A stretch of DNA of 64,000 nt from a virus. Below the pieces are notes generated by a model. That model ran no database searches and was not told where the DNA came from. It was given only the letters and a program-made list of their open reading frames with translations. The translations under genes were made by a program, and so were the position numbers. This document shows positions 1 to 64,000 of this stretch, one piece after another; the stretch's first letter is position 1, and each line of letters opens with the position of its first letter. The stretch spans positions 1-64,000 of the IMG/VR virus record IMGVR_UViG_3300008267_000780; one strand, given 5' to 3'.

Positions 1-130
1 AATAGTGTAAGTTTGTTGTTTATTGTTTGTCATTGCTTAGATTTTGTTTTTAATTGTCCGTACCATTCTGAAAATTTCTTGTTCATATTATTTTTTTATT
101 GTTTGTCATTGTTTACCTCCTTGTATTTTA

Positions 131-394
131 TCACGCATCCATTTTGCGCCGTATTTCAAAATGCATCCATTTTGCACCAAATAAAAATCCCTTGTCCCAT
201 TCATCCATTAATCCATGAAGCGGTTTAATTGCATTTTTAAGTATTTCCTCATCACTTGGTAGTTCGATGGGGGTTAGTGAGTTTACAATATCACATTCTT
301 CTGATGTTATTAGATAATGATATTTGTCTGCCATTTGAATAGCATCTCTCATTTGTTCTTCTGTGTATAGTTTCATTTGTTTATTGTTGCTCAT
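131..394 (-). CDS. hypothetical phage protein
   Basis: 87-aa ORF with ATG start in the leftward block; no recognised domain. Confidence 0.6.
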   Translation of the reverse strand: MSNNKQMKLYTEEQMRDAIQMADKYHYLITSEECDIVNSLTPIELPSDEEILKNAIKPLHGLMDEWDKGFLFGAKWMHFEIRRKMDA

Positions 395-558
395 TTTTTT
401 GATTTTCTGCGTTTAATTTTTCGTTCTTCTTTGTATTCTTTGATTCTTAAAATCTTGCTTTTTGCTTGGTTTTCTTTGGTTTCTTGGGCCCTCATAAAAA
501 CTAAAAGGGCCCCAAATATTTCACCATTTATTTTCATCCAAAACTGAACCCGAGATTT

Positions 559-1155
559 TTAATATACACCCTGTTGAAGTTTTTCCAATTCCTGTTGATG
601 TAGAGTGATATTGCTGATGACCTCATAAAGAACCGTTATCAAGCCGCCATTTGTGATTTCTACAGAAACTCCCAAATTTGGGTGTTCGGGTAAATCAAAC
701 CAAAGGCTCGTCCACGTTGCATTATCGTTTTCAATCGCTTGAAGTTCGTATCCATCACCCTCGTAATATGGGGAACTGAAGTATTCATACTTTTCACTAA
801 TGGGACCGTACTTTGATTCCAAAACACCCACCATAGAATTGTACTTGGTTTTTGATGATTCCCACGTTTCCGTGCCTGAATAAATAATCAACAGTTTTCT
901 GACCTTTTTAGAAGTGATAGTGTGATACACCGTAACGGTGACTTGTTCGTTTACAAGTTTTCCTTTCAAACTTGTGTAACTACCGTCAGTTTTGTTGACC
1001 ACGAAGCCTTTCGAAACCAATGCATTGATGACCAAATTTTTGTGTTGGTTCAATTGGATTCCATAAAAAACCTGTGAACTGAGTTGAATTGGCATCCATA
1101 TACAAACGATTGCAAGGAGCACTGATTTTTTGAGATACATTTTGAGTGTTTTCAT
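559..1155 (-). CDS. exported hypothetical protein with signal peptide
   Basis: basic N-terminus plus hydrophobic stretch SVLLAIVCIWMPIQLSSQ ending at a Q, typical of Bacteroidota secreted proteins. Confidence 0.65.
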   Translation of the reverse strand: MKTLKMYLKKSVLLAIVCIWMPIQLSSQVFYGIQLNQHKNLVINALVSKGFVVNKTDGSYTSLKGKLVNEQVTVTVYHTITSKKVRKLLIIYSGTETWESSKTKYNSMVGVLESKYGPISEKYEYFSSPYYEGDGYELQAIENDNATWTSLWFDLPEHPNLGVSVEITNGGLITVLYEVISNITLHQQELEKLQQGVY

Positions 1156-1859
1156 ATTTTGTTTTTGTGTTTTACGTGGTGGATGTAATCGGGCAACAAT
1201 TTGCGGAATGAATAAGACTGAACGAATTCTTTGAACATCTGCTCAAAAAACTCATATTGCTTGATTTTGTGTGAGCGCAAAAGAGTGTTAAAACTGTCTC
1301 CTAAGTCTTGGGGGTATGTAAAGGCAAAAGACGTAGACTCTCTTTCGGTATTCGCGATGCGCTCGGATTGTTTGATACGGTCAATAATCATATTTCTATA
1401 TCGGGGACGTTCTATAGCAATAAGCATCATTCCACGGGCAACATCAGAAAGTTTATATCCTGAATCTTTTAATTGACGGGCAAACATCGTTGCAATCGCA
1501 GGGTCTACACAAACTTGTGTTCCTTTTTTCTGAATCTTCACCTTTGGATTAAGGGATAATCCTACTTCATTTTCGGGATTCGTTTGGACATAGGATTCGA
1601 TTGGAGCCTTTGTAATATCCGAAAATTCATCCTTGTTAATATTGGCTTCCACGGATAAAGCAATGTTCAAATTGTGATTTTTCGTTTCGAGTTGCTTGAT
1701 TTCAGCCCTTAGCATAATGTTCTCTTCAACCAATTGACGATTGTAAATAAGCATTTCCCTAATAATCATAGGGGTTTCAGAATTTAGTGTTTCACTTTCC
1801 TTGTGGCTCAAGTCAAACAGCGGGGTTTTGCGAATGTGGTGTTCCATTTGATGTGTCAT
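1152..1859 (-). CDS. hypothetical protein with coiled coil, possibly DNA-binding
   Basis: 235-aa ORF overlapping the next gene by 4 nt; heptad-like segment LVEENIMLRAEIKQLE. Confidence 0.6.
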   Translation of the reverse strand: MTHQMEHHIRKTPLFDLSHKESETLNSETPMIIREMLIYNRQLVEENIMLRAEIKQLETKNHNLNIALSVEANINKDEFSDITKAPIESYVQTNPENEVGLSLNPKVKIQKKGTQVCVDPAIATMFARQLKDSGYKLSDVARGMMLIAIERPRYRNMIIDRIKQSERIANTERESTSFAFTYPQDLGDSFNTLLRSHKIKQYEFFEQMFKEFVQSYSFRKLLPDYIHHVKHKNKI

Positions 1860-2051
1860 TTTTGTTTGTTATCTATTTGTTTTCTCTATGCAAGATTAGT
1901 GCGTCTATTTTATTTCTGCAATAATGTTGATAAAAAATCTTCGTTGATGTTTGTGAATGGACAAAAATGTTTGTGAATGGTTTTAATATGTTTAGAAAAT
2001 AGCAAACAGGCTGAGATTTTAAGAAAATACGATTTGACAAAAATGGGCTTG

Positions 2052-2149
2052 GTAACATTATATGTAACGTCAAAAGTAATGAAATATAACAATATAGTCA
2101 AACAGTTAAGTAACATTATCGTAACGGTAAGTGGAACGATACGGGTAAC
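2052..2149. repeat. phased array of GTAAC-like pentamers
   Basis: GTAAC at 2052, 2064, 2110, 2121, 2145, with variants at 2076, 2086, 2099, 2133; spacing 10-13 bp. Confidence 0.55.
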
Positions 2150-2230
2150 GGTGCAAAATACTTTACAGATTAGCCAAATGTGAATAAAGAAGAATTGCTG
2201 TTTTGAAAAAGTTAGCGTAAAATTGCACTT

Positions 2231-2446
2231 ATGGAAGATTCAACTTACGAAGAAATCTACAACATTGTAGAATTTGCGATTGACGATGCGATTATCACAT
2301 ACGACATCGATGAAAGGCCAATTATGGATAAGGTCAAATTACACGAAGTGATTACAGAAATAATTATGAAGCGCGAAAAGGCCCTGAGGAAACGCTTGAA
2401 CAAGGAAATAAATGAAAGTGTAAAAAATATTTTGGAAAATAATTGA
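2231..2446 (+). CDS. hypothetical protein
   Basis: 71-aa ORF, first gene of the rightward block. Confidence 0.6.
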   Translation: MEDSTYEEIYNIVEFAIDDAIITYDIDERPIMDKVKLHEVITEIIMKREKALRKRLNKEINESVKNILENN

Positions 2447-2472
2447 CTTATTTCCTAAAATAATTATTTTTG
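2443..2472 (+). promoter_or_regulatory. Bacteroidota-type sigma-A promoter
   Basis: TTG (2443) - 19 nt - TATTTTTG (2465-2472) matches the -33/-7 TAnnTTTG consensus; ORF starts at 2493. Confidence 0.6.
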
Positions 2473-2492
2473 CCCCTACAAGCATAACAACT

Positions 2493-2654
2493 ATGAGTAT
2501 AATTGAGCCATTTCCCGAAGGTTTTGACCAACAGGACCATTATGAAAAACTGTTTAATAGCGATGACAGTCAAGAGTTTTGCAATTGTGACATTAGCGAA
2601 GAATTACAGGATGAAGATGGGGTGTGTAGCGTTTGCGGATATAAATATGAATAA
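2493..2654 (+). CDS. small acidic Zn-ribbon-like protein (53 aa, not in ORF track)
   Basis: read by hand: MSIIEPFPEG...FCNC...GVCSVCGYKYE. Confidence 0.55.
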   Translation: MSIIEPFPEGFDQQDHYEKLFNSDDSQEFCNCDISEELQDEDGVCSVCGYKYE

Positions 2655-2666
2655 ATACGAATAAAT

Positions 2667-3050
2667 ATGAATATGGATACAATAACATCACAGCCATTTT
2701 TGACTACGGTAAGCGCACTATTAGTCATTGGATTAATTAGGGTATTAAAACAATTAGCCTCAGAAAAAAGACATCGTTTAAAAGAACTTGAGTCTTTGGA
2801 TGAAGACGAGGACGATGAATATGACCCCGAAACCGAATTGGGTATTGGTGCTTATCAGAAGCCAATTGCGTTCAGTCAAAACGAAATAGTTTTGAATCAT
2901 TTGGCGAGCGGTTTAATGTGTGATAAAGAAATGGCCAAGAAACATAAAATCAAGAAGTTATCGGCTGTCATATCCACGCTGAAGAAAAAAGGTTATGTAA
3001 TCGACTACGTGAAGGTTGGAAGCCGCAAGGGGTATGTATTCAAAAATTAA
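2667..3050 (+). CDS. membrane-anchored protein with C-terminal winged HTH
   Basis: N-terminal hydrophobic helix; SQNEIVLNHL...KLSAVISTLKKKGYVI wHTH pattern. Confidence 0.6.
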   Translation: MNMDTITSQPFLTTVSALLVIGLIRVLKQLASEKRHRLKELESLDEDEDDEYDPETELGIGAYQKPIAFSQNEIVLNHLASGLMCDKEMAKKHKIKKLSAVISTLKKKGYVIDYVKVGSRKGYVFKN

Positions 3051-3052
3051 AA

Positions 3053-3277
3053 ATGGCAATCACTAAATTGGCAAAACTGCTCATTCTGAAAGGGATGACG
3101 CAACAGGAATTATATAACCTTGTTCAACAAAAAACGGGAAAAGCGATACAATTGTACCGTATAAGTACAATGGTGAATGGTAAATTGACTGATTACAAAG
3201 TAAGCACAGCGCGAACTTTGGCAAAAGCCTTAGAAGTTTCAACCGATGAAATAATCGAAGACCACTTTGAAAATTAA
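3053..3277 (+). CDS. Cro/C1-type HTH regulator
   Basis: KGMTQQELY...ISTMVNGK...TARTLAKALEVSTDEII. Confidence 0.8.
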   Translation: MAITKLAKLLILKGMTQQELYNLVQQKTGKAIQLYRISTMVNGKLTDYKVSTARTLAKALEVSTDEIIEDHFEN

Positions 3278-3917
3278 AGACTTCTTTAAACGGGTAGTTA
3301 GTAAAGGTGAGCATCATATGATGGTGTGGGTGGTTGTATTTGCAAATCTTGATGAACCAATTTCCTTATCGAAGATTGGTCAAAAGGTGCGCATTTCTAA
3401 AACCCACGTTTTCAGGATTATTCAATGGGGAATCGATGTTTTGAAAGAATTGGAAGTGGAGTGTCAATACAGTAGTGACTCTAACGGAATCACGGTCAGT
3501 GTTGGAAAAGCCGCAGTGAAAACAAAAGAAATTTCAAAAGTCGCGCAAGAAACAAAATCAATGCCGACAGCAAAAAATACCGAAACTACCATTCAGATTA
3601 TTCTGTACCTGAATGAAAAAGCAAACAAGAATTTTTCAGTTGAAGCAAAAGAGGCTAAAAGATGCATCAATGCGCGTATTTCAGAAGGATACTCACTGAA
3701 TGATTTTAAAAAGGTGATAGATATAAAAGTCAGCAAATGGCTAAACACCCCACAGGAAGACTACCTCAGACCCATAACTTTATTCGGAACCAAATTCAAT
3801 TCTTATTTAAATGAACGACCCCAAAACGAACAAATCACTAACCAAAGTAACATCGCAAGAACAATCGCTGTCGCTAACAAAGTCGCAAGCGAACTTAGCG
3901 GTATGGACTCGGAATAG
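3267..3917 (+). CDS. phage replication initiator-like protein (N-terminal HTH, conserved phage C-terminal domain)
   Basis: ILYLNEKA...INARISEGYSLNDFKKVID...YLRPITLFGTKFNSYLNE matches the Phg_2220_C-type motif. Confidence 0.75.
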   Translation: MKIKDFFKRVVSKGEHHMMVWVVVFANLDEPISLSKIGQKVRISKTHVFRIIQWGIDVLKELEVECQYSSDSNGITVSVGKAAVKTKEISKVAQETKSMPTAKNTETTIQIILYLNEKANKNFSVEAKEAKRCINARISEGYSLNDFKKVIDIKVSKWLNTPQEDYLRPITLFGTKFNSYLNERPQNEQITNQSNIARTIAVANKVASELSGMDSE

Positions 3918-4698
3918 TGTTGAAAAGGAAGTAGTGCTCGCGGCCTACGGAAAGCAAATTGGAAACTACACAACCACGGAGGACTTGACCAAATTGATTG
4001 GGATGGTAACGAAGTGGCGCATTATGTTGGGTCTGAGTAAGGAAATGAGTGAAGAGGAACTGAAAATAAACGTACAGTTCATCAAAACCAATTATCCAAA
4101 ATTTACCCTAAAGGACATTGATATAGCAATCAATTGGTCCTTGCAAGGCAAACTTGGAGTAACTGTAGAACCGTATGGCGCGTTTTCGCCTCTGTACATC
4201 AGTCGTATCTTGAATGCCTATGGTGCTAAGTCCGAAGAAATGATTAACGAAGTGCTTCAACGGAAAAAGTTGGAGGCTCGATTACAAGCATCAGAAAAGA
4301 CCGTTTTGACCTACGATGAAAGTGTCAAACAACGGAGGGAATACATCGTTTGGTTTATCAATAAAATCAAAAATGAAAACAAATACATTGGTGACTTTGA
4401 CAACATTATGTGGGATTTCGTAACCAAATACAACCTGATAAAAGTCAATGAAAAATGGACTGAGCAAGCGAGTGAATTTGCAGATGGTGAAATTTTGCGC
4501 GAAAATATGGATGAAGGCTATGCCAAATTTTATGACAAATTGAATTTCAACGATAAGAAGGTCGAAATGAAAAAGCGTCGTGAAATGTATGGACGTTACT
4601 ATCTCCTAAAGAAGTATTTTGACACCATTGAAAACCCTGCGAATTGGATTTCCCGATACGATGACAATATGTTAATAGCACCACCAAAAAACAAGTAA
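3811..4698 (+). CDS. hypothetical protein, possible helicase loader
   Basis: 295-aa ORF overlapping the initiator gene; role inferred from position only. Confidence 0.5.
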   Translation: MNDPKTNKSLTKVTSQEQSLSLTKSQANLAVWTRNSVEKEVVLAAYGKQIGNYTTTEDLTKLIGMVTKWRIMLGLSKEMSEEELKINVQFIKTNYPKFTLKDIDIAINWSLQGKLGVTVEPYGAFSPLYISRILNAYGAKSEEMINEVLQRKKLEARLQASEKTVLTYDESVKQRREYIVWFINKIKNENKYIGDFDNIMWDFVTKYNLIKVNEKWTEQASEFADGEILRENMDEGYAKFYDKLNFNDKKVEMKKRREMYGRYYLLKKYFDTIENPANWISRYDDNMLIAPPKNK

Positions 4699-4699
4699 A

Positions 4700-5335
4700 A
4701 TGGACGAATTTAGCACCCTTTGTTTGGGTATTCCAACAATAAACCAAGCGGAACTTTTGAATAAAGCCCTTGAGACCTACAAAGACACGTTCTACGGTAG
4801 GCACATTTTCATAGTAGATAACGGAAATCAAAAAATCAATAGGGTTTCTCAGGGAATGAAAATTATGCTCCAAAAGCAAAACATAGGAGTTGCTGCCTCT
4901 TGGAACCTGATTTGTAAAATGGCGTTTTCTCAGGGATACACCCACGTAGCAATAATGAATGATGATATCGTTTGTGAAAAATATGCTGACGACCTTGAAG
5001 ACTTCATTGATATTACAGGAGCGGGAATATATACAGGGTATAAAAACTTCTCAGTGTTTATCATTTCATACGAAACATATAAGTACATTGGACCTTTTGA
5101 TGAAGACTTTATAGGAGCCTATTTTGAAGACAGCGATTACTTGTACCGATGCAAATTGAAAGGGGTATTTATCGAGCAAACAGAGTTGCTTAATCCTGAA
5201 GTTTACAACCAATCAATGAGTATTCGTAAAGACCCACAACTGAATAAAAATTTTGAGGAAAACAAAGCCCGTTACCTAAAGAAATGGGGCGGTGTTCCAA
5301 CTGAAGAAAAATATTTAACCCCCTACAACCAATAA
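4700..5335 (+). CDS. glycosyltransferase family 2
   Basis: IVDNG, NIGVAASWN, MNDD (DxD-like), FDEDF..AYFEDSDY. Confidence 0.85.
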   Translation: MDEFSTLCLGIPTINQAELLNKALETYKDTFYGRHIFIVDNGNQKINRVSQGMKIMLQKQNIGVAASWNLICKMAFSQGYTHVAIMNDDIVCEKYADDLEDFIDITGAGIYTGYKNFSVFIISYETYKYIGPFDEDFIGAYFEDSDYLYRCKLKGVFIEQTELLNPEVYNQSMSIRKDPQLNKNFEENKARYLKKWGGVPTEEKYLTPYNQ

Positions 5336-5336
5336 T

Positions 5337-5612
5337 ATGAACAATCAAGAAAAAAGAATCCAACCGTCAATATTTGATTGGATGGTCAAATTGTTTGAGT
5401 TCCCTGCAACACTGATTATTTCAATGATGTGGGCCCTAAGATTTATTTATTTGGCCAAAAAAAGGCAATTCGACACGGAGGACTTCAGTATCTCACTGTT
5501 AAGGGTTTGGAAAGAGAATGTCGATTACGCAAGTTTTCACCTTTTTCTTTGGAAAATGCCCGTGACCATCATTTTTTATGTATCATTAATCCTATTTATG
5601 ATTTTTTTATGA
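5337..5612 (+). CDS. hypothetical membrane protein
   Basis: two hydrophobic segments; coupled to neighbours. Confidence 0.5.
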   Translation: MNNQEKRIQPSIFDWMVKLFEFPATLIISMMWALRFIYLAKKRQFDTEDFSISLLRVWKENVDYASFHLFLWKMPVTIIFYVSLILFMIFL

Positions 5613-5914
5613 AATTCAGAGACCCCAAAATTTATGCTGTAGAAATACACAGTAAAGACCCTTTAAGAAAGGTCAGTAGCCCGTTTGAATATTTGTACGA
5701 ATACTCAATTAAAGACGGATGGTACAATGGTTCAAAGCAACCTGAATTTGCAAAAAAAATGTCTTTGTCTGAGGCGAGTATGTTCATTTCCACATTCTCC
5801 AAAATGTATCCCGAATTTTTCCATATCACGTTGATTAAATCATACAATGTGCCCGTGGAATTAGGTAAAAACAACACTATCGTATTGGAATCAGCAATGA
5901 ATTCGATGGAATAA
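5609..5914 (+). CDS. hypothetical protein
   Basis: ATG at 5609 overlapping the previous stop (ATGA). Confidence 0.55.
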   Translation: MKFRDPKIYAVEIHSKDPLRKVSSPFEYLYEYSIKDGWYNGSKQPEFAKKMSLSEASMFISTFSKMYPEFFHITLIKSYNVPVELGKNNTIVLESAMNSME

Positions 5915-5948
5915 TCAATTTCAAAAAAATATTTTAGAAAATATAATT

Positions 5949-6284
5949 ATGAGCGAAGAAAAAAAAGCCCCCGCACCTATTCAGATTTCACACACCTACA
6001 GTCTTGTCGAGTACAATGTGGTGAAAAAAGCCAAAATGTTACAAAAGGATGGTTTTATGGTAAAATGCCATAAATGCGGCCCTCAGTTGATTCCAAACAA
6101 TCAATTGGGCACATTGGTCCCCCTTTACGAACATTGTTCTACACACTGCTCGAGAGCGTTAATTGGTGTTGAAAATGACAAGGTAGTCTACATTCAAACT
6201 TGTGAAGTACAGAATCAAAAGTTTGTGATTGATAACGCAAACATTTCAACTGAAAAGGAAAGCCCCTTGTTTGTAAGTCGATGA
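5949..6284 (+). CDS. hypothetical Cys-rich protein
   Basis: CHKC and CSTHC motifs. Confidence 0.6.
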   Translation: MSEEKKAPAPIQISHTYSLVEYNVVKKAKMLQKDGFMVKCHKCGPQLIPNNQLGTLVPLYEHCSTHCSRALIGVENDKVVYIQTCEVQNQKFVIDNANISTEKESPLFVSR

Positions 6285-7504
6285 AGAGAATCTTAGCGTA
6301 TATGGACTTTGACTGCCCTACGGGGTTCGGCAACGTGTCCAAAAACCTTTTTGAGAGACTCACGCCATTCTTCGAAAAGAATGATATTCAAGTGGACGTG
6401 TGCGCAACGAACTATGGCAATAAGGAAACTTTACACTACCACAAAAATGTGACTGTATATAATGCGAAATCATTTGCCAAAAATATGAGTGACAAATGGT
6501 ATCGCGATGGGTTTTTAAAATTATTGCAAAGCAAACCTTACGACCTCGTATGGATGATGAATGATTTGCCCGTTATCGATGCATTTATGTCATTGATGCC
6601 CGTGATTAGGGAAAGTAAGGTCAAGTTGATGCATCCTGAGTTCAAACTATTGTTGTACACACCCATCGATAGCAATCCCGACCCATCTTGGTTTAAACAC
6701 GCAAAAGATTTTGACCAAATAATCACTTACACCAAATATGGTTTTGATGAAATACAAAAAATCAAACGGTTGAAAAACCTTGAGGTTATCCCTCACGGAT
6801 TTGACACTAAGAATTTTTTCGAACAATCAGGTCAGAAAGAAGAGTGCAGGAAACGCGTAGGGATACCTCAGGGTAAATTCGTCATCGGGACGGTGAACAA
6901 AAATCAGCCACGAAAAGATATGGCTAATGCTTTAATTGCGTTTGCTGAATTTAAAGACACTTTAACCAAGGGACATAATGTGTGTTTGTATCTGCACACA
7001 TATTATGACGACCCAACAGGGGTGAATTTACGAACAGTAGGAGATAAATTGGGGCTTGTTTGGGAAAAGGATTATACAATGCCGATGCACAAAAAGTACA
7101 CTGACGGGGCCTACACGCTTTCCGATATGAATGATGTTTACAATTCTTTCGATGTGTTTTTGACCACGTCTACGGCAGAAGGGTGGGGATTAACTTTAAC
7201 TGAAGCCATTTGCTGTAAACTTCCAATCATATTTGGATATCACACGTCTCAAAAGGAAATAGCGGCACCTTTGAAGTCGGGAAAGTGTATTGAATTGACG
7301 AAGAGCGTTCAAATTCACGATGGTAACGCAATTCGTTACAAATTGAATCCTACCGAGATTGCTAAATGGATGAATTTATTCTACAAGCAATATCAAGCAG
7401 GGGAGAAGGAGAATTTTGATAAGTATGACGAAGTGATAAAAAAGTACAATTGGGATTCAATAGCAATTGAATGGTCAGTGATTATTGCTAAATTGCTTAA
7501 ATGA
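6281..7504 (+). CDS. glycosyltransferase family 4 (GT-B)
   Basis: TGFGNV, VIPHG, NKNQPRKD, EGWGLTLTEA (ExFGxxxxEA motif). Confidence 0.9.
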   Translation: MKRILAYMDFDCPTGFGNVSKNLFERLTPFFEKNDIQVDVCATNYGNKETLHYHKNVTVYNAKSFAKNMSDKWYRDGFLKLLQSKPYDLVWMMNDLPVIDAFMSLMPVIRESKVKLMHPEFKLLLYTPIDSNPDPSWFKHAKDFDQIITYTKYGFDEIQKIKRLKNLEVIPHGFDTKNFFEQSGQKEECRKRVGIPQGKFVIGTVNKNQPRKDMANALIAFAEFKDTLTKGHNVCLYLHTYYDDPTGVNLRTVGDKLGLVWEKDYTMPMHKKYTDGAYTLSDMNDVYNSFDVFLTTSTAEGWGLTLTEAICCKLPIIFGYHTSQKEIAAPLKSGKCIELTKSVQIHDGNAIRYKLNPTEIAKWMNLFYKQYQAGEKENFDKYDEVIKKYNWDSIAIEWSVIIAKLLK

Positions 7505-7641
7505 ATTGGGAAACCTACTTGACTACATTATTGGTGATATCGAACATCACTTGGCTTTTGTTATTTAGAGTCGTTCATAAAGTTGCTGAATCAAGACGTG
7601 ACATTATCAATCAACTTTTGGAGGAAAAGAAAAGGGCGTAA
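7501..7641 (+). CDS. small membrane protein (46 aa, not in ORF track)
   Basis: MNWETYLTTLLVISNITWLLLFRVVHK...; ATGA overlap with the GT4 stop. Confidence 0.5.
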   Translation: MNWETYLTTLLVISNITWLLLFRVVHKVAESRRDIINQLLEEKKRA

Positions 7642-7656
7642 CATTCCGCTACGCCC
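7625..7656 (-). terminator. intrinsic terminator
   Basis: minus strand GGGCGTAGC-GGAAT-GTTACGCCC-TTTTCTTTT. Confidence 0.7.
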
Positions 7657-7702
7657 ACTCCTCAGCCGAGTTTGTTCAGACAAACTTGATACAAGTCGTT
7701 AA

Positions 7703-7810
7703 TTAACGATTCTTGTAAACCAAGTAAGCGAGCAAAGCAATGGTAACGGTGTTGTGAACATTCACTCCACCCAACCAATTGGGGCTTTTGATGTCGAAAA
7801 ATCCATTCAT
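7703..7810 (-). CDS. 35-aa membrane peptide (not in ORF track)
   Basis: MNGFFDIKSPNWLGGVNVHNTVTIALLAYLVYKNR followed by its own terminator. Confidence 0.5.
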   Translation of the reverse strand: MNGFFDIKSPNWLGGVNVHNTVTIALLAYLVYKNR

Positions 7811-8008
7811 AGTTTTTTTGTCATAAATTTGACTCTACAAATATCAATTACAAATTCATTGAATATGTAAGGTGGTTAATTGTAGTAAAATAAAATCAAT
7901 CAATTTGCTACAACTAAATCAAAATCAATCACTTACGCGTAATCAATAATGAATAATTGATATTAAAGGAAACTTAAAACCACTTTAATACATTCAATTT
8001 ACATCATT

Positions 8009-8395
8009 ATGAGAAAAGGTCGTAAGTCTTTATCGCAAACACCCGCACCAAAAAAGGAACAAATAAGGGGTAGTAAAACCAATCCCGCAGGAAGTGCTTC
8101 GAGTAAATCGAGTGCTAAATCTATTCAGTTTAGCGATGCGACTGAAAAAACCATCCGCGCGAAAGTGGCAGCACACAACCTGAAATACCCAAGCAAGAAA
8201 ATTACGGTGGCTACAGCCAATGCCGTTGTCCGTAGAGGGATGGGAGCATATTCGGTAAGCCACAGGCCCACAATAAGCGGTGGGGCCCCAAATTCGCGCA
8301 CAGCGTGGGGAATTGCAAGGCTAAATAAGTTTATGGAAAAGAAAGTCGGAAAGCCCGTAAAGGCCGCTTATGTTCAAGATGATGACTTACTTTGA
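8009..8395 (+). CDS. basic protein, DUF5824-like
   Basis: VVRRGMGAYSVSHRP...AWGIARLNKF resembles a motif I recall from giant-virus proteins. Confidence 0.6.
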   Translation: MRKGRKSLSQTPAPKKEQIRGSKTNPAGSASSKSSAKSIQFSDATEKTIRAKVAAHNLKYPSKKITVATANAVVRRGMGAYSVSHRPTISGGAPNSRTAWGIARLNKFMEKKVGKPVKAAYVQDDDLL

Positions 8396-8451
8396 GATAG
8401 ATATGGCTATATGTTTGAATTATAAGAAAAATACACCAAATTTGTACTAAT

Positions 8452-10959
8452 ATGTCATTCAAAGACAGTTTAAATAAACATTACGCTCACACTCAAAATT
8501 CGGTGAAAAAATACGAAGTGGGTGGTAAGGTAGTTACCAAAAAAGGGGCTACCAATGATGCGAAGAAAGGAGGTTATTTCGATGGTAGGCCGCACTCACA
8601 AGGTGGTATCAAGGCCGTGAACATCGACAATGACCAACCTATAGAAGTAGAAGGTGGCGAAGTCGTTATTACAAAACGCGCAGTAGCCGACGATACAAAA
8701 AAAGAATTCCAAGGCAAGATGATGACTAACAAGGAAATCTTGTCAAAAATAAATGAATCAGGTGGAGGGGTATCTTTTGCAAATGGAGGCGAAGTCAAAT
8801 TGGAGGAAGATGAATATTATATTTCTGATGATGATTTGAATTTTGATATTGATGAAAAGGAATTTGCAGATGTTGGAACTATTCCTGAAGATGGATTTGA
8901 TTTCACTCTTGATGAATTACAAACGAGGGTTTTAAAACTAATTGACAATGTAACTGTAAGTGATGGTATTGTTCCTTACGCAGCCTTAGAATCTGTTTTT
9001 GGCGACCAACTGAGAACGGAAAGGACTTTACAACGTTTACTTGCGGATGGTTTAATTGAAAATTATGCAGGTAGGATAGGCGAGTATGTAATTACTTCTA
9101 TGGGCAAAGATTATTTGGCTGCACAATCTACACAGACAGATTCAACCAAGGTCATTCTTCCTGAAAACCAACAGCGTATTTTAGAAATAATGATTAATGA
9201 GGGAAAGTCAGAAATTCCTTATATTCAACTTAGAGATAAGTATATACAAAAATTTCCAAAAAGCAGAGGGGGAGATGATGTTTTGGAAGCCGTGCGTGAA
9301 ATGCTCAGTTCTAATTTGATTATTGATTCTGCAAAAGGCTATACAATTGGTCCTTTAGGTTTTGATAAAATTGATGAAGTACGTCAGTCAAATCGGAATC
9401 AAAATTTGCAAACATCAAATCAAGGTAATCAGTCTCGAGAAATTGAATCAATTCGAGTTAAAATCAAAGATATTCAAGACCCGAATGGAACTAAAAACGG
9501 TATTGTAAACAAATACCGAGGCCCCTATCAGAAAATTTTTGAAAATATAGCAGTATATGAGAATTATGAAGAATATTTTCAAGATTTTGGTAAGGATACA
9601 AAGGGTAGAGATTTGAATGAATTTTATATTAAAATTATAAATCCAAAATTCAAAATTGACTCTGAGTCAGCAATTAAAGAAATAAATAGATTAAATCGAG
9701 TATCGGTTACAGAGGTGATTTACAAAAATTCACCGAGCACTGAAGGAGTTCAAGTAAATCCTTTGTTCGAAGAATTTCCATATTTTGCTCCTGACGCTGT
9801 CAAAGAGTACAATCCTCAGGTTCTTACAGTAGAACCAAGGTCTATTGAGATTGCAAGTTCAGCGGCAGGTTTAAAAAACATAATATCTGAAAAGAAAAAA
9901 ATAATAGAGATTACTTCTCAATTATTACAAGATGTACCTGTTGAAAACGTCTTGGAAAGAGTCGAAATGTCGCTCCTATTAGATGCCGAGCAACAAGAGT
10001 TGAATTTATTGGCAAATCCAAACTTAAAATATTTAAACATACTTGGTACGGGACGCGCATTTGATAAAAATACCTTGGATACACTCATAGAGAATGCTCA
10101 GATAGAACAAAATAATCTTGAAGGACGAAGAAGTATTGCGAATGAAAAAAATATCTTAGGCAAGTTTAAAAGTTTTCTTGACTACTGTGGTGTCAATAGT
10201 GATTCTTATATTGCTAATTGGTTAAGTAATTTTTTTGGTAATTGGATTTTTTATGCTGAATATTCGAATTATGATTATGCACTGTTGAGTGATATAAATA
10301 ACTTACCTGCAGCAATAAGTCGGGTAGGTAAAGTTACAGAAGTTCAAGGAAAAAGTGGTTTAGAGTATATGTATGCTCCTGAAATTGTATTTCAAGGATT
10401 GTCTAAGATTTATGATAGAGTGGGATTTGAGGTTTTCCCAATTTCGTATTACGCAGTAAACTATGATTATGCGGATTGGTTTGCAACCACGAAAGGACAA
10501 AGATTAGGTACGCAAGGGGTTATACTTCCGTGTATTTTGAATATTCGCAGGCCATTAGATTTAAGTTTTTTTGGAATCCAAAAAATAAGCCCTACAAAAT
10601 TTTTTGATGCTGTTTATCTTCAAACAGGATTGTCACCTGAGGACCTGAAGGTGAATCCTGCATTTTTATCAGACAGTACGCCTGACCTTGAGGTTTGGGT
10701 TTATATTAGAAGTAATGTTGAAATGTTAAAAATACTAAAGGAGTCAAAAATCTGTGATGGTATCCATATGTATGAAAATAATCCCGCAGTTGATGTATCC
10801 GATAAGGCTTATCAAACCGAAGTTTGGATTACTTTTTATCCTGAGCAGACCAAAGTTCTTCCGTTATATAAATTTACGGATTTTCTTCAAAACGGGAAAG
10901 AAATGGACAGAGGATGGTTTACTAAATCACAATTTTTAAAAAGTGGAGGTACAATATGA
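8452..10959 (+). CDS. polyvalent protein: 2 winged helices plus ART-PolyVal-like ADP-ribosyltransferase
   Basis: N-terminal GRPHSQGGI..EVEGGEVVI; C-terminal FFGNW...IVFQG...YYA...YADWF...ILNIRRPLDL...DGI...WITFYPEQTK. Confidence 0.7.
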   Translation: MSFKDSLNKHYAHTQNSVKKYEVGGKVVTKKGATNDAKKGGYFDGRPHSQGGIKAVNIDNDQPIEVEGGEVVITKRAVADDTKKEFQGKMMTNKEILSKINESGGGVSFANGGEVKLEEDEYYISDDDLNFDIDEKEFADVGTIPEDGFDFTLDELQTRVLKLIDNVTVSDGIVPYAALESVFGDQLRTERTLQRLLADGLIENYAGRIGEYVITSMGKDYLAAQSTQTDSTKVILPENQQRILEIMINEGKSEIPYIQLRDKYIQKFPKSRGGDDVLEAVREMLSSNLIIDSAKGYTIGPLGFDKIDEVRQSNRNQNLQTSNQGNQSREIESIRVKIKDIQDPNGTKNGIVNKYRGPYQKIFENIAVYENYEEYFQDFGKDTKGRDLNEFYIKIINPKFKIDSESAIKEINRLNRVSVTEVIYKNSPSTEGVQVNPLFEEFPYFAPDAVKEYNPQVLTVEPRSIEIASSAAGLKNIISEKKKIIEITSQLLQDVPVENVLERVEMSLLLDAEQQELNLLANPNLKYLNILGTGRAFDKNTLDTLIENAQIEQNNLEGRRSIANEKNILGKFKSFLDYCGVNSDSYIANWLSNFFGNWIFYAEYSNYDYALLSDINNLPAAISRVGKVTEVQGKSGLEYMYAPEIVFQGLSKIYDRVGFEVFPISYYAVNYDYADWFATTKGQRLGTQGVILPCILNIRRPLDLSFFGIQKISPTKFFDAVYLQTGLSPEDLKVNPAFLSDSTPDLEVWVYIRSNVEMLKILKESKICDGIHMYENNPAVDVSDKAYQTEVWITFYPEQTKVLPLYKFTDFLQNGKEMDRGWFTKSQFLKSGGTI

Positions 10960-12290
10960 ACATTGTTCAAGTAATGAAATTTGGGGGAGTTGATTTAAAA
11001 TATTATAAAAATGCGGCTGCACTTAATGGTAAAACGCTAAATAATGTTCAAATAGATGATGAGTGGGAGAATGCACAATATTATGCTTTAGAGGATTTCT
11101 ATGCACTGCCGCCCGAACAAAAAATACCAATATTGATACAAATATCAAGAGTTTCGGGCAGTAAGATGTTTTTGGTTGGATTTTTTCAACACGAATTTCT
11201 TACAGCAAAAAATTATTCGCGTGACGAAAATGTAAATTTAGAAATGATAATGAATCCTGTTGTCATTCCAAATTCGTATGGCTTTTACTACGAAGAAGAG
11301 GCGTATGATTTCTTTATGGACCTAAATGAGCGTTTTAATCAGCAGCAAACAGGCAATCCACCACCACAACCACCTGAAGAACAAAAAATTTTATTAGGCA
11401 GATTTGATATAAATTCTGATAACATATTATACGTGTTTAGTTCTTCCATACAACCCGATGCGAGCGGTAACTTTATAGGAGAATATGTCACAACTTTAAC
11501 GGATACAAATACGGCTTCGACAAGTCCAAAATCTAAAGAGATAACTACGACTATTAATGGGGAAGAATATGATTTGTTGTTATTGTTTGACCAAGATTTT
11601 TCTGATAAAACATCTTTGCCAATTCCTTCTACCTTTCCACAAGGAGGTGGTGGTCCGAAATCGCAAACTTGGTTTATTATTCCACTGAAAAACGATGGTA
11701 CGGGTCACGGTACCCCACCACCACAAATGCCTTCACAGGGCTCTCAAGGGTCACAGGGCTCTCAAGGGTCACAGGGCTCTCAAGGGTCACAGGGCTCTCA
11801 AGGTTCGGGTGGTTCAGGTGGTTCGGGTGGTTCAGGTGGCTCAGGCGGTTCAGGTGGCTCAGGTGGGTCAGGTGGTTCAGGCGGTTCAGGTGGCTCAGGC
11901 GGCTCAGGCGGCTCAGGCGGCTCAGGCGGCTCAGGCGGCTCAGGTGGCTCAGGTGGCTCAGGTGGCTCAAGTGGCTCAAGTGGTTCGCGAGGTGCAAGTA
12001 CAGCGGGTTCAGCAGGACGTGCAGGAACCTTAAATGGTGGTGGTGATGGTGGTGCTGTTTATGGTAGTACACAAACTTCAGACATACCTCTAATAGAAAT
12101 GATTGCGGACAATCTGAATAAAACGACAAACCAAGTACGTGGTCAATTAAGAACTGCGGGCTCTGCGATGATGTTCCTTGCATCAAATCCACAATCGGTT
12201 GAACCCATTAAACAAAATTTAGGTTTATCGAATTCAAATATCTCGATGAATGAATTGGCAAAAAAAATAATTGAAAAAATAAGAGAATAA
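10956..12290 (+). CDS. hypothetical protein with SQG/SGG low-complexity linker
   Basis: 444-aa ORF translationally coupled to the upstream gene. Confidence 0.75.
   Translation: MNIVQVMKFGGVDLKYYKNAAALNGKTLNNVQIDDEWENAQYYALEDFYALPPEQKIPILIQISRVSGSKMFLVGFFQHEFLTAKNYSRDENVNLEMIMNPVVIPNSYGFYYEEEAYDFFMDLNERFNQQQTGNPPPQPPEEQKILLGRFDINSDNILYVFSSSIQPDASGNFIGEYVTTLTDTNTASTSPKSKEITTTINGEEYDLLLLFDQDFSDKTSLPIPSTFPQGGGGPKSQTWFIIPLKNDGTGHGTPPPQMPSQGSQGSQGSQGSQGSQGSQGSQGSGGSGGSGGSGGSGGSGGSGGSGGSGGSGGSGGSGGSGGSGGSGGSGGSGGSGGSSGSSGSRGASTAGSAGRAGTLNGGGDGGAVYGSTQTSDIPLIEMIADNLNKTTNQVRGQLRTAGSAMMFLASNPQSVEPIKQNLGLSNSNISMNELAKKIIEKIRE
11733..11985 (+). repeat. coding tandem repeat (18-bp SQGSQG units, then 9-bp SGG units)
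   Basis: tcacagggctctcaaggg about 4 times, then tcaggYggY repeats. Confidence 0.9.
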
Positions 12291-12295
12291 ATTAT

Positions 12296-13699
12296 ATGGC
12301 ACAAAGAGGCACATTAGAATATTATCAGGACATTGTAAATGATACAACCAATCCTGAGTTAGTTAGAAATCAGGCACAAAAGCAAATTGACCGTTTGGCT
12401 TCAATTGGCTCTGCACAGGTTCAAACTGCGGCAACTACGGGCAATTTAGACCCTCAAATTCAAGCGGTCCTTAATGCGATGCAAGCGGCAGTAAATGCTT
12501 ATGGGGGTAAATCAGCAAATCCACAGCAAATCAAACAAATTGTAGATGACGAAATTGCTAAAGCAAAAATCGATTTTTCTCAATTAAGCGATGGATTAAA
12601 GGCGATGCTTCAGTCTCAGACGAAAGTCGAATTGACTTTGCGTCAGATGGCTGCTGTGTCTACAAAAGTTGTAAGCAATGCCTTTATTAAGCGTCCACTT
12701 GTTCAAGATTTGTTATCCGACGTACAAGCGCGAAATAACGCTTATTTGTATGGAGGTGCGGGAACAGGAAAAACATATACTGCGGGTGAAATAGCAGATT
12801 TGTTGGATTGGGAATTAATTACTTTGAACTGTAACCAATTTACTTCTCCGATTGATATTATAGGAGGTCAAACCATCGATGGATATCAAGAAGGTAAAGT
12901 CTCTATGGCTTGGGCAAATGAAATCATTTCTCCTAATGGTGATAAAAGAAAAGTTTCAGGAGTTGTCTTATTGTTGGATGAGTTACCTAAACTTGACCCA
13001 AACACTGCAGGTTTGTTAAACGAAGCCTTGGCAAAAGTCAAAGATTTCAAATTTGATAAGGTTACAGGAGCAACAAAGCCACCAACAATTCTAAATGGTA
13101 GAAATGAAAAATTGGTTTTGGGTAACTTAATGGTTATTGCAACGGGTAACGTACCCTTGAATACTGTTGACCCTGATTACGAAGCGAACTTTAAACAGGA
13201 TTTGTCTTTGCAAGACCGTTTTGTGGGAAGCACTTACAAAATTTTCGTGGATTATGAATACGAATTCAATTCTATTATGGAAGGATTTGCATTCATTTGG
13301 ATTTACGGTACCAAATTACGTGAAAAAATTATTTCACTGAATGCTACAGGGCAAGCGTTTGTTTCCATTCGTCTTATGATGAACCTGAAAGAAACTTACA
13401 AGGTTTATAGAGAGGTAGTCGATAAGAATAAGCAAAATGTTGGAAACCAAGCCTTTGATTTAATTACAGACCCTAAAACAGTCGTAGAGTCACTTGTTAC
13501 TTTTTTGGATTTGTTCAAACCTGCAATCAAACAGGCAATTCAAGACGACCCAAATACCAATCTTGACAACTTCAAAATGGTCTTGGACGCAAAAAATAAA
13601 ATGCCATATAATGCTAAAGCACCTGATTTTAACACTCAAGATGAAATTAACGAGGCAAATCGTATGATTACTGCATACGAGGCAAGCAAAAATTCATAA
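12296..13699 (+). CDS. MoxR/CbbQ-like AAA+ ATPase
   Basis: Walker A GGAGTGKT, Walker B LLLDE, sensor IATGN, DLSLQDRF Arg finger. Confidence 0.85.
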   Translation: MAQRGTLEYYQDIVNDTTNPELVRNQAQKQIDRLASIGSAQVQTAATTGNLDPQIQAVLNAMQAAVNAYGGKSANPQQIKQIVDDEIAKAKIDFSQLSDGLKAMLQSQTKVELTLRQMAAVSTKVVSNAFIKRPLVQDLLSDVQARNNAYLYGGAGTGKTYTAGEIADLLDWELITLNCNQFTSPIDIIGGQTIDGYQEGKVSMAWANEIISPNGDKRKVSGVVLLLDELPKLDPNTAGLLNEALAKVKDFKFDKVTGATKPPTILNGRNEKLVLGNLMVIATGNVPLNTVDPDYEANFKQDLSLQDRFVGSTYKIFVDYEYEFNSIMEGFAFIWIYGTKLREKIISLNATGQAFVSIRLMMNLKETYKVYREVVDKNKQNVGNQAFDLITDPKTVVESLVTFLDLFKPAIKQAIQDDPNTNLDNFKMVLDAKNKMPYNAKAPDFNTQDEINEANRMITAYEASKNS

Positions 13700-13704
13700 T
13701 CTCT

Positions 13705-15375
13705 ATGGCTTTATTTGGTAATTGGTCGGGATATCCTATTGTTGGTTGGTCATTTGATGACCAAGAGAAGTTAATTGAAGCCATTAAAAAATTTAAGGAT
13801 GATGGTCGTAGCACACCGACGGCTGCGGACTACGGTCAAAAAGAATATGATGAAGAAATTAGACGTTATAAACGGTTTTTTTATGATACAACCTTCAAAA
13901 AAGTTCTTTTTGATTTTGGTTTAAAATTCCAATTGGGAGGTTCAAAAGATAAATCGCGTATTATAACCACCGATAAACCTCAGGGTATTTTTGATTTTTC
14001 TTTGGCCTCAAAAGGCTTGTATAGGGTACCTGAATATTACTCAGAAAAGTTAGCAAAAGAAAAACCAAATAGGTTTGCTGAGTATGGTACACTCAGTGGT
14101 GTTGTGCCACCAAATTTTGTTCAACAAAGAAGCATTCTTGGTATTCGTCAATTTTACTTTATTGACGAAGACAAAATTGAGTACGTTTGTCAACAATATC
14201 AAAAAGGCACTGTTGCAATTAAGGACAATGTAAAAGGCGCAAAATTGCAATTTGCAACCACTACAAAAAAAGTTTATTTGAAGTTTAAAAGGGTAGGTGG
14301 TAAAGTCAATTATGTTGAAATTTATTCTTTATTTTATTATACAAGTGTTTATGGAGCAGAGGGTTATGCGTTGAGACATTTACCTGCTATTATGGTTTGT
14401 CAATATTTTGAGAGTCTTGGAATTAAGTGTCGTTTTTATCCGACACGATTTGTTGTTTTTAGTTCAGACCATACCATAAGGGAAAAAGATTTGCTGACTG
14501 ATGCAACTTTGCCTATGTATAATATTCGAAATTTTCTGACCGAGCCATATGATTATTTAACGGTACAACCATTTTTGGCAAAAGAATACGGTGAGGAGTT
14601 TGACCCCGCAATTGCTTTAGCAATTTCACAGGAAAGTTCAGGCACAATTTACACCAATGTTATTCAAGAAGCGCAAAAACAAGATTTGGTAGCCGATAAC
14701 TATCCAACAGGAGGTAATCCTGATTGGCAAGAAATTGATTACAGGGTTGGATTTGAGCGTTATAAAAATAAATATCAAGAATATGTCAAGGCAGGTATTT
14801 TTAAGGGTAAGGAAGTGAGACCCGAGGCACAAATACTGTTTCACTCAATGTCAATCAAATATTATCAGGATGTAATTCGTGATACAGCGCGAGATATTTG
14901 GGGGTCGCTTCAAATAGATGAAATTATTACCCTTTCTCCATATTACGGTAAATTTATTGAATGGTGGATGAATTTTTGTGCAATGAAATTGCGGGATTAT
15001 GTTCTATTGTTGAATACAAAAGAACCACGAAAAGAAATGGAATATATTGCAAAAGAAATGAAAAACTTTTTGAGTGAATATGTTTATTATGTAAATAATA
15101 AAAATGTCACTTTTGGGGATACAGAATTTCGTGATAGGGTAATTTTTCGGTATATGGGGTCTATTTGCAATCAAGAATATTTAACATTAAACGATAATGT
15201 AAATAATGGTATTTTGGAAATTAATCCTGATATAAAAGGATATATAAGTAATTTAATAAACGACGTTGCTATTTATGCTGAAAATGAACCATTTCCTACG
15301 CCTGCAGAACAGATTGAAAAAATGGATTTATTAGCAGAAAATTTATATAATGAATTGGAAAGGGTAAACATATGA
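13705..15375 (+). CDS. probable degenerate VWA-like partner of the AAA+ ATPase
   Basis: position after a MoxR-like gene; beta-alpha segment VEIYSLFYYTS...PAIMVCQYFESLGIKCRFY; no clear DxSxS MIDAS. Confidence 0.45.
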   Translation: MALFGNWSGYPIVGWSFDDQEKLIEAIKKFKDDGRSTPTAADYGQKEYDEEIRRYKRFFYDTTFKKVLFDFGLKFQLGGSKDKSRIITTDKPQGIFDFSLASKGLYRVPEYYSEKLAKEKPNRFAEYGTLSGVVPPNFVQQRSILGIRQFYFIDEDKIEYVCQQYQKGTVAIKDNVKGAKLQFATTTKKVYLKFKRVGGKVNYVEIYSLFYYTSVYGAEGYALRHLPAIMVCQYFESLGIKCRFYPTRFVVFSSDHTIREKDLLTDATLPMYNIRNFLTEPYDYLTVQPFLAKEYGEEFDPAIALAISQESSGTIYTNVIQEAQKQDLVADNYPTGGNPDWQEIDYRVGFERYKNKYQEYVKAGIFKGKEVRPEAQILFHSMSIKYYQDVIRDTARDIWGSLQIDEIITLSPYYGKFIEWWMNFCAMKLRDYVLLLNTKEPRKEMEYIAKEMKNFLSEYVYYVNNKNVTFGDTEFRDRVIFRYMGSICNQEYLTLNDNVNNGILEINPDIKGYISNLINDVAIYAENEPFPTPAEQIEKMDLLAENLYNELERVNI

Positions 15376-16736
15376 AAATAAGTCAAAGCGCGTTCAAAAC
15401 GCTACAGGAAATACTAAAAAATTTACAAATTGCAAGCACCAATGGTGCCAAAGTTCAGAACCTTTTGGTTCTACAAAATCCAATTATTCCCGATACTTTT
15501 TTCATCAAGTATGACATTGAATATATGTCAGCGGGTGAAAGAAAATTCGAGCCAAGGCTTACTCAAGTTGACGATGCGGGTCAGCCGATGGATATTAATG
15601 ACCAATTTGATAACGTGTATCAGAGATACGCAAGTCCAAATTGGGGAGCCATCGAATATAAAGATGTTCCATCCTACAGCAAAACAAGTGTAGGGACTAC
15701 GGGAGATGCGTATATAATAAGACAATTTCTCAAACAGTTTTTTCCATTTATAAAAACATCTGTTAATAAATCAAGCCGCTCTGTCAGAGTTAAACTTCAA
15801 GAATTTCAGATAAATTTTATTTGGGAAGAAAATGGTACTCGGAAAAATTTTTTACTTGATGCCAAGCAATTGGACAATATTTTACAGCCCCTATTTGAAG
15901 GTCAAGGGTTTGACGGGATGACAGATTCGTCTTATACAAAGCCTTTGCCGAAAATGTATAATGATGAGGGTTTTGAAGTGAGTTATGGGTACATATATTT
16001 ATTTGTTGACCCTGAGAATCTTAAAAATACTTACGAAGTAGGACTTGACGATTATACTATAACAAAAAAAGGAGTTCGGTCATATCGCTCTAAAGTGGCA
16101 AATGATGGTTCTCAATTGAGGTTTGAGATGCCTGAAAATACCTTTAATTTCATCAAAGGTTTTGCAGGTGCAAATAGTAATGCATCATCACAGACGACCA
16201 ATCAAAGTGATTTAGTGACTTTGGAAAGAGGTGAAGAAAATCAAAATATGACGGATAACGGAGAATCTTTAACGACTTTGGAACAAGAAATAATTGATTT
16301 TTTGGCAGACAAGAATTTGGGTGTGGAGTTGATTAGAATCCGTAATTTTTTCTTAGAGACTACAAATTATGTCGACAGTGATGTTAATCGTGCGATAAGT
16401 GATTTGCTTCAAAAAGAATTAATCAATAATAACCAAAGTAGTAATAGTGGATTATTATATATTCTTACTCCAAAAGGTAAATCATATATTACACCAAAAC
16501 AACCCTCTTTAGATAATCAAAATGACCCTGACCAAATCGTATTTGATAGCAAAAATAAAAGTACATTGACAACAGGCGATATTGCTGCGATTGAGTTTAT
16601 TACACAAAATTATACCATTTTAAAAGATATGGAGAAAGAGTCTCCTGAATTATACAATGGTATTTCTGAGGGGTTAAGATTGATAATGAGCCTAACCAAA
16701 GACGGCACGGGTCAACTCGAGCCTTTCAAACCTTAG
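15372..16736 (+). CDS. polyvalent protein with LPD29-like domain and winged helix
   Basis: IRQFLKQFFPFIKTSV...FDGMTD...YGYIYLF (LPD29 pattern); LEQEIIDFL...AISDLLQKELI...YILTPKG. Confidence 0.6.
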   Translation: MKISQSAFKTLQEILKNLQIASTNGAKVQNLLVLQNPIIPDTFFIKYDIEYMSAGERKFEPRLTQVDDAGQPMDINDQFDNVYQRYASPNWGAIEYKDVPSYSKTSVGTTGDAYIIRQFLKQFFPFIKTSVNKSSRSVRVKLQEFQINFIWEENGTRKNFLLDAKQLDNILQPLFEGQGFDGMTDSSYTKPLPKMYNDEGFEVSYGYIYLFVDPENLKNTYEVGLDDYTITKKGVRSYRSKVANDGSQLRFEMPENTFNFIKGFAGANSNASSQTTNQSDLVTLERGEENQNMTDNGESLTTLEQEIIDFLADKNLGVELIRIRNFFLETTNYVDSDVNRAISDLLQKELINNNQSSNSGLLYILTPKGKSYITPKQPSLDNQNDPDQIVFDSKNKSTLTTGDIAAIEFITQNYTILKDMEKESPELYNGISEGLRLIMSLTKDGTGQLEPFKP

Positions 16737-16741
16737 ATGAT

Positions 16742-18136
16742 TTGGAACTCAATGATGACGAATTAGGCGATGTTGATTTGACCGAATTCGATGAATTATC
16801 TGATTTTGTTGAGTCTGAATTAATGCCGAGTCCTTCACAAAATGACCGTCTTTATGCAATCTTGAAAACTGTGGAATTGATGCAGTTGACAGATAAATTA
16901 ATTATTTCAACCAAGAAAATATTGGAATCAGTAAATTTCAATAATCAACAAAAGTACACTTTGCAAGAAATAGATGTTTTGGAAGACAACGGTTTTATGG
17001 AAAGGTCATCGATTGGTATAACTCTTTCAACCAAGGGGCAAGACTTCATAAATGAATATGAATTAAAAAACAAACAAGTTCCCTCATCAATAATTTTAAC
17101 TTTACCTGTTGATATTGAAAACTTGGATGCTCTTCAAAAGAATATTTTGATGATTTTGGATAAACCGCCTGCTCAAGGCAAAGGCACATTATATAATGAA
17201 ATGGACCAATCTGAAATATGGGCAGAAGTCGACGAGACAATTGCAAATGAATATCTCAGAAATGATGTTAAATATGCATTGGATGTTTTGATTGGATTGA
17301 AATTGGTGACAGAATTAAATCACGTACCCGTAGAATATAGGTTGACCGATGATAAAAGAACAAGTGAAATTATAGCAAACATAAAAAATGAATTATCCCC
17401 GTTGACTCCAACAGTGGAAAAAATACTGCGAATTTTATACCGCTTCACGGGTAAATTATCCGCTGATAATATCAAAGATGATTTATCAAATATGAACATT
17501 ATTCTTCCCCACAAAGCAATATTTAGTCGTTTAATTGCCTTGCGAGATAGGGGATTAGTTCGAGAAATTAATACATCTTATGGAGGTATTGTGTGGCAAA
17601 TTACACCGTTAGGTAACGAATATGTTGACAAACTACCAAAAGAAAAAACAGGCCGACAAATCAGAGAAGAAGAAAAACAAGCGAAAATTGAAAAAGACTT
17701 CGGTTCGCTTGACTATGATTTTTACTTGGTTTTAAAAATTTTAAATGACACTATGGGGATGTTAACTGCAGGAACCGTAACAACAATTCTTCAACAGCAA
17801 TTTAATAAAAAACCAAAGTGGGATGAATTTGCTGTTCTCTCCAAACTTCGTGGATTATTGTCGATGGGATTGGCTTTAGAAGATATTCAAAATTCAACTG
17901 AATATTTTGAAATCAGTGATTATGGAGAAGACGTTTTTAAATATTTGAGCGAACAGGAAAGCAAAGGATTATATCCAAAATCAAAACCAACAGAACAGAC
18001 TGTTGCTGTGCGTCCATCACCGACGGAAAGTGCAACCCTTAATTCTGTTGGGACCATTAAAAAAGGTAACGATGGAAACAATTGGGAAGTCAAAGAGAGT
18101 TCCAAAGGTGTAAAGCGTTGGGTAAAAATTAAATAA
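16742..18136 (+). CDS. four tandem winged helices plus C-terminal RPSP..GNDG..RW domain
   Basis: repeated IL..L...L..L...GL.....[YWF].[IL][TS]..G pattern; weak TTG start, possibly a frameshifted continuation of the upstream ORF. Confidence 0.65.
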   Translation: MELNDDELGDVDLTEFDELSDFVESELMPSPSQNDRLYAILKTVELMQLTDKLIISTKKILESVNFNNQQKYTLQEIDVLEDNGFMERSSIGITLSTKGQDFINEYELKNKQVPSSIILTLPVDIENLDALQKNILMILDKPPAQGKGTLYNEMDQSEIWAEVDETIANEYLRNDVKYALDVLIGLKLVTELNHVPVEYRLTDDKRTSEIIANIKNELSPLTPTVEKILRILYRFTGKLSADNIKDDLSNMNIILPHKAIFSRLIALRDRGLVREINTSYGGIVWQITPLGNEYVDKLPKEKTGRQIREEEKQAKIEKDFGSLDYDFYLVLKILNDTMGMLTAGTVTTILQQQFNKKPKWDEFAVLSKLRGLLSMGLALEDIQNSTEYFEISDYGEDVFKYLSEQESKGLYPKSKPTEQTVAVRPSPTESATLNSVGTIKKGNDGNNWEVKESSKGVKRWVKIK

Positions 18137-18155
18137 ATAACAAAAAAATACGAAT

Positions 18156-21100
18156 ATGAATAATCAAGCAAAAATTAAACTTGAGAAAATAAAGAAACTG
18201 AAACTCCCTGAAAAAGTTAGGGCTACAGCGGACAAAATCGAACAAGGTTTGTCAAGTGCAGACGCGGCTACTCAAAAGAAGGCTGAAGATGCATTGAATA
18301 AACTTTATACGCAAATTAAAGCAGTCGCGGCCAAACAGCGTGAAGAAAAAACGGAAAAAGAAGTCAATGAAAAGACGATTGTTCCGCAGAATTCAGACAT
18401 CGCGGCTCCTGAAGCCAAAAAAGAGTTGACAAAAAAAACGACTGTTGCAGATGACGTAATAGACAAGGCATTAAAAAACGACCCTGAACTTGCGGGATTT
18501 GGACGCTCTGATAAGCGTAGAGACGCAGGTAGAAAGGCTCTTCCCGCAGGAAGGCGTGTTGCACGAAAAGGATGGTCCAATCAGTTTGGTAAGTCGGACG
18601 GTGGTCGCGTTTATTATGAAAACCGTGAAAATCGTAAAGACCGTAAAAGCCCTTCATACAAGTCAGGATACCCATACTTGGCAAAAGGGGGTAAAATTCA
18701 CCCTATGGATGACGAAGACGGAACTTTTTATGTAAACCTTTACAAAACCAAAGGAGACCAAATGATGTCAGTTGATGAGCGCGAATACAGTTCTAAAGCA
18801 TCCGCTATGACCTACGCGATGATGAAGCGCGACTTTATGAAAGAGGGTGAAAGCATATTCGTGATGAATGATGACGGTGATGTGTTATACACATCTATAG
18901 GCACAAAAAAGATGGCTATGGGTGGTAAATTCCCTTATCAAAACGCTCAAGTTGGTGACAGTGCTCGAGTTATTCTTGACAACAAAATGGGAACCATTAT
19001 GGTCACATATGGTCGTCGTTTCCATTTAAAGTTTCCTGATGGTACGGAAAAGACTTATTCGGCTGAAGAATTGGAATTTTATCCTGATGATAATGTGATG
19101 GCCAAAGGTGGTGAATTGAAAAAAGGCGATAAAATTGTCGTGCTTGGTACGGAATTTGAATTTGTACGATATGAAATGGATTCAAGCCAAGGATATGACG
19201 AAGAACGTGTAATATTGAAAAATGAAAATGGTATTCGCTCTTATCCTAAAGATATGGTCGAAGCATATTCCCAATACGAAATGGCCAAAGGCGGCTATAT
19301 GGCGAAAGGTGGTTCCGTATTAAAACCAATAAAAATTTTAATAAAAAACCTTGACGGCAAAATTGTGTATACAACTACAAGTAGTAACAAAGCCGCAGAT
19401 TACTTAGTCCTTCACGATAGAGATAATTTGACTGTAGAAACTGAAGATGGCGAAGTAATATTCGCAAATGGTCAATATATGGCCGATGGTGGATATATTC
19501 CGTATGATGGGGCAATGAATTCGTTTAGAGATTTTCAAGTTTATGTAAAACAACGAATTTCAGAATATCCTGAATTGAAGGAAGAAATTTTGGAGTTTTA
19601 TTATCTTGCACAAAGTGAAATTGAAGAAGGGGGCTCTACGTATAGTGAAATAAGTAGAGGTTTTGAGGATATTGAAGACATAATTCGAGAACAAAAAATG
19701 GCCAAAGGTGGCTATATGGCTGAGGGAGAAAACTATGAGTATGTAAATACGTTCAAGCGTTTTGATAGCAATGTGCCCGTTCCTGATGAGGATTTTAAAA
19801 AATTGGTGGATGCTTATCACAAACAACTTTCGGGTGATAAACTTGCCGTTTCCAAGTATAAGGTTTTGAAACTTCAAATGGGCAACTATTTGGGTCATAA
19901 AACAGTTGAAGAAATGGAAGCGTACATTGAAAAAACCCACAATGCTCACAAAATGGCCAAAGGTGGCTATGTTGATATCGAAGCAAAATTAATCAAAGAA
20001 TTGCAAAAATTACAACGCGATTTAAATAGCAACAGATTAAATACCTATAGAGAAGGAGATAATTCTGATGCCGAAAAGGCTCGACAGAGAGAGCGCGAAT
20101 CTAAACTTGTTAGGTTCAATGAAATTTTAGAATTGCTTCGTGAAAACGACGCGAAGAAAATGGCCAAAGGTGGTACAATTAACAAACTCAAAGCCGATTC
20201 ATACGCTTACGGTTTTATGGAAGATTTTGATAAAACGAGAAGGATTGTCAAGATGAATTTTGGGGATGATACAAGAAAAGAATTTGAAAAAATAGTAAAG
20301 TCTAAGTTCTCTAAACACAAAGTATTTGAAGATGGTGGCTATATGGCTGATGGTGGGGCAATCAAGGGGTCAAATCCATCAACGGGTGAAAAATTTGGGG
20401 TGGTAATAGGCTCATTAAAAAAAGAAGATGGACTTACAACTTTGACAATTCGGAGTAGTTATTCAGCAAGAATCAAATCGTATGAATTAACTTTTGATGA
20501 AAAAGGATTTTTAAGGTCGATTGGGGATTTTGGTCATACTATTGATGGAACTTACCCTGATATGAAGGGTGGTCATTTAAGTGTAAAAAATGTCGATGCT
20601 GACAACAAAAAAGAAAGTATAGACGCACTTGCCAAAATAACAAGCCCATCTTTTGCCAAAAAAGTTTATGATTATGTACAAGAAGAAAAAATGGCAAAAG
20701 GTGGACCAACGGGCGATTACACCAATAGAAGGGACTTGAAATTAATCGTTATTAAAAACCCCAATAAGAGCGGGTCAAAGGATTATTTAACAATTGATAA
20801 AAAGGATTTCCTTGACGGGTTGCACAAATTTGAAGGTGGTGGTAGTTTGTCGAAAGGCTACACCTACATCAAAAGAGCCGATGTTAATCAAGTTGCCTAT
20901 TACGATAAGAATGGCAAGACACAAATTGAGTTCAAACCTAAGAATGGATTTTGGGTGAGCAAAAAAGCACTTGTGGATGCGGGGATGAACGAAAGTAAAG
21001 CCGAACCTAAAAAGACAAGTTTAAATTTTGGCACTACATCAATGCGTAAAACATCAAGTGGTTGGATTGCCAAAAACAAGGTTTCTAATTATAAGGGTTA

Positions 21101-21923
21101 CGATTGGGAAATCACTACGATGAAGAGTATGCGTGGCGATTTGGTTAGTACCGCAGTCGGTGGGAAAAATGAAAAAAGTGGTAGTGGGTACACGATGTTT
21201 ACCTATGTTATGTACCAAGACCCGAATGTTCGTTTGATAACATCAAAGCCATCAAGAATTACCGAAAAGGTTACTTTGGAACAACAAGAGAAAGCATTAA
21301 AAGAGTTTGAAACCAAGGTTACGGATAAATGGTATGCCGATGGTGGTAAAATTGGCTTTGAAGCCCTTTCCAAAAAAGTAGCGTCGCGATACGCAGGTAA
21401 AAAAGTTCAGCCCAAATATCAAGGCGAATATGGAAAGACTTACGATAAGGCTGAAGCAAAGGAAGTTGGCGACAAAGTAGCGGCAAAAGTTTATCGTATG
21501 CAGCAAGGTAAAATGGCTATGGGTGGTAAAATTGAACTTCCTTACGAATTAGACAAATATTTTACCAAGCCTGCAGGGACAATTGAAGTGGAAATGAGTA
21601 AGTTAATTCCTATTCGTGCACGAAAGGAAGGTATTGAAAATGCAGAAGTGTATATGAAGAAGGCTTACGATGGTAAAATGTCCAAGCGTAAACCTATTGA
21701 AATTTACAAAACGCGCAATAAAAAATATCGCGTGAACGATGGTAACAGTACCTATGCTGTGGCTAAAAAGAATGGTTGGGAAACTATTTATGCAACTGTA
21801 GTTTCCAATCCTAATGTCTCAAAACGTGCCGAAAAAAGTACATTTGCAATAGCAAAAGAAATCAGAAAAGAAGGCGAAAAATGGAGTGATGCTGTAAAAA
21901 GAGTAAAGGAAAACAGAAAATGA
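18156..21923 (+). CDS. MAxGG-punctuated polyprotein with C-terminal ParB/Srx-like domain
   Basis: 15 copies of [MFYL]-[AE]-x-G-G; KPIEIY...YRVNDGNSTYAVAKKNGWETIYATV. Confidence 0.75.
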   Translation: MNNQAKIKLEKIKKLKLPEKVRATADKIEQGLSSADAATQKKAEDALNKLYTQIKAVAAKQREEKTEKEVNEKTIVPQNSDIAAPEAKKELTKKTTVADDVIDKALKNDPELAGFGRSDKRRDAGRKALPAGRRVARKGWSNQFGKSDGGRVYYENRENRKDRKSPSYKSGYPYLAKGGKIHPMDDEDGTFYVNLYKTKGDQMMSVDEREYSSKASAMTYAMMKRDFMKEGESIFVMNDDGDVLYTSIGTKKMAMGGKFPYQNAQVGDSARVILDNKMGTIMVTYGRRFHLKFPDGTEKTYSAEELEFYPDDNVMAKGGELKKGDKIVVLGTEFEFVRYEMDSSQGYDEERVILKNENGIRSYPKDMVEAYSQYEMAKGGYMAKGGSVLKPIKILIKNLDGKIVYTTTSSNKAADYLVLHDRDNLTVETEDGEVIFANGQYMADGGYIPYDGAMNSFRDFQVYVKQRISEYPELKEEILEFYYLAQSEIEEGGSTYSEISRGFEDIEDIIREQKMAKGGYMAEGENYEYVNTFKRFDSNVPVPDEDFKKLVDAYHKQLSGDKLAVSKYKVLKLQMGNYLGHKTVEEMEAYIEKTHNAHKMAKGGYVDIEAKLIKELQKLQRDLNSNRLNTYREGDNSDAEKARQRERESKLVRFNEILELLRENDAKKMAKGGTINKLKADSYAYGFMEDFDKTRRIVKMNFGDDTRKEFEKIVKSKFSKHKVFEDGGYMADGGAIKGSNPSTGEKFGVVIGSLKKEDGLTTLTIRSSYSARIKSYELTFDEKGFLRSIGDFGHTIDGTYPDMKGGHLSVKNVDADNKKESIDALAKITSPSFAKKVYDYVQEEKMAKGGPTGDYTNRRDLKLIVIKNPNKSGSKDYLTIDKKDFLDGLHKFEGGGSLSKGYTYIKRADVNQVAYYDKNGKTQIEFKPKNGFWVSKKALVDAGMNESKAEPKKTSLNFGTTSMRKTSSGWIAKNKVSNYKGYDWEITTMKSMRGDLVSTAVGGKNEKSGSGYTMFTYVMYQDPNVRLITSKPSRITEKVTLEQQEKALKEFETKVTDKWYADGGKIGFEALSKKVASRYAGKKVQPKYQGEYGKTYDKAEAKEVGDKVAAKVYRMQQGKMAMGGKIELPYELDKYFTKPAGTIEVEMSKLIPIRARKEGIENAEVYMKKAYDGKMSKRKPIEIYKTRNKKYRVNDGNSTYAVAKKNGWETIYATVVSNPNVSKRAEKSTFAIAKEIRKEGEKWSDAVKRVKENRK

Positions 21924-23035
21924 AACTATTAAAATTAACCAAACAGGAAGTTGCAAAACTTCAAAAGCAATACAAATTTGGGTCTGATTTATCCAAGCAA
22001 GACGTAGTAGTCAAAATATTTAACCCTTATGGTAGGGGAAGATGGTATTTGGTAAATCAAGACCCTAAGGACCCTGATTACATTTGGGCGATTGTAGATT
22101 TAGGGATGGGACCTGAAGTTGGCTCAGTGAGTTTGAGCGAACTGCAGAACCTGCGAATGCCTGTATATGGGTATAAATTCCCGTTGGAAAAAGACAGATT
22201 TACACAACGAAATGCTGTCGAAGTTTTTGAAGGATTGCAGCGCGGCAATTATTTTGCAGATGGTGGAGAAATCAAAGTAGAAGTTGCTCAAAAAGACATT
22301 TACAACAAAAATCATTACAAAGGTATATTCCAAGATTCCGACAAAGACGGTGTTCCTGACATTGATGATGCACAACCGAAAAATCCAAAATTACAGGGAG
22401 AGGTTGAAGAGTTGAAGTTCTCTCAAGTGTTTGATAGGCTAATAAAAACGAAAAGGTCTTTGGACAAAATTATGAGGGCGGCTATCTCAAAACTCAAGGT
22501 GATTTCCCCTGTAGGAAGTACGATTTATGCTCGAACCAAAACGCCTTATTCCATAATCAACAAATTGATTAATAAAAAGTCTACGAGCCTTGAAAGAAGC
22601 AAATTGGGTGATGTTGAAGGTTTGACGGATTTAATTGGAACCACAGTAGTTGTCAAAAATTTGAGTGGTATCGAACAGGTATCAAAAGAATTAGACAAAG
22701 GCGCATTGGGTGAAATATTGGAAAAAAAAGATTATTACGAAAACCCAAAAGCGGGTTATCGTGCAATTCACTACATCACCATTTTTGAGGGTGTTGCTAT
22801 TGAAGTGCAATTGAAAACTTATCGTCAAAAAGAAATCAATGAGGCCTCTCACCAAGCGTACAAATACGAAAATCTTGAAGCGGACCGTTTGTTGTATTTG
22901 ACCAATTTGGCGAATGAGGCTGATATGGGAGACCGAAAAGCCCAAATAGAAATTGACAAAATTTTCCTCGATAAAAAAGCCTTAAAGGAATCTTTGTACA
23001 AAGACAAAGTCAGAGGAAATAAATTACCTTCGTAA
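21920..23035 (+). CDS. DUF2958-like domain plus RelA/SpoT small alarmone synthetase
   Basis: KIFNPYGRGRWY...PEVGSVSLSEL; ARTKTPYSIINK, DLIG, DYYENPKAGYRAIH, EVQLKT. Confidence 0.85.
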   Translation: MKLLKLTKQEVAKLQKQYKFGSDLSKQDVVVKIFNPYGRGRWYLVNQDPKDPDYIWAIVDLGMGPEVGSVSLSELQNLRMPVYGYKFPLEKDRFTQRNAVEVFEGLQRGNYFADGGEIKVEVAQKDIYNKNHYKGIFQDSDKDGVPDIDDAQPKNPKLQGEVEELKFSQVFDRLIKTKRSLDKIMRAAISKLKVISPVGSTIYARTKTPYSIINKLINKKSTSLERSKLGDVEGLTDLIGTTVVVKNLSGIEQVSKELDKGALGEILEKKDYYENPKAGYRAIHYITIFEGVAIEVQLKTYRQKEINEASHQAYKYENLEADRLLYLTNLANEADMGDRKAQIEIDKIFLDKKALKESLYKDKVRGNKLPS

Positions 23036-23049
23036 TAAAATTTACACAT

Positions 23050-23481
23050 ATGAAAAATATAACCACTATCCTACAGGAGAAAAATGTGAAAGTCGACACT
23101 TTGCCCGACAACATTCAAAGTGCAATTGAAAATTCAATGAACCTTTTCGAAGACATTCAAACTTTAGAAGACACGTTGACTGAAGAGTCTACAGATGAAG
23201 AAAAAGCAGAATTCAACGAATTAAAGGAAACCCACGAAGATTTTAACGAACAGATTCTTGGGGCAATTGACAATTTTCAAGAAGAACTTGAAGCAAAGAA
23301 AAAAGCCCAAAATAATGCAAGTCCTGCGCCTGCGCCTGCGCCTGAACCAAAACCTGCAACACCTCCATCATCAAATCCCGAACCCAAAAAAAAAGGAATT
23401 GGATTTGGTACTTTCATTATCGGAGCGGCAGTTTTGATTGTAACTGCAGGTGCTGTTAATATGATGAGAAATAAGAACTAA
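23050..23481 (+). CDS. acidic protein with C-terminal membrane anchor
   Basis: Pro-rich linker, then KKKGIGFGTFIIGAAVLIVTAGAV. Confidence 0.75.
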   Translation: MKNITTILQEKNVKVDTLPDNIQSAIENSMNLFEDIQTLEDTLTEESTDEEKAEFNELKETHEDFNEQILGAIDNFQEELEAKKKAQNNASPAPAPAPEPKPATPPSSNPEPKKKGIGFGTFIIGAAVLIVTAGAVNMMRNKN

Positions 23482-23690
23482 TGGAAAAAATACCCCAACA
23501 CTATTTTGCGTTTAATCCACAGTCTGTCCGTTGGATGGATATGGTGTTTGTTGCACCTATTATGATTTATGCGGGTGTGAAGGGGGATTTTAAACCATAT
23601 GTGAAATTTTCACTCATCGCGATTGGCTCTTTGACTTTTCTTTACAACGGCATTAATTATGTAACCAATTTGCAAAACGGAGAAAAATGA
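23481..23690 (+). CDS. two-TM small membrane protein
   Basis: VRWMDMVFVAPIMIYAG and SLIAIGSLTFLYNG. Confidence 0.7.
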   Translation: MEKIPQHYFAFNPQSVRWMDMVFVAPIMIYAGVKGDFKPYVKFSLIAIGSLTFLYNGINYVTNLQNGEK

Positions 23691-23980
23691 GTTACCGTAT
23701 TACAAGATACACTTTTGAACAGGCTAAAAAATTGGGGGTGACTGTAAAGCCGTCCACAGTTCAAGGCAAAAAGATTGATGTATTCAAGAACGGAACGAAA
23801 TTGGCCTCAGTTGGTGCTATAGGGTACAATGATTATCCAACATTTATGCGATTGGAGCGCGAGGGAAAGGTTCCTTCAGGAACAGCGAATTTGCGTCGGA
23901 AAGCATATAAAATCAGACATCAAAAAGACAGAACCGTCCGTGGAAGTAATGGATGGTACGCTGACAAATTATTATGGTAA
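23687..23980 (+). CDS. Tlr6F-like basic protein
   Basis: KPST..GKK..V...G..GY.DY...RR.AY..RH......G..A..LLW pattern. Confidence 0.7.
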   Translation: MSYRITRYTFEQAKKLGVTVKPSTVQGKKIDVFKNGTKLASVGAIGYNDYPTFMRLEREGKVPSGTANLRRKAYKIRHQKDRTVRGSNGWYADKLLW

Positions 23981-24132
23981 TGGACAAGAAATTAAAAGTA
24001 GTAATCGTGGCCTCAGTAGGTATTGCTGCAATATTGATTGGAGTGTCTTTGCTCTTTATTCAAAGGGGTATTGACCGAAAAGCAATTACAGAAGAAGACC
24101 GAAATGTTTTAAGACAAATTCGAATTTCATAA
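23980..24132 (+). CDS. small membrane protein (50 aa, not in ORF track)
   Basis: MDKKLKVVIVASVGIAAILIGVSLLFIQRG...; TAATG overlap. Confidence 0.65.
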   Translation: MDKKLKVVIVASVGIAAILIGVSLLFIQRGIDRKAITEEDRNVLRQIRIS

Positions 24133-24134
24133 TT

Positions 24135-24860
24135 ATGGAAATCAAGATACCTGCAATTCAAAAGGAGTGGAAAGTCCCTGCAAATCAACCACCTTGGAAA
24201 AGTCAAGCAACGGCTGTGATAAAAAAAATCAAGGCGAATTATAGTGGGCAAATGGCAAAAGCATCGCAATACACAGGGGTTCCTGTGAATATTTTGGTAG
24301 CGTTTGCCGCCACAGAAAGTGGAGGCGCGTTGAATCAAACTTTAAATGGTCCATCCAAAGGAATTATGCAAGTAAACCCTTCTTCGGCTTGGCAAGCACT
24401 ATCTGACCAAATCAAAGTCGATACGATAGGTAGATTCTACCCCCTTTACCAATTGGCCCCTAATGCATTCGTGGTGAAAAAACCCGTTGCTACAAACTCA
24501 GTAGGAAAGGCTACGGATTATTTGACCTTGAAACCTGTAACTACAGCGTCCGCATATCTTGGGCAAAGAATGGTCGCTGATGCGCAATTTGCTATTTATA
24601 TGGGTTCGTTGTTATTGGCACAGTTAATAGCGGGTACAATCGCTAAAACAGGCCAAATCAGACTTGACCACATCATCATTAAATACAATGCGGGTACGGG
24701 ACGATTCAGGCAGGTGGTAACGAGCAGAGGTTTGGAAAGCGCGAGTGTGGACACAACACAGTTGTATAATCAGTTACCAATTCCTGTTTCTCAAGCGTAC
24801 ATCGTCAAAATGATGGGAATAAATGGCTATTTAGATGTTCAAAAACAGGGTTTGGCGTAA
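24135..24860 (+). CDS. lytic transglycosylase (SLT family)
   Basis: ILVAFAATESGG (catalytic E-S), GIMQV, YNAG, YIVK. Confidence 0.85.
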   Translation: MEIKIPAIQKEWKVPANQPPWKSQATAVIKKIKANYSGQMAKASQYTGVPVNILVAFAATESGGALNQTLNGPSKGIMQVNPSSAWQALSDQIKVDTIGRFYPLYQLAPNAFVVKKPVATNSVGKATDYLTLKPVTTASAYLGQRMVADAQFAIYMGSLLLAQLIAGTIAKTGQIRLDHIIIKYNAGTGRFRQVVTSRGLESASVDTTQLYNQLPIPVSQAYIVKMMGINGYLDVQKQGLA

Positions 24861-24930
24861 ATAATATGACGGCATTGAACTGTAGAAAAAACTCACTATT
24901 TTTGTTTTAATCAATTAACTACATAATACT

Positions 24931-25050
24931 ATGGCAAATACTAAATCAGGATTCGTACCAATGGCTGTTGGGATTGCATTGTCTCTTGCAACAATTTATG
25001 TTATCGCATACTTTGCAGGCAAGGGATGGGAGAAAGCAACCGATAAGTAA
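24931..25050 (+). CDS. small membrane protein (39 aa, not in ORF track)
   Basis: MANTKSGFVPMAVGIALSLATIYVIAYFAGKGWEKATDK. Confidence 0.65.
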   Translation: MANTKSGFVPMAVGIALSLATIYVIAYFAGKGWEKATDK

Positions 25051-25052
25051 TT

Positions 25053-25547
25053 GTGAAAGGAATTTTCAAAGAAATATTGGATGCGACCCAAGGTCCGCAC
25101 GCAAATGGAGTTCTCTACGCAGGGGCTGTAGGACTTTTATTGTCCAATATTATTCCAACCCCCGCAGATGCTTTATATTTCCATCGTGAGAAAAAACTCA
25201 AGGAGAAATGGGACAATAAAGAAATCACACCCGAAAAATATTGGCAAAAAACTGCAACCGCCTATTACGTGTATAAACCCGTATGGTGGGGACTTGTAAT
25301 TAGTGCAATGTATTTTACCAAAGGCGATGTCAAGGACAAAGCGAAGATAGGTTTGATGATTGTAGGAGCAGGAGCCGTAGTAGGGATAGTTTACAGAAAT
25401 TACACAAAAGACATTCAAGATGTTCGTCGAGAAGTTTTGACTTCTATGGAGCCAAAGAAAAACATTACAGGTCCAAATAAGCCTGTGAAAGTTGGTCAAT
25501 ACAGGTCAGTTCTTCGAAAAGGAAACGTCTTAAAGTTTGTCGCTTAA
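25053..25547 (+). CDS. multi-pass membrane protein
   Basis: three hydrophobic segments; GTG start. Confidence 0.7.
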   Translation: MKGIFKEILDATQGPHANGVLYAGAVGLLLSNIIPTPADALYFHREKKLKEKWDNKEITPEKYWQKTATAYYVYKPVWWGLVISAMYFTKGDVKDKAKIGLMIVGAGAVVGIVYRNYTKDIQDVRREVLTSMEPKKNITGPNKPVKVGQYRSVLRKGNVLKFVA

Positions 25548-25557
25548 TAAAAAAGAA

Positions 25558-25911
25558 ATGGAAAATTTAACAGGAGCACCCGCAGCAGCCGCAGCACCCG
25601 CTGCCCCCGCAGCCCCCGCTGCACCCGCAGCACCTGCAGCACCCGTAATGGCGCAAGGTGGTAGTGTAGCAGATGCCGCACCGAAAATGGTAGAGGGTGG
25701 CGACGTTTCATCAATAGAAACCAATTGGGGAACTTGGATTGCAATTGGCTTGGTGTCACTTACGCTTGTTTCATTGATTTTACAGATTGCTGTACATCGC
25801 AAAAATTTAAAGAAAGTCGATGCAGACGATGAAGCATTGCAAAAAGATGTCAGGGAACTGAAAATGAATGTGAAAAAACAAATGGGCGAAAAGTATGAAA
25901 CCTTGGCTTGA
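25558..25911 (+). CDS. membrane protein with PAA repeat and MAQGG/MVEGG motifs
   Basis: MENLTG-(PAA)n-VMAQGG...KMVEGG, TM WIAIGLVSLTLVSLILQIAV. Confidence 0.7.
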   Translation: MENLTGAPAAAAAPAAPAAPAAPAAPAAPVMAQGGSVADAAPKMVEGGDVSSIETNWGTWIAIGLVSLTLVSLILQIAVHRKNLKKVDADDEALQKDVRELKMNVKKQMGEKYETLA

Positions 25912-26542
25912 CGAAGTCACGTATGGCAACCCAAATGATGAATTACTTCCCTATTTAGAAAAAGGGGAGTTTGATTTCGTATTCGAAGCACTCAAAAAAT
26001 TCCCACCGCCTAAAAATTCTTCGGAAACTACGCGGGATGAAATGAGAGAACTTATTTCGATTCAGAACTCTCCTGAGCAAAAAAACGAAGAAATTATGTC
26101 ACGGTATTTGAACTATGACAAAAATTTCGGAGATGTATTCAAAACTTATTGCAAAGACACAATAGGGGAAAATATGGATGACGTAATCGACCAAATTACA
26201 AAAGATGGTTTTTACGTCCTGACAAAATTAAAATTCTTTTACCAAAGGCCGCGTCCCTATCAGTTGGCACAATATTTAAGGGCGCGTCTTTTTCCTTATG
26301 CTGCAGCCACCGCTTTGACACCTGCATATCCTTCAGGACACTCGTTTGAGTCATATGCTTTGGCAGAATATATTGGAAGTAAGTATCCCGAACATTATCA
26401 GTTTTTGACTGATTTATCACACGATATATCAATTAGTCGATTATTTCTTGGATTGCATTTTGCCACTGATTTAGATTTTGGCAGATTTGCGGCTAAGAAA
26501 TATGTAGGCTCAAAGCAATTTGCAAGTAAATATGGAATATGA
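25895..26542 (+). CDS. PAP2/haloperoxidase-superfamily phosphatase
   Basis: KFFYQRPRP, YPSGH, SRLFLGLHFATD: all three PAP2 motifs. Confidence 0.9.
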   Translation: MKPWLDEVTYGNPNDELLPYLEKGEFDFVFEALKKFPPPKNSSETTRDEMRELISIQNSPEQKNEEIMSRYLNYDKNFGDVFKTYCKDTIGENMDDVIDQITKDGFYVLTKLKFFYQRPRPYQLAQYLRARLFPYAAATALTPAYPSGHSFESYALAEYIGSKYPEHYQFLTDLSHDISISRLFLGLHFATDLDFGRFAAKKYVGSKQFASKYGI

Positions 26543-26945
26543 ATTTCTCGTAACACCAATCGGCAAGCCGAGAATGACCCAACGGGACAAGTGGTTAAAT
26601 CCACCCCGTAAACCAATATTGAATTACAGAATTGCAAAACACGGTATTCAACATTATGCCTGTGAACAAAATTTTACTTTGCCCGAAATAATTAATGTTA
26701 TTTTTGTTTTACCTGTTTCAGAATCTTGGAGCAATAAGAAAAAAACATCAATGATTGGGCAGCCACATCGCCAAAAACCCGATTTGGATAATATCCTCAA
26801 ATTTTTGATGGATAGCCTTCTCCCAAACGGAGGTGATGAAGTTGTGCATACCATAAACGCCCGTAAAATTTGGGGTGAACACGGTAAAATATTAATTGAA
26901 ACAAAAAATGACTCGACAACGGAAAATCGAAACGAAGCCAATTGA
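26532..26945 (+). CDS. rusA: RusA-like Holliday junction resolvase
   Basis: KPRMTQRDKW, HRQKPDLDNILKFLMDSL..DE. Confidence 0.8.
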   Translation: MEYEFLVTPIGKPRMTQRDKWLNPPRKPILNYRIAKHGIQHYACEQNFTLPEIINVIFVLPVSESWSNKKKTSMIGQPHRQKPDLDNILKFLMDSLLPNGGDEVVHTINARKIWGEHGKILIETKNDSTTENRNEAN

Positions 26946-27342
26946 ACAATTATTCTCGGCATTGAGTGAGACGCTCAATGAAATTGGGTATATGCGAACC
27001 ATTCACCTACTGAGAAAAGGTCAAGAAAACGTATGGAATTCAGACTTGAAAGTTGCTACTGATGCAGTTTGCAAGGTATTTAATATTTCTCCCGATGTGG
27101 TATTTGGTAAATCAAGAAAATATCCCCGAAAATATGCTTTCGCTATTTGGGTTTATTTATCGTACACCAAATTAAATTACACGCTCCCCGATTTAGTGAA
27201 CTATACCCATAAGTCTTTGTCGACAATCAGCAAGGCTAAAGGCAGTATCGATAATCGAAAAAGCGTCACCGCATTTGAAAAGAAAATTAACGAAAAACTT
27301 GATGAATGCATACAAATCATAAATGAAATCAAACCCGAATAA
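26908..27342 (+). CDS. DnaA C-terminal-like HTH protein
   Basis: VCKVFNISPDVVFGKSRK...YTLPDLVNYTHKSLSTISKA. Confidence 0.6.
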   Translation: MTRQRKIETKPIEQLFSALSETLNEIGYMRTIHLLRKGQENVWNSDLKVATDAVCKVFNISPDVVFGKSRKYPRKYAFAIWVYLSYTKLNYTLPDLVNYTHKSLSTISKAKGSIDNRKSVTAFEKKINEKLDECIQIINEIKPE

Positions 27343-27344
27343 TT

Positions 27345-28319
27345 ATGGAAAATACAGAAAATGTGAATTCAGAAATCATTGATGATTTCTCCCCGCTTAC
27401 TCAGGACAATGTAATCCAACGTGATTATACAAAACCAAATGTTGACTTCTCTCAAGTCAATGCAACCCCTATTGAAGAACCTGTATTCGTAGCCCCCTCT
27501 TTTGAGGATATGGATGCTAATTGGAATTCCAAAAATGTCGAAGAAGCACAAATTGTAGATGAAAAAGCAAGTGCTAATCCATATACAGAAAATCTTGACA
27601 AGAAAGACCAAAGAAAAGCATCAGCCGCATTGGTTGAAGCCCTTTTGGATGGATACACTCAATTGAACAAATTTGGGAATAAACTCGTTCAATTCAATCC
27701 TGAAAAAATACAGGGAATGATGCGCTCAGGGGAAATAGACCCTGATTTGACCATTCCAATTAACGGTAGAAATATCGGAGTTCTTGATTATGTGAATGCA
27801 TACAATGAAGAAACTTCCTCAGTTATTTCCGTTGATGATGACTTCAAAGACAAGGTACGTCCATTGTTAATTGAAGAGTTTATGGAGCGCAACATCGGGA
27901 TGACCCGATTGCAATTGATTGGATATTATTTTGGAACTGATTTATTGACTAAGGGAACCTTGGTTTATTCATTGAGGAAACAGAATCAAGCAGTATTGGA
28001 TTCTTTGGTGGAAATTAGTCAAAATAACCGTCCCGCTCCAACACCTCAGGCAAGTCGTGTGCAACAGTCAGAACCAATTAGAGAAGAGGAACCTGTGAGA
28101 AAATCACAACGTGAATTCGTAGAGCCTGAAGAGGAATACGCAGTTGTCGAAGAGTTTGAACCCGTGACGGTAGTAAAAACTGCCAATGACGATGTTAGTC
28201 GCTCAAGAAGACCACAGGCAGGACCTAAGTTTGGTGACTCTGCAATTTTGGAGCAAATGGAACAAATCGCAAATGGTGAGCCTTCAGGTAAGCGTAGAGG
28301 TAGACCAAGGAAAAAATAA
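27345..28319 (+). CDS. acidic protein with C-terminal AT-hook, possible packaging accessory
   Basis: ends KRRGRPRKK; immediately upstream of the packaging ATPase. Confidence 0.55.
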   Translation: MENTENVNSEIIDDFSPLTQDNVIQRDYTKPNVDFSQVNATPIEEPVFVAPSFEDMDANWNSKNVEEAQIVDEKASANPYTENLDKKDQRKASAALVEALLDGYTQLNKFGNKLVQFNPEKIQGMMRSGEIDPDLTIPINGRNIGVLDYVNAYNEETSSVISVDDDFKDKVRPLLIEEFMERNIGMTRLQLIGYYFGTDLLTKGTLVYSLRKQNQAVLDSLVEISQNNRPAPTPQASRVQQSEPIREEEPVRKSQREFVEPEEEYAVVEEFEPVTVVKTANDDVSRSRRPQAGPKFGDSAILEQMEQIANGEPSGKRRGRPRKK

Positions 28320-28327
28320 TATCAAAT

Positions 28328-29149
28328 ATGAGAGAACCATTATTGGGCGTAGCCGTCGGAAAGAAAGGTGTAGGTAAAACCTTTACGACCAATAGGGTCA
28401 TAAAACAATATGTGATGGGTAATCCCGCTTCGGGAATTATGCCAAGAAAAGTTTTGATTTTAGATGCAAACGATGAATATACTGAGTACAAAGCGATTGC
28501 ATTAAAAGATTTGATGTTGTTTAGTGTGCACCCTATGGTAGAAGCAAGAAGAATTAGGCCAATTCACGCGGATGGTAAAAAAATGACCTTGGACGATTTG
28601 GCAACCACTTTGAATTACATTTTGGAAGTTTTTTCGGGTGGACTTTTATTGATTGAGGATATTAATCGTTTCACTTCTGATTTTATGCCTCAAGATTTGA
28701 TGGGAGCAATTGCAACAAATCGACATCGTGATTTGGATATCATTTTGCACTATCAAGGAATAGGTCGTATTGGAACAAAAGTGTGGCAAAACATAAATTG
28801 GCTCAGGATGCATAAAATTACTGAGTCAGCGATGCGACACGCGAAGAAGTTTGAAGACAAATATGAAATAATCCGCATATGCGAATTAATGGTCAATACA
28901 CAATTCTTTGCAGGTAACGAAAGGTACTATCAATATATTGATTGTGAGAATATGTGCTTTCAAGGTAAGGTAGATGAAAAGTTGTTTGCAGAAGCCTGTA
29001 AATTGTTTATTGAAGAGAATTATCGTAGAATTATTTCGCCTCTTTTACAAATTCGTGGAGTGGGTGACAAAAAGAAATTCACGGCTGATACTGCAATGAA
29101 GTCAGAAATGGAAAGATTAAGGAAAATGTACTTGAAAAAACAATTGTAA
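28328..29149 (+). CDS. genome packaging ATPase, A32/P9-like (FtsK-HerA superfamily)
   Basis: Walker A GKKGVGKT near the N-terminus, Walker B LLLIED, NRH...IILHYQ Arg-finger/Gln motif; 273 aa, no nuclease domain. Confidence 0.8.
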   Translation: MREPLLGVAVGKKGVGKTFTTNRVIKQYVMGNPASGIMPRKVLILDANDEYTEYKAIALKDLMLFSVHPMVEARRIRPIHADGKKMTLDDLATTLNYILEVFSGGLLLIEDINRFTSDFMPQDLMGAIATNRHRDLDIILHYQGIGRIGTKVWQNINWLRMHKITESAMRHAKKFEDKYEIIRICELMVNTQFFAGNERYYQYIDCENMCFQGKVDEKLFAEACKLFIEENYRRIISPLLQIRGVGDKKKFTADTAMKSEMERLRKMYLKKQL

Positions 29150-29182
29150 GTTACTTTAAGTCTACTATGTAATCAATAAGCG

Positions 29183-29209
29183 AACCCCCTTTAAAACAGG
29201 GGGTTTTTT
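29183..29209 (+). terminator. intrinsic terminator after the ATPase
   Basis: AACCCCCT-TTAAAAC-AGGGGGTT-TTTT. Confidence 0.8.
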
Positions 29210-29287
29210 ATTTTAAATACTTGTAAATTACTATGCAAAATATATTTTAGGGAATACTTAATAGTTAATAGTCCATTTTATCCAAGG

Positions 29288-29295
29288 TATTTTTG
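29288..29295 (+). promoter_or_regulatory. Bacteroidota -7 element upstream of the capsid unit
   Basis: TATTTTTG 40 nt before ATG 29336; no clear -33 element. Confidence 0.45.
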
Positions 29296-29335
29296 AAACT
29301 GTAAGCAGTCTGAACGGCTTATCAAACAAAAACTT

Positions 29336-29449
29336 ATGAACGTAGAATCTTTAAAAAAAATCGGAGGACAAGTCCTTTTAATTGTAGTCGGTGTATTAAT
29401 TGCTAATGAAGTTCAAAAGCAAATTGACAAACGACGCGCAGCAATGTAA
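29336..29449 (+). CDS. 37-aa membrane peptide co-transcribed with the MCP (not in ORF track)
   Basis: MNVESLKKIGGQVLLIVVGVLIANEVQKQIDKRRAAM. Confidence 0.7.
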   Translation: MNVESLKKIGGQVLLIVVGVLIANEVQKQIDKRRAAM

Positions 29450-29489
29450 ATTCACAAAAACCAAAAACCTTAAAAAAAAAACTTAGACT

Positions 29490-30188
29490 ATGAGTAATAT
29501 CCGTAAATACCTTGCTGACGCACAGAATCGTGCTCACGAGGGCTTCTTGAATGCCGATGGCTTCTTTGATGACGATTTGAACTTCACCGCAGGTGATGAT
29601 TTTATGTCTGCTAATGGCGACCCTATGCCTGCAGCGGCTCCAACCTCTCAGCCTTACATCATCCAAATTGCAAACACAGGTAGTGCTGTTTCCAATTTCA
29701 GTGTGTTGGGTTCATACGAACAGTTGAGTGATACGGCAGCGTTCACTTCAGGTTCGTACACTTCAGGAAACGTGACGATTTCGTCTGCTATTCCTAACGT
29801 GACTTACCAACAGATGCTTTACCAATTTATGAACAACCCGTTCAGCATTGGTTTGACTTACATTCAGTCAGCATCAAGCACTCAGTTGTTGGAAACAATC
29901 AGCGTACAAACACGTGACGCGAATGGTAACTTGGCACAAAAGCCATTGGTGCCAACCGTGGACCCATATCAGTTTCAGACTACAGTCCTTGCTCTCCGCT
30001 TCGGATACAGAATCGATGGTTACACCAAATTGATTTTGAACCAAGTGTTAGCATCGACCACTGTGAAATTGTACTTGTACCCTGCAGACAACATCAATTT
30101 GGCTCGTGGATTGTCAGGTCGCGCTGTATCAAAAGATTTCAGCAGCCCAGGCATTGTGCGTGCTCAAACCGTGAAAATTCAGGGTTAA
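29490..30188 (+). CDS. candidate major capsid protein (single jelly-roll-like)
   Basis: 232 aa, beta-strand-rich; C-ending codon bias (TTC/AAC/ATC/TAC); own terminator-bounded unit next to the packaging ATPase. Confidence 0.65.
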   Translation: MSNIRKYLADAQNRAHEGFLNADGFFDDDLNFTAGDDFMSANGDPMPAAAPTSQPYIIQIANTGSAVSNFSVLGSYEQLSDTAAFTSGSYTSGNVTISSAIPNVTYQQMLYQFMNNPFSIGLTYIQSASSTQLLETISVQTRDANGNLAQKPLVPTVDPYQFQTTVLALRFGYRIDGYTKLILNQVLASTTVKLYLYPADNINLARGLSGRAVSKDFSSPGIVRAQTVKIQG

Positions 30189-30210
30189 TCCCTCTTTTGC
30201 GATTGAATAG

Positions 30211-30248
30211 AAAAGGGGCGAAGGCAAACAGCCTCGCCCCTTTTTTTT
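30211..30248 (+). terminator. strong intrinsic terminator after the MCP
   Basis: GGGGCG-A-AGGC-AAACA-GCCT-CGCCCC-T8, preceded by an A tract. Confidence 0.9.
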
Positions 30249-30271
30249 AATACTCACAAACACAAATATTT

Positions 30272-30442
30272 ATGGCCTACAAAGTCAAATTGGGTAACAA
30301 GGATTACTTCACAGAAGAATTTTCTTCTGAGACGGAAGCAAAAAGAGCAAAGTATCACGCCATCATTGGCGCGAAAACTTTTCGTAGTGCATCAAAATCG
30401 ATGGACACGAAAATTGTAAAAGTTGTAAAAAAGAAAAAATAA
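30272..30442 (+). CDS. small basic protein (56 aa, not in ORF track)
   Basis: MAYKVKLGNK...KIVKVVKKKK; TAATG overlap with next gene. Confidence 0.6.
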   Translation: MAYKVKLGNKDYFTEEFSSETEAKRAKYHAIIGAKTFRSASKSMDTKIVKVVKKKK

Positions 30443-30825
30443 TGACAATCTACGAGTATATCGCGCGAAATAATCCCACAGGTGCTAAAAGGGTGATTGA
30501 ATCTTTTGGTTATGTGGTGACACAACCTAAAAAAATGGGCGATAACCTTCGTATGTTGGTAGCGCAGGAAGGAGAGCCCGCATTAAAAGCGGTGGTAGAC
30601 TTACACCCTGATAAAGACTTGATTTTGGAAGTTTTCGGAAACAGTCAGGGCGTTAAAGGAACAGGAGATAATTTCTTTGGAGCCGACGGCCTACTTCAAA
30701 GCGCAGTTTTGAATAACAACCAACAGCAAAATGATAGCAACAATAAAATGGTGCTTCAAACAAACACATTAATTGTGGCCTTATCACTCCTTGTAGTTGC
30801 AGGGTTAATATTAAAGAATCGATGA
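30442..30825 (+). CDS. virion membrane protein (C-terminal TM)
   Basis: FFGADG motif; TM LIVALSLLVVAGLIL. Confidence 0.7.
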   Translation: MTIYEYIARNNPTGAKRVIESFGYVVTQPKKMGDNLRMLVAQEGEPALKAVVDLHPDKDLILEVFGNSQGVKGTGDNFFGADGLLQSAVLNNNQQQNDSNNKMVLQTNTLIVALSLLVVAGLILKNR

Positions 30826-31364
30826 AAAATTTGAAACCTAACGAAATTTACGCTGTATCAGCGATGACCATCGACAACAATACTGAAGGGGTAAAAACTC
30901 TGATTACAAAGTATGGTGTCATTTTGCCAAAAAATGCAAGTCGCGCAGATGTTGACAAAGCATTTGCGGCACTTTTAAGAAAGAGCAAATCGTTTAGAAA
31001 TGATTTTGCTTTATTGGCTGCGAATGAAAGTCAAAAGAGCGATAACTTCTCCAATTTTATGGAATTTTTAGGTATGTCAGGCAGAGGTATTGGAACCACA
31101 AGTGCTCCTTTAAAAACTCCTGACCCAATTCCTGTGAAGACAAGTTTGCCGAACACAACTGCTAAAAAACCAAGTGCATTTGCTGAAGCGTTTGATGCTG
31201 ATACAATCAGAAATGTCATCAATACAGGATTGAATATTTGGGCTACCCGCTCAGGTACGACAGCCGCAACTACAAATGATTTACAATCAGGTAGGGATTC
31301 ATTGAATCTACAACCTCAAAATGAATCTACACGGGGTATCGGTACTACAGGAATCATCAGTTAA
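30822..31364 (+). CDS. putative virion protein, possibly C-terminally truncated
   Basis: 180 aa; ends GIGTTGIIS just where neighbours begin a TM. Confidence 0.65.
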   Translation: MKNLKPNEIYAVSAMTIDNNTEGVKTLITKYGVILPKNASRADVDKAFAALLRKSKSFRNDFALLAANESQKSDNFSNFMEFLGMSGRGIGTTSAPLKTPDPIPVKTSLPNTTAKKPSAFAEAFDADTIRNVINTGLNIWATRSGTTAATTNDLQSGRDSLNLQPQNESTRGIGTTGIIS

Positions 31365-31370
31365 AAAGTA

Positions 31371-31595
31371 ATGGCAAACGAATTTCAAGACGCTTTAGAC
31401 AATGTAAAAGAACTGAGTGGACAATCTACTCACGATACCTTTTTGAAGCAAAGCAAACGCATTATGAAGGGCAGTGCTACGGGTCTTGTAGTTGGTTTGA
31501 TGTACGGATGGTACACTAAGAAAAATATTTATGTCACTGCGATACTTGGTGTAATTGCAGGAGGTGCAGTTAACTACTTTATTTTTTCAGAATAA
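31371..31595 (+). CDS. two-TM glycine-zipper membrane protein
   Basis: GSATGLVVGLMYG and AILGVIAGGAV. Confidence 0.7.
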   Translation: MANEFQDALDNVKELSGQSTHDTFLKQSKRIMKGSATGLVVGLMYGWYTKKNIYVTAILGVIAGGAVNYFIFSE

Positions 31596-31596
31596 T

Positions 31597-32016
31597 ATGA
31601 CCTTGGATTCAGCAATAAAATATAAAGATTTTTCAAACCCAAGCATAGTGTTGGCAAGGCCCATCAATATCCAATCGGGTGCGGATGGTAGTCTATCGGT
31701 GAGCGGTCCTAAAGGAGCGGTACAATTAAAATTGACCAAACCGTTAACCATAACAAATGCTCAAGGGAAAAATGAAATCATAGAAAAAGGTGGTATTGTT
31801 TGGGGAATGCCATTGCAATCAATAGCCGCGAACAATTCTTATTTGTATGAAACACAAGGAAGGGTTTATGTTTTAACGGTTGGTGTCAATGCTGAATTAT
31901 ACAATCCATCGTCAAGCCCAAGAAAGGGTGAAGAATCGAAAAAAGGTTTTCCTGTTTCCGTAATAGGATTGGGTTTAATTGCAATCGTGATAATTTATAC
32001 AATAAACAAGTTATGA
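31597..32016 (+). CDS. virion membrane protein (C-terminal TM)
   Basis: beta-rich domain plus VSVIGLGLIAIVIIYTI. Confidence 0.7.
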   Translation: MTLDSAIKYKDFSNPSIVLARPINIQSGADGSLSVSGPKGAVQLKLTKPLTITNAQGKNEIIEKGGIVWGMPLQSIAANNSYLYETQGRVYVLTVGVNAELYNPSSSPRKGEESKKGFPVSVIGLGLIAIVIIYTINKL

Positions 32017-32114
32017 AAATTGCTGATGATAAAAAGAAAAAAGGTGGTGCATTGATGCTTGTAGGCTTTGCCTTACTCGCTTATGTTGTTTATAAAATAA
32101 TCGAAAGTAAATGA
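32013..32114 (+). CDS. 33-aa membrane peptide (not in ORF track)
   Basis: MKIADDKKKKGGALMLVGFALLAYVVYKIIESK; ATGA overlaps at both ends. Confidence 0.65.
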   Translation: MKIADDKKKKGGALMLVGFALLAYVVYKIIESK

Positions 32115-32335
32115 AAAAAGAATATATTGAAGCCCTTGTTTTGATTGGAGCCATCGGTTTTGCTATTTATTTGGCAAGTCCCAAAGACTCCGTATTGAAG
32201 AGTGCAAAAGCGAATTCGCCAAATCCCACAGGACCTAAAGGGGGATTTGAGAATTTCACTGCAGACGAATTAACTTATGACGACCATTTGTATGGAAATG
32301 CAGATGGAGGATTAAAAGGTTTAACACTTAAATAA
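32111..32335 (+). CDS. membrane protein (N-terminal TM)
   Basis: TM plus YGNADGG motif. Confidence 0.7.
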   Translation: MKKEYIEALVLIGAIGFAIYLASPKDSVLKSAKANSPNPTGPKGGFENFTADELTYDDHLYGNADGGLKGLTLK

Positions 32336-32343
32336 ATAAAACT

Positions 32344-32433
32344 ATGACAAAAAACACTAAAACAATCTTGACTGTAGCCGTAGTTGCTACCGTTTTGTTC
32401 TTCGTTTTCAAGAAGCCTAAAACTGACGCTTAA
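32344..32433 (+). CDS. 29-aa membrane peptide (not in ORF track)
   Basis: MTKNTKTILTVAVVATVLFFVFKKPKTDA. Confidence 0.6.
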   Translation: MTKNTKTILTVAVVATVLFFVFKKPKTDA

Positions 32434-32444
32434 TTTTCATCAAA

Positions 32445-32927
32445 ATGAATCGTGATGTATTATTGGGCGCGGGGGTCGTTTTGGCCTTTATCGTCCTTGT
32501 AAGCAGAGCCAAGAAAAACCAAGTTTCCGAACCTTCAGGTGGCGGTGGTGGAGGTGGTATGGGCGGTCCTTTCGTTGCAGGAATACCTGCAGGACCTTTG
32601 ACCGTGAATACTATTGTTCAACCCGCACGTCCCGCGAACCAAGGTCAAGTAATTACAACCTTGGGCACAAAAGACACTACTCCAACTGCAGCGGTTACAA
32701 GTTCTACTCAAGCCAAAGCAATTGATACTGCGACTAACACGGGTGGAATTATTCCTATAGGTCAAGGTGGAAGTTCTACTCCCACTTACAGCACAGGAAC
32801 TGTTACTCAAGCGGATTTAAAGTCAGGTGTTGCAGGTAACACGGTTTTCAAGCCTTTCAGCGGAGCATCAATTGATGCAAAATTCTTGGGATTTGTAGGT
32901 TCAAGGCCTAAATTTGAATTCAATTAA
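32445..32927 (+). CDS. membrane protein with Gly/Thr-rich tail
   Basis: N-terminal TM and poly-Gly. Confidence 0.7.
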   Translation: MNRDVLLGAGVVLAFIVLVSRAKKNQVSEPSGGGGGGGMGGPFVAGIPAGPLTVNTIVQPARPANQGQVITTLGTKDTTPTAAVTSSTQAKAIDTATNTGGIIPIGQGGSSTPTYSTGTVTQADLKSGVAGNTVFKPFSGASIDAKFLGFVGSRPKFEFN

Positions 32928-32928
32928 T

Positions 32929-33210
32929 ATGTTGTCAGCAAATAAACTATACAAAGATTCAGGAACCACTTTGTCGTTCAAAGAATGGTTGGAGCGTGAA
33001 AAGGCAAAAGGCAAATTTATTCCTAACGTGCAAGCGATGGAAGAATTTGTAAATGCCGATGGTGGTGTTTCAGAGCAAGCCTCTGAAAAATCTCAAATCA
33101 CAGCCAAATCAGTCGAGAACAAACAACTGTTTACTTCCGTGGCTCGAGTCGGTTTAATTGTTGTATTGGCATATTTCGTTTATCGAACTATCAAAAGTGA
33201 AGTTAAATAA
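32929..33210 (+). CDS. virion membrane protein (C-terminal TM)
   Basis: FVNADGG motif; TM VGLIVVLAYFVY. Confidence 0.7.
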   Translation: MLSANKLYKDSGTTLSFKEWLEREKAKGKFIPNVQAMEEFVNADGGVSEQASEKSQITAKSVENKQLFTSVARVGLIVVLAYFVYRTIKSEVK

Positions 33211-33421
33211 CACTCAAATAAAGCGCATACTGATTGCAGGGGGATTTTTCTTCCTGCTTTTGCGTTTTCGGGGATATTTAAATCCCGCGAAAGAAACTTT
33301 GTCTGCTAAAGACGAATCTTTATCAGCGAGTGGTACGAAAACCGTTATTGATAGGGCGATTGACAAAATTAGAAGTGGCGGGGTAAAAGTTGCAAGCACT
33401 CCATCTGAAATAACAAACTGA
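33197..33421 (+). CDS. membrane protein (N-terminal TM)
   Basis: GTG start assumed; ILIAGGFFFLLL. Confidence 0.55.
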   Translation: MKLNNTQIKRILIAGGFFFLLLRFRGYLNPAKETLSAKDESLSASGTKTVIDRAIDKIRSGGVKVASTPSEITN

Positions 33422-34203
33422 TGAAAGAAGAAAGAATTGCTACCAAATATGCTCCCGTTACGCTTTGTGTGGTTTTGAAAACAGAGTTCCCTACCAAACT
33501 CAATTTGGTAGTGTTCGATGCAAAAAACCCCAAAAGGAAATTCACTGAGCGTTACAAAACTGTTACAGGCGAAGAAACCCTGTATGTTCGAATGCCGTTG
33601 TCTCCTGATAACGCTGTCGTTCAAGTTTTTTCGCACGGTGGAATTGCAAAAAAGAATGACCCAAACTTCAGTATTGTAAGGGTTTACAAAAAAGGTTTGG
33701 AGCGTCGGTTTGATTTGAATGATATTGGGAATCCCCAAATACGCTCATTCGTCAAATTCGCGCAGAAATTTTGTTTTAATGTGAGTGAGTTGGAGCCCGA
33801 AGAAACTTATCGAAGTGATGACGGTGAATACTTTATTCAGTTGAAGCAACAGATAAAAGATGCAAACGGAAAAGTGTTGGGTACGCCCGCACGTATTGGC
33901 CGTAGAACAGGTGTTATTCAAGTGAGTAAAACCCAATTTGAGGCCTTTACAATTCCTATGCGTATGGCAATTTTGCTACACGAATTTTCCCATTTTTACT
34001 TGAATGAAAAAATGGATGATGAAATGGAGGCAGACTTAAATGGATTGTTGATTTACCTTGGTCTTGGATATCCAAGAATTGAGGCTTATCAAGCGTTCCT
34101 CGAAACATTCAAAAATGCACCAAGCAATTTGAATAAGAAACGCTACGATATGATTAATAACTTCATCAACAATTTTGAGAAAATGGACATTGTAATAAAA
34201 TAA
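33421..34203 (+). CDS. zincin metalloprotease, candidate maturation protease
   Basis: ILLHEFSH (HExxH) plus EMEAD third-ligand motif. Confidence 0.8.
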   Translation: MKEERIATKYAPVTLCVVLKTEFPTKLNLVVFDAKNPKRKFTERYKTVTGEETLYVRMPLSPDNAVVQVFSHGGIAKKNDPNFSIVRVYKKGLERRFDLNDIGNPQIRSFVKFAQKFCFNVSELEPEETYRSDDGEYFIQLKQQIKDANGKVLGTPARIGRRTGVIQVSKTQFEAFTIPMRMAILLHEFSHFYLNEKMDDEMEADLNGLLIYLGLGYPRIEAYQAFLETFKNAPSNLNKKRYDMINNFINNFEKMDIVIK

Positions 34204-34205
34204 AG

Positions 34206-34625
34206 ATGGCAGTTACAAATTGGAACACAGCACCTGATTACGATGAATGGGGCCCCGATAAGTCTTGGGGTTGTGAAGATTGGATACAATGGCACAAATT
34301 GCTCAAATTAAAATTTGGCGCAGTTAAAGCCAACTATATTTGGAATTATGCATATGCCCAAGGAACACAGGGAGCGTCCCATTGGAGTTGCAGGACAACA
34401 AATACTATGTTCCGAAATTATGTGGCAAAGGAAGGTTTGAATCCATATGAAAGTGCGGGTGCATTTGCGCCTATTTTGAATGTTATTGGTGGCGCGGGCG
34501 ATGTAGTCAGTGGCACGGGTGATTTACTGTCAGATATTGGTAAGAATTTAAAAATCATCGGGTACATCGCAATTTTGGGTGTAGCCGTGTATGTGGGAAT
34601 AACCGTTTATAAGAAGACAAAGTGA
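34206..34625 (+). CDS. Trp-rich virion membrane protein (C-terminal TM)
   Basis: TM IIGYIAILGVAVYVGITVY followed by KKTK. Confidence 0.7.
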   Translation: MAVTNWNTAPDYDEWGPDKSWGCEDWIQWHKLLKLKFGAVKANYIWNYAYAQGTQGASHWSCRTTNTMFRNYVAKEGLNPYESAGAFAPILNVIGGAGDVVSGTGDLLSDIGKNLKIIGYIAILGVAVYVGITVYKKTK

Positions 34626-34783
34626 TGAAAAAGGAAATATTGTATGCGGGTGGTATTTTGGTTGCTTTGGGAGCGATTTATTTCATTGTGAAGCAATATA
34701 AAAAGAATCAAGATGGGTCAGCCGCGTTGGATGACAAGGAAATCGTTGATTTATTGAAAAAAATTGATTCGGCAAAAAAATGA
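34625..34783 (+). CDS. 52-aa membrane protein (not in ORF track)
   Basis: MKKEILYAGGILVALGAIYFIVKQYKK... Confidence 0.65.
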   Translation: MKKEILYAGGILVALGAIYFIVKQYKKNQDGSAALDDKEIVDLLKKIDSAKK

Positions 34784-35310
34784 GTACGGAAAAAGGATTA
34801 AAATATGGGTTTTTCTTTATCGCAGGGGTTGCAGTAATTCTTGGTGTTGTTCTATTGGGTAAAAAGAAGCCCGATGACGATGACGAAAATCCAAATCCTG
34901 AGCCTACACCAATGGACCCTGTAATTGACCCTGTTCAAGCATCAGTTCCGCAAAATCTTGCAACTATTCTTGCAAGCAAGGACCCTATTGTAGCATTGAA
35001 GGGTAGGAAGATTTATGCAAAAGTTGCCAATGCAAAAGGTAGGAAAACCCCATATGTAAATGACGGTATGGTAAACAACCTTGCATTCGAATCACTGAAC
35101 GGTGAGTATCTTGGGTATCCTACAAGAGTCGGTAACGATTTAAATGGTGCTAAAGATGCATCAGGAAAAGTTTACAAGTGGATTAGAGTTACACTCGACA
35201 CGAAATCGTGGAATAGGTATAACGATACCAAATCATTTTTGACCAAACAAACTTTTATGAATAACGGAAATAACTTTGCGTGGTTCAGGGAGGACGTAAT
35301 TAAATTATAA
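34780..35310 (+). CDS. membrane-anchored SH3b-like protein
   Basis: TM, Pro linker, then AKGRKTP...YKWIRV...AWFREDVI. Confidence 0.5.
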   Translation: MSTEKGLKYGFFFIAGVAVILGVVLLGKKKPDDDDENPNPEPTPMDPVIDPVQASVPQNLATILASKDPIVALKGRKIYAKVANAKGRKTPYVNDGMVNNLAFESLNGEYLGYPTRVGNDLNGAKDASGKVYKWIRVTLDTKSWNRYNDTKSFLTKQTFMNNGNNFAWFREDVIKL

Positions 35311-35858
35311 TGAAAAAGCAAGCAATTGATAAAAATTTGAAATACGGGCTGTACGTTTTGTCGGCCCTTATTGGTGGTTTTGCAGTCGTAAAAATTGTAA
35401 AAGCAATTAAGGATAATGCAGATAAAGGCGATGATGAAAACAAACCTGAGCCTGAGATTAAAACAGTTTATGTAGACACATACCTGTCAAAGTTGCCTTT
35501 AGGGGTGGATAATTTGACTTGGGGCTCTAAAGTACCCGCTAAGTATTTGCCAACTTTTAATGCAAGCACAGCCGCGAGTACAGATGCAACATACAAAGCG
35601 AATGCAATACGCGTTCAAACTTTGTTAAATCAAAGACTTGCCGCTTTGGGAGGTGGATATCCTAAATTGGTAACAGATGGTATCATAGGTGGTGAAACAA
35701 CAAAAGCAATGATTGTAGTTGCAAAGCAGTATGACAAAATGAATTTGTTGCCTTTAACCAAAAAAGAAGACATTAATAATTGGCTGACCTTTTTCAATGT
35801 AAAAACAATATCAGGAGATTCCTCACAAACAGGTGAGTTTCCTTTTTTCAAAAAATAA
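35310..35858 (+). CDS. membrane-anchored protein with peptidoglycan-binding motif
   Basis: VQTLLN...LVTDGIIGGETTKAM (PG_binding_1 pattern). Confidence 0.65.
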   Translation: MKKQAIDKNLKYGLYVLSALIGGFAVVKIVKAIKDNADKGDDENKPEPEIKTVYVDTYLSKLPLGVDNLTWGSKVPAKYLPTFNASTAASTDATYKANAIRVQTLLNQRLAALGGGYPKLVTDGIIGGETTKAMIVVAKQYDKMNLLPLTKKEDINNWLTFFNVKTISGDSSQTGEFPFFKK

Positions 35859-35870
35859 GACGACAAGAAT

Positions 35871-36431
35871 ATGGACATAGATTCTTTTTTCACAGATGGC
35901 GACCTAAGTTTCGGAATGGACGGTTCAAGCCCTAATTTCAAAAACCTTACAGGAACAGGTCAAAATGTTTCTCGCGGTCCCAAATATGGCGAGTATGAAT
36001 TCAATAAGAACCCTGAATATGGGTTTACTGATGATATTTATTCAAACGCTACGGGTACTTCAAGATTAAATCAACCTACGGAATGGTACGTTACCAAGTT
36101 GTCTGATGCAGACAAAAAAGACTGTAACAAATTACAGGGTGTAATGGATAATATCTCCAAGGATATTGATACCAACAATAAAAAAATGGCCACTGCAAAA
36201 CGCGGTGAAAGAAGGGTTCTTGAAGAATATAACAAGGGTTTGGAATTGGCAGGTAAAAAAGTCTTGGAATTGATGAATGCGGCTAATTGCACCGTCATTC
36301 AGCAGGCAGAATTTAATAAAGCGTTGGGTGTAGCGGGTTCCCCATCAAAATCATCAAAGGTGATTTTGTATGTTGGCATTGGCGTTGCTGCATTGGCTCT
36401 TGGAGTGGTACTTTACAAAAAATTTAAGTAA
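35871..36431 (+). CDS. virion membrane protein (C-terminal TM)
   Basis: FKNLTG and YSNATG motifs, helical domain, TM plus YKKFK. Confidence 0.7.
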   Translation: MDIDSFFTDGDLSFGMDGSSPNFKNLTGTGQNVSRGPKYGEYEFNKNPEYGFTDDIYSNATGTSRLNQPTEWYVTKLSDADKKDCNKLQGVMDNISKDIDTNNKKMATAKRGERRVLEEYNKGLELAGKKVLELMNAANCTVIQQAEFNKALGVAGSPSKSSKVILYVGIGVAALALGVVLYKKFK

Positions 36432-37171
36432 TGAGAACAAACATCAGTAAACAGTTAGGATTGCCCGTTGCTCCCCCAAGAGCAAAAGCCCCATCTATAG
36501 AAAAACAGTTGGGTTTTGTGGCCGAATATGATAAGTCTTTGGATTCAAGCAACTTGAATTTCTTTGCGGAAAATGACAAGTATTTTAATGCTTCAGGAGA
36601 AACAAAGAACTTTAATGAGTACTATAAAGGGAGTGAAGCCTCAGTGCGCTCTGTATTAGAGGGCTTAAAAATAAACACGTCTGAAGACTTGGACTATCTT
36701 GAATCTGAGAAAAAAAGATTTCAGGAAGGCAAGGCAACTTTAGAACGCGATATTAACGCCATCAAAATAAATCAAGCGCAAAAAGCATTTGGTACTCAAG
36801 CCTACACTCAGCGTGGAAAATATGTTTCTCAATTATGGTCCGTAGATAAAACAATCGAGGGAATTGACAAAAGAATTGCTGATGTCAAGGTTATTTTGGA
36901 GAAAAAAGCCGCAAAAGCGAAGGCTGATGCAGAAGCCGCTGCAGCGAAAATGAAAGCAGAGGCTGAAGCCGCAAAGCAGGCAAAAATTGCCGCGTTGAAA
37001 AAGCAGATTGCTGATTCAAAAGACCCAAGTGTAAAAAAACAACTTACTGACGAACTCACAGGACTTTTGCAAGAAGGAACTGAAGGGCTTAAATCAAACA
37101 AAATTGTTTTGATTGGTGGAGCCGTGGTTGTAATCGGTGTTTTGTATTACTTTTTTAGGAGCAAGCAATAA
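36431..37171 (+). CDS. coiled-coil virion membrane protein (C-terminal TM)
   Basis: YFNASG motif; Ala/Lys-rich coil; TM. Confidence 0.7.
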   Translation: MRTNISKQLGLPVAPPRAKAPSIEKQLGFVAEYDKSLDSSNLNFFAENDKYFNASGETKNFNEYYKGSEASVRSVLEGLKINTSEDLDYLESEKKRFQEGKATLERDINAIKINQAQKAFGTQAYTQRGKYVSQLWSVDKTIEGIDKRIADVKVILEKKAAKAKADAEAAAAKMKAEAEAAKQAKIAALKKQIADSKDPSVKKQLTDELTGLLQEGTEGLKSNKIVLIGGAVVVIGVLYYFFRSKQ

Positions 37172-37173
37172 TT

Positions 37174-37470
37174 ATGTCAATTCAATATCAAGGTGCGGGA
37201 TACGATTCATTCGATGAATTTATGACTGAAACAGGATTGGATAAAGATAATTTTGTTGACGCTAAGAAGTCAGCAAATACCTTTGGAATTAAGTTCAAAG
37301 AAACTTTCACCACTGAATTTAAAAACCAATTCACAGAGGCTCAAGACAGGGCAAAAAGATTGGATTCTAAGCCAAAGGTATTGAATCCTATTCCTAATAG
37401 CCTTTTGTATTTTGGATTGGTAACAGCGGGTATTTATTTGGCATATTCATTTATTTTCAAATCAGAATGA
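37174..37470 (+). CDS. membrane protein (C-terminal TM)
   Basis: LLYFGLVTAGIYLAYSFIF. Confidence 0.65.
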   Translation: MSIQYQGAGYDSFDEFMTETGLDKDNFVDAKKSANTFGIKFKETFTTEFKNQFTEAQDRAKRLDSKPKVLNPIPNSLLYFGLVTAGIYLAYSFIFKSE

Positions 37471-37979
37471 AGAAAAAACTATTAATTATTGGGGGTGCTA
37501 CAATTGTAGCCGCAATCGCGTTAAGGACGCTGTATAAGAACTTGTATTTGGCAGGTCAGTGGGATTTCAATATGGGGAGTTTTGGCGTTAAGTCATTCAA
37601 GCCCCTTGTTATCACACAAACAATTGACTTTATCAATAAAAGCAATTTGAAATTGACTGTTAAAAACATTAAAATAGGTGTTTACAGCAATAATATTAGA
37701 ATCGGTCAAATTGATAGGGCAAATGAGCAAACGATTGGTCCAAAAGGTATTTCCAAGTTTACCTTGGAATATGCTTTGACACCCACGTTGGGGAATCAAG
37801 CCGCCAAGGATGCAATCACTAAAGTTGCGTCAACGTATTTACAGACAAAAGACTTGCCTGTGGATTTCGTTGGGTCTCTTGACGTTAAAACACCTTTTGG
37901 ATTTGTGACCGTTCCCGTGAGATATTCTTCAACGGGGAAAAATTTATACAAATTGTGGTATGAATATATGAACGGATAA
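37467..37979 (+). CDS. membrane-anchored LEA_2/WHy-like protein
   Basis: TM, then FINKSNLKLTVKNI..VYSNNIRIG beta-sandwich pattern. Confidence 0.6.
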   Translation: MKKKLLIIGGATIVAAIALRTLYKNLYLAGQWDFNMGSFGVKSFKPLVITQTIDFINKSNLKLTVKNIKIGVYSNNIRIGQIDRANEQTIGPKGISKFTLEYALTPTLGNQAAKDAITKVASTYLQTKDLPVDFVGSLDVKTPFGFVTVPVRYSSTGKNLYKLWYEYMNG

Positions 37980-37983
37980 TTGC

Positions 37984-37991
37984 TATATTTG
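37984..37991 (+). promoter_or_regulatory. Bacteroidota -7 element
   Basis: TATATTTG 20 nt before ATG 38012. Confidence 0.45.
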
Positions 37992-38011
37992 AGCAATAGT
38001 TGTGTACATAT

Positions 38012-38389
38012 ATGAATATTAAAAAGGATTTTTTTAAAGGAGTTAGTCTTTACGCCACTGAATCTTCGGTTCAAGAATCAGAAGTTCAAGTGCGATTGAC
38101 TATTGGTCAGAGTGAATCTGAGCCTATCAATTATCAATGGTGCATTAATTGGCAGCCCAATCGTAATACGAATTATAACGAGGTTATGGGTCGCAAAATT
38201 ATCAATATCACTGAGGCTTTAGTGGCACCTATGTTGCATCAAGCAATGGTCAAGTGGGCAAGAACTCTTGACATTTCATTAGAAAATTTTAGTGGTTTCT
38301 TGTTCAAGAAAGACGATGTTATTGGTGTTGCTATCTACGATAAGACAACCCCAAAAAAATTATGTCCAATTGAAGAATTACTTGGATGA
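38012..38389 (+). CDS. hypothetical protein
   Basis: ORF coupled to the fibre gene. Confidence 0.65.
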   Translation: MNIKKDFFKGVSLYATESSVQESEVQVRLTIGQSESEPINYQWCINWQPNRNTNYNEVMGRKIINITEALVAPMLHQAMVKWARTLDISLENFSGFLFKKDDVIGVAIYDKTTPKKLCPIEELLG

Positions 38390-39267
38390 GCGTCAAAGTC
38401 GCAAGAAGTTCCCATTGGGTTATTAGGACTCTCGAGGGGAACGGTTTAGCCGTTTATTTAGGCGAAGACGATGTAATTTATGTAAAGGACCAAAACGGGT
38501 CCATACAGCCGTTAAAGGAACTTATTGGGTCCCTATCGGTGGATGTCCCTGAAGGTGGTTTTCAAAGTGGTACTTCAGGTACTTCGGGAAAAACAAATGG
38601 AACATCGGGTTCATCGGGAACGAGCGGTTCCAATGGGCAAGACGGAACGTCGGGTGAAAATGGATTGGACGGTACATCGGGGTCATCAGGTTCTTCAGGA
38701 AGTTCAGGAACAAGCGGCATTGACGGTTCGTCAGGCTCTTCAGGTTATAGCGGTGTGGATGGAAGTTCAGGAAGTTCGGGAACTTCAGGCGTAAATGGAA
38801 TCGATGGCTCATCAGGAACGAGCGGAAATGGCGGTACAAACGGAACGAGTGGTATCAATGGAACATCGGGCTCTTCAGGAAAAGATGGAGATATTGGGGC
38901 AAAGGGAAGCAATGGAACCTCAGGCTCTTCGGGGGTTTGCGGTTCTTCAGGTACGAGCGGTGTAGGATATTCATTTGAGCAAATTGATAGTCGGTCAAAG
39001 ACATTATTGGATTTTACAAAAAGTCAAATTCTTTTCCTAAATTTGAATAATAACACGACACTAAATTTTGCAGGTTTTCCTGTTGGAATATTTTATCTGA
39101 TAGTAAAGCAAGGTATTGGTAACTACAGTGTTACATTCCCTTATGTCCTTAAACAAGCAAAAGGGTTTGAATATGTTCCAAGCATTTTCCCGAATGCTGT
39201 AGATGTGTTACAATTTATGTGCGATGGCACATCATTTTATGTGATTGACTGCAAAAAAGAATACTAA
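38386..39267 (+). CDS. short collagen-like (G-S/T-S) fibre protein
   Basis: about 130 aa of Gly-X-Y between globular ends. Confidence 0.8.
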   Translation: MSVKVARSSHWVIRTLEGNGLAVYLGEDDVIYVKDQNGSIQPLKELIGSLSVDVPEGGFQSGTSGTSGKTNGTSGSSGTSGSNGQDGTSGENGLDGTSGSSGSSGSSGTSGIDGSSGSSGYSGVDGSSGSSGTSGVNGIDGSSGTSGNGGTNGTSGINGTSGSSGKDGDIGAKGSNGTSGSSGVCGSSGTSGVGYSFEQIDSRSKTLLDFTKSQILFLNLNNNTTLNFAGFPVGIFYLIVKQGIGNYSVTFPYVLKQAKGFEYVPSIFPNAVDVLQFMCDGTSFYVIDCKKEY

Positions 39268-40037
39268 TGACCACAAGCGTTTTAACCACGAGTTTAGCAA
39301 GGAACATAAATACCGTTGAAGGTAATGGTCTTTATATTTTCCTCGATGACTCGGATTATGTGTTAAAGTTAAAAGACGTTGATGGAAATATACAGCCTGT
39401 TTCAGACTTCGTAGGAAGTGGTGGAACAAGCGGTGGTGGTATTCAATCAATCAATGCCTTAACAGCGGCTGCTCAATTTTTGACAACGGGTACTTCGGGT
39501 AGTGATTTTGCCGTACAGTCTTCAGGGAATACACACACTTTCAATTTGCCTGATGCGAGTACGAGTGCACGCGGTGTGGTAAGTACGGGCCCTCAAAATA
39601 TTAAAGGTGTCAAAACATTTACGGACAACGCATTTTTTCAAGGGGATGTGGACATTTTGGGTACGCTCACAGCGGAAGCCAAATCGTTCTTGATTCCTCA
39701 CCCCGACCCCGATAAACAAGGGTGGGATTTACAACACGGAAACTTAGAAGGTGGTGAACACGCGATTTATTATCGAGGCCGCATTCAAGGGACAAATATG
39801 ATATATCTACCTTCATATTGGAAGTTTTTGGTTAGTCAACACAGCATCACGGTGCATTTGACAAGTGCCAAAGGCGACTTCAATTATTTCGTAGAAGATG
39901 TGACTTTAGAAAGTATTCGAATTGCAAAATCCGTAGGAGATTGGTTTTCCTACGATTGCTATTTCATAATTCACGCTGAACGACGAGATATTGGCAAATT
40001 GAAGGTGGAGATTACACCTCAAGAAAAGCAATATTGA
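39267..40037 (+). CDS. fibre/spike protein
   Basis: N-terminal domain shared with the previous gene; QNIKGVKTF and KSFLIPHP...LEG.EH..YYRG motifs of phage fibres. Confidence 0.7.
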   Translation: MTTSVLTTSLARNINTVEGNGLYIFLDDSDYVLKLKDVDGNIQPVSDFVGSGGTSGGGIQSINALTAAAQFLTTGTSGSDFAVQSSGNTHTFNLPDASTSARGVVSTGPQNIKGVKTFTDNAFFQGDVDILGTLTAEAKSFLIPHPDPDKQGWDLQHGNLEGGEHAIYYRGRIQGTNMIYLPSYWKFLVSQHSITVHLTSAKGDFNYFVEDVTLESIRIAKSVGDWFSYDCYFIIHAERRDIGKLKVEITPQEKQY

Positions 40038-42004
40038 TGAAAAGAATACTCCATTTAATACCTCACCTCAGTACGGGTGGGTGCCCCCAATTCGCTTACG
40101 ACTTATTAAGAAAAACCAAAGACACCACAGATGCTTATGTGGTGGAATATGCATTCATTGCTTGGGACTATGTCGTTCAAAGAAATCGAATTATTGATTT
40201 AATGAAAGACAGGTTTTACTCTTTGGGAGAACAGAAAGAGCAACTGTTTGACATTATTGATACGATTAAGCCTGATGTTATCCATATTCAAGAATTTCCC
40301 GAATATTTTATGGACGATGAAATTGCCCGTAAATTGTACGATAATAATCGGGAATATGTAATTGTAGAAACGAGTCACGACAGCGGGTTCAATCCCGCGA
40401 ATAAGCGTTTTTTCTCAGACCATTTAGCATTGATAAGCCAATGGCAAATTGATAAATTTAAAGATTACGATATCCCAATAACTCTATTGGAAAGTGACAT
40501 CGAATACAAAACCAAAACTCAAAATCAGAGAGAAGAAGGGTTGTTAAAACTTGGATTAGACCCAAAGAAAAAACACGTTTTAAACGTGGGGTTATGGACA
40601 AGCAGAAAAAACCAAGCGGAAGTCTTAGAGTACGCAAAAGAACTCGAAAGGTACCCTGACATAGAATTTCATTTTGTTGGAAATCAGGCCCCTAATTTCG
40701 AGAATTATTGGGGTCCACTGATTCACAATCTACCATCAAATGTGCAAGTTTGGGGAGAACGTAGTGATGTAAATAGTTTTTACGAGTGTATGGACCTGTT
40801 CCTGTTTACATCCCGAGGAACCAATGGCGATATGGAAACGAGCCCGTTGGTGCTAAGAGAGGCGACAGGGCACCAAATGCCGATATTGATGTATAACCTG
40901 CCTGTCTACCTCGATTACTACAACAAATTCCCGAATATCAAATATTTAACCGACTTCAAAACAAACGTAAATTTGATTTTGTCGCTATTAAAAATTCAAG
41001 AAGAATTCCCGAGCAAATTATTCAAATTTGATTACGGAATTACGGATAACAAAATCTTCATTAACTATCAAAAAGACAGCAAAATGGAGGTTTGGTTTTC
41101 AATATGCGATACCGACACAAAGCACGCAATTTATGCTTTCAAAGGAGAGTTTGAATACAAATCCTCAATGTGGGTAATTCCTATTCCGAAAGATGCTTTC
41201 GACAATATTTACAATTCAAAAGGAAATTTCAGAGGGTATGAAATATCTGTTTGGGACAGTTTGCAAGAAAACCAATTAGAGAGCGAAATTATTTGGTTAA
41301 ATAAGAATTTACCTATCCCAAATTATAAAGTATTCGAAACTAATCCTTGGAATTTCACTTGGTCCAACTACAATGAAATGTTCATTGATAAATATTATGA
41401 AAAAACAAACATCGTGGTTGGTAAGGTTTGCTTAGATATTGGGGCAAATGATGGTTTATTTACTGAATGGTTACTGAGCCAAGGTTCTGAAAAAATTTAT
41501 GCAATTGAATGCGACCCAAGATGCATAAAATTTTTAAATAAAAAATTCAATTCCAATAAAAATGTGACTGTAATAAACAAGGCTTTATGGAAGGAAAATC
41601 AAAACGAAATGAAACTTTATTACGTTGATGATACTTCGGTGTTTAGTAGTTTGAAAGAAGAGGGAAATTGTAAGGGTAAAAATTATTATGGTGTTTGCTC
41701 TTGGGATTTTACAACTTTGATTAGTAAACACAATATCAATAAAATAGACTTATTCAAAATAGATATTGAGGGCGCAGAATATGAGGTATTTGAATCGATG
41801 ACAAATGAGCAAGTTAATCAAATCAATTCATTCTTAATCGAAATACATTTAAACACTAACGGTCAAGTTTATAAAATAACGGACAGATTAAAAATGTTAG
41901 GTTATGAAATACAGTTCAGAGAGCATAAAAATAACAGTTTGATAAATAATGAATTGGATTGGAAAAATTATGAATGGGCTTATTTAACAGCAACTAAAAA
42001 ATAA
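40037..42004 (+). CDS. GT4 glycosyltransferase-FkbM methyltransferase fusion
   Basis: PHLSTGG, RKNQ, ETSPLVLREA; LDIGANDG, KIDIEGAE. Confidence 0.9.
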   Translation: MKRILHLIPHLSTGGCPQFAYDLLRKTKDTTDAYVVEYAFIAWDYVVQRNRIIDLMKDRFYSLGEQKEQLFDIIDTIKPDVIHIQEFPEYFMDDEIARKLYDNNREYVIVETSHDSGFNPANKRFFSDHLALISQWQIDKFKDYDIPITLLESDIEYKTKTQNQREEGLLKLGLDPKKKHVLNVGLWTSRKNQAEVLEYAKELERYPDIEFHFVGNQAPNFENYWGPLIHNLPSNVQVWGERSDVNSFYECMDLFLFTSRGTNGDMETSPLVLREATGHQMPILMYNLPVYLDYYNKFPNIKYLTDFKTNVNLILSLLKIQEEFPSKLFKFDYGITDNKIFINYQKDSKMEVWFSICDTDTKHAIYAFKGEFEYKSSMWVIPIPKDAFDNIYNSKGNFRGYEISVWDSLQENQLESEIIWLNKNLPIPNYKVFETNPWNFTWSNYNEMFIDKYYEKTNIVVGKVCLDIGANDGLFTEWLLSQGSEKIYAIECDPRCIKFLNKKFNSNKNVTVINKALWKENQNEMKLYYVDDTSVFSSLKEEGNCKGKNYYGVCSWDFTTLISKHNINKIDLFKIDIEGAEYEVFESMTNEQVNQINSFLIEIHLNTNGQVYKITDRLKMLGYEIQFREHKNNSLINNELDWKNYEWAYLTATKK

Positions 42005-42022
42005 ATTATTAAAATTAAATAT

Positions 42023-43786
42023 ATGACAAACATAGAAACCCCTTTATTTAGAGTAGAGTATGTAAAAGACGAAAACAAGATTTTTGTTTACTACAATGAG
42101 AAAAATCCAATTGATGTCAGTATTTCAGTAGCCGATATAGATTCAAAGCACGCGATTTACGCGTTTGATTCTCATTTCAGGGACTATTCAGGATGTTGGA
42201 ATGTTCCCGTTCCCTTGGGCGCATTGCATCACTACAATCGCACGGGATACTTCAGGGGATATGAGGTTTCTATTTACACTGCGGACAGAACTACGCTGTT
42301 GGAACAACATACAATTTGGTACAACGAAAATGCTCCAAAATTTGAGAGAGTTTTGTTCCCGACAGACCCTTGGAATTTGACGTGGATTAACTATACGGAA
42401 ATGTTTGTTGAAGACTTTTACAATCCACTCCAAATGAATATCAAAGGTGTATGCTTGGATATCGGGGCTAACGATGGACTGTACACCGAATATTTGCTGC
42501 GTAATGGAGCGGAAAGGGTTTATGCAGTAGAATGTGACCCTCGAAGCATTAAGTTTCTGAACAAGCGATTCAATGGCGACACAAGGGTTGTAATTGTTGA
42601 CAAAGGTTTATGGAATGCAAACCAAAACGGTGTAAAGTTAGCCTACAAAGAAGATACAAGCACTGTTTCATCCATCAAAACTGAAGTTCATCACTTCGAT
42701 GAAAACAATTATTTCTACATCGATACTTGGGATTATGCAACCCTAAAAAGCAAAATGAATATCAGCAAAGTAGATTTTTTCAAAATTGATATTGAAGGTG
42801 CGGAATATGAGGTTTTCGAATCAATGACCGATGATGACATTTGCGAAATTGAAGGTTTTATGGTTGAAATTCATTGGAACTCAAATGGTCGTATTTATGG
42901 TATCACCGATAGATTGCAAAGATTAGGATACTCAATCGAACTTCGCAGACACACCGTGGACAATGCTGTAATAGAGAACCGTGATGAATGGAAGGACTAC
43001 GACCTGTGCACATTCTACGCTTCAAAAAAAAAAGAACCTCGGAAGTTTAGTTTAGTCATTCATCACTTACAAACGACTCTGTTGACTGATGTTGAAAAGC
43101 AAAGTCGTGATAAAATTGATTTTCTAATTTATTTGTTGAAAAAAGATTCTCGTTTTAGTGAGGTCAAGTGGTATCGTCATATGAATGCTCCTTGGAAAGA
43201 ATTACCCACTACCGAAAATTGCAATAGACCAAATGCGGTGTCTATGGAACAATTTCCAAATGGCACGAATGAATATGGGCAAACTGCCCTAACACCTGCA
43301 CATTATGGTTGTTTTAGAGCATTCAATGATGCCATTCAGATGAAGTTCAATCAGGATTTTTCAGCAACAATGGTATTTGAGGGGGACGCGGACATTCAGG
43401 ATGTGAATCAATACATTGAATGCCTATATGCTGCATTGTGCGAGGCCGACAAAAATCAAATTGACTTCATTTCATTCGGAGGCGCGTATCATTTAGAAAC
43501 AGGCGATTTATTGGCGCATCCTGTAGAACGCATTGATGCTTTGCCTTTTGGGTGGATTTCGAAACACGTTCCTTTTGCGCATTCGATAATTATTCCTCAG
43601 AGATACATCAGACAGATGATGCACGCCTTTGCAAAGGAGCCTTGGGATGTTGCTGATTTATTTTTTATCAATCATTTTAATATGAATCCTGACAGAAGGC
43701 AATTTGTAAGTGAAATTCAACTCAGTCATCAAATTGATGGGTATTCACTAATTGACAAAAAGATTAAAAATTACTTAATCAAATGA
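42023..43786 (+). CDS. FkbM methyltransferase-GT-A (GT25-like) fusion
   Basis: LDIGANDG, KIDIEGAE; HYGC..AF, VFEGDA. Confidence 0.8.
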   Translation: MTNIETPLFRVEYVKDENKIFVYYNEKNPIDVSISVADIDSKHAIYAFDSHFRDYSGCWNVPVPLGALHHYNRTGYFRGYEVSIYTADRTTLLEQHTIWYNENAPKFERVLFPTDPWNLTWINYTEMFVEDFYNPLQMNIKGVCLDIGANDGLYTEYLLRNGAERVYAVECDPRSIKFLNKRFNGDTRVVIVDKGLWNANQNGVKLAYKEDTSTVSSIKTEVHHFDENNYFYIDTWDYATLKSKMNISKVDFFKIDIEGAEYEVFESMTDDDICEIEGFMVEIHWNSNGRIYGITDRLQRLGYSIELRRHTVDNAVIENRDEWKDYDLCTFYASKKKEPRKFSLVIHHLQTTLLTDVEKQSRDKIDFLIYLLKKDSRFSEVKWYRHMNAPWKELPTTENCNRPNAVSMEQFPNGTNEYGQTALTPAHYGCFRAFNDAIQMKFNQDFSATMVFEGDADIQDVNQYIECLYAALCEADKNQIDFISFGGAYHLETGDLLAHPVERIDALPFGWISKHVPFAHSIIIPQRYIRQMMHAFAKEPWDVADLFFINHFNMNPDRRQFVSEIQLSHQIDGYSLIDKKIKNYLIK

Positions 43787-45930
43787 GAATCGCACATATT
43801 CAACCAAGCGTAATTTCAGTCCCCCCAAATGGATGGGGGGCAATTGAAAAAATCATTTGGGAATACAAAATGGTTTTGAATCAGTTAGGACACGTCTGCG
43901 AAGTAGTCAATTTGCAAGATTTAAAGGCCGAAGAATGGGACGTTGTTCATTGCCATATGTTTGACCAAGCATTGTGGTTGGCCGAACAAAAAATCCCATA
44001 TTTCTATTCTCACCACGACCATCATTCGATAGTGTGGGGTGAAGAAAGTGCTAACTATCAATTAAATCTGAAAGCAATGAGACTTGCTGAGGTTGCCTTT
44101 GTTCACGCGAAAAGTAGTATTGAGGTCTTCAAAAATATCCCTTATTATTTGAGTCACGGTGTCAATACTGAATTCTTTAATTTTGTAGAGCCGAAAGGTA
44201 TTGATGAGCCAAATATTATTATTGTAGGAAACAATGGTTTGGCGGGGACTGAGAAAGTATTTGACCGAAAAGGATTCAGATATGCAATAGAGGCGGCACG
44301 TGAATTAAAGTGGTCAATTACTATGGTTGGCCCCAAAGCAACCCAAGAACAGTTTCTTAGGGAAAACCCTGATTTGCAGTATGAAAAATTAAGGTTGGTT
44401 TTTGATGCGGACGAAGAGCAGTTGAAGAAAGAACTACAGAATGCTCATTTAATGATTCACGCTACGTTTGTAGAGGCAGGTCATCCCCCTTTAACACCGT
44501 TGGAAGCAATGTCTTGCGGGGTCCCTGTAATTGGCACACCAATGGGTGACGATGTGCCTCAAATAGTATGTGAAAGAACTACCGAAAGCGTAGTGGAAGG
44601 AATTAAACAATTTGTATTTCAGAGACACGCATTAATTGAAGAAGCACGTCAAATTGCCGAAAATTACGATTGGAAAATTATTGTAGAAAATAATTTATTG
44701 AAATGGTATTTTGAGGTATTGGACCGAAACAATATGGCTAACACGGCCCGTAGAATTTACCATCAATCGACCATCAATAAAGTGCAAGACACTATGATGT
44801 TCAAGTATTTAGATGGTGCAAGGGTTGATTTGGTTGGCAGTAGCGACTTTAAATACAAATCAGAATTATTTATTCAAGACACTCAAGAAGTTATTTACGG
44901 TTGTGAAATAAAATGCGGGATGTTCGCACAATCTGCAAGAAAATATCATCGTAACTATGCTTGGAAAATCACAGATGAAAAGGGGAACGAATTCATTCAA
45001 CCTTACGATGCAAAAAACAAAAGGGTTTACGTGGCCATCGAAAGTTCAAGTTTAGGAGATTCCTTGGCTTGGATGCCGATTATAGAAGAGTTCAGATTGG
45101 TTCACTCCTGTAAATTGATTGTAAGCACTTTTTGGAACGATATGTTCAAGGATGCATATCCTGAAATTGAATTTATCAGGGCAGGTACACCCGTGAATAA
45201 TATTTACGCGATGTACAGAATAGGTTGGTATTATGAAAACGATGGATTGGATGTTCATTTTGGACATCATTCGAGGGATTTTCGCAAATTCTCACTGCAA
45301 GGTACGGCCTGTGATATATTGGGCTTGCCCGACATTGAAGTCAAACCCAAAATAAAAGAAGTTGAAGGTCAAAAATTCAATAAAAAATATGTGGTTATTG
45401 CACCTCACGCTTCGAGTCATTGCAAATATTGGCACAATGAAGAAGGATGGGCTAAAGTGGTCGAATTTTTAAACGACTTGGGATATGAAGTTTGGAACAT
45501 CTCAAAAGAGTCTGCATCAAGCGATTGGGAGAATTCTAAGTTGCCAAAAAACGCCTTAAAAAATGTAATTGATAAGACAGGAGACATACATATAGACGAA
45601 AGGATTTCTCAAATAAAATCCTCATCTTTGTTTATTGGATTAGGGAGCGGACTTTCGTGGTTGGCTTGGGCCTGTAGTACACCTGTTGTCCTAATAAGTG
45701 GTTTCTCAAGGCCTGTAAGCGAATTTACGGATTGTACCCGTGTCTTTAATCAAAATGTGTGTAATGGATGCTTTAACGATTACAGGCTTGATGCAGGTAA
45801 TTGGAATTGGTGCCCTAAATATGAAAATACTGACAAAATGTATGAATGCAGTAAGTCGATTACTCCTGAACAAGTAATTGATGCAATTAGGAAAACACTA
45901 AACAAGCACCAAACAGCACCCGATGGCTAA
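43783..45930 (+). CDS. GT4 domain fused to TibC/Aah-like O-heptosyltransferase
   Basis: GWGAIE, EAMSCG; SSSLGDSLAW, KYW, FIGLGSGLSWLAW, ISGFS.P..EF, iron-finger CNGC...WCP...EC. Confidence 0.85.
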   Translation: MRIAHIQPSVISVPPNGWGAIEKIIWEYKMVLNQLGHVCEVVNLQDLKAEEWDVVHCHMFDQALWLAEQKIPYFYSHHDHHSIVWGEESANYQLNLKAMRLAEVAFVHAKSSIEVFKNIPYYLSHGVNTEFFNFVEPKGIDEPNIIIVGNNGLAGTEKVFDRKGFRYAIEAARELKWSITMVGPKATQEQFLRENPDLQYEKLRLVFDADEEQLKKELQNAHLMIHATFVEAGHPPLTPLEAMSCGVPVIGTPMGDDVPQIVCERTTESVVEGIKQFVFQRHALIEEARQIAENYDWKIIVENNLLKWYFEVLDRNNMANTARRIYHQSTINKVQDTMMFKYLDGARVDLVGSSDFKYKSELFIQDTQEVIYGCEIKCGMFAQSARKYHRNYAWKITDEKGNEFIQPYDAKNKRVYVAIESSSLGDSLAWMPIIEEFRLVHSCKLIVSTFWNDMFKDAYPEIEFIRAGTPVNNIYAMYRIGWYYENDGLDVHFGHHSRDFRKFSLQGTACDILGLPDIEVKPKIKEVEGQKFNKKYVVIAPHASSHCKYWHNEEGWAKVVEFLNDLGYEVWNISKESASSDWENSKLPKNALKNVIDKTGDIHIDERISQIKSSSLFIGLGSGLSWLAWACSTPVVLISGFSRPVSEFTDCTRVFNQNVCNGCFNDYRLDAGNWNWCPKYENTDKMYECSKSITPEQVIDAIRKTLNKHQTAPDG

Positions 45931-48900
45931 AAACATTTTAATCACACCCTATAGGAATTCCACGAATCCTTTAGAGTTACCAAAAATAGACTTCATAAAT
46001 GGCTCTACGGCCATTACGCTTCAAGTTGAAGAAACTACACAGTCGATAACTTATGTTGGTTCTGCAGGCACGCTTTTGCAAATCAATAATGATTTAACAG
46101 GCACAACCGTATCCACAAAAAACATTGCAATTACAGGTGTTATTAAAAACACAGGTATAACCTCGAATTCGGGGTTAAATGATTTTGTGGTAGTTGATAT
46201 TGCTACGGGTCAGTTTTACTACCGTAGTGCACCAACGGGTACTTCAGGTTCTTCGGGTCAAAGCGGCACAAGCGGAACTTCAGGAGCCAACGGCTCTTCG
46301 GGTACTTCGGGAGCCAACGGCTCAAGTGGTACTTCAGGGGCCAATGGTTCGTCAGGTACCTCAGGGGCGAATGGCTCATCAGGAACATCGGCATCAAGTG
46401 GAACTTCAGGCTCTACAGGTTCGTCGGGAACTTCAGGTGCAAATGGTTCATCAGGGACATCAGGTGTAAATGGTTCATCAGGAACATCAGGAACATCGGG
46501 TGAAAATGGTAGTTCGGGAACATCGGGAGAAAATGGCTCTTCAGGAACATCAGGTGAAAATGGTAGTTCAGGAACATCGGGCGAAAATGGCTCAAGTGGA
46601 ACATCAGGTGAAAATGGTAGTTCGGGAACATCGGGTGAAAATGGTTCAAGTGGAAGTTCGGGTACTTCAGGAGCAAACGGAAGTTCAGGAACTTCAGGCG
46701 CAAATGGAACATCAGGTACATCGGGAGGCAGTGGAGCGTCAATAAGTGATGGTTGGGATTGGGGTACACCAATTAATGCAACCAAAATGTATTCAAGCAA
46801 TGGTGCTTTGGATTCATCCTCAGTCTTATTGAATATTTCGGAAACTTCGTTGACATCTCAAAACTATGCGAGTCAATTTTCATTGATTGGTATTGGTTCA
46901 AAAATTACAACACGGGGTGGATTGTTTGGAGCAAATGTGACGGAATGGGAAGTTACATCTGTAACCGATTCAGGCACATATTATGAATTTGGTGTAACTT
47001 ATCTTTCAGGTACTCAATGGACTCCATCAACGGGAGACGATATTTTATGTGATTTTGCTATTGCGGGTCAAGCGGGAACAAGTGGAACTGCGGGAACGTC
47101 AGGTGCCAATGGTTCTTCGGGAACGTCAGGGGCGAATGGCACATCAGGCACATCAGGAGAAAATGGAACAAGCGGAACATCGGGCTCTACAGGTTCATCA
47201 GGAACTTCGGGAGCGGGGGTTGCTAATTATTATGCTCAATATAGCAGTAGCGTATCACAGGCTATTGCAGTAGTTAATACCCCTCAAGTTATCACTTATA
47301 ATACCGTCGAAATAGAAAATGGTATTAGTTTTTCAGGAGGTCAAATAACCGTACAATACTCAGGTATTTACGAATTTAGTTTTTCTCCACAAGTTGAAAA
47401 AACACAGGGTGGTACAGCAGTCAACGTAGATTTTTTCATTAGAAAAAACGGATTTGACGTAATCAGAACAGATTCTATCATTGGATTGGTATCCAATAGT
47501 CAATTACAACTTCCTTTTGTTTCTTTGACTTTAGAGTTGTTACAAAATGACTTTATTGAGTTACTATTTGCATCCTCAAGTACGTTTGTTCAAATAACTG
47601 CGGAAGCCGCTAAAACTACACCATTTGTGGCCCCCGCTGCACCATCTGTAATTGTAAGCCTTAAAAATATTGGTGTTGCAGCGGTGGCTTATACCTCTAC
47701 ATCAGGAAGTTCAGGACAAAGTGGTACTGCAGGGGTTTCGGGAACAAGTGGTTCTACAGGAACTTCAGGTTCTTCAGGCGAAAGCGGAACAGCAGGTACT
47801 TCGGGTATTGCAGGTACTTCGGGTACTTCGGGCGATAGTGGTTCAAGTGGAACGTCAGGAACAGGAGGTTCGTCAGGTTCTTCAGGCGATAGTGGTTCAA
47901 GTGGAACTTCAGGAACAGGTGGTTCAAGCGGTACTTCAGGAACAGGAGGTTCATCGGGTTCTTCAGGAAATAGTGGTTCAAGTGGAACTTCAGGAACAGG
48001 AGGTTCAAGTGGTACTTCAGGAACAGGAGGTTCATCGGGTTCTTCAGGAAATAGTGGTTCAAGTGGAACTTCAGGAACAGGCGGTTCGTCAGGTTCTTCA
48101 GGGAATAGTGGTTCAAGCGGCACTTCAGGAACAGGAGGTTCGTCAGGTTCTTCAGGCGATAGTGGTTCAAGTGGAACTTCAGGAACAGGCGGTTCAAGCG
48201 GTACTTCAGGAACAGGAGGTTCAAGCGGTACTTCAGGAACAGGAGGTTCGTCAGGTTCTTCAGGCGATAGTGGTTCAAGTGGAACTTCAGGAACAGGCGG
48301 TTCGTCAGGTTCTTCAGGCGATAGTGGTTCAAGTGGTACTTCAGGAACAGGCGGTTCAAGTGGTACTTCAGGTTCATCGGGTTCAAGCGGAAGCACGGGG
48401 ACATCGGGCTCAACGGGCTCAAGCGGGTCAAGCGGAAGCGCAGGAACGTCAGGTTCAACAGGTTCAAGCGGAAGTGCAGGAACCTCAGGCTCTACAGGTT
48501 CATCAGGAACGTCAGGCTCTACGGGTTCATCGGGAACATCGGCATCAAGTGGAAGTTCAGGTAGCGCAGGTACTTCAGGAGAAAGCGGTAGCGCAGGTAC
48601 TTCAGGTTCTACAGGTTCAAGCGGTTCAAGCGGAAGCACGGGGACATCGGGCTCAACGGGCTCAAGCGGGTCAAGCGGAAGCGCAGGAACAGGCGGTTCA
48701 AGCGGTACTTCAGGAACAGGAGGTTCGTCAGGTTCGTCAGGCGATAGTGGTTCAAGTGGAACTTCAGGAACAGGCGGTTCAAGCGGTACTTCAGGAACAG
48801 GCGGTTCGTCAGGTTCTTCAGGCGATAGTGGTTCAAGTGGAACTTCAGGAACAGGCGGTTCAAGTGGTACTTCAGGTTCATCGGGTTCAAGCGGAAGCAC

Positions 48901-51900
48901 GGGGACATCGGGCTCAACGGGCTCAAGCGGGTCAAGCGGAAGCGCAGGAACGTCGGGTTCAACAGGAACAAGTGGTAGCACGGGAACATCGGGTTCTTCA
49001 GGAACAAGTGGAAGCACGGGTTCAAGCGGTTCAACAGGTTCAAGTGGTACTTCGGGCTCAAGCGGTACGAGCGGTAGCACGGGTTCAAGTGGTACAAGCG
49101 GTTCTACAGGAACTTCGGGTTCTGCAGGAAGTGCAGGCTCAAGTGGTTCAACGGGTTCTTCAGGAACATCGGGCTCAAGCGGTACAAGCGGTAGCACAGG
49201 TTCTTCGGGTTCTACAGGTTCTTCAGGCACATCAGGTTCATCAGCAACTTCGGGCTCTGCAGGCTCTTCGGGAACTGCGGGTTCTGCAGGTTCATCAGGA
49301 ACTTCAGGGGCAAATGGTTCATCGGGAACAAGCGGAAGCGCGGGTTCTTCGGGTTCTACAGGTTCATCAGGCACATCAGGCTCAAGCGGAACATCAGGAA
49401 GCGCGGGTTCAAGCGGTTCAACAGGTTCAAGTGGTACATCGGGCTCAAGCGGTACGAGCGGTAGCACGGGCTCAAGTGGTTCTACGGGTTCTTCAGGAAC
49501 ATCAGGTTCTACAGGTTCTTCGGGGTCTACAGGAACATCAGGTTCTACAGGAACTTCAGGTTCAAGTGGTTCATCAGGAACTTCGGGCGCAAATGGTTCA
49601 AGCGGAACGAGCGGAAGTGCGGGTTCAAGCGGTTCAACGGGTTCATCAGGAACGAGCGGCTCAAGTGGAACGAGCGGAAGTACAGGCTCAAGCGGTTCAA
49701 CAGGGTCCTCAGGAACTTCAGGTTCTTCAGGAACATCGGCATCAAGCGGAACTTCAGGAACTGCAGGTACTTCAGGAAGTGCAGGAACTTCAGGTGAAAA
49801 CGGTTCTTCAGGAACGTCAGGCTCAAGCGGAAGTGCGGGTTCAACAGGTTCTTCAGGAACCTCAGGTTCAAGCGGAACGAGTGGTAGCACAGGCTCAAGT
49901 GGTTCTACAGGCTCAAGTGGTACTTCGGGTTCGTCAGCAACTTCAGGCTCTACGGGTTCATCAGGAACCTCGGGAGCGAATGGCTCTTCAGGTACTTCAG
50001 GTTCATCAGGAAGTGCAGGTACGAGTGGTTCAACAGGCTCAAGCGGAACCTCAGGTTCTTCAGGAACAAGCGGAAGCACAGGTTCAAGCGGTTCAACAGG
50101 CTCAAGCGGAACCTCAGGTACATCAGCAACTTCGGGTTCTGCAGGTTCAAGCGGTACATCGGGTTCTACGGGTTCATCGGGAACATCGGGTTCTGCAGGT
50201 TCATCAGGAACCTCAGGTTCTGTAGGTTCTTCAGGAACTTCGGGTTCTGCAGGCTCAAGCGGTACAAGTGGAAGCACGGGTTCAAGTGGTTCAACAGGTT
50301 CATCAGGAACGTCAGGTACGTCAGCAACGTCGGGTTCTGCGGGTTCAAGCGGTTCAACAGGTTCAAGCGGAACGTCAGGCTCAAGCGGTACGAGCGGTAG
50401 CACGGGTTCAAGTGGTTCTACGGGTTCAAGTGGTACTTCGGGTTCTACGGGTTCAAGCGGCACTTCGGGTGCAAATGGTTCAAGTGGTACAAGCGGTTCT
50501 GCAGGTTCGTCAGGAACTGCAGGTTCTGCAGGTTCATCAGGAACCTCAGGTGCAAATGGCTCATCAGGTACATCGGGTTCATCAGGAAGCGCAGGCTCAA
50601 GTGGTTCAACGGGTTCAAGCGGAACATCGGGTTCTTCAGGAACAAGCGGAAGCACGGGTTCAAGCGGTTCTACGGGTTCATCAGGAACTTCGGGTTCTGC
50701 AGGAACCTCAGGTTCAAGTGGTTCTTCAGGAACATCGGGAGCGAATGGTTCAAGCGGAACGAGCGGAAGTGCGGGTTCAAGCGGGTCAACAGGTTCATCA
50801 GGAACGAGCGGCTCAAGCGGAACAAGCGGAAGCACAGGGTCAAGTGGGTCAACAGGTTCATCAGGAACGTCAGGTTCATCAGGAACTTCGGCATCGAGCG
50901 GAAGTTCAGGAAGCGCAGGTACTTCAGGAAGTGCAGGAACATCAGGGGCAAATGGTTCATCAGGAACTTCAGGTTCTTCAGGAAGCGCAGGCTCATCGGG
51001 CTCTACGGGTTCTTCAGGAACGTCAGGTTCAAGCGGAACAAGCGGAAGTGCGGGTTCAAGCGGCTCTACGGGTTCTTCAGGAACGAGTGGTAGCGCGGGT
51101 TCTTCAGGCACATCAGGTTCTGCAGGCTCTTCAGGAACATCAGGAGCAAACGGCTCAAGTGGCACATCGGGCTCTTCAGGAAGCGCGGGCTCTTCGGGTT
51201 CTACAGGAAGTTCAGGAACCTCGGGTTCAAGTGGAACGAGCGGTAGCACAGGTTCTTCGGGTTCTACGGGCTCTTCAGGCACATCAGGCTCAAGCGGAAC
51301 ATCCGCATCAAGTGGTTCTTCGGGTACATCGGGTTCCGCAGGTTCTTCAGGAACCTCGGGAGCAAATGGCTCTTCAGGAACTTCGGGCTCTGCAGGTAGT
51401 GCGGGCTCAAGTGGTTCAACAGGCTCTTCAGGAACATCAGGGTCAAGCGGAACATCAGGAAGCACAGGTTCAAGTGGTTCTACGGGTTCGTCAGGAACTT
51501 CGGGTTCTTCAGCAACATCAGGCTCTGCGGGTTCTTCGGGAACGGCAGGCTCTTCAGGTTCTTCGGGAACTTCGGGCGCAAACGGCTCAAGTGGTACTTC
51601 AGGTTCTGCAGGTTCTACAGGCTCAAGTGGTACTTCGGGTTCTACAGGCTCAAGTGGTACTTCGGGTTCTTCAGGAACTTCGGGCACAGCGGGTTCAAGT
51701 GGTACTTCAGGAAGTACAGGCTCAAGCGGTTCTACGGGTTCATCAGGAACGAGTGGTTCTTCAGGCACCTCGGGTGCAAACGGTTCAAGCGGAACTTCGG
51801 GTTCTTCGGGTAGTGCGGGGTCAAGTGGCTCTACAGGCTCATCAGGAACATCAGGTTCAAGCGGTACAAGTGGTAGCACAGGTTCTTCAGGCTCTACGGG

Positions 51901-54900
51901 TTCTTCAGGGACATCAGGCTCATCAGCAACTTCGGGCTCTGCAGGTTCGTCAGGGACTTCAGGAAGTGCGGGTTCATCAGGTACTTCGGGAGCAAATGGT
52001 TCGAGCGGAACAAGCGGTAGCGCAGGTTCTTCGGGTTCTACAGGTTCATCAGGCACCTCAGGTTCAAGCGGAACAAGCGGAAGTGCAGGCTCAAGCGGTT
52101 CTACGGGTTCAAGCGGAACATCAGGCTCTGCAGGTTCAAGTGGCACTTCGGGTTCTGCAGGTTCTTCAGGAAGTGCGGGCTCATCAGGTACTTCAGGCGC
52201 AAATGGTTCAAGCGGAACAAGCGGAAGCGCAGGTTCTTCAGGAAGCACAGGTTCATCAGGAACATCGGGTTCTTCAGGAACAAGCGGTAGCACGGGTTCT
52301 TCGGGGTCTACAGGCTCAAGCGGAACAAGCGGTAGCGCAGGTTCTTCAGGAACATCGGCATCAAGTGGAAGTTCAGGAAGCGCAGGTACATCAGGAAGTT
52401 CAGGAACATCAGGGGCCAACGGCTCAAGCGGTACTTCAGGTTCTGCAGGCAGTGCGGGCTCAAGTGGTTCTACAGGTTCAAGTGGTACTTCGGGTTCATC
52501 AGGAACAAGTGGTAGCACGGGTTCAAGTGGTTCGACAGGTTCATCAGGTTCTACAGGCTCATCAGGTTCTACAGGGACTTCAGGCTCAAGCGGTTCATCA
52601 GGAACTTCAGGAGCAAACGGTTCAAGTGGTACAAGCGGTAGTGCGGGTTCGTCAGGTTCCACAGGTTCTTCAGGGACATCAGGCTCAAGCGGAACATCAG
52701 GAAGCGCGGGTTCAAGCGGCTCTACGGGCTCTTCAGGCACATCAGGTTCTTCAGCAACTTCGGGTTCTGCAGGTTCATCAGGAACTGCAGGCTCTGCAGG
52801 TTCTTCGGGAACTTCAGGTGCAAATGGCTCAAGCGGTTCAAGCGGAACAAGTGGTAGTTCGGGTTCTTCAGGCTCTACAGGTTCTTCAGGAACATCAGGT
52901 TCAAGCGGAACAAGCGGAAGCGCGGGTTCTTCGGGTTCAACGGGTTCAAGCGGTACAAGCGGCTCTTCAGGAACATCGGCATCAAGCGGAAGTTCAGGAA
53001 GCGCAGGCACATCAGGTAGTTCGGGTACTTCAGGAGCAAATGGTTCAAGTGGCTCAAGTGGAACAAGTGGTTCTTCAGGAAGCGCAGGTTCAACAGGGTC
53101 ATCAGGCTCATCAGGAACTTCGGGTTCGAGCGGAACAAGTGGTTCAACAGGTTCAAGCGGCTCTACGGGCTCAAGTGGGTCTACGGGTACATCGGGTTCA
53201 AGCGGTTCAAGCGGAACTTCGGGAGCAAATGGTTCAAGTGGTTCATCAGGAACAAGTGGTAGTGCAGGTTCAAGTGGAACAAGTGGTTCTGCGGGTTCAT
53301 CAGGAACATCAGGCTCTGCAGGCTCTTCGGGAACTTCAGGCACAGCGGGTTCAAGTGGAACATCAGGAACACGTGGTTCTTCAGGTTCATCAGGCTCTAC
53401 AGGTTCTTCAGGGACTTCGGGTTCATCAGGAACAAGTGGTAGCACGGGTTCATCAGGCTCTACAGGTTCAAGCGGAACATCAGGCTCTTCGGGAACATCT
53501 GCATCAAGCGGAAGTTCAGGAAGCGCGGGTACATCGGGCTCAAGCGGAACTTCAGGAGCGAATGGTTCGTCAGGTACTTCGGGCTCTTCAGGAAGTGCGG
53601 GTTCAAGCGGTTCAACAGGTTCTTCAGGCACATCAGGCTCAAGCGGTACATCAGGAAGCGCAGGTTCAAGTGGTTCTACAGGTTCTTCAGGAACAAGCGG
53701 TAGCGCAGGTTCTTCAGGCACATCGGGTTCTGCAGGCTCGTCAGGCACATCAGGTGCAAATGGCTCATCAGGAACATCGGGTTCTTCAGGTAGTGCGGGT
53801 TCATCGGGTTCTACGGGTTCTTCAGGAACATCAGGCTCAAGCGGTACATCAGGAAGCGCAGGTTCTTCAGGCTCTACAGGCTCAAGTGGAACAAGCGGTA
53901 GCGCAGGTTCTTCAGGCACATCAGGTTCTGCAGGCTCTTCAGGCACATCAGGTGCAAACGGTTCAAGTGGTACAAGTGGCTCAAGCGGAAGCGCAGGTTC
54001 AAGCGGTTCTACGGGAAGTTCAGGAACCTCGGGTTCAAGTGGAACAAGTGGTAGCACAGGTTCAAGCGGGTCAACAGGTTCAAGCGGAACGAGTGGTAGT
54101 GCAGGTTCTTCAGGAACATCAGGCTCGGCAGGTTCAAGCGGAACGAGTGGTAGCGCAGGTTCTTCAGGCACATCAGGCACAGCAGGTTCAAGTGGTACTT
54201 CGGGAACACGTGGTTCTTCAGGTTCATCAGGTTCTACAGGAACGAGCGGTTCAAGCGGAACAAGTGGAAGCACAGGTTCAAGCGGCTCTACGGGCTCAAG
54301 TGGTACTTCGGGTTCGTCAGGAACCTCGGCATCAAGCGGAAGTTCAGGAAGTGCGGGTACCTCAGGTAGTTCAGGAACTTCAGGGGCAAATGGCTCAAGT
54401 GGCTCAAGTGGAACAGCAGGTTCTTCAGGAAGCGCGGGTTCTTCAGGTTCTACAGGTTCTTCGGGAACAAGTGGTTCATCAGGAACGAGTGGTAGCACGG
54501 GCTCAAGCGGTTCTACAGGCTCAAGTGGGTCTACGGGAACATCGGGGTCAAGTGGCTCAAGCGGAACATCAGGGGCAAATGGCTCAAGTGGTTCTTCAGG
54601 AACGAGCGGAAGCGCAGGCTCATCAGGAACTTCGGGTTCAGCGGGCTCATCAGGAACGAGCGGAAGCGCAGGTTCAAGCGGAACAAGTGGTAGCGCAGGT
54701 TCAAGCGGGTCAACGGGCTCTTCGGGAACTTCAGGCTCAAGTGGCTCGTCGGGTACATCGGGTGCCAACGGCTCAAGTGGCTCAAGCGGAACAGCAGGTT
54801 CTTCAGGAAGTGCGGGTTCTACGGGTTCTTCAGGGTCTTCAGGCACAGCAGGGTCGTCAGGTACGGCAGGTTCTTCGGGTAGTGCGGGCTCAAGTGGCTC

Positions 54901-57900
54901 TACAGGCTCAAGCGGTACTGCGGGCTCAAGCGGCTCTTCAGGCACATCGGGTGCAAATGGCTCAAGTGGTTCTGCAGGTTCAAGTGGTACTTCAGGAACA
55001 GCAGGTTCAAGTGGTACTTCAGGAACGCGAGGTTCGTCAGGGTCATCAGGCTCTACAGGTTCAAGTGGGTCTACGGGTACGTCAGGCTCAAGCGGTTCAA
55101 GTGGCACATCGGGCTCGAGCGGGTCTTCAGGCACATCAGGAGCGAATGGTTCAAGCGGCTCTTCAGGAACAAGTGGTTCTTCAGGAAGCACGGGTTCAAG
55201 TGGGTCTACGGGTTCATCAGGAACAGCAGGTTCTTCAGGAAGTGCGGGTTCTACAGGGTCTTCAGGCTCTTCAGGAACAGCAGGTTCATCAGGTACATCG
55301 GCATCAAGTGGTAGTTCAGGAAGTGCAGGCACATCAGGCGCAAATGGCTCGAGCGGCTCAAGCGGAACGAGCGGTTCTTCAGGAAGCGCGGGTTCTACAG
55401 GGTCTTCAGGCTCTTCAGGAACAGCAGGTTCATCAGGCACATCGGGTTCTGCGGGTAGTGCAGGCTCAAGCGGCTCTACGGGCTCAAGCGGTACATCAGG
55501 CTCAAGCGGGTCTTCGGGTACATCAGGTGCAAATGGCTCAAGCGGTTCAAGTGGAACAAGCGGGTCTGCAGGTTCAAGTGGTTCTACGGGCTCATCGGGT
55601 TCGTCAGGAACTGCAGGTTCAAGCGGTACTGCAGGTTCTTCAGGTTCTACAGGCTCAAGCGGGTCTACGGGCTCAAGCGGAACTGCGGGTTCAAGCGGGT
55701 CTTCAGGCACATCGGGTGCAAATGGCTCAAGCGGTTCAAGTGGAACAAGTGGTTCTGCGGGGTCTTCGGGAACTTCGGGAACAGCGGGGTCAAGCGGTAC
55801 TTCAGGAACTCGGGGTTCATCGGGTTCATCGGGTTCGACAGGCTCAAGTGGTTCAACGGGTACATCAGGCTCAAGCGGTTCGAGCGGAAGCGCGGGTACG
55901 TCAGGTGCAAACGGTTCGAGCGGAACAAGCGGTTCTTCAGGAAGTGCGGGTTCTACAGGCTCTTCAGGCTCTTCAGGAACAAGTGGTTCAAGCGGAACAA
56001 GCGGAAGTGCAGGTTCAAGCGGTTCTACAGGCTCAAGTGGGTCTACGGGTACTTCGGGCTCAAGTGGCTCAAGCGGAAGTGCAGGCACATCAGGTGCAAA
56101 CGGTTCTTCAGGAACGGCAGGTTCTTCAGGAAGCGCAGGTTCAAGTGGGTCTACGGGTTCTTCAGGAACTGCAGGTTCTTCAGGTAGTGCAGGTTCTACG
56201 GGTTCTTCGGGTTCTTCAGGAACTGCGGGTTCGAGTGGAACTTCGGGCTCATCAGGAAGCGCAGGTTCAAGCGGAAGCGCGGGTACATCGGGTGCAAATG
56301 GTTCAAGCGGAACTTCGGGCTCATCAGGAAGTGCAGGTTCTACGGGCTCATCAGGTTCGTCAGGAACTGCAGGCTCAAGTGGAACATCAGGAACGAGGGG
56401 TTCTTCAGGCTCAAGCGGTTCTACGGGTTCCTCAGGCTCCACAGGAACCTCAGGCTCAAGCGGAAGCGCAGGCACATCAGGTGCAAACGGTTCTTCAGGA
56501 ACGTCAGGTTCTTCAGGAAGCGCAGGTTCAAGTGGGTCGACAGGGTCAAGTGGAACATCAGGTTCTTCAGGAAGTGCGGGTTCTACAGGCTCATCAGGTT
56601 CTTCGGGAACAGCGGGTTCATCAGGAACATCGGCATCAAGTGGAAGTTCAGGAAGCGCAGGTACTTCAGGGGCAAACGGTTCTTCGGGTACTTCGGGCTC
56701 ATCAGGAAGCGCAGGTTCTACGGGCTCATCAGGCTCAAGCGGAACAGCGGGCTCATCAGGAAGCGCAGGTTCGAGTGGCTCTACAGGGTCAAGCGGAACA
56801 GCGGGCTCATCAGGAAGTGCAGGTTCTACGGGTTCAAGCGGTTCTACGGGTACATCGGGCTCAAGCGGTTCGAGTGGAAACACGGGGGCAGCGGGGTCAA
56901 GCGGAACGAGTGGGTCTTCAGGTAGCGCAGGTTCAACGGGTTCGAGCGGGTCTTCAGGAACTGCGGGTTCTTCAGGAACATCGGGCACAAGAGGTTCATC
57001 AGGTTCAAGTGGGTCTACAGGTTCGAGTGGTTCTACGGGTACATCAGGCTCAAGCGGTTCGAGTGGAAACACAGGAGCAGCGGGGTCAAGCGGAACGAGC
57101 GGGTCTTCAGGAAGTGCAGGTTCGACAGGTTCAAGTGGTTCTACAGGTACATCGGGCTCAAGCGGTTCGAGTGGAAACACGGGCGCAGCGGGTTCAAGTG
57201 GAACGAGCGGGTCTTCAGGCAGCGCAGGTTCGACAGGTTCAAGTGGTTCTACGGGTACATCGGGCTCAAGCGGTTCGAGTGGAAACACAGGTGCTGCGGG
57301 TTCAAGTGGAACGAGCGGTTCGAGTGGAAACACAGGTGCGGCAGGTTCTTCGGGAACTTCAGGCTCAAGCGGCTCAAGTGGTAACACAGGTGCGGCAGGT
57401 TCAAGCGGAACGAGCGGTTCGAGTGGAAACACAGGAGCGGCAGGTTCTTCGGGAACTTCAGGCTCAAGCGGCTCAAGTGGTAACACAGGTGCGGCAGGTT
57501 CAAGCGGAACGAGCGGTTCGAGTGGAAACACGGGTGCGGCAGGTTCATCAGGGACTTCAGGTGCAAACGGTGCTGCGGGCTCAAGCGGAACAAGCGGTTC
57601 ATCAGGAACTTCAGGCGCAAACGGAGCGGCAGGTTCTTCAGGAACGTCGGGTACACGAGGTTCATCAGGAACTTCGGGCGCAAACGGAGCAAACGGTTCG
57701 TCAGGAACTTCAGGCGCAAACGGAGCAAATGGTTCGTCAGGAACTTCGGGAGCAAATGGAGCGGCAGGTTCTTCGGGAACTTCGGGCGCAAATGGAGCGG
57801 CAGGTTCCTCGGGAACTTCGGGTACACGTGGTTCAAGTGGAACATCGGGTGCAAATGGAGCAAATGGTTCATCAGGTACGTCAGGCGCGAATGGAGCAAA

Positions 57901-58474
57901 CGGTTCATCAGGTACATCAGGCGCGAATGGGGCGGCAGGTGCTGCAGGTTCATCAGGTACGAGCGGTACGAGCGTAGCGGTGAGCGGTACGACAAACAGA
58001 ATCGTTAAATTCACTGCATCGACCACGATAGGAAACGCAAACGCGTCCGACGATGGAACGACATTCGAAGTATTGAATACGGTTGGATTTAAGGCAGCCA
58101 AATCGTTAGCGGTAGGTGCTTTGTCACCATCCGCAACCACAGGACGAATTGATGCTTCAAACGACATCGTAGCGTTCTCTACATCAGACAAACGATTCAA
58201 AGAAAACGTGAAGCGAATTGAAAACGCTCTCGAGAAAATCAAGACAATCGGTGGATACTCATTCGATTGGCGCGAGGAAGGCTTCGAGGCTCACGGATTC
58301 AAAGGAAGTGATGTCGGAGTAATCGCGCAGGAAATCGAATCAGTGTTGCCCGAAATCGTGAAGGTGAAAGCCAACGGATTCAAGGGTGTACGTTACGAAA
58401 AAATTATCGCCTTGGTGATTGAAGCAATCAAGGAGTTGGATGACAAAGTTGAACAATTAAAGAAGCAACAGTAA
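45923..58474 (+). CDS. giant 4183-aa collagen-like fibre with C1q/BclA-like internal domain and C-terminal peptidase S74 chaperone
   Basis: Gly at every third residue over about 3400 aa; ITVQYSGIYEFSF..FIRKNG; SDKRFKENV...GVIAQE...VRYEKIIALVIEAIKEL. Confidence 0.9.
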   Translation: MAKNILITPYRNSTNPLELPKIDFINGSTAITLQVEETTQSITYVGSAGTLLQINNDLTGTTVSTKNIAITGVIKNTGITSNSGLNDFVVVDIATGQFYYRSAPTGTSGSSGQSGTSGTSGANGSSGTSGANGSSGTSGANGSSGTSGANGSSGTSASSGTSGSTGSSGTSGANGSSGTSGVNGSSGTSGTSGENGSSGTSGENGSSGTSGENGSSGTSGENGSSGTSGENGSSGTSGENGSSGSSGTSGANGSSGTSGANGTSGTSGGSGASISDGWDWGTPINATKMYSSNGALDSSSVLLNISETSLTSQNYASQFSLIGIGSKITTRGGLFGANVTEWEVTSVTDSGTYYEFGVTYLSGTQWTPSTGDDILCDFAIAGQAGTSGTAGTSGANGSSGTSGANGTSGTSGENGTSGTSGSTGSSGTSGAGVANYYAQYSSSVSQAIAVVNTPQVITYNTVEIENGISFSGGQITVQYSGIYEFSFSPQVEKTQGGTAVNVDFFIRKNGFDVIRTDSIIGLVSNSQLQLPFVSLTLELLQNDFIELLFASSSTFVQITAEAAKTTPFVAPAAPSVIVSLKNIGVAAVAYTSTSGSSGQSGTAGVSGTSGSTGTSGSSGESGTAGTSGIAGTSGTSGDSGSSGTSGTGGSSGSSGDSGSSGTSGTGGSSGTSGTGGSSGSSGNSGSSGTSGTGGSSGTSGTGGSSGSSGNSGSSGTSGTGGSSGSSGNSGSSGTSGTGGSSGSSGDSGSSGTSGTGGSSGTSGTGGSSGTSGTGGSSGSSGDSGSSGTSGTGGSSGSSGDSGSSGTSGTGGSSGTSGSSGSSGSTGTSGSTGSSGSSGSAGTSGSTGSSGSAGTSGSTGSSGTSGSTGSSGTSASSGSSGSAGTSGESGSAGTSGSTGSSGSSGSTGTSGSTGSSGSSGSAGTGGSSGTSGTGGSSGSSGDSGSSGTSGTGGSSGTSGTGGSSGSSGDSGSSGTSGTGGSSGTSGSSGSSGSTGTSGSTGSSGSSGSAGTSGSTGTSGSTGTSGSSGTSGSTGSSGSTGSSGTSGSSGTSGSTGSSGTSGSTGTSGSAGSAGSSGSTGSSGTSGSSGTSGSTGSSGSTGSSGTSGSSATSGSAGSSGTAGSAGSSGTSGANGSSGTSGSAGSSGSTGSSGTSGSSGTSGSAGSSGSTGSSGTSGSSGTSGSTGSSGSTGSSGTSGSTGSSGSTGTSGSTGTSGSSGSSGTSGANGSSGTSGSAGSSGSTGSSGTSGSSGTSGSTGSSGSTGSSGTSGSSGTSASSGTSGTAGTSGSAGTSGENGSSGTSGSSGSAGSTGSSGTSGSSGTSGSTGSSGSTGSSGTSGSSATSGSTGSSGTSGANGSSGTSGSSGSAGTSGSTGSSGTSGSSGTSGSTGSSGSTGSSGTSGTSATSGSAGSSGTSGSTGSSGTSGSAGSSGTSGSVGSSGTSGSAGSSGTSGSTGSSGSTGSSGTSGTSATSGSAGSSGSTGSSGTSGSSGTSGSTGSSGSTGSSGTSGSTGSSGTSGANGSSGTSGSAGSSGTAGSAGSSGTSGANGSSGTSGSSGSAGSSGSTGSSGTSGSSGTSGSTGSSGSTGSSGTSGSAGTSGSSGSSGTSGANGSSGTSGSAGSSGSTGSSGTSGSSGTSGSTGSSGSTGSSGTSGSSGTSASSGSSGSAGTSGSAGTSGANGSSGTSGSSGSAGSSGSTGSSGTSGSSGTSGSAGSSGSTGSSGTSGSAGSSGTSGSAGSSGTSGANGSSGTSGSSGSAGSSGSTGSSGTSGSSGTSGSTGSSGSTGSSGTSGSSGTSASSGSSGTSGSAGSSGTSGANGSSGTSGSAGSAGSSGSTGSSGTSGSSGTSGSTGSSGSTGSSGTSGSSATSGSAGSSGTAGSSGSSGTSGANGSSGTSGSAGSTGSSGTSGSTGSSGTSGSSGTSGTAGSSGTSGSTGSSGSTGSSGTSGSSGTSGANGSSGTSGSSGSAGSSGSTGSSGTSGSSGTSGSTGSSGSTGSSGTSGSSATSGSAGSSGTSGSAGSSGTSGANGSSGTSGSAGSSGSTGSSGTSGSSGTSGSAGSSGSTGSSGTSGSAGSSGTSGSAGSSGSAGSSGTSGANGSSGTSGSAGSSGSTGSSGTSGSSGTSGSTGSSGSTGSSGTSGSAGSSGTSASSGSSGSAGTSGSSGTSGANGSSGTSGSAGSAGSSGSTGSSGTSGSSGTSGSTGSSGSTGSSGSTGSSGSTGTSGSSGSSGTSGANGSSGTSGSAGSSGSTGSSGTSGSSGTSGSAGSSGSTGSSGTSGSSATSGSAGSSGTAGSAGSSGTSGANGSSGSSGTSGSSGSSGSTGSSGTSGSSGTSGSAGSSGSTGSSGTSGSSGTSASSGSSGSAGTSGSSGTSGANGSSGSSGTSGSSGSAGSTGSSGSSGTSGSSGTSGSTGSSGSTGSSGSTGTSGSSGSSGTSGANGSSGSSGTSGSAGSSGTSGSAGSSGTSGSAGSSGTSGTAGSSGTSGTRGSSGSSGSTGSSGTSGSSGTSGSTGSSGSTGSSGTSGSSGTSASSGSSGSAGTSGSSGTSGANGSSGTSGSSGSAGSSGSTGSSGTSGSSGTSGSAGSSGSTGSSGTSGSAGSSGTSGSAGSSGTSGANGSSGTSGSSGSAGSSGSTGSSGTSGSSGTSGSAGSSGSTGSSGTSGSAGSSGTSGSAGSSGTSGANGSSGTSGSSGSAGSSGSTGSSGTSGSSGTSGSTGSSGSTGSSGTSGSAGSSGTSGSAGSSGTSGSAGSSGTSGTAGSSGTSGTRGSSGSSGSTGTSGSSGTSGSTGSSGSTGSSGTSGSSGTSASSGSSGSAGTSGSSGTSGANGSSGSSGTAGSSGSAGSSGSTGSSGTSGSSGTSGSTGSSGSTGSSGSTGTSGSSGSSGTSGANGSSGSSGTSGSAGSSGTSGSAGSSGTSGSAGSSGTSGSAGSSGSTGSSGTSGSSGSSGTSGANGSSGSSGTAGSSGSAGSTGSSGSSGTAGSSGTAGSSGSAGSSGSTGSSGTAGSSGSSGTSGANGSSGSAGSSGTSGTAGSSGTSGTRGSSGSSGSTGSSGSTGTSGSSGSSGTSGSSGSSGTSGANGSSGSSGTSGSSGSTGSSGSTGSSGTAGSSGSAGSTGSSGSSGTAGSSGTSASSGSSGSAGTSGANGSSGSSGTSGSSGSAGSTGSSGSSGTAGSSGTSGSAGSAGSSGSTGSSGTSGSSGSSGTSGANGSSGSSGTSGSAGSSGSTGSSGSSGTAGSSGTAGSSGSTGSSGSTGSSGTAGSSGSSGTSGANGSSGSSGTSGSAGSSGTSGTAGSSGTSGTRGSSGSSGSTGSSGSTGTSGSSGSSGSAGTSGANGSSGTSGSSGSAGSTGSSGSSGTSGSSGTSGSAGSSGSTGSSGSTGTSGSSGSSGSAGTSGANGSSGTAGSSGSAGSSGSTGSSGTAGSSGSAGSTGSSGSSGTAGSSGTSGSSGSAGSSGSAGTSGANGSSGTSGSSGSAGSTGSSGSSGTAGSSGTSGTRGSSGSSGSTGSSGSTGTSGSSGSAGTSGANGSSGTSGSSGSAGSSGSTGSSGTSGSSGSAGSTGSSGSSGTAGSSGTSASSGSSGSAGTSGANGSSGTSGSSGSAGSTGSSGSSGTAGSSGSAGSSGSTGSSGTAGSSGSAGSTGSSGSTGTSGSSGSSGNTGAAGSSGTSGSSGSAGSTGSSGSSGTAGSSGTSGTRGSSGSSGSTGSSGSTGTSGSSGSSGNTGAAGSSGTSGSSGSAGSTGSSGSTGTSGSSGSSGNTGAAGSSGTSGSSGSAGSTGSSGSTGTSGSSGSSGNTGAAGSSGTSGSSGNTGAAGSSGTSGSSGSSGNTGAAGSSGTSGSSGNTGAAGSSGTSGSSGSSGNTGAAGSSGTSGSSGNTGAAGSSGTSGANGAAGSSGTSGSSGTSGANGAAGSSGTSGTRGSSGTSGANGANGSSGTSGANGANGSSGTSGANGAAGSSGTSGANGAAGSSGTSGTRGSSGTSGANGANGSSGTSGANGANGSSGTSGANGAAGAAGSSGTSGTSVAVSGTTNRIVKFTASTTIGNANASDDGTTFEVLNTVGFKAAKSLAVGALSPSATTGRIDASNDIVAFSTSDKRFKENVKRIENALEKIKTIGGYSFDWREEGFEAHGFKGSDVGVIAQEIESVLPEIVKVKANGFKGVRYEKIIALVIEAIKELDDKVEQLKKQQ
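47702..57973 (+). repeat. 10.3-kb degenerate 9-bp-period coding repeat (Gly-X-Y; X,Y mostly Ser/Thr/Ala/Asn)
   Basis: directly visible; internal block duplications, e.g. 48361-48450 versus 48870-48960. Confidence 0.95.
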
Positions 58475-59061
58475 TGGCAGTACCAACATCAAATATAAGT
58501 ATGAGCGCAATTTACGGGGAGGCCAACGTAGGTGGCCCCCCGAGCGACTTGGCGGTTAGTGACTTATTCAAATTGTCATATTTTGAAAGTAACGCTTTCG
58601 GTGGTCCCTTGGCATATAATGCTTGGGGTATTTATGGAAATGCGAGTGGCGCAGACAGAATTTATGGACTTTCGGCAAGTAACACCAATAATAACTTTAA
58701 TCAATTTGCGAGCAAAGTTTACTATATGGATAATTCAACGTATGCTAACTATGTAGATGTAGTCAACAATTTAGTAGCACCCCCCCCTCCTGACCCACCT
58801 GATTTGAACGATATAACTGTTTTTTGTAGATTATATGATTCTACAGGTGTTTATCAATATAGTTTGTTTCAGTCCTTAATAGCCGCAGGTGGTAGTGCAA
58901 GTCAAATATTTAGTAACACGACTGAACCTATTTTGGCAGTAGCATATTGGGAAGTTCAGTTTCAGCCATCGAGTCCTATGTTTGCAGGTACAACGTGTAA
59001 TATAGATATAAATAATATTAGTAGCATCAAATTCATCAGGGTACATTGGCACTTACTTTGA
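58474..59061 (+). CDS. fibre tip/adhesin-like protein
   Basis: MAVPTSNISMSAIYGE N-terminus is typical of partners of S74-chaperoned fibres; 3' end possibly frameshifted. Confidence 0.6.
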   Translation: MAVPTSNISMSAIYGEANVGGPPSDLAVSDLFKLSYFESNAFGGPLAYNAWGIYGNASGADRIYGLSASNTNNNFNQFASKVYYMDNSTYANYVDVVNNLVAPPPPDPPDLNDITVFCRLYDSTGVYQYSLFQSLIAAGGSASQIFSNTTEPILAVAYWEVQFQPSSPMFAGTTCNIDINNISSIKFIRVHWHLL

Positions 59062-59086
59062 TATTTCAATAGGTTAAGTAAATTTG
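59057..59086 (+). promoter_or_regulatory. Bacteroidota-type promoter
   Basis: TTTG (59057) - 18 nt - TAAATTTG (59079), ATG at 59107. Confidence 0.5.
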
Positions 59087-59106
59087 AAGTGAATAAAAAT
59101 GTAACT

Positions 59107-59364
59107 ATGGAAAAAATATTATTATCAGAAGAAGAATTAAATGAATCACGAATCATTTCTCAAATTCAAAATGACTTGAATTCTCAAATCGCGACTTTCA
59201 CAAGACAAATTGAATCGTTAAAATCCAAGCGTAAATATGCAATCCAAGAATTCACAGAATTAGAGGAAAAAAACAAAGTCTTTTATGAGCATATTACTAA
59301 GAAATACGGTGTTGGAAGCATTGATTTGGACACGGGTGAGTTTACCCTAATAAATATCAAATGA
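59107..59364 (+). CDS. small coiled-coil protein
   Basis: coil ending KYGVGSIDLDTGEF. Confidence 0.65.
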   Translation: MEKILLSEEELNESRIISQIQNDLNSQIATFTRQIESLKSKRKYAIQEFTELEEKNKVFYEHITKKYGVGSIDLDTGEFTLINIK

Positions 59365-59834
59365 TAGTTGTTTTTTATGGGAAAAGAAACTCAGGCAAGA
59401 CAACTCTTTGCCGTGAGTTTTATGGTTGGGTAAAACAGAATTTGCCTCTCAGATGTCATTACTTAGATGCAGACAAACTTCGGTTTGTTTATGGTCTAAA
59501 AGGATTCTCTGAGCAAACAGAAAGAGCATTGGTACAAAAAGCGATGGAAATATCGCGTTATGAGGAAAGTTTAAATGACGTTGTTTTGATTAGTATTTCT
59601 TTTGCATATAAGGACCAAAGAGAAGTTTTTGAAGAAAACAGGGGAATTTTATGGATACCTTTGACACACGATGAGTCTCAAAGGCCCACGAATAAAAAAG
59701 AATTTGAAAACGCTCAGTTCGAAAAATTGGAAAATGAAATTGACACATCGCAAAATGATGTGAAATCGGCATTAAATACAGTAATCCAACGCTACAAAGA
59801 TTTTTGTGTAACTTCGCAATACAAGGGGAAATGA
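59361..59834 (+). CDS. P-loop kinase, adenylylsulfate-kinase-like
   Basis: GKRNSGKTT and YLDADKLR. Confidence 0.65.
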   Translation: MIVVFYGKRNSGKTTLCREFYGWVKQNLPLRCHYLDADKLRFVYGLKGFSEQTERALVQKAMEISRYEESLNDVVLISISFAYKDQREVFEENRGILWIPLTHDESQRPTNKKEFENAQFEKLENEIDTSQNDVKSALNTVIQRYKDFCVTSQYKGK

Positions 59835-60052
59835 CAACTCAACAGCAACAAAGCGCAATGATTGAAAAATGGGTAAATCGCATACTTCTTGGAATATGCG
59901 CATTTTTCTGTGCTCAATTATTTGCGGATATGAAAACTCAACGTCACGACATAGAAGAAGTGAAATTGAGTAACGCGAGAATTGAAACGGAAATAAAGTA
60001 CATCAGAGAAATGGTGGAGCCGTATCGAAATAATAAAGTAGTTAACAATTAA
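59831..60052 (+). CDS. small TM plus coiled-coil protein, holin-like
   Basis: RILLGICAFFCAQLF followed by a coil. Confidence 0.5.
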   Translation: MTTQQQQSAMIEKWVNRILLGICAFFCAQLFADMKTQRHDIEEVKLSNARIETEIKYIREMVEPYRNNKVVNN

Positions 60053-60058
60053 AAAATT

Positions 60059-60361
60059 ATGCCAATACCTGTAGCAATAGCGGCAGCATTAATCACAACG
60101 GCAGGTAGTACGGCTGTAGGTGGTTTAGATGTTGTCTCAAAACGAAAACTCGAAAAAAACCTTGCTAAATTAAACGCTGCGGAGGCCGAGGCTCTTCAAA
60201 AGCAATTAGCAAAAGAAAAGGATGCTCAAACCAAATTGATTTTACTGCAGGATGCTGCGGATAAAGCGCAAAAAAGAAGCACGACGAATATAATTATTGG
60301 CTCTGCAATCGGCTTAATTGGCTTGATTGCGGCAATTATTGCATTAAAAAACAAAAAGTAA
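60059..60361 (+). CDS. virion membrane protein
   Basis: hydrophobic N-terminus and C-terminal TM plus KNKK. Confidence 0.7.
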   Translation: MPIPVAIAAALITTAGSTAVGGLDVVSKRKLEKNLAKLNAAEAEALQKQLAKEKDAQTKLILLQDAADKAQKRSTTNIIIGSAIGLIGLIAAIIALKNKK

Positions 60362-60678
60362 TGGAGTTTTCAAAAGAAGTAAAAAACGCGGTCATCATTG
60401 CAGTTGCGACAATTACTTTATATGTGCTGTTGAAACCAAAGAAAAATAGTCTTAGCAAGCCTATGAAGGCGACTAAAGACGAACTGAGTCAAAAGCAAAA
60501 TGCTCGAACCATTTTGGATGCTTACTTAAATGCAGTTGATGCAAAAGAATCATCAACAGCACTACAGAAATTGAACGCAATTTTTGCGGACGAATATTCA
60601 ATGAAGGTGTATAAAACAAAGAGTGGCAGTTATGTAGCGCGAACCTTAGACGGTAAAGATGTATTAGTAGCAAAATAA
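60361..60678 (+). CDS. membrane protein (N-terminal TM)
   Basis: AVIIAVATITLYVLL followed by KPKK. Confidence 0.7.
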   Translation: MEFSKEVKNAVIIAVATITLYVLLKPKKNSLSKPMKATKDELSQKQNARTILDAYLNAVDAKESSTALQKLNAIFADEYSMKVYKTKSGSYVARTLDGKDVLVAK

Positions 60679-61127
60679 TGGCCACGTTCAATCCAATCAT
60701 AACGACATATCCAAATGACGCAATCAGAGTTACAAGCGCGTCTGATATTAGTTATGAAACGGTGAACGCAAGTGTGGGTACGGGTTACTATTATGATTTC
60801 AAAAGTTTTTATCAATTTTCATCGGTCTTAGAGCAACTTCTTGAACCCATATACTTGCTGAAATTTAGTAAACAGGGTGACAGGAATGTTTACTATATGA
60901 ATAATACAATTGACCCATATCAGGGTACATCGGCATTGTCTATAGATACCGAATTTCTTGATTACAGGTTTGATTCAAACAACGCTTTCATCCCAAGAAT
61001 TCTTGGAAATACAACCTTGTTTTATCGCTTCGATATTCACGAATTAAGTAATGAAGATTTATTGACAAGGGGAGAAAGTAATTTTGGAATGATAGATTTT
61101 TACGAAGATTACGAAATAGATTTCTGA
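60678..61127 (+). CDS. minor capsid protein, paralogue of the MCP C-terminal part
   Basis: QLLEPI versus QLLETI, TIDPYQ versus TVDPYQ, YRFD versus YRID, ILGNTT versus VLASTT. Confidence 0.7.
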   Translation: MATFNPIITTYPNDAIRVTSASDISYETVNASVGTGYYYDFKSFYQFSSVLEQLLEPIYLLKFSKQGDRNVYYMNNTIDPYQGTSALSIDTEFLDYRFDSNNAFIPRILGNTTLFYRFDIHELSNEDLLTRGESNFGMIDFYEDYEIDF

Positions 61128-61489
61128 TGCCCGCCAAAAAAATGATATTAAATATTGAAAACCATACGCCCTATCCCGCGTATATTTCTCTTTTAGGTGG
61201 TCTTCAGGACCCAAACCAATATAATATCAATGCTCAAACAGAATATTTGTATGATATCGGTAACTACAATTGGGCGACATCAAGCATATGGACTTTACAA
61301 TTCAAAAGGGTTGGAGCATCGACTTTCAGTGTACAACAGGGGCCTACAAACGGAAGTTCACAGGCATTTTTGATAAATTTAAATCTTTCAAGTTTAGGGT
61401 TGTTCAATACGCTTAGAGTGAGTTCAACCATATTTCTTCTGTACACTTTCAATGATTACTACGAGTTTGGTACACTTACAATAAACTAA
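61127..61489 (+). CDS. minor capsid protein, N-terminus resembles the first MCP strands
   Basis: MILNIENHTPYPAYISLLG versus YIIQIANTGSAVSNFSVLG. Confidence 0.55.
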   Translation: MPAKKMILNIENHTPYPAYISLLGGLQDPNQYNINAQTEYLYDIGNYNWATSSIWTLQFKRVGASTFSVQQGPTNGSSQAFLINLNLSSLGLFNTLRVSSTIFLLYTFNDYYEFGTLTIN

Positions 61490-61511
61490 AAACCACCCCG
61501 AAAGGTGGTTT
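61489..61511. terminator. hairpin between convergent blocks
   Basis: AAACCACC-CCGAAA-GGTGGTTT. Confidence 0.6.
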
Positions 61512-61605
61512 ACAGTCTGAAGGAACAGTCACTTCTCAATAGAATCTTTAAAATCGTCGAATTCAAAATACTTTAATATTTTGCAACAACGACACGAATT
61601 TAGTG

Positions 61606-62391
61606 TCAATCATCTGTATAAGCAAGTTTTGCATAAAGGCCCTTTTTTGTGGGCTTTTTGTCGTTTATAATGATGACTCTTTCTTCATCATCAAGGGTCA
61701 AAACTGCACCTCCTTCAACTTGGTCGTCAAAACTTAAAGCCCTTGAACCCAAGGAGTCTTTTGGCAGTAGTTTAGACAACTGTTTCAACACGATTTTCTT
61801 TAGCATCCAAAATTGACTGTCTTTTGCGTCATTGAAATACAGTTCGTTTCTATTTTGAAGATTCTCCACAATCGTTTCCAATTCTTTCTTAGACATCACC
61901 TTGAAGACCTTTTCTTCATCGCGCGTTTTGACCATCGCGTAAATGTGAGTTAAAGAAATCGATGTTCTCAAATCGTCTTTGGGTTTGTGACGTAGAATTG
62001 GGTCAAGTCCAAGTTCATAATCGAAGTCATCCGCCTCGTGCACAGACTCACACCAAATTGATTTTACGCCATTATTTCGCATCAAGAGTGTGATTACACC
62101 TTTGTAGCCTAAAATAGGCTTAATTTGGCCCTTGTAGGGCAAAAAGAAAAACTCTCCGACTGATGGATTGGGGCTCAAACCCAATTCTGCACAATGAATG
62201 ATTGCCGCAAACAGGTTGCGAGGATTTTTTTGGAATGCAAACAGCATTTCTTCATTTCTCCTGACTTCAGTTAAAACAACTTGTTTGAACTGAGCGGGCG
62301 ATATGGAATGATTTTTCAACAAATCGACCAATACCTTTTGTTCAAAAGTGTCGAGTTGAATACTAAATTTTGTTAAAAGGGCGTTATCCAT
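61606..62391 (-). CDS. recT: RecT-family ssDNA annealing protein
   Basis: CAELGLSPNP..GEFFFLPY, ILGYKG, MLKKIVLKQLSKLLP. Confidence 0.9.
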   Translation of the reverse strand: MDNALLTKFSIQLDTFEQKVLVDLLKNHSISPAQFKQVVLTEVRRNEEMLFAFQKNPRNLFAAIIHCAELGLSPNPSVGEFFFLPYKGQIKPILGYKGVITLLMRNNGVKSIWCESVHEADDFDYELGLDPILRHKPKDDLRTSISLTHIYAMVKTRDEEKVFKVMSKKELETIVENLQNRNELYFNDAKDSQFWMLKKIVLKQLSKLLPKDSLGSRALSFDDQVEGGAVLTLDDEERVIIINDKKPTKKGLYAKLAYTDD

Positions 62392-62398
62392 TGGTTTT

Positions 62399-62614
62399 TT
62401 ATTTTGATTTAATTAGGGTTAGGGCTTCTTTCATCATCCTGACTTTTTTCAAATCTGAGGGCGTGTAGCCGTGTATGTCAAGCAACCTATTAAAAGTTGC
62501 TATTCTCTGTTCAATCAGAATTACAGATTCGTCTTTGGTGTGATTTGGAAGCAACTCATTTACAATTTCAATAGCATCTTTTGCTTCGGGAAAAGGAATA
62601 AAGGTTTCGTACAT
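62399..62614 (-). CDS. hypothetical protein
   Basis: 71-aa ORF coupled to neighbours. Confidence 0.6.
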   Translation of the reverse strand: MYETFIPFPEAKDAIEIVNELLPNHTKDESVILIEQRIATFNRLLDIHGYTPSDLKKVRMMKEALTLIKSK

Positions 62615-63888
62615 TATGGTTTTGGATTGATGTCAACAAGTGATTTCTGACCTATGTGAATGAATAAATTTTCTTTGGTTAAAATTTGTTGTCTGTTTGG
62701 ATATTCATCGGCAAATTTCAATTCCCATCCGTGGTCTTTGTGAAATATTTTGTTCTCAAAAACGCGTCTGCGAAAAATTGAAGGGTTGTTACCATAATTG
62801 TTCATTTTTACCTCTTGCCATTTTAAAAATCCATTTTGCATTTCATAAAAGTGCCTGTAATTTTTTGGGAAAGGGTTTTTCCAATAATATTCATTCAAAG
62901 AAGTTTCTGACTTGATTTCGTCGGATTGAATTTCAAATACCTGAGAGAACATAATTTGGTCAAATGCGGAATGCTTTTTCAAATAATTGATGTGTTTGCC
63001 TAAATCGAGGGGTTTCACTGATTCCCAATCGTCTTCAAGCAAAAATACAAATTCGCTTGGTCCCATTAGGTGTTTAATCATATTGAACTTATCTACATAA
63101 TCAAATTGACCATCACTGTTAAAAGTTACTACGTGCGCTTTTTTACCGAACAAGGCATCCAAATACAATTCCATTTTATATCGCTCCTCAGAAGTACTTC
63201 GGTCATCCAAAACCCAAACCTCATTGAACATAGTCCTGTAGTTTGGATTGTGTTTCTGAAGAGATTTCAGTGTGCGCAGGAAATAGTCAAAACGTCTGCC
63301 TGATGAAATTATCAAATTAGGGGCCACGTGAGGCTCGTAATTGATGTAATAGCCATATTCGTCATCTCCATACAATAACTTCAAATTAGGATACCTATTG
63401 GCCATAACTTCAGGTGTTAAATCAGGTTGATGGTGAGTCTCATAAATGTTTCCCTCATATTCGCCCCTGTGCTCCAAATATGGAACAGCCACCAAGCATT
63501 TAATATTGTAGGTTTCTATTGTACCCATCAACAAAGTTGCATCAGATGGTGTGAGATGCTCAAGTATGTCGCCTAAAATGATGTAATCATACATCAAAAT
63601 GTTAACGGTCATAATACTTTGCTGATAAATGGTATTGTATTTTGCTGCAAGGTTAAATTGAGGAATGTAGGGGTCCCAAATTTCCACTGCGTCCATTGGA
63701 ATTTTTAAAAGGTCCGCATAGGTTCCTGAGCCCGCTCCAACGTCAAGGACGCGGGGATTAGAGGTGTTCTGTAGTTCTAAGAGAATGTGCTCTCGAACAT
63801 TGTGTTTGAATTTGTTATTTGAATAGGGCATTTTAGTAGAATACTTGTTTGATTTTAGGTAAAAGGGCTCTTTGTTCGCAAGTTTCAT
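62614..63888 (-). CDS. class I SAM methyltransferase-GT2-like fusion
   Basis: VLDVGAGSG, GDILEH; VLDDRS, FLLEDDW. Confidence 0.8.
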   Translation of the reverse strand: MKLANKEPFYLKSNKYSTKMPYSNNKFKHNVREHILLELQNTSNPRVLDVGAGSGTYADLLKIPMDAVEIWDPYIPQFNLAAKYNTIYQQSIMTVNILMYDYIILGDILEHLTPSDATLLMGTIETYNIKCLVAVPYLEHRGEYEGNIYETHHQPDLTPEVMANRYPNLKLLYGDDEYGYYINYEPHVAPNLIISSGRRFDYFLRTLKSLQKHNPNYRTMFNEVWVLDDRSTSEERYKMELYLDALFGKKAHVVTFNSDGQFDYVDKFNMIKHLMGPSEFVFLLEDDWESVKPLDLGKHINYLKKHSAFDQIMFSQVFEIQSDEIKSETSLNEYYWKNPFPKNYRHFYEMQNGFLKWQEVKMNNYGNNPSIFRRRVFENKIFHKDHGWELKFADEYPNRQQILTKENLFIHIGQKSLVDINPKP

Positions 63889-64000
63889 TTAGGTGGCACT
63901 TGTTACACCTTTTGAGTTCGGGATATGCTTTCCAACCGTTTGGAGATTTCATTTCTCTTTTTAGTGCTTGAGAAACATTTTTGACTCCCTCCAAGTGTTC

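Follow-up and report, generated by a model that had tools for sequence, protein, structure and literature searches.

A giant viral fibre gene with a proline-free, Ser/Thr-rich collagen-like tract, adjoining a gene for a TibC-type glycosyltransferase

An uncultured freshwater virus, whose genome has inverted terminal repeats, encodes a fibre protein of 4183 residues dominated by a single tract of 1141 Gly-X-Y triplets that contains no proline and almost no charge, and the start of the fibre gene is overlapped by a gene for a relative of the Escherichia coli glycosyltransferase TibC. We propose that the product is a collagen-type fibre about 1 µm long held together by O-linked sugars. The first-pass annotation had arrived at a glycan-stabilised collagen fibre as well, an interpretation that is partly supported here; the explanation as a whole, in the five steps given below, has in our estimate a probability of about 0.5. 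The window, i.e. the whole stretch of DNA that was analysed, comprises 64,000 nucleotides of IMG/VR record IMGVR_UViG_3300008267_000780. The fibre gene is laid out as follows.

45923..58474, + strand: giant fibre gene, 4183 aa; an open reading frame backed by third-position divergence and purifying selection
45923..46237, + strand: N-terminal domain, residues 1-105, presumed virion anchor; without family match
46238..46741, + strand: Gly-X-Y tract 1, Pro-free, 56 triplets with one Gly-to-Ala replacement (Pfam Collagen, E = 3e-26)
46742..47065, + strand: globular domain, residues 274-381, between Gly-X-Y tracts 1 and 2
47066..47218, + strand: Gly-X-Y tract 2, 17 triplets
47219..47704, + strand: BclA/C1q/TNF-like jelly-roll domain (predicted fold), residues 433-594, putative trimerising knob
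47705..57973, + strand: main Gly-X-Y tract, residues 595-4017, 1141 triplets (Pfam Collagen)
57974..58183, + strand: distal tip, residues 4018-4087, predicted remainder after S74 self-cleavage (alignment to 8jov_1)
58184..58471, + strand: Peptidase_S74 intramolecular chaperone; dyad Ser4088/Lys4093 within SDKRFK (Pfam, alignment with 6f45)

To judge by its pattern of substitutions, ORF 45923-58474 is a real coding frame, and a chance open frame is excluded. The first-pass count of about 1140 Pro-free, almost chargeless triplets at 47.7-58.0 kb holds: there are 1141 in one unbroken register, with Gly at triplet position 1 in 1124 of them and Ala (in ASS or ATS) in the other 17. Because of these alanines, the longest run of perfect Gly triplets is only 148. 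The 3423 residues of the main tract include neither Pro nor Lys and just 18 charged residues (8 Arg, 7 Asp and 3 Glu); Ser plus Thr account for 57%, at a Ser:Thr ratio of about 3:1 and with Ser at X as well as Y. Most frequent among the triplets are GSS (462), GTS (274), GST (136) and GSA (108). Pfam Collagen (PF01391/IPR008160) matched one 441-residue piece with E = 3e-67 and another piece with E = 8e-30, while a PDB search with a segment of the tract retrieved glycine-periodic matches only (animal collagens and one placeholder chain), which are uninformative for identity. Current accounts trace the folding and stability of collagen to imino acids or else to clamps between Lys and Glu/Asp, which are reported to be anomalously frequent across all domains of life and viruses (PMC11923368); the main tract lacks both kinds of sequence-encoded stabiliser, imino acids and Lys-Gly-Glu/Asp salt bridges. 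As cited in the same paper, (Gly-Pro-Thr)10 without sugar is a random coil. At 0.286 nm per residue the predicted contour length of the main tract is about 0.98 µm, in keeping with the earlier figure of about 1 micron.

The C-terminus of the fibre matches Peptidase_S74 (PF13884) with E = 1e-16 and 61.2 bits against a cut-off of 22, and a second profile search placed the match at 58184-58363 (62.7 bits). In the alignment with T5 pb1 (6f45, E = 4e-13) the Ser-Asp-x-Arg-x-Lys motif is aligned, so that the Ser4088/Lys4093 dyad in SDKRFK has its counterpart in SDRRIK. The S74 chaperone named in the first-pass annotation is thus confirmed as a domain, its self-cleavage being a prediction. Residues 4018-4087 aligned with the pre-chaperone part of tail-fibre chain 8jov_1. 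In a control search the S74 family was also found in genomes of E. coli and Bacteroides. The N-terminal domain is 96% identical in relatives G001-G003 and G005 and 58% identical in the more divergent G004. Neither this domain nor residues 274-381 had any Pfam or PHROG match, and the protein atlas returned viral hypothetical proteins only for the former and viral hypothetical clusters only for the latter.

The knob (residues 433-594) was modelled by AF2 with a pLDDT of 95.3, and its best Foldseek matches were BclA (1wck), F-BclA (9h38), BxpB, C1q and TNF, all with a probability of 1.0. The match to 1wck has E = 9e-8 and TM-scores of 0.57/0.65, and those to C1q and TNF chains reach 0.68/0.80. 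The knob's own sequence matched no family at E < 0.01, Pfam BclA_C (PF18573) included; 3267 representative relatives were found for it, and PF18573 was matched by 20 of the 46 that were aligned. A C1q/BclA-like domain had been proposed to bracket the tract together with the S74 module. The domain itself is borne out by the predicted fold, but it does not cap the fibre: its place is proximal to the giant tract, and G004 lacks it. For a straight fibre, a knob in this position is geometrically odd. Elsewhere, BclA-like heads follow Gly-X-Y stalks with 20-30% Pro, and in the closest relatives the head follows Pro-free stalks with more than 80% Ser/Thr, which suggests that Pro-free stalks are the equivalent of ordinary collagen stalks below such a head.

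The absence of proline has also been attributed to a ban on Pro-Gly codon pairs that would exclude Gly-X-Pro triplets. The ban is real: in 74.7 kb CCGG occurs 0 times and CCAG/CTGG once, so the genome is purged of the words needed for encoding Pro-Gly, and within the tract NCT/NCC codons are nearly missing at Y and common at X. As the cause of the Pro-free composition, however, it was rejected, since Pro at X (GGN-CCN) is allowed yet equally absent. Moreover, among 17 such loci in unrelated contigs (L036, from the virus's own lineage, was set aside), 15 keep CCGG and none is without CCAG.

The genes around the fibre are tightly packed from 38386 to 59061, with overlaps of 1-8 nt.

38386..39267, + strand: Pro-free Ser/Thr collagen-like protein, 293 aa, about 45 triplets (PHROG tail-fibre families; Pfam Collagen)
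39267..40037, + strand: fibre-like protein, 256 aa (phrog_28536, phrog_17490), with an N-terminal motif in common with the 293-aa protein
40034..42004, + strand: GT4 glycosyltransferase fused to an FkbM methyltransferase (profile scans)
42023..43786, + strand: FkbM-family methyltransferase, the family match being in the N-terminal half (profile scans)
43783..45930, + strand: GT4 domain in the N-terminal half, joined to an O-heptosyltransferase of the TibC/Aah type (residues 333-704; TIGR04414)
58474..59061, + strand: 195-aa ORF whose start overlaps the fibre stop codon; 0 Pfam, PHROG or NCBIfam matches

The ORF at 43783-45930, which overlaps the fibre start by 8 nt, matches TIGR04414 (hepto_Aah_TibC) over profile positions 7-373 of 374 with 315.3 bits (cut-off 200) and TibC (4rap) with E = 1e-58. 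In TibC, Asp110 is the catalytic base and Thr226, Lys230, Arg286 and Trp305 contact the sugar (PMC4358343). The equivalents of D110, K230, R286, W305 and S294 are kept, T226 is replaced by Ser and P300 by Gly, and all four iron-finger cysteines (Cys339, 342, 358 and 370 of TibC) are aligned; these cysteines are kept in G001 and G004 and lost in L033-L035, which are 34-36% identical. By this evidence the ORF product is genuinely related to TibC, the protein-serine O-heptosyltransferase of E. coli. With Gly at the equivalent of Pro300, a site of donor stereoselectivity, a sugar other than heptose may be transferred, and genes for heptose synthesis were not found in the virus. The adjacent glycosyltransferases on which the first-pass annotation had made fibre stability depend are confirmed, and the case for linking them to the fibre is strengthened by an enzyme with intact catalytic and iron-finger residues. 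The window holds no autotransporter, the neighbouring candidate acceptor being the Gly-X-Y fibre, and in G004 the fibre is likewise preceded by this set of three enzyme genes, the TibC-type enzyme there being 68% identical. The fibre is probably sugar-coated, and the 293-aa collagen-like protein is likely a second glycan acceptor.

The pairing of enzyme and tract extends to other viruses. TibC has more than 456 viral homologues. Of the 52 viral loci with a TibC homologue that extend over 12 kb or more, 33 contain a Gly-X-Y tract, and Pro stays below 2% in 33 of all 35 loci with such a tract. In a control set selected by S74 (41 clusters, few and partly related), the enzyme was associated with Ser/Thr-rich chargeless tracts (5/3 vs 2/31, Fisher p = 0.0014). 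Three further clusters without the enzyme have tracts that are Pro-poor and charge-rich, with 46% DEKR in the main group. Two distant fibres with only the BclA-like domain in common (L011 and L013) have no glycosyltransferases among their neighbours. TibC-type enzymes thus accompany Ser/Thr-rich, charge-free tracts among viral fibre loci. A literature search for a link between collagen-like proteins and TibC or heptosyltransferase yielded no relevant paper.

The explanation that we propose has five steps. First, the gene is a real structural gene of the virus, and its product would form a homotrimeric fibre. Second, the C-terminal S74 chaperone and the BclA/TNF-like knob would align three chains, after which S74 would cut itself off at Ser4088. 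Third, the 1141-triplet tract would zip from the C- to the N-terminus into an extended three-chain helix of the collagen type, about 1 µm long here and up to about 1.3 µm in relatives. Fourth, Ser/Thr hydroxyls, in a tract without Pro or Lys-Glu/Asp pairs, would serve as acceptors for the TibC-type O-heptosyltransferase-GT4 fusion, the second GT4 and the two FkbM methyltransferases, and the resulting short, possibly methylated O-glycans would stiffen and stabilise the helix. Fifth, the N-terminal domain would anchor the thread to the virion, where it might catch scarce host cells or particles over a wider radius, first contact being made through the 70-residue tip or the sugar coat. The more far-reaching version, an obligately glycan-dependent triple helix of more than 1 µm without proline or salt bridges, carrying Ser/Thr sugars written by the virus and serving a large, apparently tailless virus with inverted terminal repeats as a capture thread more than 10 capsid diameters long, we consider tentative and rather unlikely. 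Under the five-step explanation, a thread of 1-1.3 µm on a particle of about 0.1 µm would alter adsorption models for dilute fresh water, and a Pro-free, charge-free and enzymatically glycosylable collagen would be a candidate recombinant biomaterial.

The best-surviving alternative is a mucin-like tether, an O-glycosylated, extended but non-helical bottle-brush that is trimeric only at knob and tip, in which the Gly periodicity is a by-product of amplified repeat units with lengths in multiples of 9 nt. Such a tether would account for the high Ser+Thr content without Pro or charge pairs, for the higher-order DNA repeats of 54-216 nt and for the dedicated O-glycosylation gene cluster; in addition, the TibC homologue of Microcystis phage Mel-JY01 adjoins a Ser-rich structural protein without Gly-X-Y. 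Nevertheless, the repeats have diverged (65-97% matches) with synonymous sites near saturation, yet Gly is retained at 1124 of 1141 positions. The entropy of the Gly codons in the main tract is 0 bits at position 1, 0.11 at position 2 and 1.71 at position 3, and orthologous blocks of the window and one relative (1054 codons) differ by 83 third-position changes and 4 amino-acid changes. These patterns indicate that Gly in the tract is under strong purifying selection. All length differences between relatives, including every offset between the window and G001, are multiples of 9 nt, which likewise counts towards a real structural gene. The X and Y positions are likewise under purifying selection, and in the window and its relatives Ala is the sole substitute for Gly. 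A disordered brush does not need glycine at every third residue, trimerising modules are present at both ends, and we consider the mucin-like tether unlikely.

The extreme length might instead be an assembly artefact, with repeats mis-joined or over-extended and the real gene far shorter or split. The tract is repetitive enough for 10% of its 31-mers to be non-unique, Logan contigs (k = 31) are broken throughout it without a bridging record, and G004 contains two frameshift-like stretches. Joints in the tract among the Logan data, which were repeat cross-matches with sides of less than 30 nt, were left out of the inference. Against an artefact, exact internal repeats reach 113 nt at most and no 127-mer occurs twice, a single frame stays open through 12.5 kb up to an S74 domain in the same frame, and the tract complies with the word bans of its own genome. 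Near-identical sequence was found in 19 runs from 18 studies, so the virus is not rare; 76-88% of the sampled tract words are present in the 19 runs, and four runs, each from a different study, contain unique internal pieces of 300-500 nt unchanged and at the depth of the flanks. An identical gene of 16,017 nt was recovered in three assemblies of other samples, and a fourth assembly differs by one 135-nt indel, as G001 and G003 do from each other. Collapse of repeats would shorten the tract, never lengthen it. The relatives G001-G003 and G005 carry 1496-1511 triplets and G004 about 1400, which indicates that great fibre length is a trait of the lineage. The gene length is accordingly supported, short of proof, by short-read assemblies in which no read or contig reaches from one end of the tract to the other, and an artefact appears improbable. 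Beyond these relatives, a word search for giant relatives retrieved four distant proteins only, with at most 377 triplets in total, and a near-identity search with 22 kb of the window found no match among deposited phages.

The fibre might also serve outside the virion, made in the infected cell as a decoy, as a matrix or as an extracellular or cell-surface coat resembling the nap of BclA. BclA-like heads typify spore surface naps, the N-terminal domain has no match to known virion adaptors, and PHROG, Pfam and NCBIfam profiles run against the remaining large ORFs detected no terminase, portal, HK97 capsid, sheath or tape measure that would point to a virion type. There was no match to the protein-primed polymerase PF03175 either, an absence that is uninformative as the control for this search also matched nowhere. 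ORF 29490-30188 is not supported as a candidate capsid protein (AF2 pLDDT of 64, no Foldseek match at E <= 0.001); its best VIA Z-score of 6.0 was spread over many jelly-roll proteins and nucleoplasmin. Homologues of this ORF are found in MAGs labelled Bathyarchaeia, Planktophila, Sediminibacterium and Chlamydiales, assignments that most likely reflect mis-binning, and a TibC homologue is absent from all of these MAGs. A location off the virion is nevertheless quite unlikely. The Pfam S74 entry is annotated from a phage endosialidase chaperone, the PDB matches are phage tail fibres (T5 pb1 6f45; 8jov_1), and the fibre gene comes last in a late block of co-directional genes, in which two of those ahead of it are also fibre-like. 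Terminator-like sites exceed shuffles in the two comparisons made (14 vs 8.0 and 11 vs 2.8), with none at the ends of the fibre gene block, and promoter-like sites are no commoner than chance.

Polyglycine-II structures are exemplified by the snow-flea antifreeze protein and the gp38 adhesin of phage S16. Another glycine-rich fold of this kind (polyglycine-II bundles or sheets, or a non-supercoiled triple helix), giving a shorter or thicker object, would suit X and Y positions filled almost entirely with small residues, and non-supercoiled helices of the collagen type are described in peptide assemblies (PMC11869133), but it is hardly probable given that breaks that could form turns are lacking, stretches of 20-148 perfect triplets being parted only by in-register Gly-to-Ala replacements, that parallel trimer modules stand at both ends, and that a hydrophobic or Gly-Gly packing face is not apparent.

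The proposed glycan-stabilised collagen fibre combines features of several known systems. Like BclA of Bacillus anthracis (F-BclA, BclA3), it has a Thr-containing Gly-X-Y stalk, Thr-rich in BclA, and a jelly-roll head of the same fold (Foldseek probability of 1.0), and the BclA stalk is O-glycosylated, as cited in PMC11923368 (its reference 27). Unlike BclA, whose fewer than about 80 triplets are mostly Gly-Pro-Thr, the fibre is Pro-free over 1141 triplets, its head is internal rather than C-terminal, its end is an S74 chaperone, and its glycosyltransferase is of the TibC type. The arrangement resembles the TibC-TibA and Aah-AIDA-I pairs of E. coli (PDB 4RAP, 4RB4; PMC4358343), in that the enzyme gene, like tibC beside tibA, adjoins the gene for a huge Ser-rich repetitive surface protein. 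The known substrates of TibC are beta-helical autotransporters, whereas the presumed acceptor here is a Gly-X-Y tract, and the predicted viral enzyme is fused to a GT4 domain and has Gly at the Pro300 equivalent. If the enzyme does act on the fibre, the TibC/Aah family would be extended from bacterial adhesins to viral fibres. The C-terminal S74 trimerisation chaperone, with its predicted self-cleavage, is shared with T5 pb1 and the K1F endosialidase.

Collagen-like segments in phage fibres have long been recognised. EPclA and EPclB are prophage collagen-like side-tail proteins of E. coli O157:H7 (PMC3368898), and EPclA, a short one, owes its stability to Pro at X and a charged-residue content of about 22% (PMC11923368, citing the EPclA study). 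The tract described here has neither stabiliser, is tens of times longer and belongs to a virus without recognisable tail genes. A precedent for the proposed stabilisation comes from the cuticle collagen of the vent worm Riftia and from galactosylated (Gly-Pro-Thr)10, where O-glycosylated Thr at Y replaces hydroxyproline (PMC11923368, references 28 and 103). Both contain Pro, and their glycan and enzymes are those of animals. A tract without imino acids or clamps, in which the Gly register is strictly selected, amounts to a natural test of whether a triple helix can be held by O-glycosylation alone and, if the obligately glycan-dependent version is true, to a third, enzyme-written route to collagen stabilisation.

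The window covers the initial 64 kb of an IMG/VR contig of 74,717 bp (CheckV completeness, 89%); its ORF at 45923-58474 (+ strand) encodes a giant fibre of 4183 residues with the following layout.

Layout of the giant fibre
residues 1-105, N-terminal domain
residues 106-273, 56 Gly-X-Y triplets
residues 274-381, globular domain
residues 382-432, 17 Gly-X-Y triplets
residues 433-594, second globular domain (knob)
residues 595-4017, main tract, 1141 triplets in one register
residues 4018-4183, non-repetitive C-terminus

In the main tract (nt 47705-57973), position 1 is occupied by Gly (1124) or Ala (17), X by residues including Ser (717), Thr (337) and Ala (62), and Y by residues including Ser (767), Ala (155), Thr (145) and Asn (48). 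Pro and Lys are absent and only 18 residues are charged, in agreement with the first-pass annotation, which had reported about 1140 consecutive Gly-X-Y triplets with no proline and almost no charge. Collagen geometry has a rise of 0.286 nm per residue, from which the main tract alone is predicted to be ~0.98 µm long. All 17 Gly-to-Ala sites are ASS or ATS triplets, irregularly spaced at 21-148 triplets, and may act as hinges. An Asn-Gly-Ser sequon arises at each junction of a GAN triplet (47 in the tract) with GSS.

The knob has 3267 representative relatives, and its AlphaFold2 model, based on an alignment of 45 of them, reached a pLDDT of 95.3. The top Foldseek matches, each with probability 1.0, were the BclA C-terminal domain (1wck), F-BclA, BxpB/ExsF, C1q and TNF-family ligands, so that the modelled fold bears out the C1q/BclA-like domain proposed from the sequence. 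Pfam BclA_C is matched by 20 of the 46 aligned members, although not by the fibre's own residues 433-594. The domain is optional, because it is absent from the more distant related contig G004. Of the 150 knob relatives listed, 36 have Gly-X-Y tracts, in many of which Pro makes up 20-30% of X/Y; the tracts of the closest listed relatives, by contrast, are Pro-free with >80% Ser/Thr. The sharing of one architectural slot by Pro-rich and Pro-free Ser/Thr tracts argues that the two are structurally equivalent. A mucin-like, non-helical brush would be a rather unlikely form of the tract, and a polyglycine-II type fold is still less probable. The C-terminus matches Peptidase_S74 (E 1e-16) and aligns to the T5 pb1 chaperone (6f45), with the Ser-Asp-x-x-x-Lys dyad in place (Ser4088 and Lys4093), consistent with the autocleaving chaperone suggested earlier. 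Self-cleavage is predicted to leave a distal tip of ~70 residues.

The tract DNA is a degenerate repeat (units of 54-216 nt, matches of 65-97%), and within the 9-nt triplet unit the entropy at bases 1, 2 and 3 of the Gly codon is 0, 0.11 and 1.71 bits, respectively. In collinear blocks between the window and the related contig G001 (1054 codons in total), there are 83 third-position differences versus only 4 amino-acid replacements, and none at Gly codon positions 1 or 2. Thus, the frame is translated, with purifying selection acting on Gly, X and Y alike. Moreover, the tract conforms to the word bans of its own genome. AGCT, CCGG, CTAG and GATC are each absent from the 74.7 kb, while CATG occurs once, as does CCAG/CTGG, against an expectation of 120-270 per strand for the purged words. 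NCT/NCC codons are frequent at X (TCT 229, ACT 108) but nearly missing at Y (TCT 1, ACT 0), where together with the next Gly codon they would make CTGG or CCGG. From this observance of the bans it follows that the tract evolved within this genome. In the lineage's own locus from G004 (L036) the same words are purged except CATG, found 38 times in 21 kb.

It had been proposed that a Pro-Gly codon ban would itself exclude Gly-X-Pro triplets. The ban is real: each of the four CCN-GGN encodings includes CCGG, CCAG or CTGG, which makes Gly-X-Pro-Gly unwritable. However, it does not account for the proline-free composition, because Pro at X (GGN-CCN) is unconstrained (GGNCC occurs 99 times) and yet missing, and because most unrelated loci are unpurged. 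Among 17 loci with Pro-free Ser/Thr tracts on unrelated contigs (L036 set aside), CCGG is not purged in 15 and CCAG is lacking in none.

That the extreme length is an assembly artefact appears very unlikely. None of the k=31 contigs of four public runs bridges the tract. Exact repeats within the 10.3-kb tract reach at most 113 nt, and all its 127-mers are unique; in each of the same four runs, 30 of 30 bins across 45.0-59.5 kb are covered, and unique pieces of 300-500 nt from inside the tract reappear free of differences at a depth equal to that of the flanks. For the 10-kb stretch 47000-56999, which takes in most of the main tract, 76-88% of sampled 31-mers are present in 19 public runs, the above four among them; these runs belong to 18 studies and are freshwater, riverine or labelled 'fungus metagenome'. 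The orthologous gene is found in four other IMG/VR assemblies besides the more distant G004. It is identical across 16,017 nt in G001, G002 and G005 (5338 aa, 1511 triplets), from which G003 differs solely by one 135-nt indel; the genes of the window and of G001 are collinear, and every offset between them is a multiple of 9 nt. In the G004 fibre, whose N-terminal domain is 58% identical, the open frame runs for at least 4410 aa and contains ~1400 in-register triplets, in which Ala is again the sole substitute for Gly. Given these long tracts across relatives and assemblies, the micrometre length read from the genes is a trait that the lineage conserves, though the precise number of triplets is less certain. 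In the G004 fibre (L025), residues 3514-3554 and the C-terminal 25 residues resemble the repeat in a shifted frame; these stretches may be assembly errors or real frameshifts.

The genome of a complete relative, G002 (84,420 bp), carries perfect inverted terminal repeats of 127 bp (L026/L027). Searches of the ORFs in the window and in the additional 9 kb of G002 yielded no match to terminase, portal, HK97 capsid, sheath or tape measure proteins. The 232-aa protein at 29490-30188 has >1277 metagenome homologues (63-96% identity) and a jelly-roll-like core in a model of mediocre pLDDT (64; best structural Z 6.0), which makes it a putative, unproven capsid protein. Its homologues are binned into MAGs from four unrelated phyla. 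A large non-tailed virus lineage is plausible, and we therefore refer to the product as a 'virion fibre' rather than a 'tail fibre'. That the product is no part of the virion has a low probability. Elsewhere, the product of ORF 21920-23035 joins DUF2958 to a small alarmone synthetase domain of the RelA/SpoT type (Pfam E 8e-16).

The fibre gene belongs to a cluster of seven co-directional genes from 38386 to 59061, packed so that neighbours overlap by 1-8 nt, apart from one gap of 18 nt.

Gene cluster at 38386-59061
gene 1, + strand, 293-aa Pro-free Ser/Thr collagen-like protein
gene 2, + strand, 256-aa fibre-like protein
gene 3, + strand, fusion of GT4 domain and FkbM methyltransferase
gene 4, + strand, FkbM methyltransferase
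gene 5, 43783-45930, + strand, fusion of GT4 and heptosyltransferase-like domains
gene 6, 45923-58474, + strand, giant fibre
gene 7, + strand, 195-aa ORF

The glycosyltransferases noticed next to the fibre are the GT4 and TibC-type genes of this packed cluster. The C-terminal half of ORF 43783-45930 matches NCBIfam TIGR04414 (hepto_Aah_TibC) with 315 bits (cut-off 200) and TibC (4rap) with E 1e-58. Of the TibC residues with described roles (PMC4358343), catalytic Asp110, Lys230, Arg286, Ser294, Trp305 and the four iron-finger cysteines are kept, whereas Thr226 is replaced by Ser and Pro300 by Gly. On sequence grounds this half belongs genuinely to the family of protein-serine O-heptosyltransferases; which sugar it takes as donor does not follow from the sequence. 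In contigs from three other runs, ~73 extra nt are present at 59017, in the intergenic space after the 195-aa ORF.

Relatives of the TibC-type domain occur in >456 IMG/VR stretches. Among the best 80, a Gly-X-Y tract (at least 15 triplets) is present in 33 of the 52 loci of at least 12 kb; in the tract-bearing loci, Pro is below 2% in 33/35 and Ser/Thr above 50% in 31/35. As a control, 80 loci were chosen by the S74 domain alone, leaving 75 after removal of the window's lineage; ten have the enzyme, eight of them with a Pro-poor tract. When grouped into 41 clusters, a Ser/Thr-rich charge-free tract versus another state was found in 5 versus 3 clusters with the enzyme and 2 versus 31 without it (Fisher p = 0.0014, in a small and partly related sample). 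In three more enzyme-less clusters the Pro-poor tracts are charge-rich (46% DEKR in the main group). Given this split by charge and enzyme, phage collagens lacking proline appear to be of two kinds, one salt-bridged and the other Ser/Thr-rich with a TibC-type enzyme. The two kinds are seen among S74-selected viral loci (L169-L184 versus L118, L159, L160 and L181). The only named, host-assigned phage record with a TibC homologue in the collection is Microcystis phage Mel-JY01 (PP395634; L193, 3065-8430), the other three phage matches being uncultured metagenomic phages of 636-735 kb. In Mel-JY01 the TibC-like domain forms the end of a 1226-aa protein annotated 'FkbM', next to a Ser-rich structural protein with ISSS repeats and without Gly-X-Y.

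The gene, its frame, composition and domains, the enzyme family, the conserved extreme length and the statistical association are observations, to which family knowledge adds a possible mechanism. S74 would trimerise the chains and then cleave itself, the Gly-X-Y tract would zip from C to N, and the adjacent enzymes would O-glycosylate its Ser/Thr. More speculatively, the sugars might be needed for the helix, replacing the missing stabilisers, for which the enzyme-tract association is the best indirect support, and the thread might serve long-range capture. If a 1-µm thread behaved as a worm-like chain and its persistence length were tens of nm, it would reach out over a radius of a few hundred nm, which exceeds the size of a particle packaging 84 kb several-fold.

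In the searchable literature we found no description of a proline-free, charge-free tract, of its micrometre length, of a viral TibC-type enzyme set next to it, or of such a tract in a virus that has inverted terminal repeats and lacks recognisable tail genes. Collagen-like phage fibres, S74 chaperones and BclA-type glycosylated collagen are already known, and bacterial collagens of up to 6000 aa have been counted in bulk (PMC11923368). Beside these systems, the main interest of the giant fibre is as a clean test case for glycan-stabilised collagen.
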